This document shows positions 1 through 64,000 of a stretch of DNA of 64,000 bases, piece after piece. Position 1 is the stretch's first letter, and every line of letters starts with the position of its first letter. A program made the position numbers and the translations under genes. The notes under the pieces were generated by a model, which was not told where the DNA came from, did not search any database, and worked only from the letters and a program-made list of their open reading frames with translations. Source of the stretch: Tubulanus polymorphus (lineage: Eukaryota; Animalia; Nemertea); the NCBI RefSeq assembly GCF_964204645.1, contig NC_134034.1, forward strand, positions 4,047,814 through 4,111,813, in the 5' to 3' direction.

Positions 1-1062
1 AATAATTCCAATTACATCGCTACGGGAAGAGGCGTTTTCGACAATCTGACATCCTTAGTCTCCCTAACGTCTGACGCTTACAAATTTTGTTGTATGGCTC
101 CGAATGTTGACCAGTGTCTTCCCGAAGCTGATCAATTTTCCTCCTGTTCTGACCTGATGGGTAACACAGTCCTTAGAGCTATCATCTGGGTCATCGCTGC
201 GTTCAGTTTCTTCGCCAACACTTATGTTATTTTACTTCGCATTCAAGTACGATCATCCGACACGCGCAACAGGTCTTCTGACATCCTCATCGCGAATCTT
301 GCAGTCTGCGATTTTATGATGTCGATTTACTTGTTCTTGATCGCCGGTGCCGATTACGTTTACAAAGGAGTTTATTTCCTAAATTCTGAAATTTGGACGG
401 ACAGTTCGTTGTGTCGATTTGCTGGGATTTTAGTTACTGTATCTTGTGAAGGATCTTTGACTTTCTTGCTTCTCCTTACACGTCATCGATACTCAAATAT
501 TGTCGATCCATTTTCCGACAGTGTGATGATAACTCCTAAACACGTCACCAGTATTTGCTGCATTTGTTGGATCATTTTGAGCATCATTTCGTTGCTACCA
601 CTGTCACAATCGCCGTACTTCGGTACGAAGTTCTACGGCACAACCGGAGTTTGTTTGCCTATGAATTTGCTTACCATTGACGTAAATGCCTGGCATTATT
701 CATTGGCCATTTTCGCTGCAGCCAACTCTGTCATACTTGCAACAATAATGGGAACCTATGCCCAAATGTACAAACTTGTATCTGGAAGCAGGTCTAGCTC
801 AGGTAGAGCTGATCCTACCGAACTGGTTTTGGCACGCAGGAGTTTGGTGATAAATCTCTGTAATCTATTTTGCTGGCTGCCGTTAATTACCGTTCAGTTT
901 TGCGCAGTACTCCGTGTGGACATACCGAATCAGGTGGCGGCTTGGCTGGCGGTCCTTTTCTTACCGATCAACTCGTCCCTCAATCCCATTCTTTACACTA
1001 TACTGACTATCGATATGAAATCAATACGAGCAAAGAACAAACGCCTCCGAAGACAGAGATAG
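1..1062 (+). CDS. GRL101: GRL101-like / relaxin-receptor-like LRR-containing class A GPCR, 3' part (begins upstream of window)
   Basis: Frame is open from base 1: ...VFDNLTSLVSLTSDAYKFCCMAP..C.P..DQFSSCSDLM (end of LRR plus the LGR-C hinge). Then 7 TMs with LRAIIW, NLAVCDFMM..YL, FYGTTGVCLP, CWLP and LPINSSLNPILY. Stop TAG at 1060-1062. No intron in this part. Confidence 0.9.
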   Translation, partial: NNSNYIATGRGVFDNLTSLVSLTSDAYKFCCMAPNVDQCLPEADQFSSCSDLMGNTVLRAIIWVIAAFSFFANTYVILLRIQVRSSDTRNRSSDILIANLAVCDFMMSIYLFLIAGADYVYKGVYFLNSEIWTDSSLCRFAGILVTVSCEGSLTFLLLLTRHRYSNIVDPFSDSVMITPKHVTSICCICWIILSIISLLPLSQSPYFGTKFYGTTGVCLPMNLLTIDVNAWHYSLAIFAAANSVILATIMGTYAQMYKLVSGSRSSSGRADPTELVLARRSLVINLCNLFCWLPLITVQFCAVLRVDIPNQVAAWLAVLFLPINSSLNPILYTILTIDMKSIRAKNKRLRRQR

Positions 1063-2378
1063 ATGAATTAACTAAACTCAATCTTCACTGATAAACATCC
1101 GTTCCACATTACATGTCTGACGTATTGATAAATCTACTTAGTTCACCTTTCACAGTGTTTTATGAGATTAAGATCAATAGCCCTGATAAAGTATCATTAG
1201 CCACGATTAATGACAATTTTTAAACTTCCTTGATCTCTGACAACTATTCATCAGCACGGCCTTACCACTCCGTACAGGGAAGTAATGTTTTTGTTAGGCT
1301 TACATATCGAGCATTCTGGAGGGAAGATACAATACCCGAGCCACTGTTGGGTCCTGGATTCATCCATCAGGCCAAGTCCCGAGTTGCTCATGCTTGAGGT
1401 AGTCATACCCAAGGACAGGTTCGATAGTTTGCTCTTCAAACTAGCACAGCATAGATACCAGCTTAGATATAGAAGATCGAGTAATTTTATGAGAAATTTG
1501 GTCAGGCTACACTGAACGGTTTCAACGGGTTCACTGATACGGGTTCAACCAGCTGACGATGGAAAATCTGGACGAACAACCTCGGCATAGCGTCAACAAC
1601 ATTCGTGCTGGTATGTATTAACTAGACATTGCGCACTAAATAATCGATTATACAGATATCATAAAATGCACGTAAACATGTTCGGTCTCACAATTGAACG
1701 AAGTTTTTGAAACATTAAATGTTCCTGATGGATTGAAAATGTTTGCCTTATATATCATTATAATTCACACGTAGCACATGGGCGACTGCCTGAACCATGA
1801 CTAGCCGTAGGTCCGTGTAAAACATGCATGATACGCAGTCAACGGTGTAATTGTCATATCTCTTATAAACTGATCGACGTTGTTTCATCAAAGAATAAAT
1901 AAAATCACCGACAGTCTTAGTATTGCGTTTGTTAAATGACGTGGGTTGCAGTAGTTCAAGGAAGGTCTTTTCACAAAAGTTGATATTGAAATTGCTGCCG
2001 AGAACGACCCAACAAAACCTTATGAGCAAATAAAATGAGCAAGACGATTATTGCCACGAGAAGCGCCTGTGGTATTCATGTTCTAGGGGTCTTAAATGAG
2101 GAATTGGAAAACCTCACGATGCTTAGATGACGACTTTGTATATGCAATGGATAGCAGCAAAGCAAGTTAAACTAACTAGAATGCACCCATTACGCTTTGA
2201 ACGCTAGCTAGGATTTGAATGTAGAATAACCCGAAAAAATGGCCTAAATGAAAAACCCGATAAAACGATTCTTCGTATATCATGCCCTAAAAGCTATGAA
2301 ATGACCAAATCCTTTTCAGTCACAAGTGAAAGATTCTACATAAAATTTGTAAGCTTATGGGATAGAGTAATTTAAATA

Positions 2379-2420
2379 CTAGCAATATTTCGGGCGGTTT
2401 GTAACCCTTCTTCAGTCTAA
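2379..2420 (-). ncRNA. Minimal type I hammerhead ribozyme motif (Penelope-type), slightly degenerate
   Basis: Minus strand reads TTTAGA-CTGAAGA-A-GGG..CCC-GAAA-TA-TT-GCTAG: core intact, palindromic AATATT in place of stem III, first stem I pair mismatched. Confidence 0.5.
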
Positions 2421-3721
2421 AATGACACACAAATACACAGTGTGTATGAATATAAGCATGACATGAGACACGAATCACTGGTAGTAACCACCCAAATATA
2501 GTGTTTTGATTAACTCTTTAGGCATTGCTTCATTTGTTATGGATTTTGTGAGCTGAATCATACAACTACGTAAGTTCGATACGTAAGGTTGAACTGGATA
2601 CAGAAATATGCTCGAAATCTTTGATTTTACACAAAATATGAATCACTTACCTATTTAAAGCAATCAAATGGGATGAGGTGTCCTAACTTAAAGCGTTCAC
2701 CGCCGCATTGTCCGCTTCGTGATCTTTTTTCGGGTGTTCCTCTGTAAAGTACCAGTCGAACCCGGTACACTGTACATATACCTCGTATGGCGTGTTTGAT
2801 ACTGGCGTTGTCAAAATCAAAGACTGTAAATCTTTGTTCTCCGGCATCACACGAACGAATGCATCAATATCAATTTCGAGACGTATAATTCGTACTAATA
2901 ACTCCAGCAAACACGATACGATATGAAAACCGAGGTACACGCTAATAATGTACACTAAATAAAAAATCCCGTAAAGCGCCTAAAGCGCAGCAGGTATAAA
3001 GAGGGATTCTTCTCTCTTCAGATCCGACTGGAGACCAAAAAGGTCGATGTAAGTTCACTGCGCGACGCATCCTTACTTGTTAGCGATAGACCGTAGGGAA
3101 AACTAATCGAAGTTGATAAAGGAATTCGTGTCTTTTTTGGTGGAACTCTCGGTAACCGATTCACCATGATTAGAATATTATGAAATGCTCTTTTTTGTGC
3201 AAATGTGCAAAAGCTACCAAGAGTGTCTTGGTGATTATGCAGTAGCGTGCTGTTAACGAATGTCTGGCGTGTGCATGCATCCGTGTGTGCGTGTGTTTGT
3301 TTGTTTGTTTGTTAGTTCATTAGAAATACCCCAGATGAATAAGTTGATCAGGCAATATGTATACGATTTTTGTCGTTTTTCTTAATCGGTAAAAGAAATC
3401 CTGGATACATGTAAAGTGATTAGGCCTAGATTTTGAAAGTTTGCAGATAAGACGTATAATGTCTGAGTTATTAATTCATGTTTCAGGTGCAGTACTGAAC
3501 ACATGTGAAGTGTGATCGATTAGTTTTTGAAAGTGTCCTGATAAAATGCCTAATGCCTGGTGCTTGTAGCTTATGTCTCAGGTGCATTACTGTCAACATG
3601 GGTAGTGAGGACGATCAGTTTTTGAAAGTGTGATGATATAGTGGCTCATATCTGGTGTTTGTAGTCTCAGGTCTCAAGTTTGGAACACATGTGAAGTGTG
3701 AATGATCTGTACGAAGTGTGA

Positions 3722-3762
3722 ACGATAATAATAATAATGATAATAATAATAATGATAATAAC

Positions 3763-3821
<59 letters not shown>

Positions 3822-3825
3822 CGAT

Positions 3826-3910
<85 letters not shown>
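3722..3910. repeat. Compound microsatellite (AAT/GATAAT)n + (GACAAC)n; 3' tail of the adjacent LINE
   Basis: Directly visible. Explains the four low-complexity ORFs at 3615-3990. Confidence 0.95.
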
Positions 3911-3911
<1 letters not shown>

Positions 3912-4205
3912 GTTCACCGGCGCACTGCATTGGTTCATAGTCACTAAGTATAGGCACGTTGAAAGAGTAGATGTTTTAGTGAACGTTTAAACTGGTTGAC
4001 ATCGTGAATATTACGCAGGTGGTTATCAATGTTATTCCAAAGGGAAGCAGCAACTACAGTAAATGAACGTCCACTAAAAGTACTTAGGTTGTAATGGGCT
4101 GGAGACAGTAAATTTTGAGATGATGATCTTAGTGCACGAACTGGATTGTACTGAACGAGTAGATCTTTCAAGTAGACTGGAGCCAACAAGTGGAGGCACT
4201 TAAAA
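3911..4205 (-). mobile_element. L2/CR1-group LINE 3' end fragment
   Basis: LAPVYLKDLL..YNPVRALRSS..LL.....FSGRSF.VVAASLWNN.....R......FKRSLKHLLF is the typical L2-group ORF2 C-terminus, followed by a short 3' UTR and a microsatellite tail. Confidence 0.85.
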
Positions 4206-4902
4206 CGATTGTGAATTTTGCAAACTTAAAATTACAATTACAATTAGTTTATTTACTCCACAATTATACAATTGCACAGAGAACAAAATTATTTTACAAT
4301 ATACATTGCAACATATAACATTAGAAATATTGTATTAAACATTTGCGTATATACAACGCCAGTTTTTTAAGGGTTTGGCAATTTGAGTTGAACAAATCAT
4401 ACAACTTTACGTTATTGGGGAATCTCCAATAACGCTCCGGGATGTATCTAGCTCTGGATTCCTTCATTCTCTGTTGGTCAACTAATCGCCCTAATTTGCT
4501 GAAATATTAATGGCACCAACACTGATGAATTAATAACGTTTTTAAACGAATCCGTAAGTATAGAGGAAGCTTTAAACGTATAGTGCTTTTTTGCTTGTCA
4601 AACTACCTTTAGGCCGAAAAAGCCTCAATATTGATTAAACAATATTCATAGGTACTTACAGATGGAAACGACCTCGATGTTTTGATTTCCCATGTGAAAC
4701 GGCAATGTTAACAGAATAAAACGATTTGTTGAAAGATGCATGTAGTTTCAATTGTCCGAAGGGTTATATATCCTTGCGGCTGTGCGAATTAACGATCAGA
4801 TGTAATTTGAGGAAGGTAACCAGTCAACAGTACTAAAAATACGGTTTCAAGTTGCGTGAAGTGAATCAAACTCATGAAGTGAATCAAACTTAAAATCAGT
4901 GG

Positions 4903-5914
4903 TTATTTGACTGAATCTCTATAGCGGATTTTCATACAGAAATATTCACGAATTTCTCGTCCCAGTAAAAGATATAAGTAGAAATTTACCACATAGTTAC
5001 AAACTTGAAATTGAAAAAATATGTCATATAGAAAATCTTTCTGTTCCGGTGAGATTGGCAACAATGTAGTAATAGCGGATGGAAGTGTAAATATTGCAAA
5101 TGCGAGTGAAACAGTTACAAGCATTATTGTTGTACGTTTTGATTTTGTAGTTTTCTGATCAGACGAAACCCTATTTGAACCTCGAAATAACTGAATTATT
5201 ATAACATAATTTGAAGTTAGAATCAAGGTTAAAGGCAAAACAAAAACTTGGACGACAAATACTGAGAAATATGTTGTTTGGTCAATTAACTCATAGTAAC
5301 ATCCGAAAAACTGGTCAACAAAATGTATCGACATAGCAGGTGTGAGATATAACTAGTACATTTACTACAGTAATTGTCAATATAGTTAATCTTAGCGAAT
5401 CTCGATGTACATATCAAACGAGATGTGAACGGGAAGAGCATAACTGCCGAACGTTCTAGAGATATCGCTACAATTAACCACGAACTATTGACGACAGTAA
5501 TCGCAAATACAAATTCATATATCTGACAACTGATCAATGAATTCATCATGGATATTGAACAGCCTCTCACGTGCAAGACAAGCTGTAAAACAGGCATCAG
5601 AGTATAATTGATGCAGGAAATGGAATAACTGACGGACAAAACGATCAGATAGTTAGCGTAAGAAAAACTGTGGAATCTTCGACTTATCATTATCAGAAGT
5701 GTAGCCGAATTTCCGAAGGCTCCAAACAGGAACAAGTTAGGCAGCGAGACCAATGACACAGTACGGTAGATTCCAGACCTGTTAACCACAGACATGATAA
5801 TTGCTGTACGTTCGACCAATCTGCACCTGAGTTGTATTCATAATTCACAATAATCAACTCATCCACGCGTGGACTAACCGACGCGTGGATTGACTGACGC
5901 AAATTCCATGTCAT
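4903..5914 (-). pseudogene. Rhodopsin-type peptide GPCR (FMRFamide-receptor-like family), frameshifted
   Basis: 7TM motifs are split over three frames: GAFGNSATL (TM1), YLIVLS (TM2), SSWLIVAISLERS (TM3), FAIFTLP (TM6), NYVVNFYLY (TM7). Frameshifts near 5760 and 5340-5380. Confidence 0.8.
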
Positions 5915-7153
5915 ATCCTCACAATCTATTATTGTTCCGATGAAATGAAAAATCTATTCTTGAAATTTAACAAAATAGACATAGTCATATTTATTAAGTT
6001 AACCATTGCGTAAAATATGAATGTTACTAATTTTAATATTGATATTCCTTGGAAAAGGATTCCCTATAAACGGTTAAATGTTATCTAGTAAAACACCTGA
6101 GCAGTAGGAGTTCAATTCGTTCAAAGTACATCAGAAATAAACAGCAAGATTTAAGTGCAACTTAGGTAGAATTCATGGTGATTAAGATACTCGATCAAAA
6201 ACACAATGGTGAGTTCTTAAAGACAATCTCTAAGAATAGATGAAGCATTGCCTCCCTTGGGTAAAGGATTCAATGATCACATTTTCGAGCAGAGATGATG
6301 AACAACCATTAGATAATCAAGCAACAAAGGATCATACATACACTGAGAGGTTGAGGTCTCGAGGTCATTACATGAAAGCTACGTTGACGGAAATACTACG
6401 GCTGGGGAAATAATAAGGCAAACATCAATTTGGAAAGTGTTTTAAAAATGAAAGGTGGTAAAATGTTAATGAAACCACGGCCTAGAAGAATTATATTTTC
6501 CACTGTGAAAGATCGTATACAGTGTGTCTCCGAAAATACACATAATACACTGTCCTTCACATCCAGATCAGTCGAAAGTGTTGTGGCAGAGTAGGGCCAC
6601 GGAAATATTTCTTGACAAAAATGATCTCGCCATAAAGATCAATTTCCCACGAAATATATTTCGCAATTTCAAAGAATTCCATCATAGAAATAGTTCCATC
6701 GAATAATATTCGTACATGAAAATAATTCCACCATGAAAAATAAATCGCATTCAAAATTTTTAAATGTTAGTACCTGAAAATAGTTTCCTATGCGAAAATA
6801 GATAGTCGTTGATTCATGCGAGTAAGAATGATTCCATTATGAAAGATGAATTATACCGAAATTATATTCAGCTTTCAGATTCAATTTTCATGGTGGAATT
6901 ATTTTCACTTACAAATATTATTTGATTACCTTTCCTTTTTATATAAATAAATAGATTCCCTTCTCTTTGGACACTTTTTGTGAAGGGTTATTTTTTTGTG
7001 TTATACATAAACACAAATTGAATATGAATATTCGTTGAACAGGAATTCATCGTAGATTGTGGAATAACTCATAGTAAAACGTACGAACAGGTTGGAATTC
7101 AAAATCACTGGAAATAGATTTCATTAATCAAGAATTAAAATCAATGCAAAATA

Positions 7154-7197
7154 CACGACGTTTCGAACACTCATCAGTCAGAGCTCATCGTCAGGTG
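7154..7197 (-). ncRNA. Minimal type I hammerhead ribozyme (Penelope-type)
   Basis: Minus strand CAC-CTGACGA-T-GAGC(loop)GTTC-GAAA-CG-TC-GTG: complete core, stems I and II pair, palindromic ACGT. Confidence 0.7.
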
Positions 7198-8189
7198 GAA
7201 TACGTTTTCACCTTCTCGATTAGTTCTAAGTGCGAGGTGGCATCAGACCACAATTAGGTTAGTAGCTCGAAGATGCGTGTACCTAGACTGAAAAAGAGGT
7301 CCCCTATAAATGTTTCCATAATTTCTGCAAATGGGATAGGTAACGAATTTCGGCAGAATGCCCAGTGCATTTCTACCTGTTAGCTGGAAAATCAGATCAA
7401 ACTCGTGCCTCAATGTGGTTGGACGACTATCACAGATATCGGAGGTCCAAAATCCGATGTCAGTTTACACGCACGGACATCAAATTATAAATCTATTTCA
7501 ATTATTTTAGTAATTTTCAATCTTTATTTGAATGATATAATGCAAATTTGCTTTTTCATTAATTAATATCAATCTAATAGAATAAATTGAATGACAATTT
7601 ATAGTGATGATTCTAAAACTTGATGCAGTTTGTCAATCTTTATAATGAATCTTTAGAATGAAGCAATACAATCATCATAAAAGATGAATTCGAAATAAAC
7701 GAAAAATATAAAACATATATAAAAAACTTTTTACCTGTTTGTATTTGTGTGTTGTTTAGAAAAATGAACAACAAAAAATGAAAATATTAAATGATTTGTG
7801 GAAAGAAGATGTCAATTGACCAAACTGTTGTAACTTTGCAGCTCTATAAGCCAATGATTGATCCTTCGATCTTTTCATTTACTGAATGTCACTGTAACCA
7901 GGCCACAGTTTGAATACGGTGTCGACATTTTGTGGGGTGGAGGGGATATGAGGGGAGAATGAGAGTAGATTTAATGATTGGAATGCAGAGGAAGTCAGAG
8001 TTCAAAGTAACCATTTTACACTGATTATTTCAAGTTATCTAAGCAACTTAGTTTTTCCGGAATCGTAAACCAGACCCTTCTCCCTCCACCCCTCCCCATC
8101 TCCCTCGGATACATGTTCCTGTTTTCATTTCACAACGATTCCGTCATTATCACAAGTTTCTTGTCAGGTTCATTGTCACGAATTTTCAA

Positions 8190-8995
8190 GCGCTATTGTT
8201 GTACGTTTCGATTCTGTAGTTTTCTTATCAGACGAAACCATCTTTGAACCTCTGAATAACTGAACTATTATTGGAGAATTTCATATTAGAATGAAAAGTA
8301 AAGGCAGCACGAAACCGTAGGTACAAAGTGGAGTAAGAAATATCATAACTGCCGCACGTTCTAGAGATGCGGCTACTAACAACCACGAGCTGCTAAAAGT
8401 GGCAACCGCCATCAACATTCATATACTTTACAACTAATCAGTGAATGCTAGAATATAAGACTAGTGTTTAAAATTCAGGAGAACAAACAGTAAAACAGGC
8501 CTCAGTGTAAAATCTATACAGTACAAGAAATCACAGACTGCCAAAATTATCAGATAGTTAGCGTAAGATAAACTGCAGAATCTACGACTGATCATTTTGA
8601 AGAAAGTGGCTGAATTCCCAAAGACGCCCAACAGACACACGAGAGGAAGAATGACCACTCGACGTACATAGTACGGTAGGTTCCAGACCTGCTCTCCACC
8701 GACATGAGAACGAGGTAACTGTTGATAGCGTGTTCGACCAATTTGAATCCGAGTTGAATTCATGATTCACAAGAATTAACTCCTGACACATAATGCGGTA
8801 AGCTCCAGACCTGTTAATAGCAGACATTATGGCAATGTATAATATATTAACTGCTCTAACGTCGACCAATCTGCATCTGAGTTGAATCTATGATTTATGA
8901 TATACGTAGATAACTGTCGGAGTTGGTGACTGACTGTATCAATAGACTGACGCAGATTACAATACGTATCGTCGAATCTCACAATCTATTGTTCG
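8190..8995 (-). pseudogene. Second, more decayed paralog of the peptide GPCR
   Basis: Aligns with 5125-5935 (GVFGNSATFFKMISRRFCSLSYANYLIILAVCD). Has stops, a diverged duplication of the N-terminal ~120 bp, a deletion of the TM4-ECL2 segment and is truncated before TM6. Confidence 0.8.
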
Positions 8996-9190
8996 CATCA
9001 GCGTGGAGAGTAGAAAATAAAAAGACAACATAACCCACTTTGTACTGATTGGCATTTTAAAAATCGAGAATTTGTTCAAAAAATTAGAATGACACGACGT
9101 TTCGATCTCCACGCACGAGATCATACCGTTGTTTATTGGACAATACCCGCCTGGTACACTGCACCTGGCAAGCAGCTAGAATAAATTTTA

Positions 9191-10032
9191 AACAAGAGCC
9201 CCAAGGAGCACTATGGCTGGCCTGTCAGCTTTTCAGAAAATGGCAAATGATGATGCATTCTGTGGGTTAGATTTGTCAAAATACACTCCCAGCTGAGAGT
9301 CAATACCTAATAATATACACAATACAATCGTAGAATACAAAAGTAGCACAGACAGCAACTGGATCTGGCAGGAACAAATACCTCAGATAAATCTTTTCCC
9401 GTGGTCTTATTGATTTTAATGCGGAATAGAATTGAATTTTCTGAAATTTGCTCAATAAAATAAAATTGAATTGGATTTGATATTTTTTGCAGAATAAAAT
9501 TTGATTTAATTTGTAGTTTGAGCACATGGCTAATTAGCATATCAAGGTCATCTATCCGATCTAAGAAAAAGCTATTTTTTCCGGACTTTGCACAATGGTC
9601 AATGATATTTTCTGTAGTGCTAATAAAAATATTCCTCCCAAAAACCAACTAAAGCTTTCACAGAAATCGATCTTGAAATACAGTTTTAGATCTAAAAATA
9701 AAACCAGGAAGTAAAACGGTAGACGATACCGCGGGTTCACGTGAACACCTGCTGATTTCTGCGGCTAAGCCAATCATAGAGGAGTCTTTGCTTTCAGATT
9801 GGCTTTTCAAAACCAATATTTTTGCGATCAGATATTCGCGAAAAAGCTCATATAGATTTTAGCGAGGCCCTATTTCAAAATTCAGCTACGTAGAGTTTGG
9901 AGAATGGATAATGCTTTAATGAATGATTTGTATGAATATATGCTCAGTTGCACAGACAAAGAGGCTTTGCTCATGTCATTTAAATTGGCTCCATTTGTAT
10001 AGTAATAGGCTCAGCCTACGGCTGGCCTAAAA
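9191..10032 (-). mobile_element. Helentron-associated non-autonomous element (HINE/DINE-1-like), second family
   Basis: One end AACAAGAGCCCCAAGGAGCAC (hairpin) next to GGCTGGCCT; other end AGGCTCAGCCTACGGCTGGCCTAAAAA (inverted repeat plus subterminal repeat); inserted in A/T runs. Confidence 0.55.
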
Positions 10033-10312
10033 ATCGCCCATACCTCATCGGAATCTCTGATGATCCATACTTCAACATGTGTTGGCCAGCTTTATTATTT
10101 ATCACGTATCGGTAGATACGTGATTACTAAGCCACATTCAGAAACTAGCGTCAATTAGTGTAATTTCCCCTTGATTATAAACCTAGTTTTTAAAGTCTGT
10201 AAATTAATTCGTTTCAATCGCAGTGTCACATTTGGCGTAGGATATCCTTATTAAAATTCGACGCATTACATAATACATTTATGTGTCGAAGGCGAAATAG
10301 AGCGATACAATA

Positions 10313-11701
10313 ATGAAAATAGTGTTGGACGATACGTCTGGAATTCTGGGTGAAAAAGATGTAACCGTTGGTAATATTGAGTATGGAGCCATTGGTGACC
10401 ATATCGTTAACCAGTCTAATCAAACGGTTGACCAGTCTGAATTACTACCAAATGAGGATCAACCGCCAGGTGAATCTTCTCGTAACATCCGCTACGAGGG
10501 AAACCCTCTGCTTATTGTCTGTATCGTAGGTTTTGCTTCACTTATCGTCAATACGACATCGGGAACATTCATTGCTGTAGTAAGTGAACTGCAAGGTGGA
10601 TTCCGTAATAACTCATTATCTGCTGATAAACATATCGCTGGAAATGTGGCCATCACTAAAGCTGGGTTCGATGTTGGGTTGATACTAGGAGGCGTTCTGT
10701 GTGGTAGATTGACGTTCAAATATGGCCATGTTGTCCCGTTCTGGTTTGGGCTGATATCGGGACTGGTAACCATTTTGATTTCAGCTTTCTCGTCGATTTG
10801 GTGGATATTCGCGATTCTGGATTCGTTAATCGGGGTTTCCTTGTCGTTCATTTCGAATGCCGGAGCGACAATGGTAGCGATTGCATTCAAGGATAAAGAC
10901 AAGAGAGTTTCTGCGTTAGCTGTAGTGTACGGTATGAATTACGCCGCACCTGAAATTGGTTACACCGTCCGTCTATATGAAATTAAAGTTATCGGTTACG
11001 CGGTATCATTTTGGATGCTTTTCGGTGCCTTAATGATGGTTATCGCGCTACGAGCTTTTGTCAGAATAGACAACAACATCAGCGCGGGAATTTCCGAGGA
11101 AAAAAATATTCATCTCGAACTGGTAAAATCAATGTTAACGGACGCGCAAACATTAGTGCTGTTGGGTTCCGATTGCGTCTATCTCTTTAGCATGGCAATT
11201 CATTACTTGTATATGCCTCTCTTGATTAAGCAAGTCTCGTTTGACGTAGAACATTGGCAGATAGGTATACTGCTATTGGTTGCGACGGTCTTTTATCTGC
11301 TGAGTTCAAATACATTTGGATTACTGGTGACGAAAACCAGAAATTATCGTTGGATTTATTTCATAATCTATTGTCTGATGGCGACTATTTCATCCGTTTC
11401 ATATATGCTCATAAGAAATGTTTGGCAAGCGTTTGGTAGCTCTATTATCGGTTACTTATCGTTTGGTCTCTTCACTAGCTTTTATTTTTCCTGGCTTTCT
11501 GATGTTGCTGATACAAAATTTGATGGAAATTATGAAACCATATATGCAATAGATTCCACCATATCACGTCTGGTAACGGTAATACTAACGTTGATAATGG
11601 GTGCTATACAACCCTATATTGGTTATCCGGCAATATTCATCTGTGTCGGTATTTTAAATTTCATCTACTCTTTTAGTTCCCTAGCTTTAAGAGATATTTG
11701 A
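10313..11701 (+). CDS. MFS transporter, divergent SLC18 (vesicular amine/acetylcholine transporter)-like, intronless, 462 aa
   Basis: About 12 hydrophobic segments; motif-A-like GRLTFKYGH; SLC18-like blocks MLTDAQTLVLLGS, HWQIGILLL and ADTKFDGNYETIYAID. Confidence 0.8.
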   Translation: MKIVLDDTSGILGEKDVTVGNIEYGAIGDHIVNQSNQTVDQSELLPNEDQPPGESSRNIRYEGNPLLIVCIVGFASLIVNTTSGTFIAVVSELQGGFRNNSLSADKHIAGNVAITKAGFDVGLILGGVLCGRLTFKYGHVVPFWFGLISGLVTILISAFSSIWWIFAILDSLIGVSLSFISNAGATMVAIAFKDKDKRVSALAVVYGMNYAAPEIGYTVRLYEIKVIGYAVSFWMLFGALMMVIALRAFVRIDNNISAGISEEKNIHLELVKSMLTDAQTLVLLGSDCVYLFSMAIHYLYMPLLIKQVSFDVEHWQIGILLLVATVFYLLSSNTFGLLVTKTRNYRWIYFIIYCLMATISSVSYMLIRNVWQAFGSSIIGYLSFGLFTSFYFSWLSDVADTKFDGNYETIYAIDSTISRLVTVILTLIMGAIQPYIGYPAIFICVGILNFIYSFSSLALRDI

Positions 11702-12397
11702 TTTAGAGTGTGAAGTTTGCTCACGCATCAAAACCAATCGATGCTCATCCACTTCAAACACCAGCGGTCAAACCACAAGTTGGATCACCCGAGCATTTGA
11801 CTCATCTTCGTTAAGAAAAATGGGCATTGAAATCACTTGCATCTTCGGGACCACTATTTAAGCAGGGTTTCCAGCGGTCCTTCCAAGTCATTCTTTGTCC
11901 TTTTGGAAAAACGTCCGGACAAACAAAATCTTTATCCTTCTTTTTGACTCTAAGTCTTTCCATTTTGATGAAAAATTCCTCCATTTCTATGTATTTTCCA
12001 CGCGCAATTTAACGGTCTAAAATTGCCGAAAAGGTCATTCGTACGAAGTATGTTTTTTTGCCCTGGTCTCACCACTGGAAACCCTTCTAAGGTTGGTTTC
12101 AACTTTTTACCTTCAAGGATAAATCTAGCTCCCTGCTGGCCTCTATCATCTATCAATTCCAATACTTGGATGATCCAAGTTGTGTTTAGAGGTAAAACTA
12201 TAAGAGATACCTTCAAGCAGACAACCATGTTGAGCATATTTCGACCAATAGTGCAATTCACACTGCAGCTTGTTTTGTCACAAATGTACCCCTGGCCATC
12301 TTTACAAGAGTTTTCAAGTTTTCACCTTAAATCGGTTCATAGTCACTTAGATTTGTAGATTTGTGAAGCACCATTCATCAAATCACACAATCCTTCC

Positions 12398-12697
12398 CAT
12401 TCTCCCTCGGCAGGGATTCGAACGGCACGAACCCCTGCCACAGTAGACCGGGTGCGCAGGTACATGCGAAGCTTTGGCGCACGAATGCTTGGGGCACCAA
12501 TCCGATTGCTCGTTGTATAATCGCTGAGGTTCACGGAAAAACTATAAATGGGAAAACCCTGGCTGAAATAAAACGGGATAGCTAATAATGACATCATGTT
12601 AGCTGCGCGTATAGCTGCGCACTCGGTCTAGTGTGGCAGGGTTTAGTACCGTGGCAATCTCGGTGCCACCAGGTTCGAATCCCTGCCAGTGAGGATG
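12398..12697. mobile_element. Non-autonomous element with long inverted ends each containing a tRNA-like B-box (family A)
   Basis: Left GGCAGGGATTCGAAC..CCCTGCCACAGTAGACCGGGTGCGCAG and right CTGCGCACTCGGTCTAGTGTGGCAGGG..GGTTCGAATCCCTGCC. Second copy at ~51780-52992 in the opposite orientation. Confidence 0.7.
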
Positions 12698-13054
12698 TCG
12701 CGAACGAACGCTTACCAATAGTGGCTCTTCAATTGCATTGTAAATTATCTCGCACTCTATTACCGTGTGTACCTTGTCAATTATTCTCATCTCACTGATT
12801 GCTCCTACCATTTACACGTTACAACTTATTTCTGATTTTGTTCCGAAGAAGGATTTTAAGGGTTTGTCTACAAGGCTGAGAGACCTTGACAGGACACTTG
12901 ACACCCCGGTATGGGTATCTGGCCAGGTATCATCCTAGGTACTGAATTTTTGTTAATAGAACTGTGTGCTTTTTAGGGTATGGGGTAGGGAAGTTGTATT
13001 TTAGATTTTTTGGTAAAGGTTTAGGCTTTATGAATAAAATCATCTAGTTTGAGA

Positions 13055-13380
13055 CTACCGTGAGTCGGGACTTCAATGAAAACAAATTCAAGATTTTAGA
13101 CAAAGCTAACTCAGACTTTAAATGTAAAATCCGAGAGGCGCTGTTTATAAAATTAGAAAATCCGTCCTTAAACTACATTGTTTCAAAATGGATCCTCATT
13201 CATTTTAAATGTATTTTGTTAATCCGGTCTGTTCTGGTTGTTGCCATGTGATTATGTAATCTTCTGCTATTTTAAGCACAACTTTTGACCTGTTTCTCAT
13301 TAAACTATCTATCTCAACGTACATCATTTGTTACTCGTCTTGCGAAGGGGTAACGGTACCGAAAACGTTCGACATATTCA
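13055..13380 (+). mobile_element. Penelope-like element 3' fragment (GIY-YIG C-terminus plus decayed hammerhead)
   Basis: [29 protein letters not shown], homologous to 50608-50995. Decayed hammerhead GTC-TTGCGA..GGTA/TACC-GAAA-ACGT-TC-GAC at ~13337-13375. Confidence 0.75.
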
Positions 13381-13674
13381 ACATGATTTATACGTATATA
13401 CCGGCGCATCCTCGCTCGCCAGGGGTCCGGTATCAGTCCCCGAACACGCTTCCACCCGCCCCATGCCTCACGATGCGTGATTTCATTACTGGCGCTTGCG
13501 CATGACGTCATAACGATTTGCGGAATACTTCCAGTGTTCGGTTTAAACGTTCGCTGTTTGGTCCATTTGACGGTAAAACCAACAGAGGCCTAATGCAGTT
13601 TGTTACAAGCGCTGTAATTGGTACGACCGGATTCTGATCGGCTAGTAACGCCTCCAGCGACTCGTGAGGTCAAG

Positions 13675-14906
13675 TAGACTGGTCACCTGTCCAATTCTGC
13701 GCCACCTGCATTCGCAGTCCAGGGTCACCTTCGGTTATCTGAGTTAGTCGAAACCGAATGTCCGTTAGTCGGAACCGGAAATAGTTCGAAAATCAAGCGC
13801 ATTCGGTTATTAGTTCCGACCACTAGTCGACTAGATACGAAAACCGAATATGGTCCGAATCACAGGGGTTTGGCGATGCGCTTTGGGTGCTATTTCCGGG
13901 TTGTTGATAATCCACAGGCACTCGCCGATGGGCTTGGGATGCAGTTTCTGGGGTTTTTGATAGTGTTTCCGTGTTTTGAGTGGTTATTCTGCAATGAATC
14001 CGAGGAAAAACGTCTTGGTACTGATACGTTTAAAAAGATAATGGCCGCTGGCTCCACGCCACGGCGACCTCACAAAATACTGAACAAACTTCGTTTTTCA
14101 ATCTAAAATCAAAACTTTTATTGTATATGACACTTACTAGTGATATGGCAGTTATATATCCTATTATTCCATCCGACTGTGAGACACTATCAATTTGTGA
14201 AACGTCTTTAGTAATATAAAAGAAAAGGTAGTGACGAAGCGTGAGCGGAAAAACTTTCAGGCGTTGAGACGGCAACACTAGGTCACCGAACGTCGTTCAA
14301 CCGCTGAGTGACGTCATTACGAAATCCCGCTTTACTTGAGTATAGAAGGGGAATACTTGTAGCAGGTGCCCGTGTGACCTAGTGTTGCCGTCAAAATGAA
14401 AAGTTAACTTATTCACAGACTAATATGAATTGTCAGATTATGATTTATATGAGATTAATATCTTATAAAGAATAAATTATGATAAAATATATAATTCATA
14501 GACAAAAAATGCATTTTAATGTAAGTTATTCTCAAATATTTTTGGTATCATAGTTTCCATCTTAGATGCTTCAGGTTCGCATTCAGTCAAATAAGAAGCG
14601 TTAAGTCACGTGACTGTCCAAACTTTCTGGCAGGCACGACTTGAAGGTGTTTCATCCCTTGTGATTTTATATAGAGCGTCACGACCGTCTGATATTGATC
14701 CTTAACGACCAATTTTTTATCGGAACTTTATAGCGGATAAATAAACAATATAAACACAAGGTATTTCCGTGACATTTTGAATTTATTCGCAGTTCATATT
14801 TAGCGCCATTCTTGCGAGATTATCAACAACCCGGATATAAAATCCAAGCCCGTCGCCAAACCCCTGTGGCCCGAATAGCTGAAGGTAGAGACCGGCAACC
14901 AGTCTA
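13675..14906. mobile_element. TIR element with 9-bp TSD (Mutator-like), nested
   Basis: TIR TAGACTGGT(C/T)(A/G)CC at both ends. TSD GAGGTCAAG/GAGGTCTAG (perfect GAGGTCAAG in the duplicate at 23703). Confidence 0.65.
13861..14868. mobile_element. Non-autonomous TIR DNA transposon (CACAG termini, probable 8-bp TSD; P/hAT-like)
   Basis: TIR CACAGGGGTTTGGCGA...TCGCCAAACCCCTGTG, about 50 bp imperfect. Flanks GTCCGAAT/GCCCGAAT. Confidence 0.65.
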
Positions 14907-14931
14907 GAGGTCTAGGGAACGGCTTAGCATA

Positions 14932-16560
14932 AGGCGTTTTTATTTAAGCAACTCGTCATAACGCGCGTTATCTGCTGCGTATGTTTGCGTATGCATAATC
15001 CAATTCGCTTAAATAAACGGCCGCAGCGTCGCAGCAACAAAAATGGCGGACCAGGAAGTAAAGTGCGGCGTGAAATCGCTCGTAACATTTTATGTACTTT
15101 TATGATAGATGAATGTTTCAGTGTACTACCGGATACGCGCTCTTGCGTATACCATTGTCGAAAAAGAAAATTATTCGAGGACGACGTAATTGACGAATTT
15201 AAGGTTACTGAAAAACTCAAATATCTAAAAGAAAAAAAATACCTCGAATTCAAAACTTTCTGTCTGCAATTATCAATAGATATACACCGGACGATTTCAA
15301 GGCTCGATTTAGAATTAGCAGAACGACCTTTGATGTCCCGAAAGACCATGTCATCCCTATACTCGCTGCTGACAGGGAAAGAAACTCTTGTATATCGTAC
15401 GAAAAACAAATGTTGATTTATGTTTATTATTGTGCTACTCAAGACCCGTTGATAAGAGTGGCTGACGTATTTGGAGTTTGTGAGAAGCTTCAGTCTTTAA
15501 GATAATTGGTGAGTTCGTTGTTTGATTATTTTTCTGAGAACTGTAGCCGACACCTTAAGAGTTGACATTGATCATGAGATAAATACAGAAAGAATTAGAA
15601 TATGACTAGCTACACATTGTCTATTCTTCCAGCCACCATCAGCCAAGTCATGAACACCAAGCTGCTGAAGAAATTTATAAAGTGGCCGACTGGTGACAAC
15701 ATTTATCAAGTTTTTCGTGGATTTGAGCAAATGCGACAATTTCCAAAGGTTGGTCGTATCGTCTAATACCACTCAGATTTTGTAGAATAATCATATTGAC
15801 CAATTGTGTTTATAAAACGTTCTCTTCTTAATTTTCAAAGGTAATTGGTGCTCTGGGTGGTACACACATTCCTATTAAGACACCGGTAAAGGACCCAGAG
15901 ACGTTTCTTAACCGTAAGAAATACCATTCGATAAATGTTGCCGCCATATGTGATCATCGGATGATTTTCACGTATGTCTATGTTGGATGGCCAGGTTCGA
16001 CACATGATTCCCGAGTGTTCAAAAACTCAAAACTTGGACTTGCTTGTGAAGATCTTGAGAAGCAACGAAAGCATTTTCCAGAAAATAGCCATTTATTGGC
16101 AGACTCAGCCTATGAATTGAGTGATGTCATACTAACACCATTCCGAGATACCGGTGGACTAGAAAGATAAGAAAAGAACTACAACTTTTTTCACAGTTCT
16201 ACCCGAATGAGGATCGAAAATGCGTTTGCCTTATTGAAAGGTCGTTTGCGCCGCCATAAATATATTGATATGCATGACCCTGATAGATTTTATAATAAGT
16301 TGTTTTGTCTTGCACAATATCTGTTTGTTGAGTAGTGACTCAGTAGAAGATTATTTAAATGAAGGTGATGAAGAACAAATCGATGATGATAATGTTACTC
16401 ATGGAAATGAACCTCTTCCATCAGCCATTGCTAAACGTCGTGCTATTGTAGTACCCAGTAATCCTAGAAGTATTCGAGTAGGTTCGAAAGATTTCAAAAA
16501 ATCAATGCGTACGTGTATCTGTAAGATGTGAGATCCAAAGTAATTTTCAGTTGTGTATAA
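14932..16560 (+). mobile_element. PIF/Harbinger transposon relic with HARBI1-like DDE transposase pseudogene
   Basis: Left TIR AGGCGTTTTTATTTAAGCAACTCG. Motifs EKQMLIYVYYCAT..RVADVFGV, FIKWP, VIGALGGTHI (D to G), NRKKYHSIN, GWPGSTHDSRVF, LLADSAY, HSSTRMRIENAFALLKGR. GT-AG intron 15749-15840; stop at 16168; frameshifts. Confidence 0.9.
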
Positions 16561-16952
16561 TGATTATGATACAATGTATGAAAATACAATGCTCTCTTCC
16601 AAATTACACAGATTTTCTTTTCTATTTTCCATGTGGTGGAGACTTTCAGTGATACGACTCCGGTCAGCTCAAATTGAATGGGAAAAGCTGATTACAAAAT
16701 CATTCGGTTAAATGGATTTCGAGTTCTCTGGTTGGAAACTCCGGGTTCCAAAGCGATTTCGGAGCGGAAATTTTTCTCGACGTTCGACGATAAACTCCGA
16801 ATGAAAATAAATTCGGTAAATTGATAATCACTGACCTGTAGAGTTGTAATTACCGTTCGCTAATTGAACTCGATCGGCGCTTTCTTCCGCCCTCTTCGCT
16901 AGTTATGACTCAATCGAAGCTAGCGCGACCCGGTCGTGCTAAGAACCGAAAG

Positions 16953-17447
16953 GTTCAAGTTCAAGTTCAAATTTATTTCACAGAAAGCATGACAGGCTAT
17001 GTACACAGGTTGAGAGAAAACAAACAATAAAATTTACAATTTTTTTAAACAAAGCAAAATTATAAAAAGAGAGAGAGAACAGTAGCTTTCAGTGTGGGCC
17101 AAGCAAAGCCTTTAGGCCGCTGTCGCAAGCACCCAGGGAAAAGAACGAAAGGGAAATGAAGAAATGAGAGTTCGTGATTTTTGATAATTTCAGGAGAGTT
17201 TATATGAGTAAGCTAGAGGGTTCAGGAGAGTGAGCAATTATAACAATTAGGGTTATTACATTGATGGATATCATTGTAGGCGGAGGTGAGGATATGGTCT
17301 GAGTTTACGTTTTAAATTTTGTTTGCTTGTTTGTAGGATGTCATTGGAAAAAGGTAGTTCTCGCCAGATGTTTGAAAGAATGTTTTGAAGTGAATTTTGA
17401 TGCGGGGTTGGCAGTGTTTGTTTTGGAAATAAAGAATATGCGTTGTC
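16953..17447 (-). mobile_element. CR1/L2-group (Crack/Daphne-like) LINE 3' fragment
   Basis: Reverse complement of ~25665-26175, including the (TTGAAC)n tail. Confidence 0.85.
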
Positions 17448-17526
17448 GCGTCGGTATGTATATTAGTCATAATCGCTTGCCAAAGGATGTGGCTTCAACG
17501 GCATAGGCATCTGTGCCATGGCAAGC

Positions 17527-17797
17527 AGTAAGCGTCATAAGATTTTGTCCCTCCCGAGGACGTCCCTGCTCAGTACCGTCCTCACTCAGTACCAACGTAA
17601 ATTCAATTAAAGAAAAGCATTCAAATATCAGACAAAATAATAAAGAAAAGTATAGTTGTTTGTAATTGTCGCCTACGACGGTAACGCCAACGACCTTCAG
17701 ATCTCGCTGCTTTGAGACTGGTTCCGGTGCGGTACTGAGCGAGGACGGTACTGAGCCGGATCGTACTCAGGAGAGACAAAATCTTATAAACCCGTCT
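17527..17797. mobile_element. Foldback MITE with 10-bp TSD (Mutator-like)
   Basis: About 70-bp imperfect TIRs (ATAAGATTTTGTC..CTCAGTACCGTCCTC), flanked by CATGGCAAGC on both sides. Confidence 0.7.
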
Positions 17798-17842
17798 CAT
17801 GGCAAGCGAAGTCTGAATAACAGACGTTGTTACAGTCACCAG

Positions 17843-18191
17843 AGGCGTTTTTATTTAAGCAACTCGAATCAACTCGGATCGAATCGCCCATTTATTTAAG
17901 CAACGCGCCTACAAAGATTTGCCTACAACGTCCATTTATTTAACCAAATCGCCAACGCGAGTACCCAACGTGACCAAATCGCTCATCGAAGCGCTTTGAT
18001 TCGATTTGCTACGAGAGTGGAGCTTTCGGTGATAGATCAAAAACAAAATGGCGGCTTTTTCAATCGCAGAAAATTCAGGTTCCGGTTGTGGAGAGTAGGG
18101 TCATTCATTTAAGGCGATTCGATTTGTACCACGTGACAGTAATCGACGGAACTAAGCGATTTTATACGAGTTGCTTAAATAAAAAAGGCTT
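17843..18191. mobile_element. Harbinger MITE sharing TIRs with the transposase relic
   Basis: TIR AGGCGTTTTTATTTAAGCAACTCG / CGAGTTGCTTAAATAAAAAAGGCTT; CAG TSD. Confidence 0.8.
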
Positions 18192-20883
18192 CAGTAATTG
18201 TTCAAGGAACAGCGGCTTGATAATAGACTATGGCAAGCGAGGCGGGATCCGATTTTCTCAGTGATTTCACTCAGTTCAACGAGGCACAATTAAGACCTTA
18301 GAAAATAACCCGATGCCTGTTAGACAAGAACACATTTGCTATTTTGTTGGATGAAAGTTTTCGAAAATCTGTCAGGATAATCACTAATGAGAATTTCTGA
18401 GAAAACGTTTTGTTACTTATTTTTCTATCACTGAAAAAAAAAATTATACGGAAGTGCGTTTTCAACCTGAACCAGGCGCCGGGGAATTAACCGATGGGAA
18501 ACATTGACATCGATCGAAATCCACTCACAGATGGTGACCATTCAACTCATTAAACCTATACCAGGCTCATCAATCACCAGGAACTTCGAGCTACCAAAAA
18601 CACGCCATCGGCCCAAGAATTAGTCCCAACCACAGCTTCGGTTGCTAGTCATTGGGCAGCCATATCCCTAACCCTAGCTCCACAATAACCATAATCTTAG
18701 CAGAATTCGGTTTGCCAGCCGAAGAATGGCAAAATATGAGAATGGGATATAATTCCAGGGACAGCTATACGGAGCGATTTGAAGATGCCCTTTTCGTTAA
18801 AACAGAGTTTGTTAAAATCAATATATTTCACACTGATCCTGTCGGAAACTGCATCTCTTCGGATGGATTTCTTCAATGATGTCTAATCCCGATGACACAA
18901 CCTCAGTCTGCTACCTTCAATTTGGCTGCTTTATCCGTGTCAGGTCCTTACTCGATCGTCTATCAGACCCGGCGGTCTTCCAATTTTCCACCCCAGCATT
19001 CAACTATTACAATTAGGTATCCAACCTCAATTCAGTTATGCTATATTCAAGACTTGTGGAACCGGTCGGAAGACCTGGGGATAGTGGCCGGCCCAAAATA
19101 TGGCAACGAAAAAACGTGTTTATGCTTTGTGTAGGTTAGAATAAAACTTCCATTACAGTTTTAGAATGTAGAATGTAGATAACTCATGTAATAATAGGTT
19201 ATAGAATTACATGTGTTTTATTGATCAAATTCAGAATTGAGAAATATCGTATATCATACTTTACGTGGTCGTGCACATCGCATTCAGCTAACTGAAATTC
19301 GAATCCGTTTATGATGATATTCACGAATCGATGATCAAACAATGTCTCGTTTCCGAAGTGCTTTGTTGTTCAATATAAAGTTCTCATAATTCGATTGCAG
19401 TGAACGGATCACGTGCAGCAGCCGAGGAACCTTGAAGTACAAAACCGTAAGTAAATGTCCGCTGATACTTTAGGTAGAATGTCTGTTTTAGTTTATCTCC
19501 AATTGGAAATGTCTCTGATGAAGCTGTGAACACTGGTCGCTGTTTTAAAGTGTGTACATGACATGTCTATTTTATGGTGTTCGGAGTTCATTTTCGATAA
19601 ACAATGTCAAATTGAAGATTGCAAAATTCTCTAACTCTGATGGCGAAAACATCACTCACAATCCCAGCTTTATATCAAGCTTTGATACATTTATGAGTCG
19701 TGTACGATATATTTGTATACGTGAATGATTAGATGTTTTTTGAGAAGTGTCTGTCATAGAATTTGAAGGAGTATTATAGACTTTGAGTACAATGTTGTAT
19801 TATCTTTCTTCCTAGGCCTCAATCCTCCATATTCGACTCACTTTTCGGGTGTCTTACCAAAGATAAAATATTTGGTAAGTACTTATTTAGTCGTTTTTGA
19901 TTATATGGAGTAGTATAGTAGGGGAGGATATATAGGAAATTCCTATATAATTGCTGAACGTATTTCATCTATAGATTGTATTTAAGTTAAACTGTATGTA
20001 TCTTATCATTTTTATATGTATATATAAATATAGATTTTGCGTGTAAAATGAAGTTAATCCAGTTTTCACTGTCAATTCTCTTAATCGTTTTAAGCGCATA
20101 TAATATGGGATGGGAATAATGAGCAGTATCTTTGCGTATGTGTCCCGTATCGGTTATTTCAAAATGAAATTTTGACATCCTATTTGTATGAATCTACTTG
20201 TAGTTTTTTCTGTCCTTTTCAGGACAGTTAACCAAATTTGCCGCACAATTTTACGCGATAGTCCTTATTTCCCTCTGGTTTGTGACGCTCGCAGCAGGCA
20301 AGGAAAGGCGTTTTTACACGTATCCATCGAATTTATATTCATCGAATTTGTATATTAACTATTTACAGCGTATGATCATGAGTCGAGGATAAGCATAATG
20401 ATAACTCTTTCTAAACTGTTAGATTGGCTATAATAATGTAAATTAGCCACCACTGCTTACCTTCATAGTTTGAAATTCAATTTTGTTTATAAGATATAGA
20501 TTCAAATAACCCAATAAACATCTTGTTCTATCTGTATCAATGTATTTGGCGAATATAATTGTATCTATATGTTATAACAAAGAATAAAGTATTGTCATTC
20601 CAGTGCATATATTTTGTCGACTATCGTCTTGAAGGTTTAATATTGGCTAGTATTCAAATTGATTTAGCCCAGTCATTTCAATGGGGATCCTAGGATTTCC
20701 TGTGGCTTTATTTCATACAATCATAAACGGTACGTGTTTAAAAAGCGTACATGTCGTTTCTCAGTGACATCAACGACACCAGTGTAATAATCTGACACTA
20801 CACAGTTTGCCTGAAGTCTTCATTCAGCCCAATCGGTCGACTTTTGTCTTGTGAGCATTCTGTTGGTCAGTCTTATTTCTTTA

Positions 20884-21075
20884 CCAACTAGTGAGGTTGG
20901 GGTTCGGAAGTTTTATGATTTAGATTTTGCGCCAACTAGTGAGGTTGGGCAGTAAAGAATTGCGCCAACTAGTGAGGTTGGGCAGTTAGGATTTTGCAAC
21001 AACAAGTGAGGTTGGGCAGTGAAGATTTCGCACCAACTAGTGAGGTTGGGCAGTGAAGATTGTGCGCCAACTAGT
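20884..21075. repeat. Minisatellite, ~33-34-bp unit, ~5.5 copies
   Basis: Core CCAACTAGTGAGGTTGGG at 20884, 20932, 20965, 20999, 21033 and partial at 21067. Confidence 0.9.
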
Positions 21076-22223
21076 ATTTCGGCGTTTTTCGGAAATTCCC
21101 TGAAATTTCAGCGTTTTTATTTCAGCGTTTCAGCTTTTCAGTGTTTCAGCTTTTTCCGCGAAGTTCAGGAACCGATCAAGAAGCAGCTGCCTGATTGTTT
21201 AGACCTGTGCTTGGATCGCTTACATACACAAGTCCCTTTCTCTCATGACTTTGTACGTTTAGGGAAGAGAGGTTTGCTGTTAAGCCTATAAGCTTGTTTG
21301 GAAATATCTAGACGTCTTCCCATCCCTCTCTCTTTTTGTTGATGAGTTTTGGGAGAAGGAGAGAGGCATGAGAAAGGGAAAATGGATAGATAGTTGCCTG
21401 ATCTGATCATCTGGGTCCCTACGTATTCAATCGGACTATTTCGGTCATAATAGTGTAATATCTGGCCGCTGCACGGACTGCCATTGATTTGTTTTCAATT
21501 GTTGCGGACCTTGTAGCATAGCAACAATGGTCCGTTATTTTCAAATTAGAGTGATGGTTTTGTAAGTCACTTTTTAGAAAAAAACGTGACTTGAAAATAT
21601 TCACCAGTGTAACACTTTTTTATTTTTCAAGATGGACCATCACAACCAGCGAGAAACTTGTTGGAAATGTTCTGAAGTTTTCATTCATATAAGATATGAT
21701 AAACGGAATCTGCTGTCTTTGAGTAGATTATATCCTCGAGCTATCCTCGGGCCAACTCTCAAATTTGTCTCAAGTTCACGGTTAAATGTAAATGATGAAA
21801 ACTATCTTGATTTTCTCAATTTCAGCGGAGATTGGTAAAAAATATCTTATATTTACAGAATCTATAAGCACTTTAACTCTATCATCCTCTATTGTCTTTG
21901 AATAACGCTTGGAAATTGTACCGAAAGCATGAAATTTCATGGGTTTCTTGCAAATGTGAAAGGATTTCTGTCCCTTTTTTCATAATCAAAAGTAAAGGTG
22001 TAGAATGCGTTAGATATTCCTCAAAATTAGTCCATTCGACGCAGAAAGACAGCCACAACATGAATCTATCAGCACTTCGACGATTTTTAATCAATTTTCA
22101 TATACTTTAATTTTGTTCACAAGGACTATAGCATTTTCAATGACGCGGAGCCAAATTTTATTATTGCATTGTTGCACATGCGCACATAGCGATGTTCCAA
22201 AAAGTTGGTAATGAAGTTATTAA

Positions 22224-22729
22224 AGCCCGGCGCACACGGGCGACAGTTTCGGGCAATTCTCGAGCAACCGCCCGAATTGCTCGGCGTCGAACGAAAAAAT
22301 CGCTCGTCTGCGGCAAGGGGCGACAGCGATTGCTCGTTGTCGAAAGGAATTGCTCCGTGTCGCCCAATATCAAACACGTTTGATATTGGGTGACGGAAAA
22401 TTGCTTGTCGCCGAGAAATTGCTCGGCGATTGCTCAGGAGTTGCCCGTGTGCGGTAGCTAGAGACACCAAGCGACAAGCGACTCATCAACTAGCCAATGA
22501 GAGAGCGAATAATTATCCTGTGATTTAACTAAATACGGCATCAGTCGAGGCTGTAGCGTGGCCATCTTGACAAGTCACATGATACAGATGTTTGCCGGGA
22601 AAGATAATCGCTTGTACGTCTCCAGTGGTAGCACACGGGGGGCGACACCAAACGATCGATTGCTCAACGGTTGCTTGCAAATCGGTCGCAGCAACAGGCG
22701 ACTAAAAATTGCCTCGTGTGCACCAGGCT
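22224..22729. mobile_element. PIF/Harbinger (Tourist-like) MITE
   Basis: TIR AGCC(C/T)GG(C/T)GCACACG; TAA TSD. Confidence 0.8.
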
Positions 22730-22888
22730 TAAGACGCGATGACTGCGACTGCCGGCGACAATCGCGTAGCAACGACTCACCGACCTACGCTACCTCGCGA
22801 CTGCCAGCGACGGGTTGCGACTGGCAGCGGCGCCAGTCGCAATGAGTCGCACTCGCGTCGCGTCGCTAGGCCGACCTACGCCCGCCTT

Positions 22889-23766
22889 GGCGTTGAGACG
22901 GCAACACCAGGTCACTGAACGTCGGAGTCGTTCAACCGCTGAGTGACGTCATTACGAAATCCCGCTTTATTTGAATATAGAAGGGGAATACTTGTAGCAG
23001 GTGCCCGTGTGACCTAGTGTTGACGTCAAAATGAAAAGTTAACATATTCACAGACCAATATCAGTTGTCAAATTATGATTCATATGAAATTAATAACTTA
23101 TAAAGAATAAATTATGATGAAATATGTAATTTATAGACAAAAATGCATTTGAATGTAAGTTATTCTCAAATATTTTTCGTATCATATATGTTTCCATCTT
23201 AGATGCTTCAGGTTCGCATTCAGTCAAATAAGAAGCGTTAAATCACGTGACTGTCCCAACTTTCAGGGCCAAGATTCGGTTTTCGTATCTAGTCGACTAG
23301 TGGTCGGAACTAATAACGGCGAATGCGCTTGATTTTCGAACTATTTCCGGAATATAGTTCCGACTAACGGACATTCGGTTTCGTTTAGTTCGACTATAGT
23401 CGACTAACTCAGTGACCGAAGGTGGCCCTGGCTGGCACGACTTGAAGGTGTTTCATCCCTTGTGGTTTAATATAGAGCGCCACGACCGTCAGATTGATCC
23501 TTAACGACCAAGTTATCGGAACTTTATAGCGGATAAATAAACAATATAAACACAAGATATATCCGTGATATTTTAAATTTATTCGCAGTTCATATTTAGC
23601 GCCATTCTCGCGAGATTATCAACAACCCGGATATAAAATCCAAGCCCATCGCCAAACCCCTGTGGCCCGAATAGCTGAAGGTAGAGACCGGCAACCAGTC
23701 TAGAGGTCAAGTGGTTCGGGGAACGGCTTAGCATGGTGGGTTCGAATCCCTTGACGGGTGAAGATT
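22889..23766 (+). repeat. Direct duplicate of the 14260-14930 composite, with an extra MITE (23264-23430) and an intact family B right end
   Basis: Near-identical to 14260-14930 apart from a 167-bp GGCC..GGCC insertion related to 13730-13855 and 47861-48100. Confidence 0.85.
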
Positions 23767-24136
23767 ATATTGCTGGATTCGTCATTTTTAACCTAAAGAA
23801 TCGGAGACTATAGAATCTTAAAATTAAAGACAGTTTTAGGTCAAGACACTCCCGATTCTTACACTAACTTAAAAAAAAAATTGTAAATATCGCTGACATA
23901 CTGACTAGAGCCTGTGAGGATGGCCATATTATGATTTCTTTTTAGTACCTTGGATATTCGAGATCTAATGCAACAGTATATAGCTTCACCCCCAAACTTA
24001 AAATACGGGCCAATAATGTTTAGCTGAAACGTTGCTCTTAATATATTCTCTTCTATTCAAGTATTTTTAATCTCGGACTGACTCATTGTTGGATTTCTGT
24101 CGTCACTCATCATTACACGAATAGTGTGTACCTTCT

Positions 24137-24971
24137 CAGGGGCGGATCCAGACCGTATTAGCCGTATTGCCCAATACGGTCTAGAATTTTTAAGTGCCCT
24201 TCGAAATTTCACCGGCAATATTTTTGACGGCATTATTTCAGCAACCGCTAATTCCGTGTCCGTAATCCGGGCATAATTATAGAATCATAAAATCGGTATA
24301 TACTGCTGCCGAGAAAGTGAGGAGAGATAGTCATATTTGTAAAGCCTTTAATCATGATAAATTAAAAAGGGCACTTTCCTTTTGCAAGGGGCACTCATGC
24401 TTTAGATGAGGGCACCTTGCCCTTGCCTTTTCATCAGGGAGGGCTAAAGGGGCACTCGTACTTTAGAAGAGGGCACTATACGCGGAAAATGTTGAGGAGA
24501 AGGGCACTTTTTTGCCTAATTTTTAAAATTTTAGGGGCACTTTTGGTTTGGAAGATGGCACACGACATAAGGATAAATGTGAAGACGAGGCAATTTTTGC
24601 CGATTGTTAACAATGAAGGGGCACTTAGCCGTATTCTGTATAATTGTTAAGGGGCACTTTTAAAGATTTTAGGGGCACTAGGCGAATTTGCGACAACCAT
24701 TCTTTCATGGGTTCGCCAGCTTCATTTTTTATCCGCATCTGTTGAAATCTTGTCTCGAATTCGTTCATTCTGGATTGCTCTGCTAGCCTGAAGCCCTCTA
24801 AAAGCCTTTAAATGGTACCATATTTTCAAAATTTTCTGCGGGTGCGCCCTCTAAGGACTTCGCGCCTTCGGCGCTCGCATTGACCTGGATACTGGGTGTG
24901 CCCTAAGATCAGAAAGGTGCCCTTAAATTTCCTTCCAATACTGTCTACCCATCCCCCTGGATCCGCCCCTG
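24137..24971 (+). mobile_element. Non-autonomous TIR element, CAGGGGCGGATCCAG termini, 5-bp TSD
   Basis: Perfect 15-bp TIR, TSD CTTCT, many internal GGGCAC repeats. Near-identical copy at 51926-52772. Confidence 0.9.
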
Positions 24972-24979
24972 CTTCTCGA

Positions 24980-26329
24980 CCATCCGCGCTTGCCAGGGGT
25001 CCAGTGTCACTCCCGAACTCGCTTCCACCATCCCCCTGGCCTCACGGAGCGTGATTTCATTACTGGCGCTGTTGCGCATGACGTCATATATCGATTTGCA
25101 AAATACTTCCTTGTTCGGTAAAACGTTCGCTGATTGGTCCATTTAACGGGAAAACAAACAGAAGTCTACTAGGACAAGGAAGGACAAATAGGCAACTTTG
25201 AACTTGAAAGAGTAAAACAAATAGATTTCCTCGGCTTGACAATACATGAAAATCTGAACTGGAAACCACATATCGACAAAATACACAAGAAAATTTCACA
25301 AATTACTGGTATCATAAACAAAACTAAAAACATCCTAGACACACAAAATTTACTTTCTCTTTACTACACCTTAGTCTATCCTCATTTGAACTATGGCTTG
25401 TTGGCTTGGGGCCACTCGCCTTATAATAAAAAATGCCTCCTAATCCAAAAGAAGATTGTTCGAATAATCACCAACTCTAAGTACACTGCACACACAGACC
25501 CACTTTTTAAAAATCTTGAAATCCTCAAAATCAATGATGTCCTCATCCTTAAAACTGCACTTTTTATTCAAAACACCATCAAATCTTCACCCCATTACTT
25601 TTCTAATTACTTCACCGCGGAAAACTTATCTCCTTTAGTCAACATCAGAAAAAGCATATATTTAGACCACGCATATTCTTTATTTTCAAAACAAACACCG
25701 CCAACCCCGCATCAAAATTCACCTCAAAACATTCTTTCAAACATCTGGCAAAAACTACCTTTTTCCAATGATATCCTACAAACAAGCAAACAAAATTTAA
25801 AACGTAAACTCAGACCATATCTCACATCCACCTACAATGATATCCATCAATGTAATAACCCTAATTGTTATAATTGCTCACTCTCCTGAACCCTCTAGCT
25901 TACTCATATAAACTCTCCTGAAATTATCAAAAATCATCAACTTTCATTTCCTTCCACTTTATTTCTTCATTTGCCTTTCGTTTTTATTCCCTGGGTGCTT
26001 GCGACAGCGGCCTAAAGGCTTTGCTTGGCCCACACTGAAAGCTACTGTTCTCTCTCGCTTTTTATAATTGTGCTTTGTTTAAAAAAATTGTAAATTTTAT
26101 TGTTTGTTTTCTCTCAACCTGTGTACATAGCCTATCATGCTTTCTGTGAAATAAATTTGAACTTGAACTTGAACTTGAACTTGAACTACTGTCGGTTTGT
26201 TACAAGCGCTGTGATTGGTACGACCGGATTCTGTTCGGCTAATAACGACTCCAACGACTCGTGAGGTCAAGGGGTTCGGGGAGAACAGCTTTAGCGTAGT
26301 GGGTTCGAATCCCTTGACGGGTGAAGATG
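24980..26329 (+). mobile_element. Family B element interrupted by a LINE
   Basis: 24980-25170 plus 26187-26329 reconstruct the 53053-53378 copy; ends GGTTCGAATCCCTTGACGGGTGAAGATG. Confidence 0.75.
25171..26186 (+). mobile_element. 5'-truncated CR1/L2-group (Crack/Daphne-like) LINE, RT C-terminal region
   Basis: FLGLTIHENLNWKPHI..LLSLYYTLVYPHLNYGLLAWG..QKKIVRII...HTDPLFKNL. 3' UTR with AATAAA and (TTGAAC)n tail; short TSD (C)TACT. Confidence 0.9.
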
Positions 26330-26399
26330 CTTCTCGACTCACCACAAAAAAATTCTGTCGGTAGCTGGGATTCGACCCACGAATACATTTCACGCACAG

Positions 26400-26623
26400 C
26401 CACGTGGAACTTTTGTTGATGCTTTGACGTCACTTGCTGAATAAGCCGCGCTGATTGGCTCGACGAGTTGTGATCGGCAAGTCGATTGGTTGATCGTGTT
26501 ACGTTGGTTACCAGAGGTGTTGTTTACAATATGGCGGACACTGTCGTCGCTGACGCGAAGAAATAAAGGCGATTATTGGCAGTAAAATAGAAACTAGGAA
26601 TCTGTCACTCTGCTTTAACCGCG
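26400..26623 (+). promoter_or_regulatory. TTLL4: Probable TTLL4 promoter and 5' UTR exon
   Basis: E-box CACGTG at 26401, CRE TGACGTCA at 26425, two ATTGG (CCAAT) boxes, YY1-type AATATGGCGG at 26528, donor GCG/GTAAGA at 26623/4. Linkage to TTLL4 is inferred. Confidence 0.55.
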
Positions 26624-26910
26624 GTAAGAGTAACACGAGAATAATCTGAGAATATTCAATTTCGCCCCGCTCGACTCAGTCGGGTATATTTTGATTTTCC
26701 ACTTAGAATGAGAAGGGAAAACGAGTAAATCATGTATGTAGGCCTGTATGCCGAAATGGATCAATTCAATTCAATCTCTTTATTATCCATCGACGATGTG
26801 GAGCTGTGTAAATTCGATGAAATAGGCTTATGAGCCAAATTTGGAAGGTTTCAAATATGTAAAATTCACATGGATTCAGCTCATTGTATAAAAAACAAAC
26901 CAATAGCCTA

Positions 26911-27410
26911 CTGTCTGTCACACCTACTCTCCGTGCGACGTTTTGGTCCGTAATTTCGTTAATAATCGGTTTATCTACCTTTATTATGCATCAATTTGTT
27001 CAGTGAGGAATTTGCATTCAGAAATAAACAACAATTTTCACTTAAGTTGTTTTTGTTTTCATTTATGAGCGATAGTTTACTCAGCATACGCTCGCGTAAT
27101 GCTGAAAAAACCGCTCCGCGGACGCTCGGAAACGTTACAGTGACGTCATCACCTGCTCATTAGCATATCAAAATACAGTAGGTGGCGCCACGTGACGGGC
27201 CATAAAAGCCGTTTTTCAGCATTACGCGAGCGTATGCTAGGTAAACTATCGCTGATAGAAGAAAACACAAACAAATTTCTGCCAGTTCATGATTTATTTC
27301 TGAATGCAAATTCCTTACTGAACAAATTGATGCATAATATTTACAGATCAACCGATTATTAACGAAATTACGGACCAAAACGTCGCACGAAGAGCATGTG
27401 TGACAGACAG
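26911..27410. mobile_element. Foldback MITE with ~200-bp TIRs, TA TSD (Tc1/mariner-like)
   Basis: TA-CTGTCTGTCACAC...GTGTGACAGACAG-TA; the arms are complementary over ~200 bp. Confidence 0.85.
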
Positions 27411-28182
27411 TAAGTGATATGTCCTGAAAAATTTCATTTTTGGCCCTGCATGCAGTTAGTTAGCCTACCTACCGTTGCCGTTGGTGGTAAGCTTTTTATG
27501 ATCGGATGGGCTTATTATACCAACTGAAAATATCCGATCGTGAAACTTAACCACAGACAGGTTACTGACTAGGCCCTGCCCTGCTTGTGCCTCTTAAGGC
27601 TTTAGAGAGCTCCCTCTCCATGCAAATCGTCCCCTCCCTCTCTACAGGGATTCGAACTTAATGTAGTAGAAGGCATTGCAATATTTTGCTACAATATGAA
27701 AGCCTTCCGTTACATACGGGACCCACTCCGCTTGAGATGTACCACATTTCGAAAACTGTTTGGCACCAAATTCACTGTCTCTGGTAGATCCCTGAAATAG
27801 GGGAACCCTGTTTAGATTACAACATAACGTATATTACTGAATTTATTAGGCCTACTGGCATCACGGCTATCTAGCCATTCTTCTGGACCCAGATCTACAG
27901 GTTGGGCTTGAATTGAAAATAGGATCATTTTCAGTGTCAAAATCTAACAACTGTAGAACTGATTGGGTCCTGAATCAAGGCCATAGGCATTATGTGTTTG
28001 GGATCGTTGGATAAGGGGAAGCCCATTTGCTGAGGGTTGAAGGCGCGAAGCTCAAGTCAATTCCACCTTCCACGTAGGCCCCTATCTGTAGACATGTTGC
28101 TTTTTTTCATAAAAAATTGCATTTTCAAAGATTTGAAATAGAGATCTCTTTTTGTTTGTATATTGTTCTGGACATGTTGTTA

Positions 28183-28844
28183 CATGGTTCCCATAGAACA
28201 GGGAAATTGGGAAAACTTGGGAATCTATATAGGCCTAAAAAATAATTCCCAGTTTAGAAATTTTTGAGAGCTCAAAAAATGTTCCTCAAATCAGGGGAAT
28301 ATTTGGGAAATTCATTTACACATTAACATTTCACAAAAAAGGTCAAATTTCATGCGTACACGTCAGGCGCGGATGTAGGGAGGGGCCCGGGCCTTCTCCC
28401 TCCTTTAAGTGAAGATTGTTTTTTATGCTTTAGTTTATCAGCAGCAGAAGAGGGGAAAGTATTTGTCACGAATTCTTGCCTCAGAATGCAGGAAATGGCC
28501 CCAAAACAGAGTTAAATTTCAAAAACTCCCGCACGGGCTAGGAATGTCTCGCGCCTACGCCGGTGTCAATACAGTATCATCATAGCTACATTTATTAGGT
28601 GGTCCCCCCCCTAAATTGGGCTCTAGATCCGCCCATGCACGTAATAAATGGATGATCCCAAGTGCTACTTTCTTCAGCATTTTCCCTCGAGAATCATCTT
28701 CATCAACCAGTCACCACTAAAATATTGACTGTAGTTTTGATGGTATCTGTTCAATTTTCCATTTGGAAAAATTTTAAAATCACCCATAGAATACTTGGGA
28801 AAATCCCGGGAATTCTTATAATTCGTGTAACTGTGGGAACCATG
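28183..28844. mobile_element. MITE (CATGGTTCCCA termini) containing a nested CAGGCGCGGAT-type element (28364-28637, TSD CACGT)
   Basis: TIR CATGGTTCCCA(T/C)AG at both ends; the nested element has a 5-bp TSD. Confidence 0.65.
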
Positions 28845-30452
28845 TTGTTTGCTTAATTAAATGCACTGATTTCGCTCTGTTTGAAAAACCCATTTTGAAA
28901 AATTTCTTTTGGTATAGGCCTACCAAATATAATATCATATATCATTTTATTTCCTGGATAATTTACATCAATATATAATGAATACAATTATAATTATAAT
29001 AATATAGAAATTATGATCATGTTTATATACATTGAGGTAAAATAACAGCAGGGGAGCCATAGATAAAGCTAAGCTTGTGAGTGTAGGCACCCTGGATATA
29101 TAGGCACCTTACCCCCGGGCTCCTTACGACCATGTGATTACCGGTTCAGACTTCTACTATTAGGCCTAGTCTATTATTACAATCTCGATTGAAGGTTGGT
29201 ATTCTATGCGCGCGTCTAATTGGATATTGGTAACTGTCACTTTTTTTGTAAAAAAAAATTATATTTTCTTTTTTCGTTTGTGCACGAAATATTCACGTAC
29301 AAAATATCAATGGCTCTTTGTGGTGGAATGCGGTGTTAACACATTCTCTAGGTCATTTCAACAAAACCTGATCCCGTGCTGGTTAATTTCTCGTTTGTTT
29401 GATTCCCCGGTACGCGGTATTTGTCTAGGTTTTATTTCATCGTCAAATAATTTTACGACGTCGGGATTTGTCAATTATAGACTTCGGAGTGCCGGTCTAG
29501 AATTTTTAATGCTTGTTCTGCGGCTAGATTAATTGAGCATGTCTTAGAGAAATACTGACATTTAATACTCCTGTTTTGCTTCCAACGTCGCAAAAGAAAT
29601 TGTGATTTTCAACAAAAAAAAATGAATACAGATATTCGAAGTGTCATTGGGCGTCATGATTACGACTAGCTATAGAAATTTAAAAACAGATTTTGATAAC
29701 GTCGGGGACTTGGTTCAGGACATGGTTTATTCATATTTACTACATTTTCAATAGGCCCCATCGTATCAGTTATGATAAAACTCTCTAGATTATTAGAATT
29801 CATTCATGAATTTGTGTAAATTGTGGATAGACTTTAATTGATCTGGTAGATCCTCACTCAAATAACGTGGCAAAACATTGCGGGGCGGAATCATAAATGC
29901 TTAGGACTAGCAGTCGGCCTTAAGGTTCGGCCTGTGAACAGCATCAAAACAACTGATGGAGAGGCGCAGTGGCCGTGTGGTTTAAGCCGCCGGTCACTGG
30001 TCTCGTCAAACGTGATTGGTGCACTTTTCAGCACGGAGCGCACGACATGGTGTTATTGCATTTTTGGACATCAAGGTACCGTTTACAGTTACTTGACAAG
30101 TCCTTCAAAATTAACTTCCGGAGCAGTCTGAGAGTTACGGTAATGTTGCATGTACTGCATACTAGTTAGTGGCTCGCCATAAGTCGAATCTTCTATTGCC
30201 ACGGTAGTTTGATGTCCTATTGCACACTAGCGACACCTGGTAGATCCTCATTTTCTGCAGTTGACTGTGGCAGGCTAATTTCATCTCTAGATTCGAAACA
30301 AATTCGAAATAAAGACACTTTTTTCACCAAATTTCTATGAAAAATTAGGTTATTATTTTTTGTGTTTTATTTACAGATGATGCTCGAAATCAGCTGACAG
30401 GCAGACGGACAGAGAAATCAGGCAGACGACGGATTGTCAAAATCTAGATACG

Positions 30453-32260
30453 ATGTCATCGTTTAACCCATACCGGGGAGCGGTGCCGACCTACGACGAT
30501 GCGACGCTCGAAAAACAACTTCCGCTCCGCGAGCAGAAAGAAAAACCCAAATTGAAGTACAGCAGCGGAGCGAGCGCTCACAGCAGCCACCCGGTGGCGC
30601 TGTTCAATCAAGCCGACATACAAGCTTTACGCGCGGGAGTCGGCATGCCGTCGCGCAACGCTCAAATCAACATCGACAGCGTTCAACACGCGACGACGTC
30701 GCCGTCCCCTCGCGCAATACACTCGTCTTACTCCTCGGCGCCGCGCGCGACCAACCCGTACAGCCACCCGGTCAATCCGCGCGAGGTCGTCGGCAACTAC
30801 TCGCACGGTCTGCTGCAGAGAAAAGATCAGATCGTCGCGAGCCGATCGTCGGGCATCTATTTGAGTAAACCTCCGCAAATCGGCACGTTTTACACCCCGC
30901 ACGCGACAACGCCCCACGGTAATGGCGCTACCGGGATTTATACAGCGGCAGCGTCAACGTCGGTACCGGGAATTCACCCAAACGCGTTCCTGCGTCCGTA
31001 CAGTTCAACCGTTAAATCACCAGGTGGCGTTGGCGTAAATCGCAACTTCGACGACAACAAATCGGAACCGGTCGGCGAGAACGTCGTCGGGACTGAATTC
31101 GAAACGGAAGACGTTGTCGGCAAACGCGACGAAACCGTCTCGGAAACCGGTCGCGTAAATAACGCGACGACCTCGACGAGTAAGCTTTCGGTGACCTTCG
31201 CCGCAGACGTGAACGTGATCGATTTAGACGCGGTCGCGAACGAGGCATCGGCGAAATCGGCTCGGAATAATCGGACAACCGCCGGCGATCAGAAACCTGT
31301 TTCGGCGGCGGCTAAACAAATGAAACCGGCGCGGGTTTCATCGGCGGACGTTATTCCGAAACCTGAGGTGAAAACGACGCCGAAAACGTTGAACGCTCGA
31401 CCTCCGACTCCGCCGCGTACGGTTATATCGTCTCCGACTCCAGCTCGGTACGCGACCGCCGCTCCGACGAGTCCGCAGTCGAGGTCGCCGTCGAAGGCGT
31501 CTTCCGCGACTCCGTCCGCCACCAAAACGTCGTCGAAGCCGACGCTATCCGAGACCGATCGGAAGCGCGAGGACAACGTTTCGAGAAAACCCGCCGCAGC
31601 GCCACGTCCGATACCGCCGGCGCCCCCTAGTGGTTCGACGGCTAAATCGGCGGCAGTCGACGCGTCGAAAGTGCGTAATCCGCGATACACGCCGACGAAG
31701 CCGTACGACGAGGTGAAAGACCCGGTCGCCGAGTCGGGTAGTTCGACGACAATCGCTACGACGGCAACCGATAGTAGCACGTCGTTATGGAGCGTCAATT
31801 CATCGGCTTCCTCGTCGACGCTTCTGTCATCGTCAGCGTCATCCTCGTTATCGATCAACGGCAAACCGCCTTTGCACGGGCAAAACGCGACGTCGCCGGG
31901 CGACGGCTCGATTCAGAAAATGCCCGTCACGAACACGATCACCGGTTATTACCGAAAAGCTACGAAATCGGAAGAGCGTTTGACGCCGACGCCTCCGCCA
32001 CCCGTCGGGGACACCGCGAAAACGCTGGTAAAAATGGATCAGGAAATTCGACGGGCTTCGCTGCCGTCGAGCGCGTCGTCGACGTCGAAGAAGTCGGTGT
32101 CAGGGCAACGGCCAAAGACGGTCGTCGTAGCGGAACAGCGGCCGTCGGCGGATGGCGCTCCGTCGCGTCATAAGAAGTCGGTCGACGAGAAGTGGGACGA
32201 GCGCGAAATCGGCGCCGATGATGTTTTAATGGCAGACGGCTCCGAGTTCTCTTCAAACGA
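30453..32260 (+). CDS. TTLL4: TTLL4 first coding exon (long S/T/P-rich disordered N-terminus)
   Basis: Acceptor TTTACAG ends at 30376, in-frame stop at 30378, ATG at 30453, donor GTAAGT at 32261, phase 2. Confidence 0.8.
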
Positions 32261-35200
32261 GTAAGTTATCTATTCAAGTTGATATTCATTGATTTCGATT
32301 CACATTTAAAACGTAGCTGCCTTCCTGCAGGGCGGCGCCACTGACCTAGAAAACTCAGGGAATTGGATAAGTATAGAAAAAATCAGGGAAAACTCAGTGA
32401 ATTCGGCAAATTTTGCAAAAATCCTGGATAACTCAGAGGCCGGTTTTACAGACTGGTATTAACTTTTTAACCCGGGGTTAACTTAATTCTTTTTCAATTT
32501 ACTTAGCCCCCCAGGTTAAAGGTAATACCTTTAACCCTTTAAAGGAAAAAGGGAATTTGGATTGTGATTGACCACACATTTCTTTATCAATACATGATTC
32601 ATAAACGATTAATAAATTCTAATATTCAAAACTGAAAAATTCCTCGGAATCACTCGGGAAATTTCGTGTTATAATTTGGAAAAATTGCTTGAAAAGAATT
32701 TGTAAATTGGCTAACCCTCATGGAGGGTTTTTTCGAATATCAGGATTTGTGTGGTATCCACAACAATTTCTGACTTGCTGAGGATAAAGCGGGCACTCAC
32801 AAGGCAACACTAACTGAACTGATTTTAAGATGAAGGACAGGAATCCCTGTTGTAGCACAATACACTTTAAACTGATGGTTCTATAATCAGGAACCTTTGT
32901 GAGTGCTCAGTTGACATAGGAATGTAGAAGTCCAGTGTAGAGGCCCTACGGTATACTGTGCGTGCGTGCCTGCGTAGTTCAGAACACAAACGTTTTATGA
33001 CAAACAGTTCTTGATTTATTTCAAATCTGACGTAAATTTCAGTCCCATAGGGCCTACAGGCTAGTAGAACATTGATAAAAAGTTGACCATCAGTCAATAA
33101 CCAGTCAATATAGTAGTTTTTTTAAAATTTGGTTTAGGCCTTATAGACTGCACTTTTGAGCTGTCACTACAAAAATATATCAATAGTTATACAATACGCA
33201 CCTGGTCGGCAAAAACCGTTGAACCATTTTGGGTTAAATACTCAAACTGCCGGTAGGCAGCGTGAACATTTGCTACCTCTATTTAGTTTTTTTGGAACCC
33301 CAAGTATTAAGTATAGAGAGGTTACACTGTACTTAACAGCCTCTGTGCACTGCCTACAATAATCAGCAAATCATGGATTCTTGAGTGATCATGGATCATG
33401 CAAGTCACTGTTTCTAGTGCAAAATTTCACCGCAATATCAAATTGATAATTTGAAATAGGATAGTGACCATAATCGCCATCGCTAGTGGCAACAGTCTCT
33501 AACGCTGAAGCGTGTTACGTTGGTGATTTACACGCGAACCACTGGATAGGCCTAAATATAATACTCTGCTGAATTAAGTCCAATTTCTATCGGTACTTAC
33601 GCGCGAAGATACAAAGCCTCTCATTACGAGCTCGAGGGCTATCGCGCTTTTAATACCGCTGAAGTAACTATTGACACTACGTCGTATAGGAGGATTATGA
33701 TTTTACAGCTCGGCATTATTGAACGTATATTATGATTGATATCTTCTGCTCGGTCCGTCGGTGAGGACCGGTGTTTAATAAAGAATCATCGCGAGAGTAA
33801 AATCCGATGATTTCGAATATACTAGTTTTGAAACTGGCTTACGAAACGTTATTTCTTTAACTGGCTGTTCGCTGATTAGAACTTTATCTTGGAATAATCG
33901 GATGACATAATCACTTAAATCAGGATACGCAGTTAGTTTTCGTCGAGAAATTTTATGCTTGCCCTCTTTTTGGAAACAACAGTAGACTTTCCAGATTCCT
34001 GATCTTGGAGAATAACTTTTTTTTCCGTTTTAAGAGCTTAGCGTACTGAAGAGATAGTTTTTCTCAGGAAAATTGACGTTTTAAGAGCTTAGTGTATGTT
34101 TGGGGTCAACCGCAAAGAGATAGTGTATTAGTTTTTCTCGAGAAAATTCACGCTCGTCAGGGAAAATGGTGGCTTTCATAACGCGTATGAAACAGATTTG
34201 ACTTCGAATATCAGATATGCCAGAAATGGCCACCGATAGGCTTGACTGACGGTAACCTTAATCAACATTCGAGCATCCGCCCCGGAGCTTGCTGCAGTTG
34301 GACACCCTTGGTTCCCGGTGATCATAGCTTCATTTGGGAAAGAAATAGAACTTCTAAGCTCGCTAAAAATTTTGTACCAATCAATGAAAGGAATTTGGAG
34401 GTGTGTGTGTGTGTGTCGTACGTTATTCCGAATCCAGTTCTGCTGACTTGAAATTTATTTTCACGGGATCGTGATTAACTTACTTCAGTTTCCACAATGA
34501 TTCGACTCAAACCGATACAACTGCTGGAAGATTCGATAGTGTAAGATTTTAAATTCTCCATGATCCTTACTTTAAGATTCAAGGTCGGTCGATCCCTCAT
34601 AGCGTTCTAGGTGAAAGGCGATTTGAGCCAAGACCAAGCTCTCGCTCTCAGACATTTGACACTTTTCCCTTCCTCCGGTCAGAATAAAGAAATGCCCATC
34701 GGTTAATTGTTTTAAATTTAATCTCAATACTTGCCTTTTTAGATTAGCTAATTTTTTAGTTTGTTTTGTCTTTATTTCTCATGTGATATTTTATGTATAT
34801 TTCTCGTGTGATATGTAAGCGTGGTGATTATTTTGTAGTTCTATATAAATAGATAAATGATAATGATAATAATCATTATTATTTTCTCCAATTTGGCAAC
34901 TTTTTTATTGTCCGCACTTCACATGGATATATTTTCAATTGAAGATTAACTACAAACACCTCTTTTATTTCTATTTTTATTTTTTTTTCAGATTTCTTTT
35001 TTTGTGTACGTGTAATTGTGTACTTGTGTGTCTGTCTGTATCTCTGTAAATAACCTTTGTTTTTTAATGAAAACTAATAAAAAAAAAAAAAAACTACAAA
35101 TGCCCTACATGACATTTTATCAGCACACTTTCATAACCTGATCGTCCACACATGTGTGTTCAGTAATTCACCTGAGACATTTTTGATCAAAAATGAACTA

Positions 35201-38200
35201 CTATCACCAGACATTACCGGGTAATCATTTTATCAGTACATAAGCCTAATCAAAAAGATCCCAGTGTTTACGCTTTATCAACAAGTGATCATCCACGCCT
35301 CACAACTGTATAATTAGTATAAATGTATGAAGGAGTCTACAGTGTAGTCTCTATGCTAATAAGATAAAAACCCACTACAGATTAAAAGAATTTAAAAACA
35401 AGAATTTATTTATTCAATCTGAAATATATAGAATACACGACGTTTCGACCTCACACCTGACGATGATCTCTAGGGTGAGATCGAAACGTCGTGTATTCTA
35501 TATATTTTAGATTGGATAAATAAATTCTTGTTTTTAAATTCTTTTAATCTGTAGATAGTGGGTTTTCATCTTATTATGCGTTCACCACGTTTAAGTGTGG
35601 TTATCTAGTCTCTATGCTCTCTGTGGCTCTGACTGTTGGCCGTGTGTGGAGGTTACTGTACATGATAAAGGAGAATTAATTGAAATGCTGAATTTGATAC
35701 TGATCGATGTGATTTTTTTCTTTCTAACAGAGAACGTCAGCCCGGTGATGGAGAGGCAAACGTCGAATTTGAAGATGACGATGACGACGAAGCTATTGAT
35801 AATCTGGAAGATGATGTCATCATCGACGGCTCGGATGATGGTAGGTTGTGCGTAGACGTTGAAAAAGAATGATTCTAGTTTTGGGACGATGACCAAGATA
35901 AACCGTAATTGAAAACTTTAGGGGTCATTCATTTTTTACGTATGCATTAGGGGAGGGGGAGGGGTCAGTGCAATTGCGTACTGTAATGCTTAATGTATAT
36001 GAAAAAATGGCCGATTATGCGTACAAAGTGGAGGGGGGTTGAAAAATTTAAATTTTATGCGTGTAAACGTAATAAATGAATGCCCCCTTATCGGGAGTCA
36101 CGAGTTTAAATTCTAGAGTCAAAGTTGAAGGTAGTTCATAGATTTGGCTCAAGAGCTGGGTCTAACTTCGAGGTTAAAACTGAGTTCAAGGTACAGTTTA
36201 GACGCTACTGTTAATACTTGATTTTTTCAAGAATCTAAACTTTAAACCGTTTCACGCTTTAAAAGTCTCGACACCAACTTTGTGGCCAACAATGGCTGCT
36301 GCGAGACAAACTTAGATACGGAACCCAGGCTATATCTTAAAGAGGTGCACGTTTGTGGTCAGGAAATCTTTCAGGACCCAGTTCCACAGTTCTGAGTTAA
36401 GATTTGACTCAGAGTTAAATCATTGGAAATGAACTAATTTTAACCCAGAGTTAACTCTAGCTCACAACTGTGGCACTGGGTCCAGAGCTCATTGCATAAT
36501 ACCATCACTAATGAAATACTGCTGCATAAACCAGTATCCGTCCTAGAATAATTTCGCAAGTGTTCTGTTCCATCTCCAAGTGAGAGAAAAAAAATCCAAA
36601 GACGGCTGTTTTCTAAATTTGATCGGTATGTTTATATTTGAAGCGTGCGCTTGTCTTAAGGCCTGCATCTGGGCGGAACTTCGTCAATGAGTAGGGGAGG
36701 GGTGTTTGTTGGAACCCCCGAACCGCGTCTAAATCCTGGCCTGAACTTAAAAATGGTTTGCGGTACTGGGCCATGCATTCGCAATTTAGGCCCGTGTTGT
36801 ATGGTGAGAAGGGGAATGAGACTTCTTGCGTTGGAAGTGCGGCAGCGAAAGCTTTGAATGCCATGTTTTTGACAAAATTGAAATAAAATTCTCCGCTCCG
36901 CAACGTAATGGAACCCGTCAAACATCAGCAATAGGCTGCGACGATCAAGTATCAAGCTTCCAACCCCTCTAAACTAAAACGCGTCGATTCAACTGGATTA
37001 GCTGTGCTCGTTATTATATCCATATGAAATATTCAATTCCGACTCCGAAATTTTCCATTGTTTCTCGCAATAGGGCCTGGTATTGATAGTATCGTGTTAG
37101 ACCGGCGAATTCACTTACGAAGACAATCGCGCAGTGCAGCGATTCCGTCTCTCGTATTGTTTTAGTGTTCGTGCTTTGTGATTATGTGTGCACGCTTTTC
37201 ATCCCTTGTATAAATACTGCGTGCGAGTTGTGAATGTTTGATAACGCTACCACTCTCCACAGTGTGGTGGTCATTAAACAGCGCTCATAAAGCAAATGCA
37301 AATACTTCGAATAAACATTTTCTATTGAATTTTCGAAGGCCTTCGACATTTACAAAACTTGTTCTCAGCCTATTGCTGCGATCTGGCCCGGGCCAAATTT
37401 GACTCTGGCCTCGTCGGTATTTCATTCTTAGTTATAGCACCTCAAATATGGAACTCTCTACCATCATCAATCCGTTCATAGACATCAGGTCTGTCATTCA
37501 GATGCAAACTTAAAACTCATTTGTTCAAAGCAGCATATGAAGTTTTATCATCAACGGCGCCTTTGAACAGGGGAAAGGGTGCTAAATAAATTGAATTATT
37601 ATTATAATTATTATCCGTACCAAATAAGAGAGCGCATTTGATACGCAAACCACTCACTCGATACTAGACAATGCTCATTATTCCGGAAGCAGATGCGATT
37701 CAAACGCAATCATTCATCCTATGCTAAGATCTGGTCCGATGTTTTTTGGTCGGGCCCAAAACGCCTAGGCCTATGTGATCGCTGCTTTTGGTGATGTGGT
37801 TTGCGGACAACTCAATTCTTGTTCAAAGTATGTAAAAATTGCTGCTATACCTTTTGAATGCAGTGCAAGGAGATGCCGAACATATTCTACTCAACAGTAT
37901 AACATGATAATATAGGCCTAATGAGCATAACAGTTATTGTACATTTTGAATTAGAAAATACAGCAAATCAACTAAGTTCAACTAAATGTTTAGAACAGCT
38001 TTAATATAGCAAAAGATAGAAAGAGTTCTGCGCACAGTTCAAAATATAGGCCTACGTATTACAGCTTAGATTTTACAAATGTTGCAGACGTTATAAATTC
38101 ATTATTTCTAGAAAATTTATTGTATCGCGCAATGAGAAGTTCATTGATGAGTTCATTGCATAATTAAGATGTTTGAATATCAAAAATATCGCAAATTAAA

Positions 38201-39141
38201 AGTTTATTTATTCTAAATTTCATTTATCCTCTACCGTTTGCAGAATGCCAGAAACCCACTAAAAATGGTGATAAATGAACAGAATTTAGAAAATATATTG
38301 CTTTGAAATGGGGATTTTTACCTAATTAGAAGAGTTTTGCCTACTTTTGCGTATTTTCCTGTCAATGGTTGTAAAAGGACGGATATAGGCCTAAAGTGCA
38401 CCGGCACTGCATGACCGCTAAACAGACTAATCTTGATCTTAAGTACTTCCTCTTTAATAACAGTTCTTTTCATGTTTAATTGAAATAGATAAGTCATAAA
38501 TACTCGTGTTGTTAAACAGTTGAACAGGCGGACGGTTGAGTGATTGTGTACTGGTCATTTGTTGTTGTTTTGGGCTCGACTCGCCATAATATGTGTCATA
38601 AAATATATGACTCGTATCTGCATGGCTGAACATGGTTGAAAAGTCTAAGCAAAGCGCTTAGACCTTGGAGTACAGATTTTTTCAAGAAAAAGTGGGATAG
38701 AGCAAAAAATAAAAATAAAATTTTATTTTTTGTTGTTGTACTGGGTAGTCATTTTAGAATGGAAGGGTACATTTATTATTATTTGTTAAATAAATATTTT
38801 CCGCATAAAACCTCGGAAGGACTGCAGAAAAAAATTGAAAATGAGTGAGAATTGTGATGAATTTTATTCAAATGATGGGAGGAATGAAAATGCTAAAAAC
38901 AGCTAAATGTGGCCCTAGTTGTGTAAGAAAGAATTTAGCTCAGACAGGAAACGGTGATCGGAAATCATAGTATTATATATTAGAAAATTCAATTTGAAAA
39001 GTTCATTTTCTCTGGAGCAGTTCAAGACTCATCTTAAGACACCTCTATTCAGACAATATTTACTTGAGGAGCGCATGTGAACTGTTTTTATAGGATACCT
39101 GCCCTATATGAGACTTATATATTATTATTATCATTATTATT

Positions 39142-39176
<35 letters not shown>

Positions 39177-42100
39177 CAGAAAATATATCTGTATTACAGA
39201 AGAGACGGACGTCTGCTCGTCGAGTTCGCCGTCCCGAACGTCGTCGGCCCGCGTTCGCTCGGCGACGCGGCGATTCGCCAATCTCACGCTGAAAGAGAAC
39301 ACGATCGCACGAGAGCGCCCGCTTACCCCGGCGCGCCGATCGGCCAGTTCGTTGTCTCGTTCGACGCCGACGACTCGCGCCGAAATACAGCCGGCTCTGT
39401 CAAAGAGTCTCTTCGTTAACGTGCCGCCGACGATTAATTTCGTGTCTGAAGGCGAACAAGGTACGTATCTACTTAACCCTTTCAGTGCATCTACACCGCA
39501 GTGCGGTGTATAAATCGGTAATGGATCTTGCTAGTACACCGCGCTGCGGTGTATTGATTTAATTAGTAATTATGTCTGTAGAAAGATGGCAGCACCTGTC
39601 AAACATAGTGAAATATTAGTAACTAATGATACACCGCACCGCGGTGTAGATGCATTGTATTGGTATTCCCGTTATTCAACACACTAGGGTTGAATTTTCC
39701 CAAATTTTCACATTTTCTCAAGTACTATAGGGTATTAATTAGTCAGCACGGAAAGGGTTAAACCTTTCCGTTTAACAGTTATTGACGACGAAACTCTACC
39801 TGATTTTTTAGTCCGCTATATTTCTCGAACTCACGGTTCAAACCTGTCTCACCGACCGTTTGAGCTCCCAGGTTACCTCCGATACCTTTGATACCGAAGA
39901 GATACCTGGGAGTTGCCGATGATACCTCCGATACCGTAGCAGGCGCGGATCCAGGATTTTTCCAGGAGGGGGTTCATATAATAATGTTAAACCGCCGACT
40001 AAAATCTCTGATAGGGGGCCTACACAGCATATTGTTTGGCCAAACATAAGATGATATTGTGCCGATTATCTGGTACTGTTCGTGCGCTTTGTCTTGAGAA
40101 CATTCCTTCAAGGTAACCATTAAAAAATTTTTTTTATAGCTGAGGAGGCGGGGGTCATGACCCCAGAAACCCCCAACCCCCTCTGGATCCGCACCTGCAT
40201 AGATACAAGAGAGACCTGTCTCACCGACCTGTGAGCTCCCAGGTTACCTATGATACTGAATAGGTTTCCTGGGATTCTAAATCTTTGATACCAGGGATAC
40301 CTGCACTCCTGATGTCGAAAATTTGTGAATCTATTTTTTTGCGGCGCCGAGTTGCGGAGATGCCATCTTGAAACTGTGTTGAACTAGACCGGCTGATAAC
40401 GCAAAACTCTTACTCGATATTTGACACTTAGTGGACAATTTGACCATTATCACTCTTACTGCAGCAACAGACAGAGTCTATTGTATTTCTCAAACTCTAA
40501 CTCGGTATTTTCGACCCAAACTTAGTGGACAATTTTACCATTCTCAACTTTACCGCTGTACGGGACAGAGTCTGCTGTATTTCTCAATCCCAAACTCGGC
40601 ATTTTATCGCAACTTGATGGAGGATTTCACCAGCTGCCAATGAACTGAGTAGACAACAGGATCTAATGTTTTTCGAAGAATTTTTTTCTTGTGATATGCC
40701 ACTAGAAAAAGAATTTGATAATTTTTCTCAATTTCAGTCGAACAGTTGCCGTGGGAGATTCGAAAGATGTTCAAATGGCGTTTGAGTCCGATTACGCCAA
40801 ACATCGTCAAGAATTTGCTCCTGAGATCGCACTTCAGATACTCGAAGAGTAAGTTCATTCAAATCATCGTTCAATGTGTAGAAATATCCAGTTGCTGTTT
40901 TAGAATTTGAATTTGGCTCTTAGGTGGTAGAATAACCACACTCAAAGCTGGAGAACAGAGTAAAGATGAAAACCCACTAGCCTATATGCTGAATTGAAAG
41001 TTTCAAAAATCGAGAATTAGTTCAATCAAAGACTGATAAAAAAACATGACATTTTGAACTCACATTATAGGCCTAGATAAAGATCATCATCTGGTGTGAC
41101 CAGTGTGATTGAATAAATTCATGATTTCTAAAACTTTTGAATCTGTATACCGATAGAGTGGGTATTTTATCTTACTGATTCTTAGGTAAAAACATCGGAA
41201 ACGAGCTAATTTCAATTTGCCAGAAAACTGGATTCAGGTCGTGATTTCTTGGTCGGTGTCTAAACATTACTGAGTCCGTCACTTCCTTTTACAGAAAGTT
41301 ACGATTGGTTAGGATGTTGGGGTAAACACATGAAAGCTCAAGGATTTCGCTCAATCAGGGAATATCAAAAGGTTAGTTTCGCGTTTGTGATGGGGATCGG
41401 GTTTAAGTAAAAAGCCATCTTTTCAATCAGATTGTCAAAGGCATCCGTTGTCATTACTAAGTGTGTTTGAAAAACATCACTTTGACAGTATTTGCATAGA
41501 TGTGAATATTCTTAAGACTGAGTAAGGTTGAAATCAGTTGTGTTTAACCCATTAGCACTCAAGTCGCCCGTATCCGCCCTGCCTATTACTCCTCAAGCCG
41601 CCCGAATCCGCCCCGGCACTTTTTTCGTATGCTGCACGAAAACGGTTATAGTAGGATTCAAACCCAATAGCTTATGATAAACTACACACCTAAGTCCTCG
41701 AAATACCAACCAGAAATCAACATCCTCCTATTTCAATTTCTCGAGTATTTCGAGTTTGAACATGACACATCTGAGCGCTCACTACAAATCCAAGTAAGTT
41801 TGGATGAATTTCGGGGGCCTAAAAGGACGCGATTTTGGTTGACCATCTCATCAAATCATACATCATATGAAAGCCTTGACTATTTACTACAAAATAAAAC
41901 TAACTTGTAATGCATAGAAATAAAACAGCAAATGAGCTAGGCCTATTTGGTATCGTGATGAACTTAGATTTTACTTTGAATTTTCTGAGGAGTAATTGAC
42001 ACTACATAGTGCAATTCCTGAGTGCTAATGGGTTAAACTAGACATTTACGCAGTATAATCAGTTCAACTGTTTACAAAATGAATCACAACATGGAGCCAC

Positions 42101-45100
42101 GTTTTAGCTTTTACGCGTATATCCAACAGGCGGGACTTGGAAACGTGAAACGTGACAATCACATGGTTCACTAGTTTTAGACATAGTTTGCCTAACTTCG
42201 GTTTTCCAAGGCTAAGTTTAGACTCAATTATTACGAATACACAACATACGCTATAATCATTATCCGAATGTACTCCTTCTATTGGTCGACTGGTTAGCGC
42301 GCTTGGTTTCTATGTATTAGAGACCCCCTTAATTGTCCTTTTTGGTGTACAGTTTTTCAGCGAAAGCAAATAATATGTAACCAGAGATAAAAAGTAAAAA
42401 GTACAACATTTTGTGATAATTATTTACAAGAAGTCCGTAAATGACCCTTGACGAGGGATTATGACTAGATTAAGCCAACTTTGGCTTCTCCTAATTCCTC
42501 GCATAATTTATTGGTACATTGTTTTCCATATATTGTGTATTCATTTGTAAACTCTGTAACAATCTTTTATGCAAATAAATCATATCATATCAGTATCGAA
42601 TCGCGATTACCAAAGTTCGACGTGGATGTTGGAAATCTCTCCTGTCTTGTACAAATGTACATCGCCTCCATTGATTACGGATTGCTGAAGTGTGAACAGT
42701 TTTTTCAGTGAACACTTGTCTTTTTACGTCTTTTCGTTTATTTTCGTAGCTTAATCATTTTCCCGGCTCATTTCAAATCGGGCGCAAAGACCGACTGTGG
42801 CGCAATCTATCGAAGATGCAGGTGCACTTCGGTAAACGCGAATTCGGATTCTTTCCAACGACGTACTGTCTACCGTACGATATGAAACTATTGAAACGCG
42901 CGTGGGAGGACGGCGGCAGTAAACAGAAATGGATTATCAAACCGGTGAGTTGGATTTGTTTTACGCGTATTGCTGTCGAGATGCCTGTAACAATGAACGC
43001 TATTGTGGCAATAGACGATTTTACTTGTGATGAGTGAGTATTCACCAGGTGTCACTAGTGTGCAGTAGGACATCGACTATTTTTGAAGTGATATAGAGGA
43101 TTTCACATGTAGCAAGTGAGGAGTAGAGGATTCCACTTGTTATGATTCACAAGGTGTCCTATGCATGCGATAGGGCATCAGTTACTGTAGAGGATTCCAC
43201 TTGTGGCTTGTGAGGGTCCACCAGGTGTGCTACAGTACAGTAGGACATCAACTACTGTGGTCGCGATATAGGATTCCGCTTGCAGCTAGACGATTACGCT
43301 TAGTCGATGAAAACTACACTGAACTTGTTGAAATCAATTTAGATTCGTGAAGCAATGATCTTAGCACATAAAGACCCACAAGTATGAAAACTCAGTAAAT
43401 CTGGCGTTCAGAGGTTTATTCAAAAAAGATCTATTTTCAAATGAATCTCAGAATCTAACTGAAACAAAAATCTTCTCTGTTAGTTAAGAAAAAATTTTGC
43501 TTATTGACCTTTAATATTGTGGGTGTTTTGTACACCCTTGTCGTCAATGATAATTGAATCATTTTAAAGTTCAGTTGTTTTTAATTGAAAAGACGACGAA
43601 ATTTATAGCATGGAACACACTGACTGACTACTAACTACACTGGTTGTTCAGCACTAGTCACAAGTTGAATTTTCCATTGCCACAGTTTGTTAGTTTGTTT
43701 AATGGGTTTAATTAGTGAATATGTTGATGTTTTTACTTATTGTAGCCTGCGTCTGCTCGTGGTATTGGCATCAAAGTCATTCATAAATGGAACCAAATAC
43801 CAAAACGACGTCCCGTAATTGTACAAAAGTATGTATATTACACTTGAAAATGGTACTCCCCTATGTCACTCGTAGCATTCCGGGGGTAATTTCACCTCAA
43901 AAGCGGTGGGGGAGGGATGTAGGTTTATGTTGAAAATTTACCTCACAAAGCGATGGAAACAAACAAAACTTTAAACGCACATCAGAGCATCGGACTTAAC
44001 TTAGCTTGGGTCGCGTTCGTACTTAAGTCAACTAAACTGTAGAGCCCCACTGCAACCGAATAATTTTGGACCGAGGAAAGAAATTGATGATCGAATTCAT
44101 GAGCTGGATTGAATATCATATTTCACATCTTTGTCTAGATCGATTTGAACTGATCCATATAAAGAGGTTTAACCGCATAATGGAACGAACAAATTTGCGG
44201 ACAATAAGTCCAAACCGGAATTCTGGAATTCAAATTCAGCTATTTCAAGCAGTAGAATGAGTCAAATTAAACCGCAATTGTGGAACTGGATCCAGTGTCT
44301 TAATATGAACTAATTTATGAAAATCTGGGCCCATTTCTTCAGTTGTCGTTTGACTCTGAACTCGTGCATGTGAAATTAGTAAATTTCTTATGTAATGTTA
44401 ACCGCACCGTGTTGTTGGTATTTTTGTAGGTATTTATCGCGCCCGTTTTTGATCAACGATCACAAGTTCGATTTACGGATTTACGTTTACGTGACGAACT
44501 ACGATCCGCTGAGAATTTACGTGTTCGAAGACGGACTCGTCAGATTCGCTTCTCAGAAGTAAGTATTTCATTCGAAAGAAATCAAGCTGCATCTTCGCGC
44601 CACCAGCAAGTACGCGGTTATGGTTACCAAATTGATTTCAACGATCTGCTCAAGTCCCGGTGCGCCAGCTTAAGCCCAACGCACATGTTTTTTGTTATGC
44701 CGTGTGCGGGGGAGGCAAAACACAAAACGCCGAACTGAAAACAAGCAATGCTTGATTTACGAAAAACGTTTTATGTAGTCGAAAACGTTTTTCGTCCCGT
44801 GTGCGTTGAACGTTTTATCGTTTGCGGGCAATTGTGAATTTTGTGAAAAACGTGTTTTCTGTTTCGGCAAAACAAATGTTTTGCCGTGTGCGTTGGGCTT
44901 TATTGTCTTGCCTCGTCAACCATGTGTCCAACATTTTTTTCTGAACCGAGCGTCTCCACGTGAAAAGGTTCGATTTTAGCAGGGGTGGATCGAGGGGCAG
45001 GCTTTGAAAGGAGCACAAGGAAATGAAAAGGAATACATGCTGAGAAAGTCCACAACCACCAAAATGGGTCTGGGAATTTTTTTTCGAAATGTCAGTGCAT

Positions 45101-48100
45101 TTTCATGCAATTTCTAGGTACTTAAGGGATATTAACACGTTTGCTGCCACCTAGAGGTTTAATGTCCGGTCGCCATTGCCAACGGGAATTTTTGACATTA
45201 TCCAATTTATATGCTGCCAGCACTATTTGTACATTGATATATAAATACACTGATCTATTTTAGTGTAAAAAACCAATGACGCGATAACTCGTCACTGGCA
45301 CTGGTGAATAGATTCTCAATTTTTCTTGTCCCCATTGTCAGTGAAAAGTGTGAAAAATCAAATAAAAATCTAAAAGAATATAGGTTTTATTGTTTTATTG
45401 TTAAAATGATATAGAATGATTTTAGTAGTTATATTCTCTCTAAATATTGGCCGGAAAAGAAGCTAAAATTCATTGCTTTCTGAAGATTTTTTTTGAGTAA
45501 ATTTCAATTGTGCACCAGACTTGAGTTACCCCGATAAACAATATCTTAGTCTCTCCATACTGCCAGACAATTGTTATCTGGTTTCTCGCCTCTGCCAGGT
45601 CATTCATAACGCTATAAAATGACATTGAATCGATGACGATATAACTCGTCATGGCAAACTGAGGTGCACCCACCATGACGATTTATATCGGCAGCGAACG
45701 TGTTAAGGTAGGGACACACGAGCGTATTCTTTTGCCCGATCGCGACGATTAAATTCCCCGACGAATTTGTACGCCCGATACGAGCGGGCACACGTAGCGA
45801 TTCAACCAAAATTCGGTCAGCGACTGGCACTTAGTGGGAGAGAGTTAACGAATCACATGATATCAACAATGCATCCTATTGGTTGATAGAAATGGATTCG
45901 CTGAGTGCGGGCAGACGAGCGAATTTGCGGGCGATCCGATCGCCGGCGTAAATAATCGGCCCAAAATATTAAACATGTTCGATACGGGCGATTCGAGTTT
46001 GCTTGAAATTCTGTTGCGTTGAGATTGTCCGAGAATATCGCAATCATGGCATTTAAACCCATTTATTCCTCTGTTGTGGATTTTGTATTTAGAATATCCA
46101 TCATTGTGTCAAATATAGATTGTTATATTATGCATACTGCTTAGGGCCTATATTTACATCATATGCCCAGCGGGCTGGGTGTAGAAATTTTTCTATTCGA
46201 AATAATTGCTAATCAATATTGTCACGACACGAGTCACATTATTGAAGAATGTAGAATTGTATATCATAGAATTCTATCTATCTATCTATACTGAGGAGCA
46301 TTGGAAGCAATTCTTAATTGCTGTGGCCAAATGCCGATTTTGGACAGGTTCTACATATTGCTGCGGCGAATTTACTTAACTTTTTTCAAAAAGATGGTAT
46401 TCAAAGAAAAAAACGTCATTCAGTAGACTATTGACGCGGCTATCGCCGCTGCAGTCGCACTTCCAACGCCACTGATACTATCATTGATATTGTACTATGA
46501 AAATATGATCTATTCGTTCATCATGGAAACATTATGTTTCTGGTTAACTCATTAGCACACAGGAATTTCTCTAGGTATGTAGTGTCAATTACTCCTTAGA
46601 AAAGTTCATCAAGAAACCAAATAGCTCATTTTGATGTTTATTTCCATGCATTACAAGTTTGTGTTATTTTGTTCTAAATAGTCGAGGCTTTCATATGATA
46701 TAAGATTTGATGAGGTGGGCCACCAAAATCGTGTCCTTTTTGTCCCTCAAAATTCATCCAAAGATTCTTGGATTAGAAGTGAGTGCTCAGATCTGTCATA
46801 GTCCAAATACTGGAGAATAGGAGGATGTTGATTTCTGTACAGTATTCTGAGGACTTGGGTGTCTCGTTTATCATTAACTGTTGGGTTCAAATCCCACTAT
46901 AACCGTTTTCATGCAGCATAGGAAAAATGTGAGGCAGATTCGGGCAGCTTGAGTAGTAGTAGGCAGGGCGGATACGGGCGCCTTGAGTGCAAATATGGGT
47001 TAAAGTTATCGTTTTTCATTCAAATTTCAGATATTCGAGTTCGATGAAAAGTTTGAACAACAAATTCATGCATTTGACGAACTACAGCATCAACAAACGC
47101 AACAACGAATACCAGTCGAACACAGATGAGAACGCGTGTCAAGGTCACAAGTGGGGACTAAAAGCGCTGTGGGGTTATCTGAAAAAACAGGGCCACAATG
47201 TGCAAACGATCTGGAACAATATGAACGATCTGATAATCAAAACAATTCTCTGGTAAGAGAAAATGTTTTATGATATTGATGAAATTAGCCATTTTGTTAC
47301 CGACTCTCAATCATTGCAACTTCGCAACAGTGGATTACTAAGGGCAAACCCTTCAGTCAGTTTCTATCTTCAGTTTGAAACTCTAATCCTAACACTTTCG
47401 GACCAAGTTCAACAGTTGTGTGAATTGAATTTGGTTCTGGATTCATTTCCGCATTTGTGTCAGTTTGATTGTACCTCCTGCAACAAAGTGGTCACTGGAG
47501 TCGGATAAAGTGATACGAACGCTTAATCAAAATTTGAAATTTTCCCCTTGAAAACTCCATAAAACGAGTCCTTCAATTTTTGAATGATTGATCTGTAGGG
47601 AACCTGTAAATAAACGTGATAATTCATTTAATTTCAGCGCAGAACCCGCGATAAACAGCGTTATCAAGTCGAATGTACGCAGGCGTTATAGTTGTCACGA
47701 ACTGTTCGGGTTCGACATCATGTTGGACGAAACGCTGAAACCTTGGATCATCGAAGTTAACATTTCACCGAGGTGAGTCTCCTGTCGACTTGACCCTTTA
47801 CGCAAAATTGCAGCGTTTCTGTAAACTCGTTCTTAAGTCGTTGAAGTCCCGACAGACAATCATGGCGAACTACGATTATCGGAGTTAGTTGACTATAGTC
47901 GAACTAAATAAACCAAATGTCAGTCAGTCGGACCTATAGTCCGGAAATGGTCGACCACGCGATTGAGCGCGGTCGCTGTCGTTCAGACCTAGGTTCAAGA
48001 TTGCCGACACTGCGAAATGCGTTCGACCGAATTATAGTGCGTTCGGTTTTTAGTTCCGACGGCTGGTCAACTAGCGAAGAAAACCCAAGTTCGCCCATTG

Positions 48101-51100
48101 AGTCGATGACTTATCAAATTGATGACTTACACTAAACGAAATTGATTAGAATTAATCCGGGACAGATACTGTACACCATTTAGGTTTTAAACGATCGTTC
48201 AAGGTTTTAGGCTCGTCTTGATGTCCGTCCTAATTGGGTTTGACGTAAATATGTTCATGTCAACCCCGATCGCCTTTGTAAAACAGCAGCCCTTGCTGTC
48301 GTTTCATTTAACCGATTGATGTCGCTAGGGTCTGTCTTCATTCAAAACAAGCGTGGCGGAACCTGGCTGTAGGGCAGAATTTTTACGAGTGAAAATCGTG
48401 AATTTTGTGCAATCGATTGAAAGCCTGGGAAAACGAAATCAGGAAACAATAGCAGCCTTTAAGGGGTTAATGTGGCACAATGCTTGATATGGTAGATTCT
48501 TTTCAAGTCAGATCCGATAAACTTGGATTAGCGTTTAACTTGTATGTAATAACAATAACAAATATGTCAGATATCATTCAAGTCGGAGAAGATTTTACTT
48601 TCCCAAAAAGGTCCAACTTGTGCGTTGCCTCCTGTACCTGTATTTTGGTAATCAGTATTTCATCGATGTTGAAATATTTGATAATTGTCTTACTATCTAT
48701 AAATACTTTTTGTCAGGACCATCTCGTTAACCACTACTTTGCTGGAATACATCATCCTGGTTGAATGAAAGATTTACGTATATCTTTATTATGATCATTA
48801 ACATTATTAGTATCTTTATGAATAAGAAATACGAAATAAATTTGGACTCAAAATTGAGATCAGTGAAATGTGATGGCTAATGATGACGATCATTTTGAAC
48901 ATCGAGCCTCTTAGCCCCTCCCCCAATTCTATATACAGTGCCCCTTCAACAAAAATGGATACGCCTCGTTTTTTTAATCACATTCTACCGTTCTCTATTG
49001 AACTAGATCGCGACGGGTAAATATGAACTAAAGCGTTACTAATTTACGTTTCGGCTAAAATTCATTCATGCATGAACTCAAATGTTTTCATTTTGCGATT
49101 TTTCTTCCTCTGCCTTTTCAATAGTTTATCGAGAAAACGTTTTTTATTTTTTGTAAACCCCGAGGGTGACGAGAACCTTATTCAGGTTCACCCGACACTT
49201 ATGTCACCGGCTTTAACGTGCATATCTATTTCCCGCATGTCCATGACCGTAAAATATGCATGACGACCGATATTGATTATTTAGACCTTATTGATTAAAA
49301 GAATTGATAACAATTAGTTTTAGATATGCTGCACCACATACGTATGCATTGATTTTAATCACAGTTTTTTCTGGAAGAAATTGTGAAATTTTTGCTTTTC
49401 ACTTGTATCTAATCGTTGCATGTTGCACACAAGAAAACGTCAAAAAATTTGTGCTACGTTTCAAGGTTTCTGTATATAATTAACTTACTCAGCCTTGAGT
49501 TATGGGATTGAAACACGGCTGTTTATATTAGCGCCTATGCATATTTCGTAGCAACAATCGGTTGTTGAAAAGTTCTAACTTATGACATGCTCTATGATTA
49601 TGGTGAGTTTTAAGGTAACCAGCTTCTGTATTTGTTCACCAGGGGAACATTGAATATTGATTTTGTCCAATTGTCAAGCATTTCACTTAGTGTGGGCATG
49701 GATTCCCTTTTATATCGAATTCGTCTTTACTTTAGTTTGCACTCAAATTCACAATTGGACATCAATATCAAAGGTCAGATGATCAAGGATTTGTTCAACA
49801 TAGCCGGTTTCCAGATCCCCTTGAAAAGCGACGTCGTTCCTCAACCATCGGAGAAAGGCGATACGAGGTAATCTTGAAACTTTTAGTTCTATATAATTTA
49901 TTAATTGAAAATGTGGCCTTCAATCTCAGTAAGACTGGTCTCATATAAACATTGAGCAGCGAGTCATTGATCATTGAACCTAAGAGTCATTGAGCCTCTC
50001 TGGACTGGTTGACCCTTTCAGCGCAGTGTATAAATCAGTGATGGACTAAGGATACACCAAACGGTGGTATTTTTAACAATTTTGAAATTATCTTGACACT
50101 TTCACGTATTAATTAATCAGCCCTGAAAGAGATTAAATGCTAGTCTGAATAACTGTGCATCGTTTATATTTTTGGCTTTCTAGTAAGAATTCGATTCCCG
50201 CTGAACTGTGTACGGATAAACGTTTGTGGTCGACGAATCTATCGCCGGATGAAAGGGCGAAACACGCTTATTACTGTCAGCGTCATAACGACGAGGTTTG
50301 TTTGAAAATTGATCTTAGTAAGAGAGTCTAGATAATTCAAAATCCATAGAAGCAAAACGGTACAAATCTCATTTTCTAATGAGTAATATATATTTATTAT
50401 AGCAAACGTTTTCGGGAGTTACATTATCCCCTCTTCAGGCATAGCGCAAATGATTGAATTTAGATATCATACTGGTATTCATATAGAATGAGACGAAGCT
50501 AATTACAAACAATTTCAAATTAATGAGTGACAAGATAATTATAATACAAAGATAGTTTATTATTTACTATCTAAAATACTGAGTGAAGATATTTGACTAG
50601 TAGTTAATTATCTAAAGACATTGAGAATGAATCCTGACCCGTGTTCGAATAGTTGTTGATTAAGGGAGGGCTGTTGAGTTTTGATAAAAAGTGCTTCTCT
50701 AATTTTGCAATCTAAATCAGAAGATCCTGTATCTAAAATTTTGAAATTCTTTTCGCTAAACGAGACCTGGCAGTCATGGCAATTTGACAGATGTTGGCCA
50801 ATTGCTGAGGTCTTAAGTTTGTGCTCCTTAACTCTTGTTACTAGGTGTCTTTTTGTTTTACCTATGAAGGCAGTGTTTATATCACTTAAACAAGTGTACT
50901 TGTAGACAACCATAGCTTTCAAGGATTTAGGAGTCGGACATTTAAGTGAAAAGAAATTCTTAATCTTAGTGGTTACGAACGAGCATTGAAGGTCTATTTG
51001 TTTGAAAATAATATTGCATTTCTGGGTTGAGATTTGACTCGCAGGTTAAAACGTCAGAACGGATCTTAACTCGCTAGCCGGGTAGACCCTGCCCAGGTGT

Positions 51101-54100
51101 ACAGTTCCACATCAAATATTTACTATCGACAGGGTGGTCACTGACCTGGAAAACTCAACGGAAAAAATCAGAAAAATTGAGGACAGAATCAAATTATCTT
51201 GAAACTTGGTCTACTGGGTTCGCAGTACTTGGCAAAAATACCCCAATCTCACTCCAAGTAATGCTGCGAATGGGCTGTTTGGGATCATTCTTTTATTAGG
51301 TACGCTTTAGGGGAGGGGGAGGGGTAACTGCAACTGCGTGCTGTAATGTGTATGAAAAAAATGGCCGATTTTCCGTACAGGGTGGGGAGGGGGTTGAAAA
51401 TTCAAATTTTATGAGTATGTAATAAATGAATGATCCCTTTCTGAAAAAGATTTCTTTCTTCGCAGCAAGTACAGTTGACATTGCTCGATACGTTGACACC
51501 GGACGACATTCGAATGTTGATCGAACTACTGGACGAAGACAGTCGCAAGGGTGGATTCCAGCGAGTATTCCCGTGTATTCATTCTCACAAATACCTGCGA
51601 TTCTTCGAGCAGCCGCGTTATTACAATCTACTCTGCGATTCTTGGGTTCGCAAGTATTACCGCACCGAGGCCAGAGGTACGTACGTTTTCAAAACATCTC
51701 CAATGTATGATGTGTATACCGGTATCATCTTCCCCCGGCAGGGATTCGAACCTGATGGCATCGTCAAAACATCTCCAATGTATGATGTGTATACCGGTAT
51801 CATCTTCCCCCGGCAGGGATTCGAACCTGATGGCATCGTCGCACTAGACCGAGTGCACAGCTACACGCGCAGCTTAGATGATGTCATTATTAGCCAATCA
51901 GATATCGCTTTCTTTTCGCCCTGGTCAGGGGCGGATCCAGACCGTATTAGCCGTATTGCCCAATACGGTCTAGAAATTTTAAGTGCCCTTCGAAATTTCA
52001 CCGGCAATATTTTTGACGGCATTATTTCAGCAACCGCTAATTCCGTGTCCGTAATCTGGGCATAATTATAAAATCATAAAATCGGTATATACTGCTGCGG
52101 AGAAAGTGAGGAGAGATAATCATATTTGTAAAACCTTTAATCATGATAAATTAAAAAGGGCACTTTCCTTTTGCAAGGGGCACTCATGCTTTAGATGAGG
52201 GCACCTTGTCCTTGCCTTTTCAGGCAGGGCTAAAGGGGCACTCGTACTTTAGAAGAGGGCACTATACGCGGAAAATGTTGAAGAAAAGGGCACTTTTTTG
52301 CCTAATTTTTAAAATTTTAGGGGCACTTTTGGTTTGGAAGATGGCACATGACATAAGGATAAATTTGAAGACGAGGCAATTTTTGCCGATTGTTAACAAT
52401 GAAGGGGCACTTAGCCGTATTCTGTATAATTGCTAAGGGGCACTTTTAAAGATTATAGGGGCACTACGTGAAGTTGGCGACAACCATTCTTTCATGGGTT
52501 CGCCAGCTTCATTTTTTATCCGCATCTGTTGAAATCTTGTCTCGAATTCGTTTATTCTGGATTGCTCTGCTAGCCTCTAGAAGCCCTCTAAAAGCCTTTA
52601 AATGGTACCATATTTTCAAAATTTTCTGGGGGTGGGCCCCGAGACCCCCCTCTAAGGACTTCGCGCCTTCGGCGCTCGCATTGACCTGGATACTGGGTGC
52701 GCCCTAAGATCAGAAAGGTGCCCTTAAATTTCCTTCCAATACTGTCTACCCATCCCCCTGGATCCGCCCCTGCCGGTTTTCCCATTTATAGTTCTTCCGG
52801 GAAATTTACCTCAGTGATTATACAACGAGCAATCTGATTGGTGCCGCAAGTTTTTGTGTGGTTGACCTGCGCATGTACCCGCGCACACGGTCTAGTGTGG
52901 CAGGGGTTCGTGCCATGGCTGAGTGCAGCGATGCCATCAGGTTTTGAATCCCTGGTAAGGGAGGATGATACTGGTATGTGTATGCACATACAGAATCTGT
53001 GCAAAACGTATTGAATTCAACTTACTCTTCAATGCAGTTTGTCTAAGTTCATGCATCCTCGCTTGCCAGGGGTTCAGTATAGCTCCCCGAACTCGCTACC
53101 ACCAGCTGCCTGACCTCACGCCGCACAATTTCATTACTGGTGCTTTTTCACATGATGCCATAAATCAACTTGCGAAATACATCCTTGTCAAGTAAAATGT
53201 TCGCTGATTGGTCCATTTAACATGAAATCCAGCAGAAGTCTAATATTATTTGTTACAAGCACTGTGATTGGCCCGACCTGATTCTGGTCGGCTAGTAACA
53301 ACTCCAACGACTCGTGAGGTCAAGGCGTTCGGGGAACGGCTTACTTAGTGGGTTCGATCCCTTGATGGTTGAAGATGAAATTCATGATGACCGCCAGCTG
53401 TCCTAAATCTAGTGTCTGGTGTTTCTATTGTGTTTGTATTGGGCTCACGTTGCACTATATTTCTCTTTCCTTCTTTTGTCGATTCATAAGTATTTCTATA
53501 AAAGCGTAGTGTATCAGATCTATATCAATAATGCATGAACATTAAAAAAAAAACTCCTGCAAAATCATTTCTGGTTTTTGCCCGTCTTCTGGCCACCTTG
53601 AAATATGTTGTATGTGTGTAGTAGGGCAGAGTTATCCGTGCGCAAATTTCTTTTTTATATGTAGCTAATAAACTTTGAAACATTGACACTTTGAAACTTA
53701 TTTCATTTTCAATTAAAGATGTCTCAGATGAAGTCTGGAAAATAACACAGAATAGTGATAGATTGTCCGATTGTCTTTCTAGGAGCTGTACGCTTAGATT
53801 CGTATTGTCAAAAATTCATCCACCGCGGAAATCCGACTACCGATCCGAACCACCAGTGGGCGCCACCCACGCTGACACCTCGTACGCAGAGCGCTCCAAT
53901 GACCAAAGCCAAAATGGACAATAGGTAAGAGAGATGAAAAAAAGAGAAAGCCATATGAACATTTGTTAGAGAAATGAGGCAAAAAGGTTACATAACCTAT
54001 GCAGCAGCTAATCTGCTACCCGCATCACAGTCTATGGGTAAGGCCTGGATGATCTGATTTTCCCAGCATGATAGTTTGTGGTGTTAGGCTAATGTGATCT

Positions 54101-54957
54101 TCAGGAGAGATAAAGGATGTCTTAACAGTCGATTTGGCAAGGATGGCATGTTAAATTTGTGAAGGGGGATGGTTGGTAGTACAGTCTGCAGATCGTCACC
54201 CGGATCAAATCAACATGATTTTTTTCGAATAATGTAGAAATCTTGACCCACTTTTAGAACTTGGGCTTTAACCCTTTGGCTTTCGGTGATGACTGAAGCT
54301 TGGAAGATAATTTGAAATAGTTTGATGAAAAAATTTAATGCTTCTATAATGCGTATACACTCCAGCGTATACACTCTGGCGCAGTGGATCGTTAGTTATT
54401 TTTATGTAACTGTGTTTGACAGCTGCTGCCATCTATCATCAAAATGCCATCTATCATAAACTTTTACGAAATAGATCAATTCACTGCAGTGTGGTGTACT
54501 AGCAAAGTCCATCAACGATTTATACACCGCATTGCGGTGTAGATGCTTAAATTGATTCATAAAACCAGGCTGGCTCATTTAGAACCGTTGACATTGGTCC
54601 AGTTCATGCGAAATCCAAGGTACATTAAAACCAGTTTGCTTCGGATGATTTTGGACTGGTTTATCAATCCAGAAATCCATTAAAAACCTTGATTAAATGC
54701 GGTTTACTGTGTTTGTTAGCTGAACTGATGTAGTTCTTAGTCTGAAGTCCCGCGATACTCGGTTGAACTGGGTCCGGAGAAGTTGAGATAGCCGTTTGGA
54801 TTTCACGTTTGAAATTTTTTGTATTTTCAGTTCCTCGACTCCGCGTCAACGCCGACGTCTGGTGAAGACGGGGCGCGCGATACCTCATTCGAATAGCCTA
54901 TCGTCGCTCGGCCTACCATCGCGACCCCCGAACCTACGCGACACGCCGAACAGTTGA
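30453..54957 (+). CDS. TTLL4: Tubulin glutamylase TTLL4, 15 coding exons, 1284 aa to the first stop: join(30453-32260,35731-35840,39200-39460,40738-40848,41295-41371,42750-42944,43746-43828,44430-44558,47031-47252,47638-47772,49736-49867,50184-50295,51466-51676,53783-53924,54831-54957)
   Basis: All introns are GT-AG with matching phases (3855 nt total). TTLL4 blocks [108 protein letters not shown]. Confidence 0.93.
35358..35605 (+). mobile_element. Palindromic Penelope-derived non-autonomous insertion with 13-bp TSD
   Basis: About 97-bp inverted arms (35358-35454 / 35475-35576). TAGTCTCTATGCT repeated at 35345-35357 and 35606-35618. Confidence 0.8.
35453..35494 (+). ncRNA. Minimal type I hammerhead ribozyme, intact
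   Basis: ACAC-CTGACGA-T-GATCTC-tagggt-GAGATC-GAAA-CG-TC-GTGT; predicted cleavage after C35490. Confidence 0.85.
35731..35840 (+). CDS. TTLL4: TTLL4 exon (acidic segment)
   Basis: Strong polypyrimidine-CAG acceptor; [28 protein letters not shown]; phases 2/1 fit the neighbours. Confidence 0.8.
35921..36087. mobile_element. Tourist-like MITE (second copy 51281-51437)
   Basis: TIR GGGG(T/G)CATTCATTT; TTA TSD. Confidence 0.75.
36375..36482. mobile_element. Small Harbinger MITE
   Basis: TIR GACCCAGT(T/G)CCACAGTT; CAG TSD. Confidence 0.75.
37475..37613 (+). mobile_element. L2-group LINE extreme 3' end
   Basis: [15 protein letters not shown], then a GCGCC..GGGTGCTAAATAAA hairpin region and an (ATT)n tail. 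Confidence 0.6.
39005..39177 (+). mobile_element. L2-group LINE extreme 3' end with (ATT)n tail
   Basis: [15 protein letters not shown] followed by a short UTR and (ATT/ATC)n at 39120-39177. Confidence 0.7.
39200..39460 (+). CDS. TTLL4: TTLL4 exon
   Basis: Ends [23 protein letters not shown]; NAGNAG acceptor CAG/AAG; phases 1/1. Confidence 0.85.
39477..39757. mobile_element. piggyBac-type MITE (relatives ~50013-50133 and ~54330-54550)
   Basis: TTAA-CCCTTTC(A/C)GTGC...GCACGGAAAGGG-TTAA. Confidence 0.8.
39940..40197. mobile_element. CAGG.GCGGATCC-type MITE, 5-bp TSD
   Basis: TIR CAGG(C/T)GCGGATCCAG; TSD CGTAG/CATAG. Confidence 0.75.
40738..40848 (+). CDS. TTLL4: TTLL4 exon
   Basis: [29 protein letters not shown]. 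Confidence 0.92.
40926..41179 (-). mobile_element. Older copy of the Penelope-derived hammerhead palindrome family
   Basis: Homologous to 35358-35605 in reverse; TSD TCTTAGGT; hammerhead core decayed (CAGATGA, AAAA). Confidence 0.6.
41295..41371 (+). CDS. TTLL4: TTLL4 exon
   Basis: [23 protein letters not shown]. Confidence 0.92.
41548..42032 (+). mobile_element. piggyBac-type MITE
   Basis: TTAA-CCCATTAGCACTC...GAGTGCTAATGGG-TTAA. Confidence 0.85.
42750..42944 (+). CDS. TTLL4: TTLL4 exon (TTL domain)
   Basis: [20 protein letters not shown]...KWIIKP. Confidence 0.95.
43746..43828 (+). CDS. TTLL4: TTLL4 exon (TTL domain)
   Basis: [28 protein letters not shown]. Confidence 0.95.
44430..44558 (+). 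CDS. TTLL4: TTLL4 exon (TTL domain)
   Basis: [38 protein letters not shown]. Confidence 0.95.
44673..44899. mobile_element. Harbinger MITE
   Basis: TIR AGCCCAACGCACA; TTA TSD. Confidence 0.75.
45136..45702. mobile_element. piggyBac-type MITE (CAC termini)
   Basis: TTAA-CACGTT(T/C)GCTGCC...GGCAGCGAACGTG-TTAA. Confidence 0.75.
46548..46999 (-). mobile_element. piggyBac-type MITE, inverted copy of 41548-42032
   Basis: TTAA flanks; colinear with the reverse complement of 41548-42032. Confidence 0.85.
47031..47252 (+). CDS. TTLL4: TTLL4 exon (TTL domain)
   Basis: [22 protein letters not shown]...[12 protein letters not shown]. Confidence 0.95.
47638..47772 (+). CDS. TTLL4: TTLL4 exon (catalytic ExN)
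   Basis: [27 protein letters not shown]. Confidence 0.95.
49736..49867 (+). CDS. TTLL4: TTLL4 exon
   Basis: [25 protein letters not shown]. Confidence 0.93.
50184..50295 (+). CDS. TTLL4: TTLL4 exon
   Basis: [20 protein letters not shown]; phases 2/0 fit. Confidence 0.85.
50340..51020 (-). mobile_element. Penelope-like retroelement 3' part: GIY-YIG endonuclease plus pseudo-LTR with hammerhead
   Basis: [49 protein letters not shown]. Downstream hammerhead GC-CTGAAGA-G-GGGA..TCCC-GAAA-ACGT-TT-GC at ~50400-50443. Confidence 0.9.
51466..51676 (+). CDS. TTLL4: TTLL4 exon
   Basis: [39 protein letters not shown]. Confidence 0.93.
51691..51840 (+). repeat. Perfect 75-bp tandem duplication at the end of a family A element
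   Basis: 51691-51765 is identical to 51766-51840. Confidence 0.95.
51780..52992. mobile_element. Family A element with a nested CAGGGGCGGATCCAG element (51926-52772, TSD CTGGT/CCGGT)
   Basis: Flanks rejoin to the reverse complement of 12398-12697; the insert is near-identical to 24137-24971. Confidence 0.8.
53053..53378 (+). mobile_element. Family B element, uninterrupted copy
   Basis: CATCCTCGCTTGCCAGGGGTTC...GGGTTCGATCCCTTGATGGTTGAAGATG; homologous to the 13406 and 24980 copies. Confidence 0.75.
53783..53924 (+). CDS. TTLL4: TTLL4 exon
   Basis: [17 protein letters not shown]; TTTCTAG acceptor, AG/GTAAGA donor; phases 1/2. Confidence 0.85.
54831..54957 (+). CDS. TTLL4: TTLL4 last coding exon up to the first stop (TGA 54955-54957)
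   Basis: Strong TTTTTTGTATTTTCAG acceptor; phase 2 gives [41 protein letters not shown]-stop. Confidence 0.8.
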
Positions 54958-55563
54958 CTAGGGGTCCGCTTGCCTCCGCTACGCGAGTTACTAACCGACA
55001 ATACGAACTACGCCGCAGCCTGTCATCAATACAACATCAACGTTCTCAAACACGACCGTCGTCTGCGTTTCCATGCATTTAACGCGGCGTCTGCTACTGC
55101 TGCTGCTACTGCTGCCAACGTCGACGCCACCGAAAACGATTACTGGACGAATGACGATACAAACTCGTGCGTCGTTCCCGCGGCGGCGGCGACTAAGCCG
55201 ACGCCGAAGAAGAAGAAGACGAAAAAGGCGAAGAAAACGGCGAAATCGAATTCGTCTTCGACTCAGTCTCGAGGCGTGTCGCAGTTTCCGAACCCGCCGT
55301 CGGAGGAAATCACCGTCAATTTCAACGACGCCGATTTCCGCGAGCATTTACGCGACGAGTTCATAACTCTGCGGCGCGACGTCGTCGGGCAGATAGATGA
55401 CCCGGCGGTGGCGCGGCGACGACGCGGTGGTGAGCAGACGGACGCCGAAGAAGACGTAGGATTGTGGGAGGAGCTAAATGAGGAGGAGGAGCTAAACAAC
55501 GCCGATCAAAATCAGGTTGTGCTTCTTACTTCGACCGGGGAAGAATATATGTACTTCCCGTAG
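54955..55563 (+). CDS. TTLL4: Putative stop-codon readthrough extension of TTLL4 (202 aa including the recoded UGA)
   Basis: TGA-CTAG context; the same frame stays open to TAG at 55561-55563; exon-like GC/CpG richness ends at that TAG. Confidence 0.65.
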
Positions 55564-56772
55564 GAAGTAGGATTCACCGGGTTGTGCTTCGTTCGTTGCC
55601 CTTGGCTTCAATTGGATTGATTAACTCACATGATTGTTGCCTTCGTTGGTTAATTCTATTAACTACACTCATCGAGCTTGAATATTATCTGTGATATTTG
55701 TTAACTCTAAACGAGCGCCTGACGGTGTCCCAGCTACGTGGACAACCAACGGGCGTAAGGTGCTAGACAGTTAGTTAAAAGAATTAGCTCAAAATTGCTC
55801 AGAGTTGCTTTGAGTTTGCTCTATTTGCGTTAAGACGAAACGGGTTGTAAAGCAGTTTCCAGGATTTTAGGGGTCCGCTCAGAGTTGCTTACGGTGATTT
55901 GTGTTAGCAGAGCTGTTTACAGGATTCCCAACTGCTCACTGTTGGTCATCGCAGTTTGCTCTCGCTAAAGAAGATACCAAGATGTGGAAAATCGCTCAGA
56001 GTTGCTCGGATTTAGTTCTAGTTGCGGTTTCAAAATTTTATGGACGATACTAAGTGCCAAATTTCATCGATTATTATTCGTGCTGCTGATATGACGAAAA
56101 ATGTGAAGGAGAATTTGGCGTTATTTTGCCTGACATTCTTTCCGTCGATTAGAAAGCGATATTTCATCGGCAAATTGTGATTTAAAAAGAATAACAACTG
56201 GATTGTATTTAAAGCGCTTTATGTCGGCAGGTTGAAACTCGACAATCAGAGGTTAAGCGGAAAAATTAGTGAACTTGAAAAACTGATATATTTGTTTATT
56301 TACTATGGAATAAAGGAGTTTTAATTTTCGTTAAAAAAAAGTTTAGCCTAATGTCTTTTTAAGTTATGTATTTTTTTCTTAATAGAGGTAGTAATAAATT
56401 TAGCGATTAATTAATGAATTTAAAACCTTATTTGAATGTTTTCAAAGGTTTACAGGTGGAGGTGTATCCCAAGATAATTTGAGTGTACGAACGTCATTTG
56501 TCAATCTATGGGTAACCTCCAACACTCCTGTGGCAAGCAAGGATTCACCAGGTTCACTAGTAGTTACTCGGTCTCCGCATTCGATTTCTGCTACATTTCA
56601 ATGGTAACCAAGTTTTCTCTTAACTAGATCAAATATTCATGAAAACTACATGTATATATATTCTATTTTCTTCCTCATCTTGTTAATATTCTTGTCACTT
56701 ATGGTCATGTAATATTGATTTAAAAGACAATAAACATTAATTGAATTGAATTGTATACCGATATCTGATTAG

Positions 56773-57320
56773 AACTAGGGGTCCAAGAATATTCAACGCC
56801 CCCTGGTGACCATATACAAAACCAATGACCTTGAAACTCACCACAATCATAGAACATGTCATGAACTACAACTTTGTAATTGATCATGGTAGCAAAACAT
56901 GCCTAGGTACCAATCTTATGAGGAAATACTAAGTTATTCTACTATTCAATGCCCCGTGGAGATCATATAGCATAACTTAATGTTCTTGAAACTCACCACA
57001 ATCATAGACGATGTGCTACAACATTGCAATTGATTGTGGTAACAAAATATGCATTGGTACAATTAATATAGAAATACTAAGATATTGTATTATACAACAC
57101 CACCTGTAGTTATAAGCTACAACTTTCTCATTCATTGTGGAACCGGTAACAAAATATGCTTATGTCGAAAAACTTTTTCCCACCTACAAATGAGTACTGA
57201 TGACACCAAGATGGCCTCCAATTGCGTCATAATTGGCTGATCAAAAATACCGGTCTCCGGTATAAAACATCCCTTTCCAAAGAATACCCATCAGCAATTG
57301 CAATGAGAAATGGCAAACGA
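56773..57320 (-). mobile_element. Truncated HINE/DINE-1-like element with 154-bp repeats
   Basis: ACTAGGGGTCC terminus, ~2.5 monomers, then homology to 59480-59640. Confidence 0.75.
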
Positions 57321-57928
57321 TGATGACATTACAGGGAAAGCCTTTCAGAAGGACATCACCAGGAGAAAGCCCTTAAGACGGGCTTTCCCAGTGATTTCCT
57401 TATCCAGATCAGGCCTATTGATTGTTCAGCCATTTTCTGTGGAAAATACAGTACTTAAAGTAAATTACATCAACGGTAAAGCATTTAAAACTTAATAAAA
57501 TGGACTCACAATCTACCGCAGAGGTTCTAATCTGGAGGTTCTAGAGGTTCTAATTTGCAGAATTGGAACGGTATTTTTACCCGTGTGATTGCTTGGTCTT
57601 AATTGGACCGGACCAAATTTAAACCGGTCTAAATTCCGTCGTGTGAATGGGGAAAACCCATGACCATGCATATCATCAACGTTGAACATGCTTACGTACT
57701 TCACAGAGTTTCATGATTTCATCTTTATCAGCCGTTTAAATAAACATTATGGTAAATCCGAGAACAAATAGATCTTCGTGCTCATAACTAAGATCAGTTG
57801 ATCCTAAGACCCATTTATTTTCTTCAGTCCTTCCAAGATGTAGTGTGGAAAATACTAGAATAGAATACCGGGTACGTATTATAAAAAATCTTTGTATTCC
57901 ATTCTCCCCGTTCCCGAATAAAGAATCG

Positions 57929-58295
57929 TTTTAGCCCACTGGGGACTTACGTCCCAGCAGGCTGTCTACGTTCACTGCTCGTCCGTCCGTCCATCCATTC
58001 TTCTGTAGACGGATTCCAGTCTTGTTGGAAAGTTTTGAAGAAGTTTTAATGGATTGTCTTGATACCAAGGCCATATATGTATCTATCTTCCCCAGACATA
58101 TTTTCAGCCCAAACACTACCTTGGCCAGAATCAAGATGGCTGACTGGCGGTCAGTTTTGTTCGCCAAAGCACTTTTTACACAAGTGAAAAGCGAAAAGCG
58201 AAATTCCACCAATTCGCCAGGTGTTACTAGTGTACATGAACGCTGGATTTCTTCTCAAACTCAATTAACCCTACAAGCACATTTCTAGTGGGCAA
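57929..58295 (+). mobile_element. Related HINE copy in the opposite orientation, lacking the tandem array
   Basis: TTTTAGCCCACTGGGGACTTACGTCCCAGCAGGCT hairpin plus (GTCC)n microsatellite. Confidence 0.7.
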
Positions 58296-58819
58296 AAAGT
58301 ACTCAATTCATTTTCTGAACATGTTAAGATACTAATAGTCCATAATTATAGTTATTTTAATTGTTGCCTCTGTTTGACCTAGTTTTTAGAAATGTTGCAA
58401 ATTCGCAACATTGGTAAAATATGAAAAGTTTCCATAAACCTGACAAGAAAATGTTTTCAGATTTATGCTTCTGATTTTAAAGAACATAGTTTCTTCTAAT
58501 AAAAACTTACAAAATATTGTGATTTAGTCTTCAAACATAGCATTTTGAACAACAATTTCAGGCATAACCACCTGGGCATAGTCTACCCCTGGCGAATCTC
58601 GATATGGTCAGCCCATGATCTAAGAAATCATATCTAACATCATCATGCATAGTTTTATAACAGACCTACGTTTATTCGCGGCTGGAGGGGATAATTGGGC
58701 TTCAAGACATGGGTGACCAACATGAGATTTCTTACCAGCATCGATCATGGCTTCAGCAACTGAAGCCCAATACCTCCTCATCATAAAATCTTATAAATAA
58801 GTACTGTGAATGCAAGGAT

Positions 58820-60057
58820 AACTAGGGGTCCAGGGACACCATGCCCACTTGGGAAGTGGTTTCAAATGCTCAACAATCTAACAATTTCAATATTCAACGC
58901 CCCCTGGTGACCATTTACAAAAACCAACGACCTTGAAACTCACCACAATCATAGAACATGTCAGCAGCTACGATTTTGTAATTGATTGTGATAACAAAAT
59001 ATGCCTCGTTACCAATTTAATATGGAAATACAAAGTCATTCTACTATTCAACGCCCCCTGGTGACCATATTCAAAACCCAATGACCTCGAAACTCACCAC
59101 AATCATAGAACATGTCATGAACTACAACTTTGCAATTGATCATGGTAACAAAATATGCCTAGGTACCAATATAATAAGGAAATACTAAGTTATTCTACTA
59201 TTCAACGCCCCCTGGTGACCATATAGAAAAACTAATGTCCTTAAAACTCGCAACAATCATAGGTGATGTCATGAGCTATAACTTTCCAATTGACTGTGGT
59301 TACAAAATATGCATAGGTACGAATATAATAAAGAAATGCTAAGATATTGTATTATTCAACGCCCCCTGGTGACCATATACGAAATCCAATTACCTTGAAA
59401 CTCACCACAATCATAGAACACGTTATTAGCTACAACTTTCTAATTGATTGTGGTAGCAAAATACGCTTAGGTATCAATATAATGTGGAAAAACTTTTTCC
59501 CACTTACGAATGAGTACTGGTGACACAAAGATGGCCGCCAATTGCGTCATAATTGGCTGATGAAAAATACCTGTCTCAGGTATAAAACATCCCTTTCCAT
59601 AGAATACCCATCACAAATTGCAATGAGAAATAGCAAACCAGTAGGAAGCTACAGGACTCAGAATTCGGGCCAAAATTAACATTTTTGGGCACTAAAAAGG
59701 TCATAGGACGGCCATCTTGAGTCCGAACCACCCAATTTTTGTTATGTTGATGGGCCCTGGGGGGATTTACATATATCCGAAAGACCAAGGTAATTGATCA
59801 AAGCGTCTTCAAAATTTCCCTCAAAAACTTCAAAAATGTGTAAAAAGTGCTGATTTTGGCGAACAACAATGGCTGCCAGCCGGCCATCTTGAATCTGACA
59901 GGGCCAGTTTTTGGGCTGAAGATGTGTCTAGGGTCGATACATGTAAAAACCAAATACCAAATAACTGGATTCCGTCTACGGACGGACGGACGGACGGACG
60001 ACGGACGAAAAGTGAACGCAATAGCCCGCTGGGACTAAAGTCCCAAGTGGGCTAAAA
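58820..60057 (-). mobile_element. Complete Helentron-associated element (HINE/DINE-1-like) with ~4 x 154-bp internal tandem repeats
   Basis: Minus strand: TT, subterminal GCCCACTTGGG with its inverted partner, (GTCC)n, repeats (plus-strand monomer starts 58891, 59045, 59199, 59353), CCCAAGTGGGC, hairpin GGTGTCC-CT-GGACCCC, TAGTT. Confidence 0.85.
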
Positions 60058-60804
60058 AGGCTCTAATCAATAGAAATAGATTTAAAGGGGGAAACGTCAA
60101 TTAAAAAAATATTTGTCAAAATTTCATTTTACCCCGTCAACCAATGTTTTGCACACTAAAATTCATGGACCAAATTACAGATTTTCAAATGTAAAAAAAA
60201 TTGAATCTTTAGGCTTTATATTTCAATATTAACATCTGATCTTTTCAAGGAAACAACAAGGTCTTGTTTATAATCGAGCAGAACTTGCCTTCAAAAATTT
60301 GACACATTTAGGTCATGGAGGCAGTGATTGTGCAATGCCGACCAGTGAAAGGTATTGTAAGGTGCTGCCATCTTATGGAGCTTAAAAGAACTACTTTTAT
60401 GTTGCGATTCTACAACAATTGGTTAATAATCGACAGATATTAATAATAAGGATACCAACCGACCCCAAAATTGTTGTTGCAAATTCGCAACCCGGGTTAA
60501 CATAGGGTTAAAATCTAACAATAATTTCTCAAATTCTATGCGTGATAAGATCGTGGCACATATGAACTCTAAGTTCTAATCAGACTTTATTTCGACGCGT
60601 GATCATGCCTTGGAATTTGGATTGGAATACCGAAAATTGAGTTCAAAATTACTTGAAAATGAACCAATTTTGATCGAGTGGGTCTGATATCTCAGTGGCG
60701 CCATCTGACGGGATAGCTGGTGTGCCGGTTCCCCATCACCGGTACCGTGATCAAATTCGCATATGTTTGTATGCCCGCATTGCTTATCAGCTTAGAAAAA
60801 TTGC

Positions 60805-61525
60805 ATCACTCGGACTCAAGATGGCTGTCCTGTGATCTTTTTTGTGCCAAAAATGTCATTTTGCCCTGAATCGCGGGACCTGTAGCTTCCTAAAGGTTTG
60901 CAATTTTTCATTGAAATTCGCGATGGTTATATTTTGGGAAGGGATCTTTAACATATCAGACAGATGTTTTGATCAGTCAATTGCCACACAATAGGCAGCC
61001 AGTCTTAGTGTCATCAGTCCGTAGACAAAGGATTTTGGAAAATTTTTGGAAGATTTTGGATGAGGAAAATATGAACAGGTTTTAACTTGTAGTCTTCGAT
61101 ATTTGATAATATTGTCACCACTACTATAGGATTCATCACCTCATGTGCGAATTGAGATTACCCAGATTATTGTTTTCGCTACGAGAGGGAGTTGAATATA
61201 GGATGATATACAATTTATCTATTTATATTGGTACCTACGGATATTTAGTAACCAGAAACAATCGGAAAGTTGTAGATATTTTCTATGATTGTGGGGGTTT
61301 AAGGTAATCAGTTGGTTTTTTGGTCACCATAAGGCATGGATAGCCGAAAAACTTAGTACTTTCACGTTGTATTGGTACCTATTAATTAAGGCATATTTTG
61401 TTACCGCAATCAATTGTAGCTTGTGACATGTTCTGTGATTGTGGTGAGTTTCAAAACCAGTTTCCTGATTGCGTAGAATTTCAAACCACTTTCCAAGTGG
61501 TTTGTGATATATTGGACCCCTATTT
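60805..61525 (+). mobile_element. Diverged HINE copy in the opposite orientation
   Basis: Reverse-complement similarity to 58820-59725, including decayed monomers and a GGACCCCTATTTT end. Confidence 0.65.
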
Positions 61526-62146
61526 TTACCTTCTAGTTTGACAAGGTTTACTGTAGTTCGTTTCCGTGAAATTCGCCGGCAAACGCACCGGATCATACTT
61601 TCATGCGAATGGAGAGACGCGTATGAAGATGAATAGCTTACTATTAATCAGATGTTGATGACGCTGATTAACGGGAAGGTCACTCATTGTGGCCTACATC
61701 TATTGACAGAACGTGTGTCAACTACTCGTCGCTCGGCAAGTGCCGTCGTCGTCTCGTCTGTACGACACTAATTAACAACCGGTTGCGGCAAAAGAAAGGG
61801 ATGCGGTCTGAATTGCGACTGACAAGGAATCATTAAATCACTCGTTGTTGGTGCTTTGAACGTGCGCGTGGTTCGGTTGATGATTCTGGGAAGTGTGGCC
61901 AGGCACCGATTGAGTTTCTTGGAATCGGGTAGTGCGTTATGCTTGATAATGAGAAGCCAATTCAGTTACGCAAATCTCTGCTTTCTCTTCATCGTTCTCT
62001 GGTGTGATCCTTTTATCCGTTTTCCTTTTTGTTCCTTTGTTTACGAGAAAAAAAACGAACTTTCGAATCTTCGTTTCTGTTTTGAATGAACTCCTCCGAT
62101 AAAAACACTTCTTATTTAAGGTCATCGTTGATATTAACTTTATAAT

Positions 62147-62881
62147 CAGGGGCGGATCCAGAAATTTGGGAAGAGAGGGACGAAGCGCAGTCAATTCCCG
62201 TTTATAATATAATTTGCTTTACATTCCAATGAAAAATGCATTCTGAAATTGACGATCGAACTTGAAAACGAGAAAACTAACTTGAAAGTTTATTGAAGCT
62301 TTCAAAAACAACACACATTGTTTAATACTGTCGAAAATAGTAAAATATGATATTTATTATATACACATGTAATATAAAGGATCAATTAAGTCATTTTAGA
62401 TTTGAATATATGAATAATTGAATTGAATTGACCGGCAACCAGTCTTAACTCCATAAATTGATGACGTAGCACACATCCTCTCAAAAATAATCATAAAAGT
62501 TTATCTAAAATGAAATAATAGTAATGAAATATATTTAGTTACAAAGCAACTGCCTAAATTGACAATTGTAATTGTTACTTTGAAAAACCAACGTAACAAC
62601 AATATCGATGACGTAGTGCACATCGACTCACACAGAACCCCCATATAACGCATACTAGGTATCAACGTATATAAACATTATCGTAACTGTTTTAACGGCA
62701 TCAAAAATAGTTGTGCATTACTTGCAGTGATCGCTGGCAGATGACGAAACAGCAATCGATAAATATTTGAATTGTGGTTAGTTTCACCATTAATATGATT
62801 GGTATCACTATCGGAAAATTTGCGAACACGGAGCGGGGAAGCGTTGAACCTCTAACCTCCCTTACCTTGGATTCGCCCCTG
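62147..62881. mobile_element. CAGGGGCGGATCC-type TIR element (TSD not evident)
   Basis: CAGGGGCGGATCCA...TGGATTCGCCCCTG. Confidence 0.55.
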
Positions 62882-63846
62882 GTATACGTTTCATGATTTC
62901 TAGCTCGAAGTAATTGAGAATGAGAATACTTATATTGTACTACGTGTACTTACATAGTAACGTACGTCTCTGATAACTCGATTTATTAATGAATTGACGA
63001 TGAGAAGTGTCCACCATCGGTGACTAATCATAACTTAACTGAATCCCTGTCGTTATATTTTATCGATATCAAACAATACTACGATTCTTCAAAGATGGTG
63101 CAGGGTAGATCCAGGGTCCAATTTTGAATAAGCCACCAAAATAAAAAGATATACATTGTAGGTATCAACCCCAATGCGCGGTAAAATCATTTTCAACCAT
63201 TTTTGTTGTTTTTTACTCAAGGCGTGCGATCGATGAAAACGTTTGAAGCACACGCTTGAATATTTGGCCTGATAGAATATTCGAGCAATTTCTAAATTCA
63301 TTTCGAATTTTTCAGTCTTTCCAAAAGGGGCATTTCAGATTTTTGAGTGCCTCACGTGAGGCATGTGATGTACCCTAAATCCACCGCCCAGTGGATCAGC
63401 AAATTGAAATAGACACGGAATTTGAAAAAGGCAGACTTGCAATGCGATGGCTGCAAGCACGAATATTAGTGTGGGCTTCTGGTAGCACTTACACAGATTA
63501 TTTAGGACAAAAGGGGATTTTATGGCCCTCATCACGACCCATTTCGACTTATTTCTATCCTTTTTAATATTCTCTTCGCCAAAAATAGTTCTCGCATCTT
63601 AAAGAGGGCACCATCGAATTTTGGAAATCCGCCTGCGAATTGATCGAATTATTTCGTCACCGTTCGGTTGACCTTGACCTCGACCTAGTAGGCGTATGTG
63701 ACGCCAGATACAAGTAGCAGGCGAAAGAGACACCCGACTGTCCTGTAATTATAGCGTAATACGAGACACCACCAAAAAATTGCGCACAGACGAAACCGAA
63801 TATCGGGTCCACTAACTGACGTGTGTACGTGCATGCTAGTTCGTAA

Positions 63847-64000
63847 ATGGCCAACTTTCTTTCTTGTCTTCTCCTTCGTTCGATTGCTATTCACGTCATG
63901 TGCAATATGGCAGTGACATTTTTTTTCTTTTATTGTCGCGATACATTTCCTAAGAGTTCGTTTCCTACCGATCACCTATCGTATTATGAAGAACAAGTAG
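63847..64000 (+). CDS. Possible start of a membrane-anchored protein running out of the window
   Basis: ATG in AAAATGG-like context, MANFLSCLLLRSIAIHVMCNMAVTFFFFYCRDTFP..., frame open to the window end. No family recognised. Confidence 0.2.
   Translation, partial: MANFLSCLLLRSIAIHVMCNMAVTFFFFYCRDTFPKSSFPTDHLSYYEEQV

Follow-up and report, generated by a model that had tools for sequence, protein, structure and literature searches.

The forward strand of the window, by which we mean the whole 64,000-nucleotide stretch of DNA that was analysed, carries a TTL-family gene of the polyglutamylase type with a TTLL4-like build (30453-54957, +). The gene is described here by a 15-exon GT-AG model, curated by hand in its final form, which comprises 3855 nt and encodes 1284 aa with zero internal stops. 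All 14 introns are bounded by GT and AG, and their lengths range from 316 to 3470 nt. Exons 1 to 5 lie at 30453-32260, 35731-35840, 39200-39460, 40738-40848, and 41295-41371, and exons 6 to 9 at 42750-42944, 43746-43828, 44430-44558, and 47031-47252. The six remaining exons, all on the same strand, were also recovered as an independent GT-AG chain extending from the Pfam-anchored TTL exons, namely 47638-47772, 49736-49867, 50184-50295, 51466-51676, 53783-53924, and 54831 onward, the last reaching its first stop at 54957. A crude gene-finding script gave a best path that likewise terminates with 53783-53924 and 54831-54957. The frame of exon 51466-51675 was set by the phase chain; this exon had no PDB match and contains what we take to be a familiar motif, which provides a second support for its frame.

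Four exons matched the PF03133 TTL profile with E values of 1e-11 to 1e-19, covering profile positions 11-74, 103-147, 144-217, and 220-259. The best solved chains for exon 47032-47250 were those of TTLL6 (8.5e-10), TTLL7 (2.4e-9), and TTLL11 (6e-5), which places the enzyme nearer to the glutamylases than to TTL or the glycylases. Homology queries consisted of single exons and pieces, and exons were joined by script solely for codon and stop counts. The first exon encodes 603 disordered residues ahead of the TTL core. When searched against 5.8 billion proteins, in a length range that left full-length orthologues outside, it returned one weak and uninformative match. TTLL4 has the same arrangement: a glutamylase-type TTL ATP-grasp domain, preceded by a long disordered N-terminal exon (~600 aa here) and followed by a basic region downstream of the core. 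The first-pass annotation had named the gene TTLL4. The polyglutamylase-type TTL domain and the TTLL4-like architecture are consistent with that name; for orthology to TTLL4 in particular the evidence is the fit of the architecture, which makes it a putative assignment.

The first stop codon and the frame beyond it

The penultimate exon (53783-53924, +; acceptor tttctag/G, donor AATAG/GTAAGA) ends with two bases, AG, left over, and the last exon opens at 54831 behind the acceptor ttgtattttcag/T. The AG at 53924 is completed to a Ser codon by the T at 54831, and thus the codons of the last exon run from 54832. Up to the first stop, this exon (54831-54957, +) contributes 42 protein letters, and the last 41 codons ahead of the TGA translate as SSTPRQ...RDTPNS*. 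The two other frames of the last exon were rejected, because stops at 54862-64 and 54894-96 close them and neither fits the phase of the upstream donor.

The first stop codon, TGA at 54955-54957 (+), is abutted by CTAG at 54958-54961, and the sequence at the site reads ...CCG AAC AGT TGA CTA GGG GTC CGC TTG..., giving the full context UGA-CUAGGG. Counted on both strands of the window, CTAG follows 9 out of 2798 TGA triplets (0.32%). Nonsense-mediated decay is not expected for a stop located in the last exon. A-rich nucleotides upstream of a stop are reported to favour readthrough; the bases directly 5' of the TGA are AGU and thus not A-rich, which counts against readthrough. No stimulatory RNA structure was found 3' of the stop, where the local fold was worse than that of shuffled sequence (z = +2.2); this, too, counts against readthrough. 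In human cells, UGA-CUA alone permits ~1.5% readthrough, and values of 3.5-31% apply to natural UGA-CUAG genes (PMC4132726). The validated human readthrough cases share the core CUAG (bioRxiv 10.64898/2026.07.14.738498).

Beyond the TGA, the frame remains open for 201 codons (54958-55560, +) up to a second stop codon, TAG at 55561-55563 (+). In a first-order Markov simulation with the extension's own composition, 6.8 stops were expected and the probability of an open frame was 0.0011; the remaining five frames of the block contain 7-11 stops apiece. The codon log-odds amounted to +0.22 per codon in frame, as compared to -0.34 and -0.55 out of frame. The first ~50 codons past the stop gave a weak coding signal of -0.15 to +0.09 per codon, which counts against readthrough. 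Base use by codon position in the extension matches that of exon 1 (G frequency of 0.38 at the first codon position and 0.12 at the second). The observed/expected CpG ratio was 1.71 in the extension, 1.77 in the last exon ahead of the stop, and 1.82 in exon 1, compared with 0.7-1.06 in the introns; past the second stop it was 1.17 and then 0.54. Similarly, the GC content fell from 0.56 to 0.40 at 55563, that is, at the second stop, and no such drop occurred at the first. The first Met of the extension is residue 198, so that translation must enter from upstream, and a separate downstream gene or ORF was ruled out on the same ground. No AATAAA lies between the two stops, and the first one downstream is at 56309-56314 (+). 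These results agree with what the first-pass annotation had read at the site, including the UGA-CUAG context, the last-exon frame derived from exon phasing, the open frame to the TAG, and the exon-like, GC- and CpG-rich composition that declines after the second stop. The two proposed lengths of 1284 and ~1486 aa were reproduced as well (1284 + 1 + 201 = 1486).

Within the extension, residues 80-96 form a Lys-rich patch, KPTPKKKKTKKAKKTAK (55195-55245, +), which may resemble a nuclear localisation signal or a cationic segment of the kind that binds microtubules. AlphaFold2, run on the extension as a single sequence, gave a mean pLDDT of 46. The sole helix predicted with moderate confidence spans residues ~124-148 (55327-55401, +; pLDDT 68-73), and most of the remainder is predicted to be disordered. 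The end is acidic (EEDVGLWEELNEEEELNN ... GEEY; 55447-55548, +).

Searches with the extension peptide retrieved 0 matches among 1.84 billion representative proteins, 0 relatives in metagenome contigs, no usable match in the ESM Atlas, and nothing meaningful in Pfam and NCBIfam. An extension with no detectable homologue among those representative proteins and metagenome contigs counts against readthrough. The organism's own genome assembly was also searched with the last exon and with the extension, and neither has a further copy, a haplotig, or a paralogue there. A scan of 54000-58000 with other Rfam families (E up to 10) gave no match except one at chance level to a miRNA on the opposite strand.

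Explanations for the open frame

We consider a readthrough isoform to be the best single explanation, as a leading but unproven hypothesis with a probability of roughly 50%. The mRNA of the TTLL4-like glutamylase would carry a UGA stop in its last exon within a leaky UGA-CUAG context. Most ribosomes would stop at the UGA and release the 1284-aa enzyme; a minority would decode it by a near-cognate tRNA (for Trp, Cys, or Arg) and go on for 201 codons to the UAG, yielding a protein of ~1486 aa. Insertion of Trp, Cys, or Arg at a read-through UGA is known from other systems. The extra tail would be mostly disordered, with the Lys-rich patch, one helix, and the acidic end. In a variant of the same explanation, the TGA would have arisen fairly recently as a nonsense change and be retained owing to its leaky context. 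The last-exon frame, the CTAG context, the open frame, the codon, CpG, and GC signals, the absence of an early Met, and the absence of an intervening poly(A) signal all argue for readthrough. What we infer is ribosomal readthrough as such, its frequency, and a selection that keeps the tail. That the tail might alter localisation or the binding of microtubules or substrate is a guess.

The strongest alternative, in our view unlikely, is that the sequence is the relic of a longer ORF (~1486 aa to 55560) in which a sense codon was mutated to TGA so recently that the downstream sequence has not yet decayed. The most probable route would be CGA to TGA at a CpG, with TGG to TGA as an alternative; CGA codons are common (17 in the coding sequence and 3 in the extension), and the exons are very rich in CpG. 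The TGA could then be one allele carried by the individual that was sequenced, could have become fixed recently, or, as the least likely case, could reflect a wrong base in the assembly. An extension that is exon-like in all respects is the expected appearance of a very young truncation. For a neutrally evolving frame, the probability of still being open would fall to P = 0.5 at ~0.03-0.04 substitutions per site and to P = 0.05 at ~0.13-0.17, so that the time window is not tiny. The loss of a tail predicted to be disordered may be tolerated, and a stop in the last exon evades nonsense-mediated decay. However, the assembly holds a single copy or haplotype and does not directly point to a sense allele. 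Furthermore, the relic would make the CTAG context a coincidence of ~0.3%, unless leaky contexts allow such alleles to persist, in which case the relic merges with the readthrough explanation.

Bypass of the TGA by splicing appears improbable. Here, an alternative in-frame intron in the last exon would excise the stop, using the donor CTG/GTGAAG at 54862 together with an acceptor at 54988 (126-nt intron) or 55267 (405-nt intron). By a third route, exon 53783-53924 would be skipped and the AG of the CTAG would serve as acceptor for an exon starting at 54962, the phase of which fits the donor at 51676. In-frame GT...AG pairs are indeed present, and with our own consensus matrices, the donor at 54862 (1.7) and the acceptor at 55267 (0.9) score on a par with the weakest real sites of the gene. 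The weak coding signal directly past the stop would also suit an excised segment. The acceptors at 54988 (GAG/; -3.8) and 54962 (-2.6) are, however, poor, and no post-stop acceptor fits the phase of the normal donor at 53924. Moreover, 5 GT donors and 31 AG acceptors are expected to yield one passable in-frame pair by chance. The putative intron, with a GC content of 0.55-0.62 and a CpG ratio of ~1.7, is unlike the real introns, which measure at least 316 nt and have a GC content of ~0.37 and a CpG ratio of at most 1.06. As for the relic, the CTAG context would again be coincidental.

Even less probable is that no second isoform exists and that the extension is untranslated 3'UTR, GC-rich and open by chance. 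GC-rich DNA is poor in stops, trinucleotide runs (GCT/ACT, AAG, GAG) hold frames open, and the extension lacks both a homologue in the collections searched and a predicted folded domain. Nevertheless, the probability of an open frame is ~0.001 even with local composition. Only in the readthrough frame are the codon log-odds positive and the base frequencies at the three codon positions exon-like. The composition shifts at the second stop rather than at the first, and both the downstream flank and the introns differ in composition from the extension.

Very improbable, finally, are other modes of UGA recoding: UGA is the selenocysteine codon, but searches for a SECIS element were negative, both with E up to 10 over 54000-58000 and with gathering scores over the entire window, and selenocysteine has no rationale in a disordered linker; stop-codon editing is known in animals, but A-to-I conversion of UGA to UGG would act on an A with a 5' G, the neighbour least favoured by ADAR, in RNA whose local fold is worse than shuffled sequence, as given above.

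Implications of a possible recoded glutamylase

The tubulin code is written by TTLL enzymes, whose site and strength of action depend largely on their non-catalytic tails. If readthrough takes place, a recoded second isoform would constitute a new layer of control, tuned by the efficiency of termination rather than by splicing. Such an isoform would, in addition, bring the UGA-CUAG signal into a lineage without a prior description of it and support the view that this signal acts on the ribosome and the release factor across all animals. If the TGA is instead a nonsense allele of recent origin that happens to have a leaky context, the locus would offer a snapshot of how programmed readthrough might originate. 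A more far-reaching proposal, which we regard as possible but doubtful, is that the UGA-CUAG signal is active outside vertebrates and insects and gives rise to an additional isoform of a tubulin glutamylase, whose 201-residue tail with its basic patch, helix, and acidic end sends the enzyme elsewhere, such as into the nucleus or onto another set of microtubules. Among the enzymes of the tubulin code, it would then be the first case of recoding. A literature search for TTLL4 together with readthrough returned no paper containing both words within the library covered.

Comparison with known readthrough systems

Insect extensions can reach hundreds of residues and are often disordered. Readthrough in insects, described for hundreds of genes in Drosophila and Anopheles, shares with the present case a C-terminal extension and the favoured UGA-C context (PMC5100048, together with general knowledge of the field). 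Insects and crustaceans are the only groups in which readthrough has been reported to be abundant (PMC5100048); this counts against readthrough here.

The opal readthrough between nsP3 and nsP4 of alphaviruses (Sindbis, Ross River, Getah, and Chikungunya) uses the same UGA-CUA(G) signal and delivers a large downstream product at a level of a few per cent (PMC4132726). It differs in that the product is a viral polyprotein whose downstream polymerase is essential, whereas the present gene encodes a cellular enzyme with a predicted disordered tail.

The extensions of the vertebrate UGA-CUAG genes are short, with tens of residues. In these genes, which include OPRL1, OPRK1, AQP4, MAPK10, MDH1, and LDHB, the UGA is directly followed by CUAG, as it is here, no downstream RNA structure is needed, and a last-exon stop precedes an in-frame ORF. 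OPRL1 carries UGA-CUAGGC in place of the UGA-CUAGGG found here (PMC4132726). The vertebrate genes have conservation and reporter assays behind them. The present candidate extension belongs to an invertebrate and, at 201 codons, would be unusually long, which counts against readthrough. If real, the readthrough would make this gene a member of the known UGA-CUAG kind.

Gene model and reading frame of the last exon

The TTLL4-like gene, encoding a TTL-family tubulin glutamylase, spans 25 kb on the + strand of the window (30453-54957). Matches to the TTL domain PF03133 were found in four exons (E 1e-11 to 1e-19), and among solved structures the polyglutamylases TTLL6, TTLL7, and TTLL11 come closest. 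Open frames, CpG-rich blocks, and splice sites served as the basis for manual assembly of the gene model. It comprises 15 exons from the ATG at 30453 to the TGA at 54955-54957, and all 14 introns (316-3470 nt) are of the GT-AG type with good pyrimidine tracts. The CDS of 3855 nt is free of internal stops and encodes 1284 aa, so that the independently rebuilt model returned the length given for the short form in the first-pass annotation. The CpG-rich codon style of the gene is unusual and makes its exons discernible by eye: segments 30453-32260, 39200-39460, and 54831-55563 have observed/expected CpG ratios of 1.7-1.8 with many NCG and CGN codons, and introns and flanks have ratios of 0.5-1.1.

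The frame of the last exon (54831-54957) does not depend on that exon by itself but is also set by the chain of upstream exons. From the Pfam-anchored exon 47638-47772 (+; ...EVNISP, 2 bases over), this chain leads through exons 49736-49867 (+), 50184-50295 (+; ending in phase 0), and 51466-51676 (+; ...GGFQRVFP..., 1 base over) to the penultimate exon 53783-53924 (+), which leaves 2 bases (AG) over. The T at 54831 closes a Ser codon, and the codons of the last exon therefore begin at 54832. Its two alternative frames, which run into stops at 54862-54864 and 54894-54896, were rejected. The best path of our own crude dynamic-programming gene finder likewise ended with 53783-53924 and 54831-54957. 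Retention of the last intron would lead to an immediate stop at its 5' junction (53922-53928, AAT AGG TAA; product ...MDNR), and the second open frame of exon 53783-53924 meets a TAG exactly at the exon end.

In this frame, the last exon reads ...CCG AAC AGT TGA CTA GGG GTC..., with CTAG directly following the TGA, and 201 further open codons lead to a TAG at 55561-55563. The TGA-CTAG and the in-frame ORF of the first-pass annotation were thus confirmed in both the sequence and the rebuilt phasing. Such a context is rare, occurring at 9 of 2798 TGAs (0.32%) across the window.

Several neighboring features were recorded. The intron after exon 51466-51676 opens with a direct tandem duplication of ~63 nt (aaaacatctccaatgtatgatgtgtataccggtatcatcttcccccggcagggattcgaacctgatggcatcgtc; 51683-51830), which prolongs the open frame of that exon beyond the true donor, holds a tRNA-like GGGATTCGAACC stretch, and may be a SINE-like insertion. 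An interspersed repeat of ~1 kb occurs twice (24060-25050 and 51864-53020), one copy lying in an intron of the TTLL4-like gene; its frames 24060-24284(-) and 51864-52073(-), as well as 24366-24647(+) and 52155-52433(+), have near-identical translations. Judged by their sequences, two similar intronless frames (5289-5837(-) and 8464-8887(-); IQLRCRLV... start, FGNSAT... motifs) look like rhodopsin-type GPCRs, and the frame entering from the window start (1-1059(+)) resembles the hinge and 7TM region of an LRR-containing GPCR. The block 22100-22950, ~8 kb upstream of the TTLL4-like start, reaches a GC content of 0.67 and 0.16 CpG per base. Both of its strands carry open frames, and it may be a CpG island or an exon belonging to a different gene. 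A 466-codon frame (10301-11698(+)) whose composition is unremarkable lies in surroundings that are otherwise non-coding; it may be transposon-derived or an intronless gene.

Coding character of the extension

Just one copy of the extension between the two stops (54958-55560) is present in the 268-Mb assembly, which comprises 77 contigs and contains no mitochondrial COX1. When sequences of the extension's composition were simulated (first-order Markov model), 6.8 stops were expected in 201 codons, and the frame remained open in 0.11% of 20,000 trials. Within block 54831-55563, each of the other five frames contains 7-11 stops, and the frame of the extension has only the two named ones. A codon table was trained on exon 1 (30453-32260) and on four additional stretches of exon sequence. 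By this table, the extension scored +0.22 bits per codon when read in frame; its other two forward frames scored -0.34 and -0.55, and its reverse-strand frames between -0.12 and -0.37. The mean was -0.30 (sd 0.25) for non-coding windows and +0.38 for windows of exon 1. The signal peaks at 55100-55330 and is weak (-0.15 to +0.09) over the first ~50 codons past the TGA. Codon-position bases (G1 0.38, G2 0.12, G+C-rich position 3) mirror those of exon 1. The exon-like GC/CpG style previously noted up to the second stop was borne out by observed/expected CpG ratios of 1.82 in exon 1, 1.77 before the first stop, and 1.71 in the extension, compared to 0.7-1.06 in introns; past the second stop, the ratio falls to 1.17 and further to 0.54. 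The GC drop from 0.56 to 0.40 sits at 55563, not at 54957. No AATAAA occurs between the stops, the first one lying at 56309. Met is absent before residue 198, and the frame therefore cannot be an independently initiated ORF. Taken together, openness, codon use, composition, and the missing start reveal that the extension is coding sequence now, or was until very recently, and is reachable only from the TTLL exons upstream.

Extension and exons were searched as separate pieces. The extension had no homologue among 1.84 billion representative proteins, nor in metagenome contigs, the ESM Atlas, Pfam, or NCBIfam; exon 1 gave one weak match in a protein search whose length window excludes full-length orthologues. 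Single-sequence AlphaFold2 predicted a mostly disordered tail (mean pLDDT 46) with a helix of moderate confidence at approximately residues 124-148. The tail has a net charge of -7 and carries an Ala/Thr run (residues 45-53), a Lys-rich patch (KPTPKKKKTKKAKKTAK; residues 80-96), an acidic stretch (residues 164-181), and a terminal GEEYMYFP. It might provide a nuclear localization signal, extra microtubule binding, or autoregulation through its acidic, tubulin-like character.

Alternative routes into the extension

An ORF that was formerly longer and has recently been cut by a nonsense change, present as a relic or an allele, is a viable if rather unlikely explanation. The gene uses CGA commonly, at 17 codons, and a CpG transition would turn CGA into TGA. 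Stops would arise from 2.9-3.8% of substitutions in the extension, and at this rate a neutral relic would keep its frame intact with P = 0.5 up to 0.03-0.04 and P = 0.05 up to 0.13-0.17 substitutions per site. The relic reading, however, turns the CTAG context into a 0.3% coincidence, except if leaky contexts let nonsense alleles survive, in which case the relic and readthrough explanations merge.

Splicing around the TGA through an alternative in-frame intron appears improbable. The sole in-frame GT...AG donor of any quality, CTG|GTGAAG at 54862 (score 1.7), could pair with acceptors at 54988 (GAG|, score -3.8; 126-nt intron) or 55267 (CAG|T, score 0.9; 405-nt intron). Both putative introns would be rich in GC and CpG, which none of the 14 real ones is. 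The normal donor at 53924 has no phase-compatible acceptor past the TGA, and the AG of CTAG (score -2.6), from which an exon would start at 54962, is in phase with donor 51676 only, whereby an exon would be skipped. A chance ORF devoid of a coding role is highly improbable, being contradicted by the openness, codon, and composition statistics. Selenocysteine insertion or editing of the UGA is scarcely credible, given that no SECIS was found around the stop or in the whole window, that the site lacks an RNA fold, and that the ADAR neighbor context is unfavorable. An Rfam scan of the whole window at gathering thresholds matched no family, the hammerhead ribozymes included, but a minimal or split hammerhead could score too low for these thresholds.

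Proposed readthrough at UGA-CUAG

We assign a probability of roughly 0.5 to a readthrough isoform, "young leaky nonsense" included, in which some ribosomes would pass the UGA in its CUAG context and translate the extension to the second stop. As the stop lies in the last exon, nonsense-mediated decay would not be triggered. The scenarios were weighed by roughly estimating how often each, with all observed features, would be expected per genome. By this measure, readthrough led over the relic and splice scenarios, chiefly owing to the 0.3% CTAG context. This lead hangs on an uncertain prior for long extensions outside insects, and the prior depends on lineage. Insects and crustaceans are the only groups for which readthrough has been inferred to be abundant (PMC5100048). 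A literature search for TTLL4 together with readthrough found no report. If real, the site would represent UGA-CUAG readthrough in a gene family with none described, probably in a lineage new for this signal. We regard it as a well-formed, cheaply testable candidate, not yet a discovery.

CTAG is the core of validated human readthrough cases (bioRxiv 10.64898/2026.07.14.738498). In HEK-293T cells, readthrough amounted to ~1.5% for UGA-CUA alone, ~3.5% for MDH1, and ~31% for OPRL1 (PMC4132726). The known UGA-CUAG readthrough genes need no downstream structure, and the TTLL4-like site has none either: no stimulatory fold followed the TGA, the 121 nt from the stop folding worse than shuffles (z = +2.2). 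UGA-CUAGGC is common to OPRL1 and two alphaviruses (PMC4132726); the TTLL4-like site reads UGA-CUAGGG.
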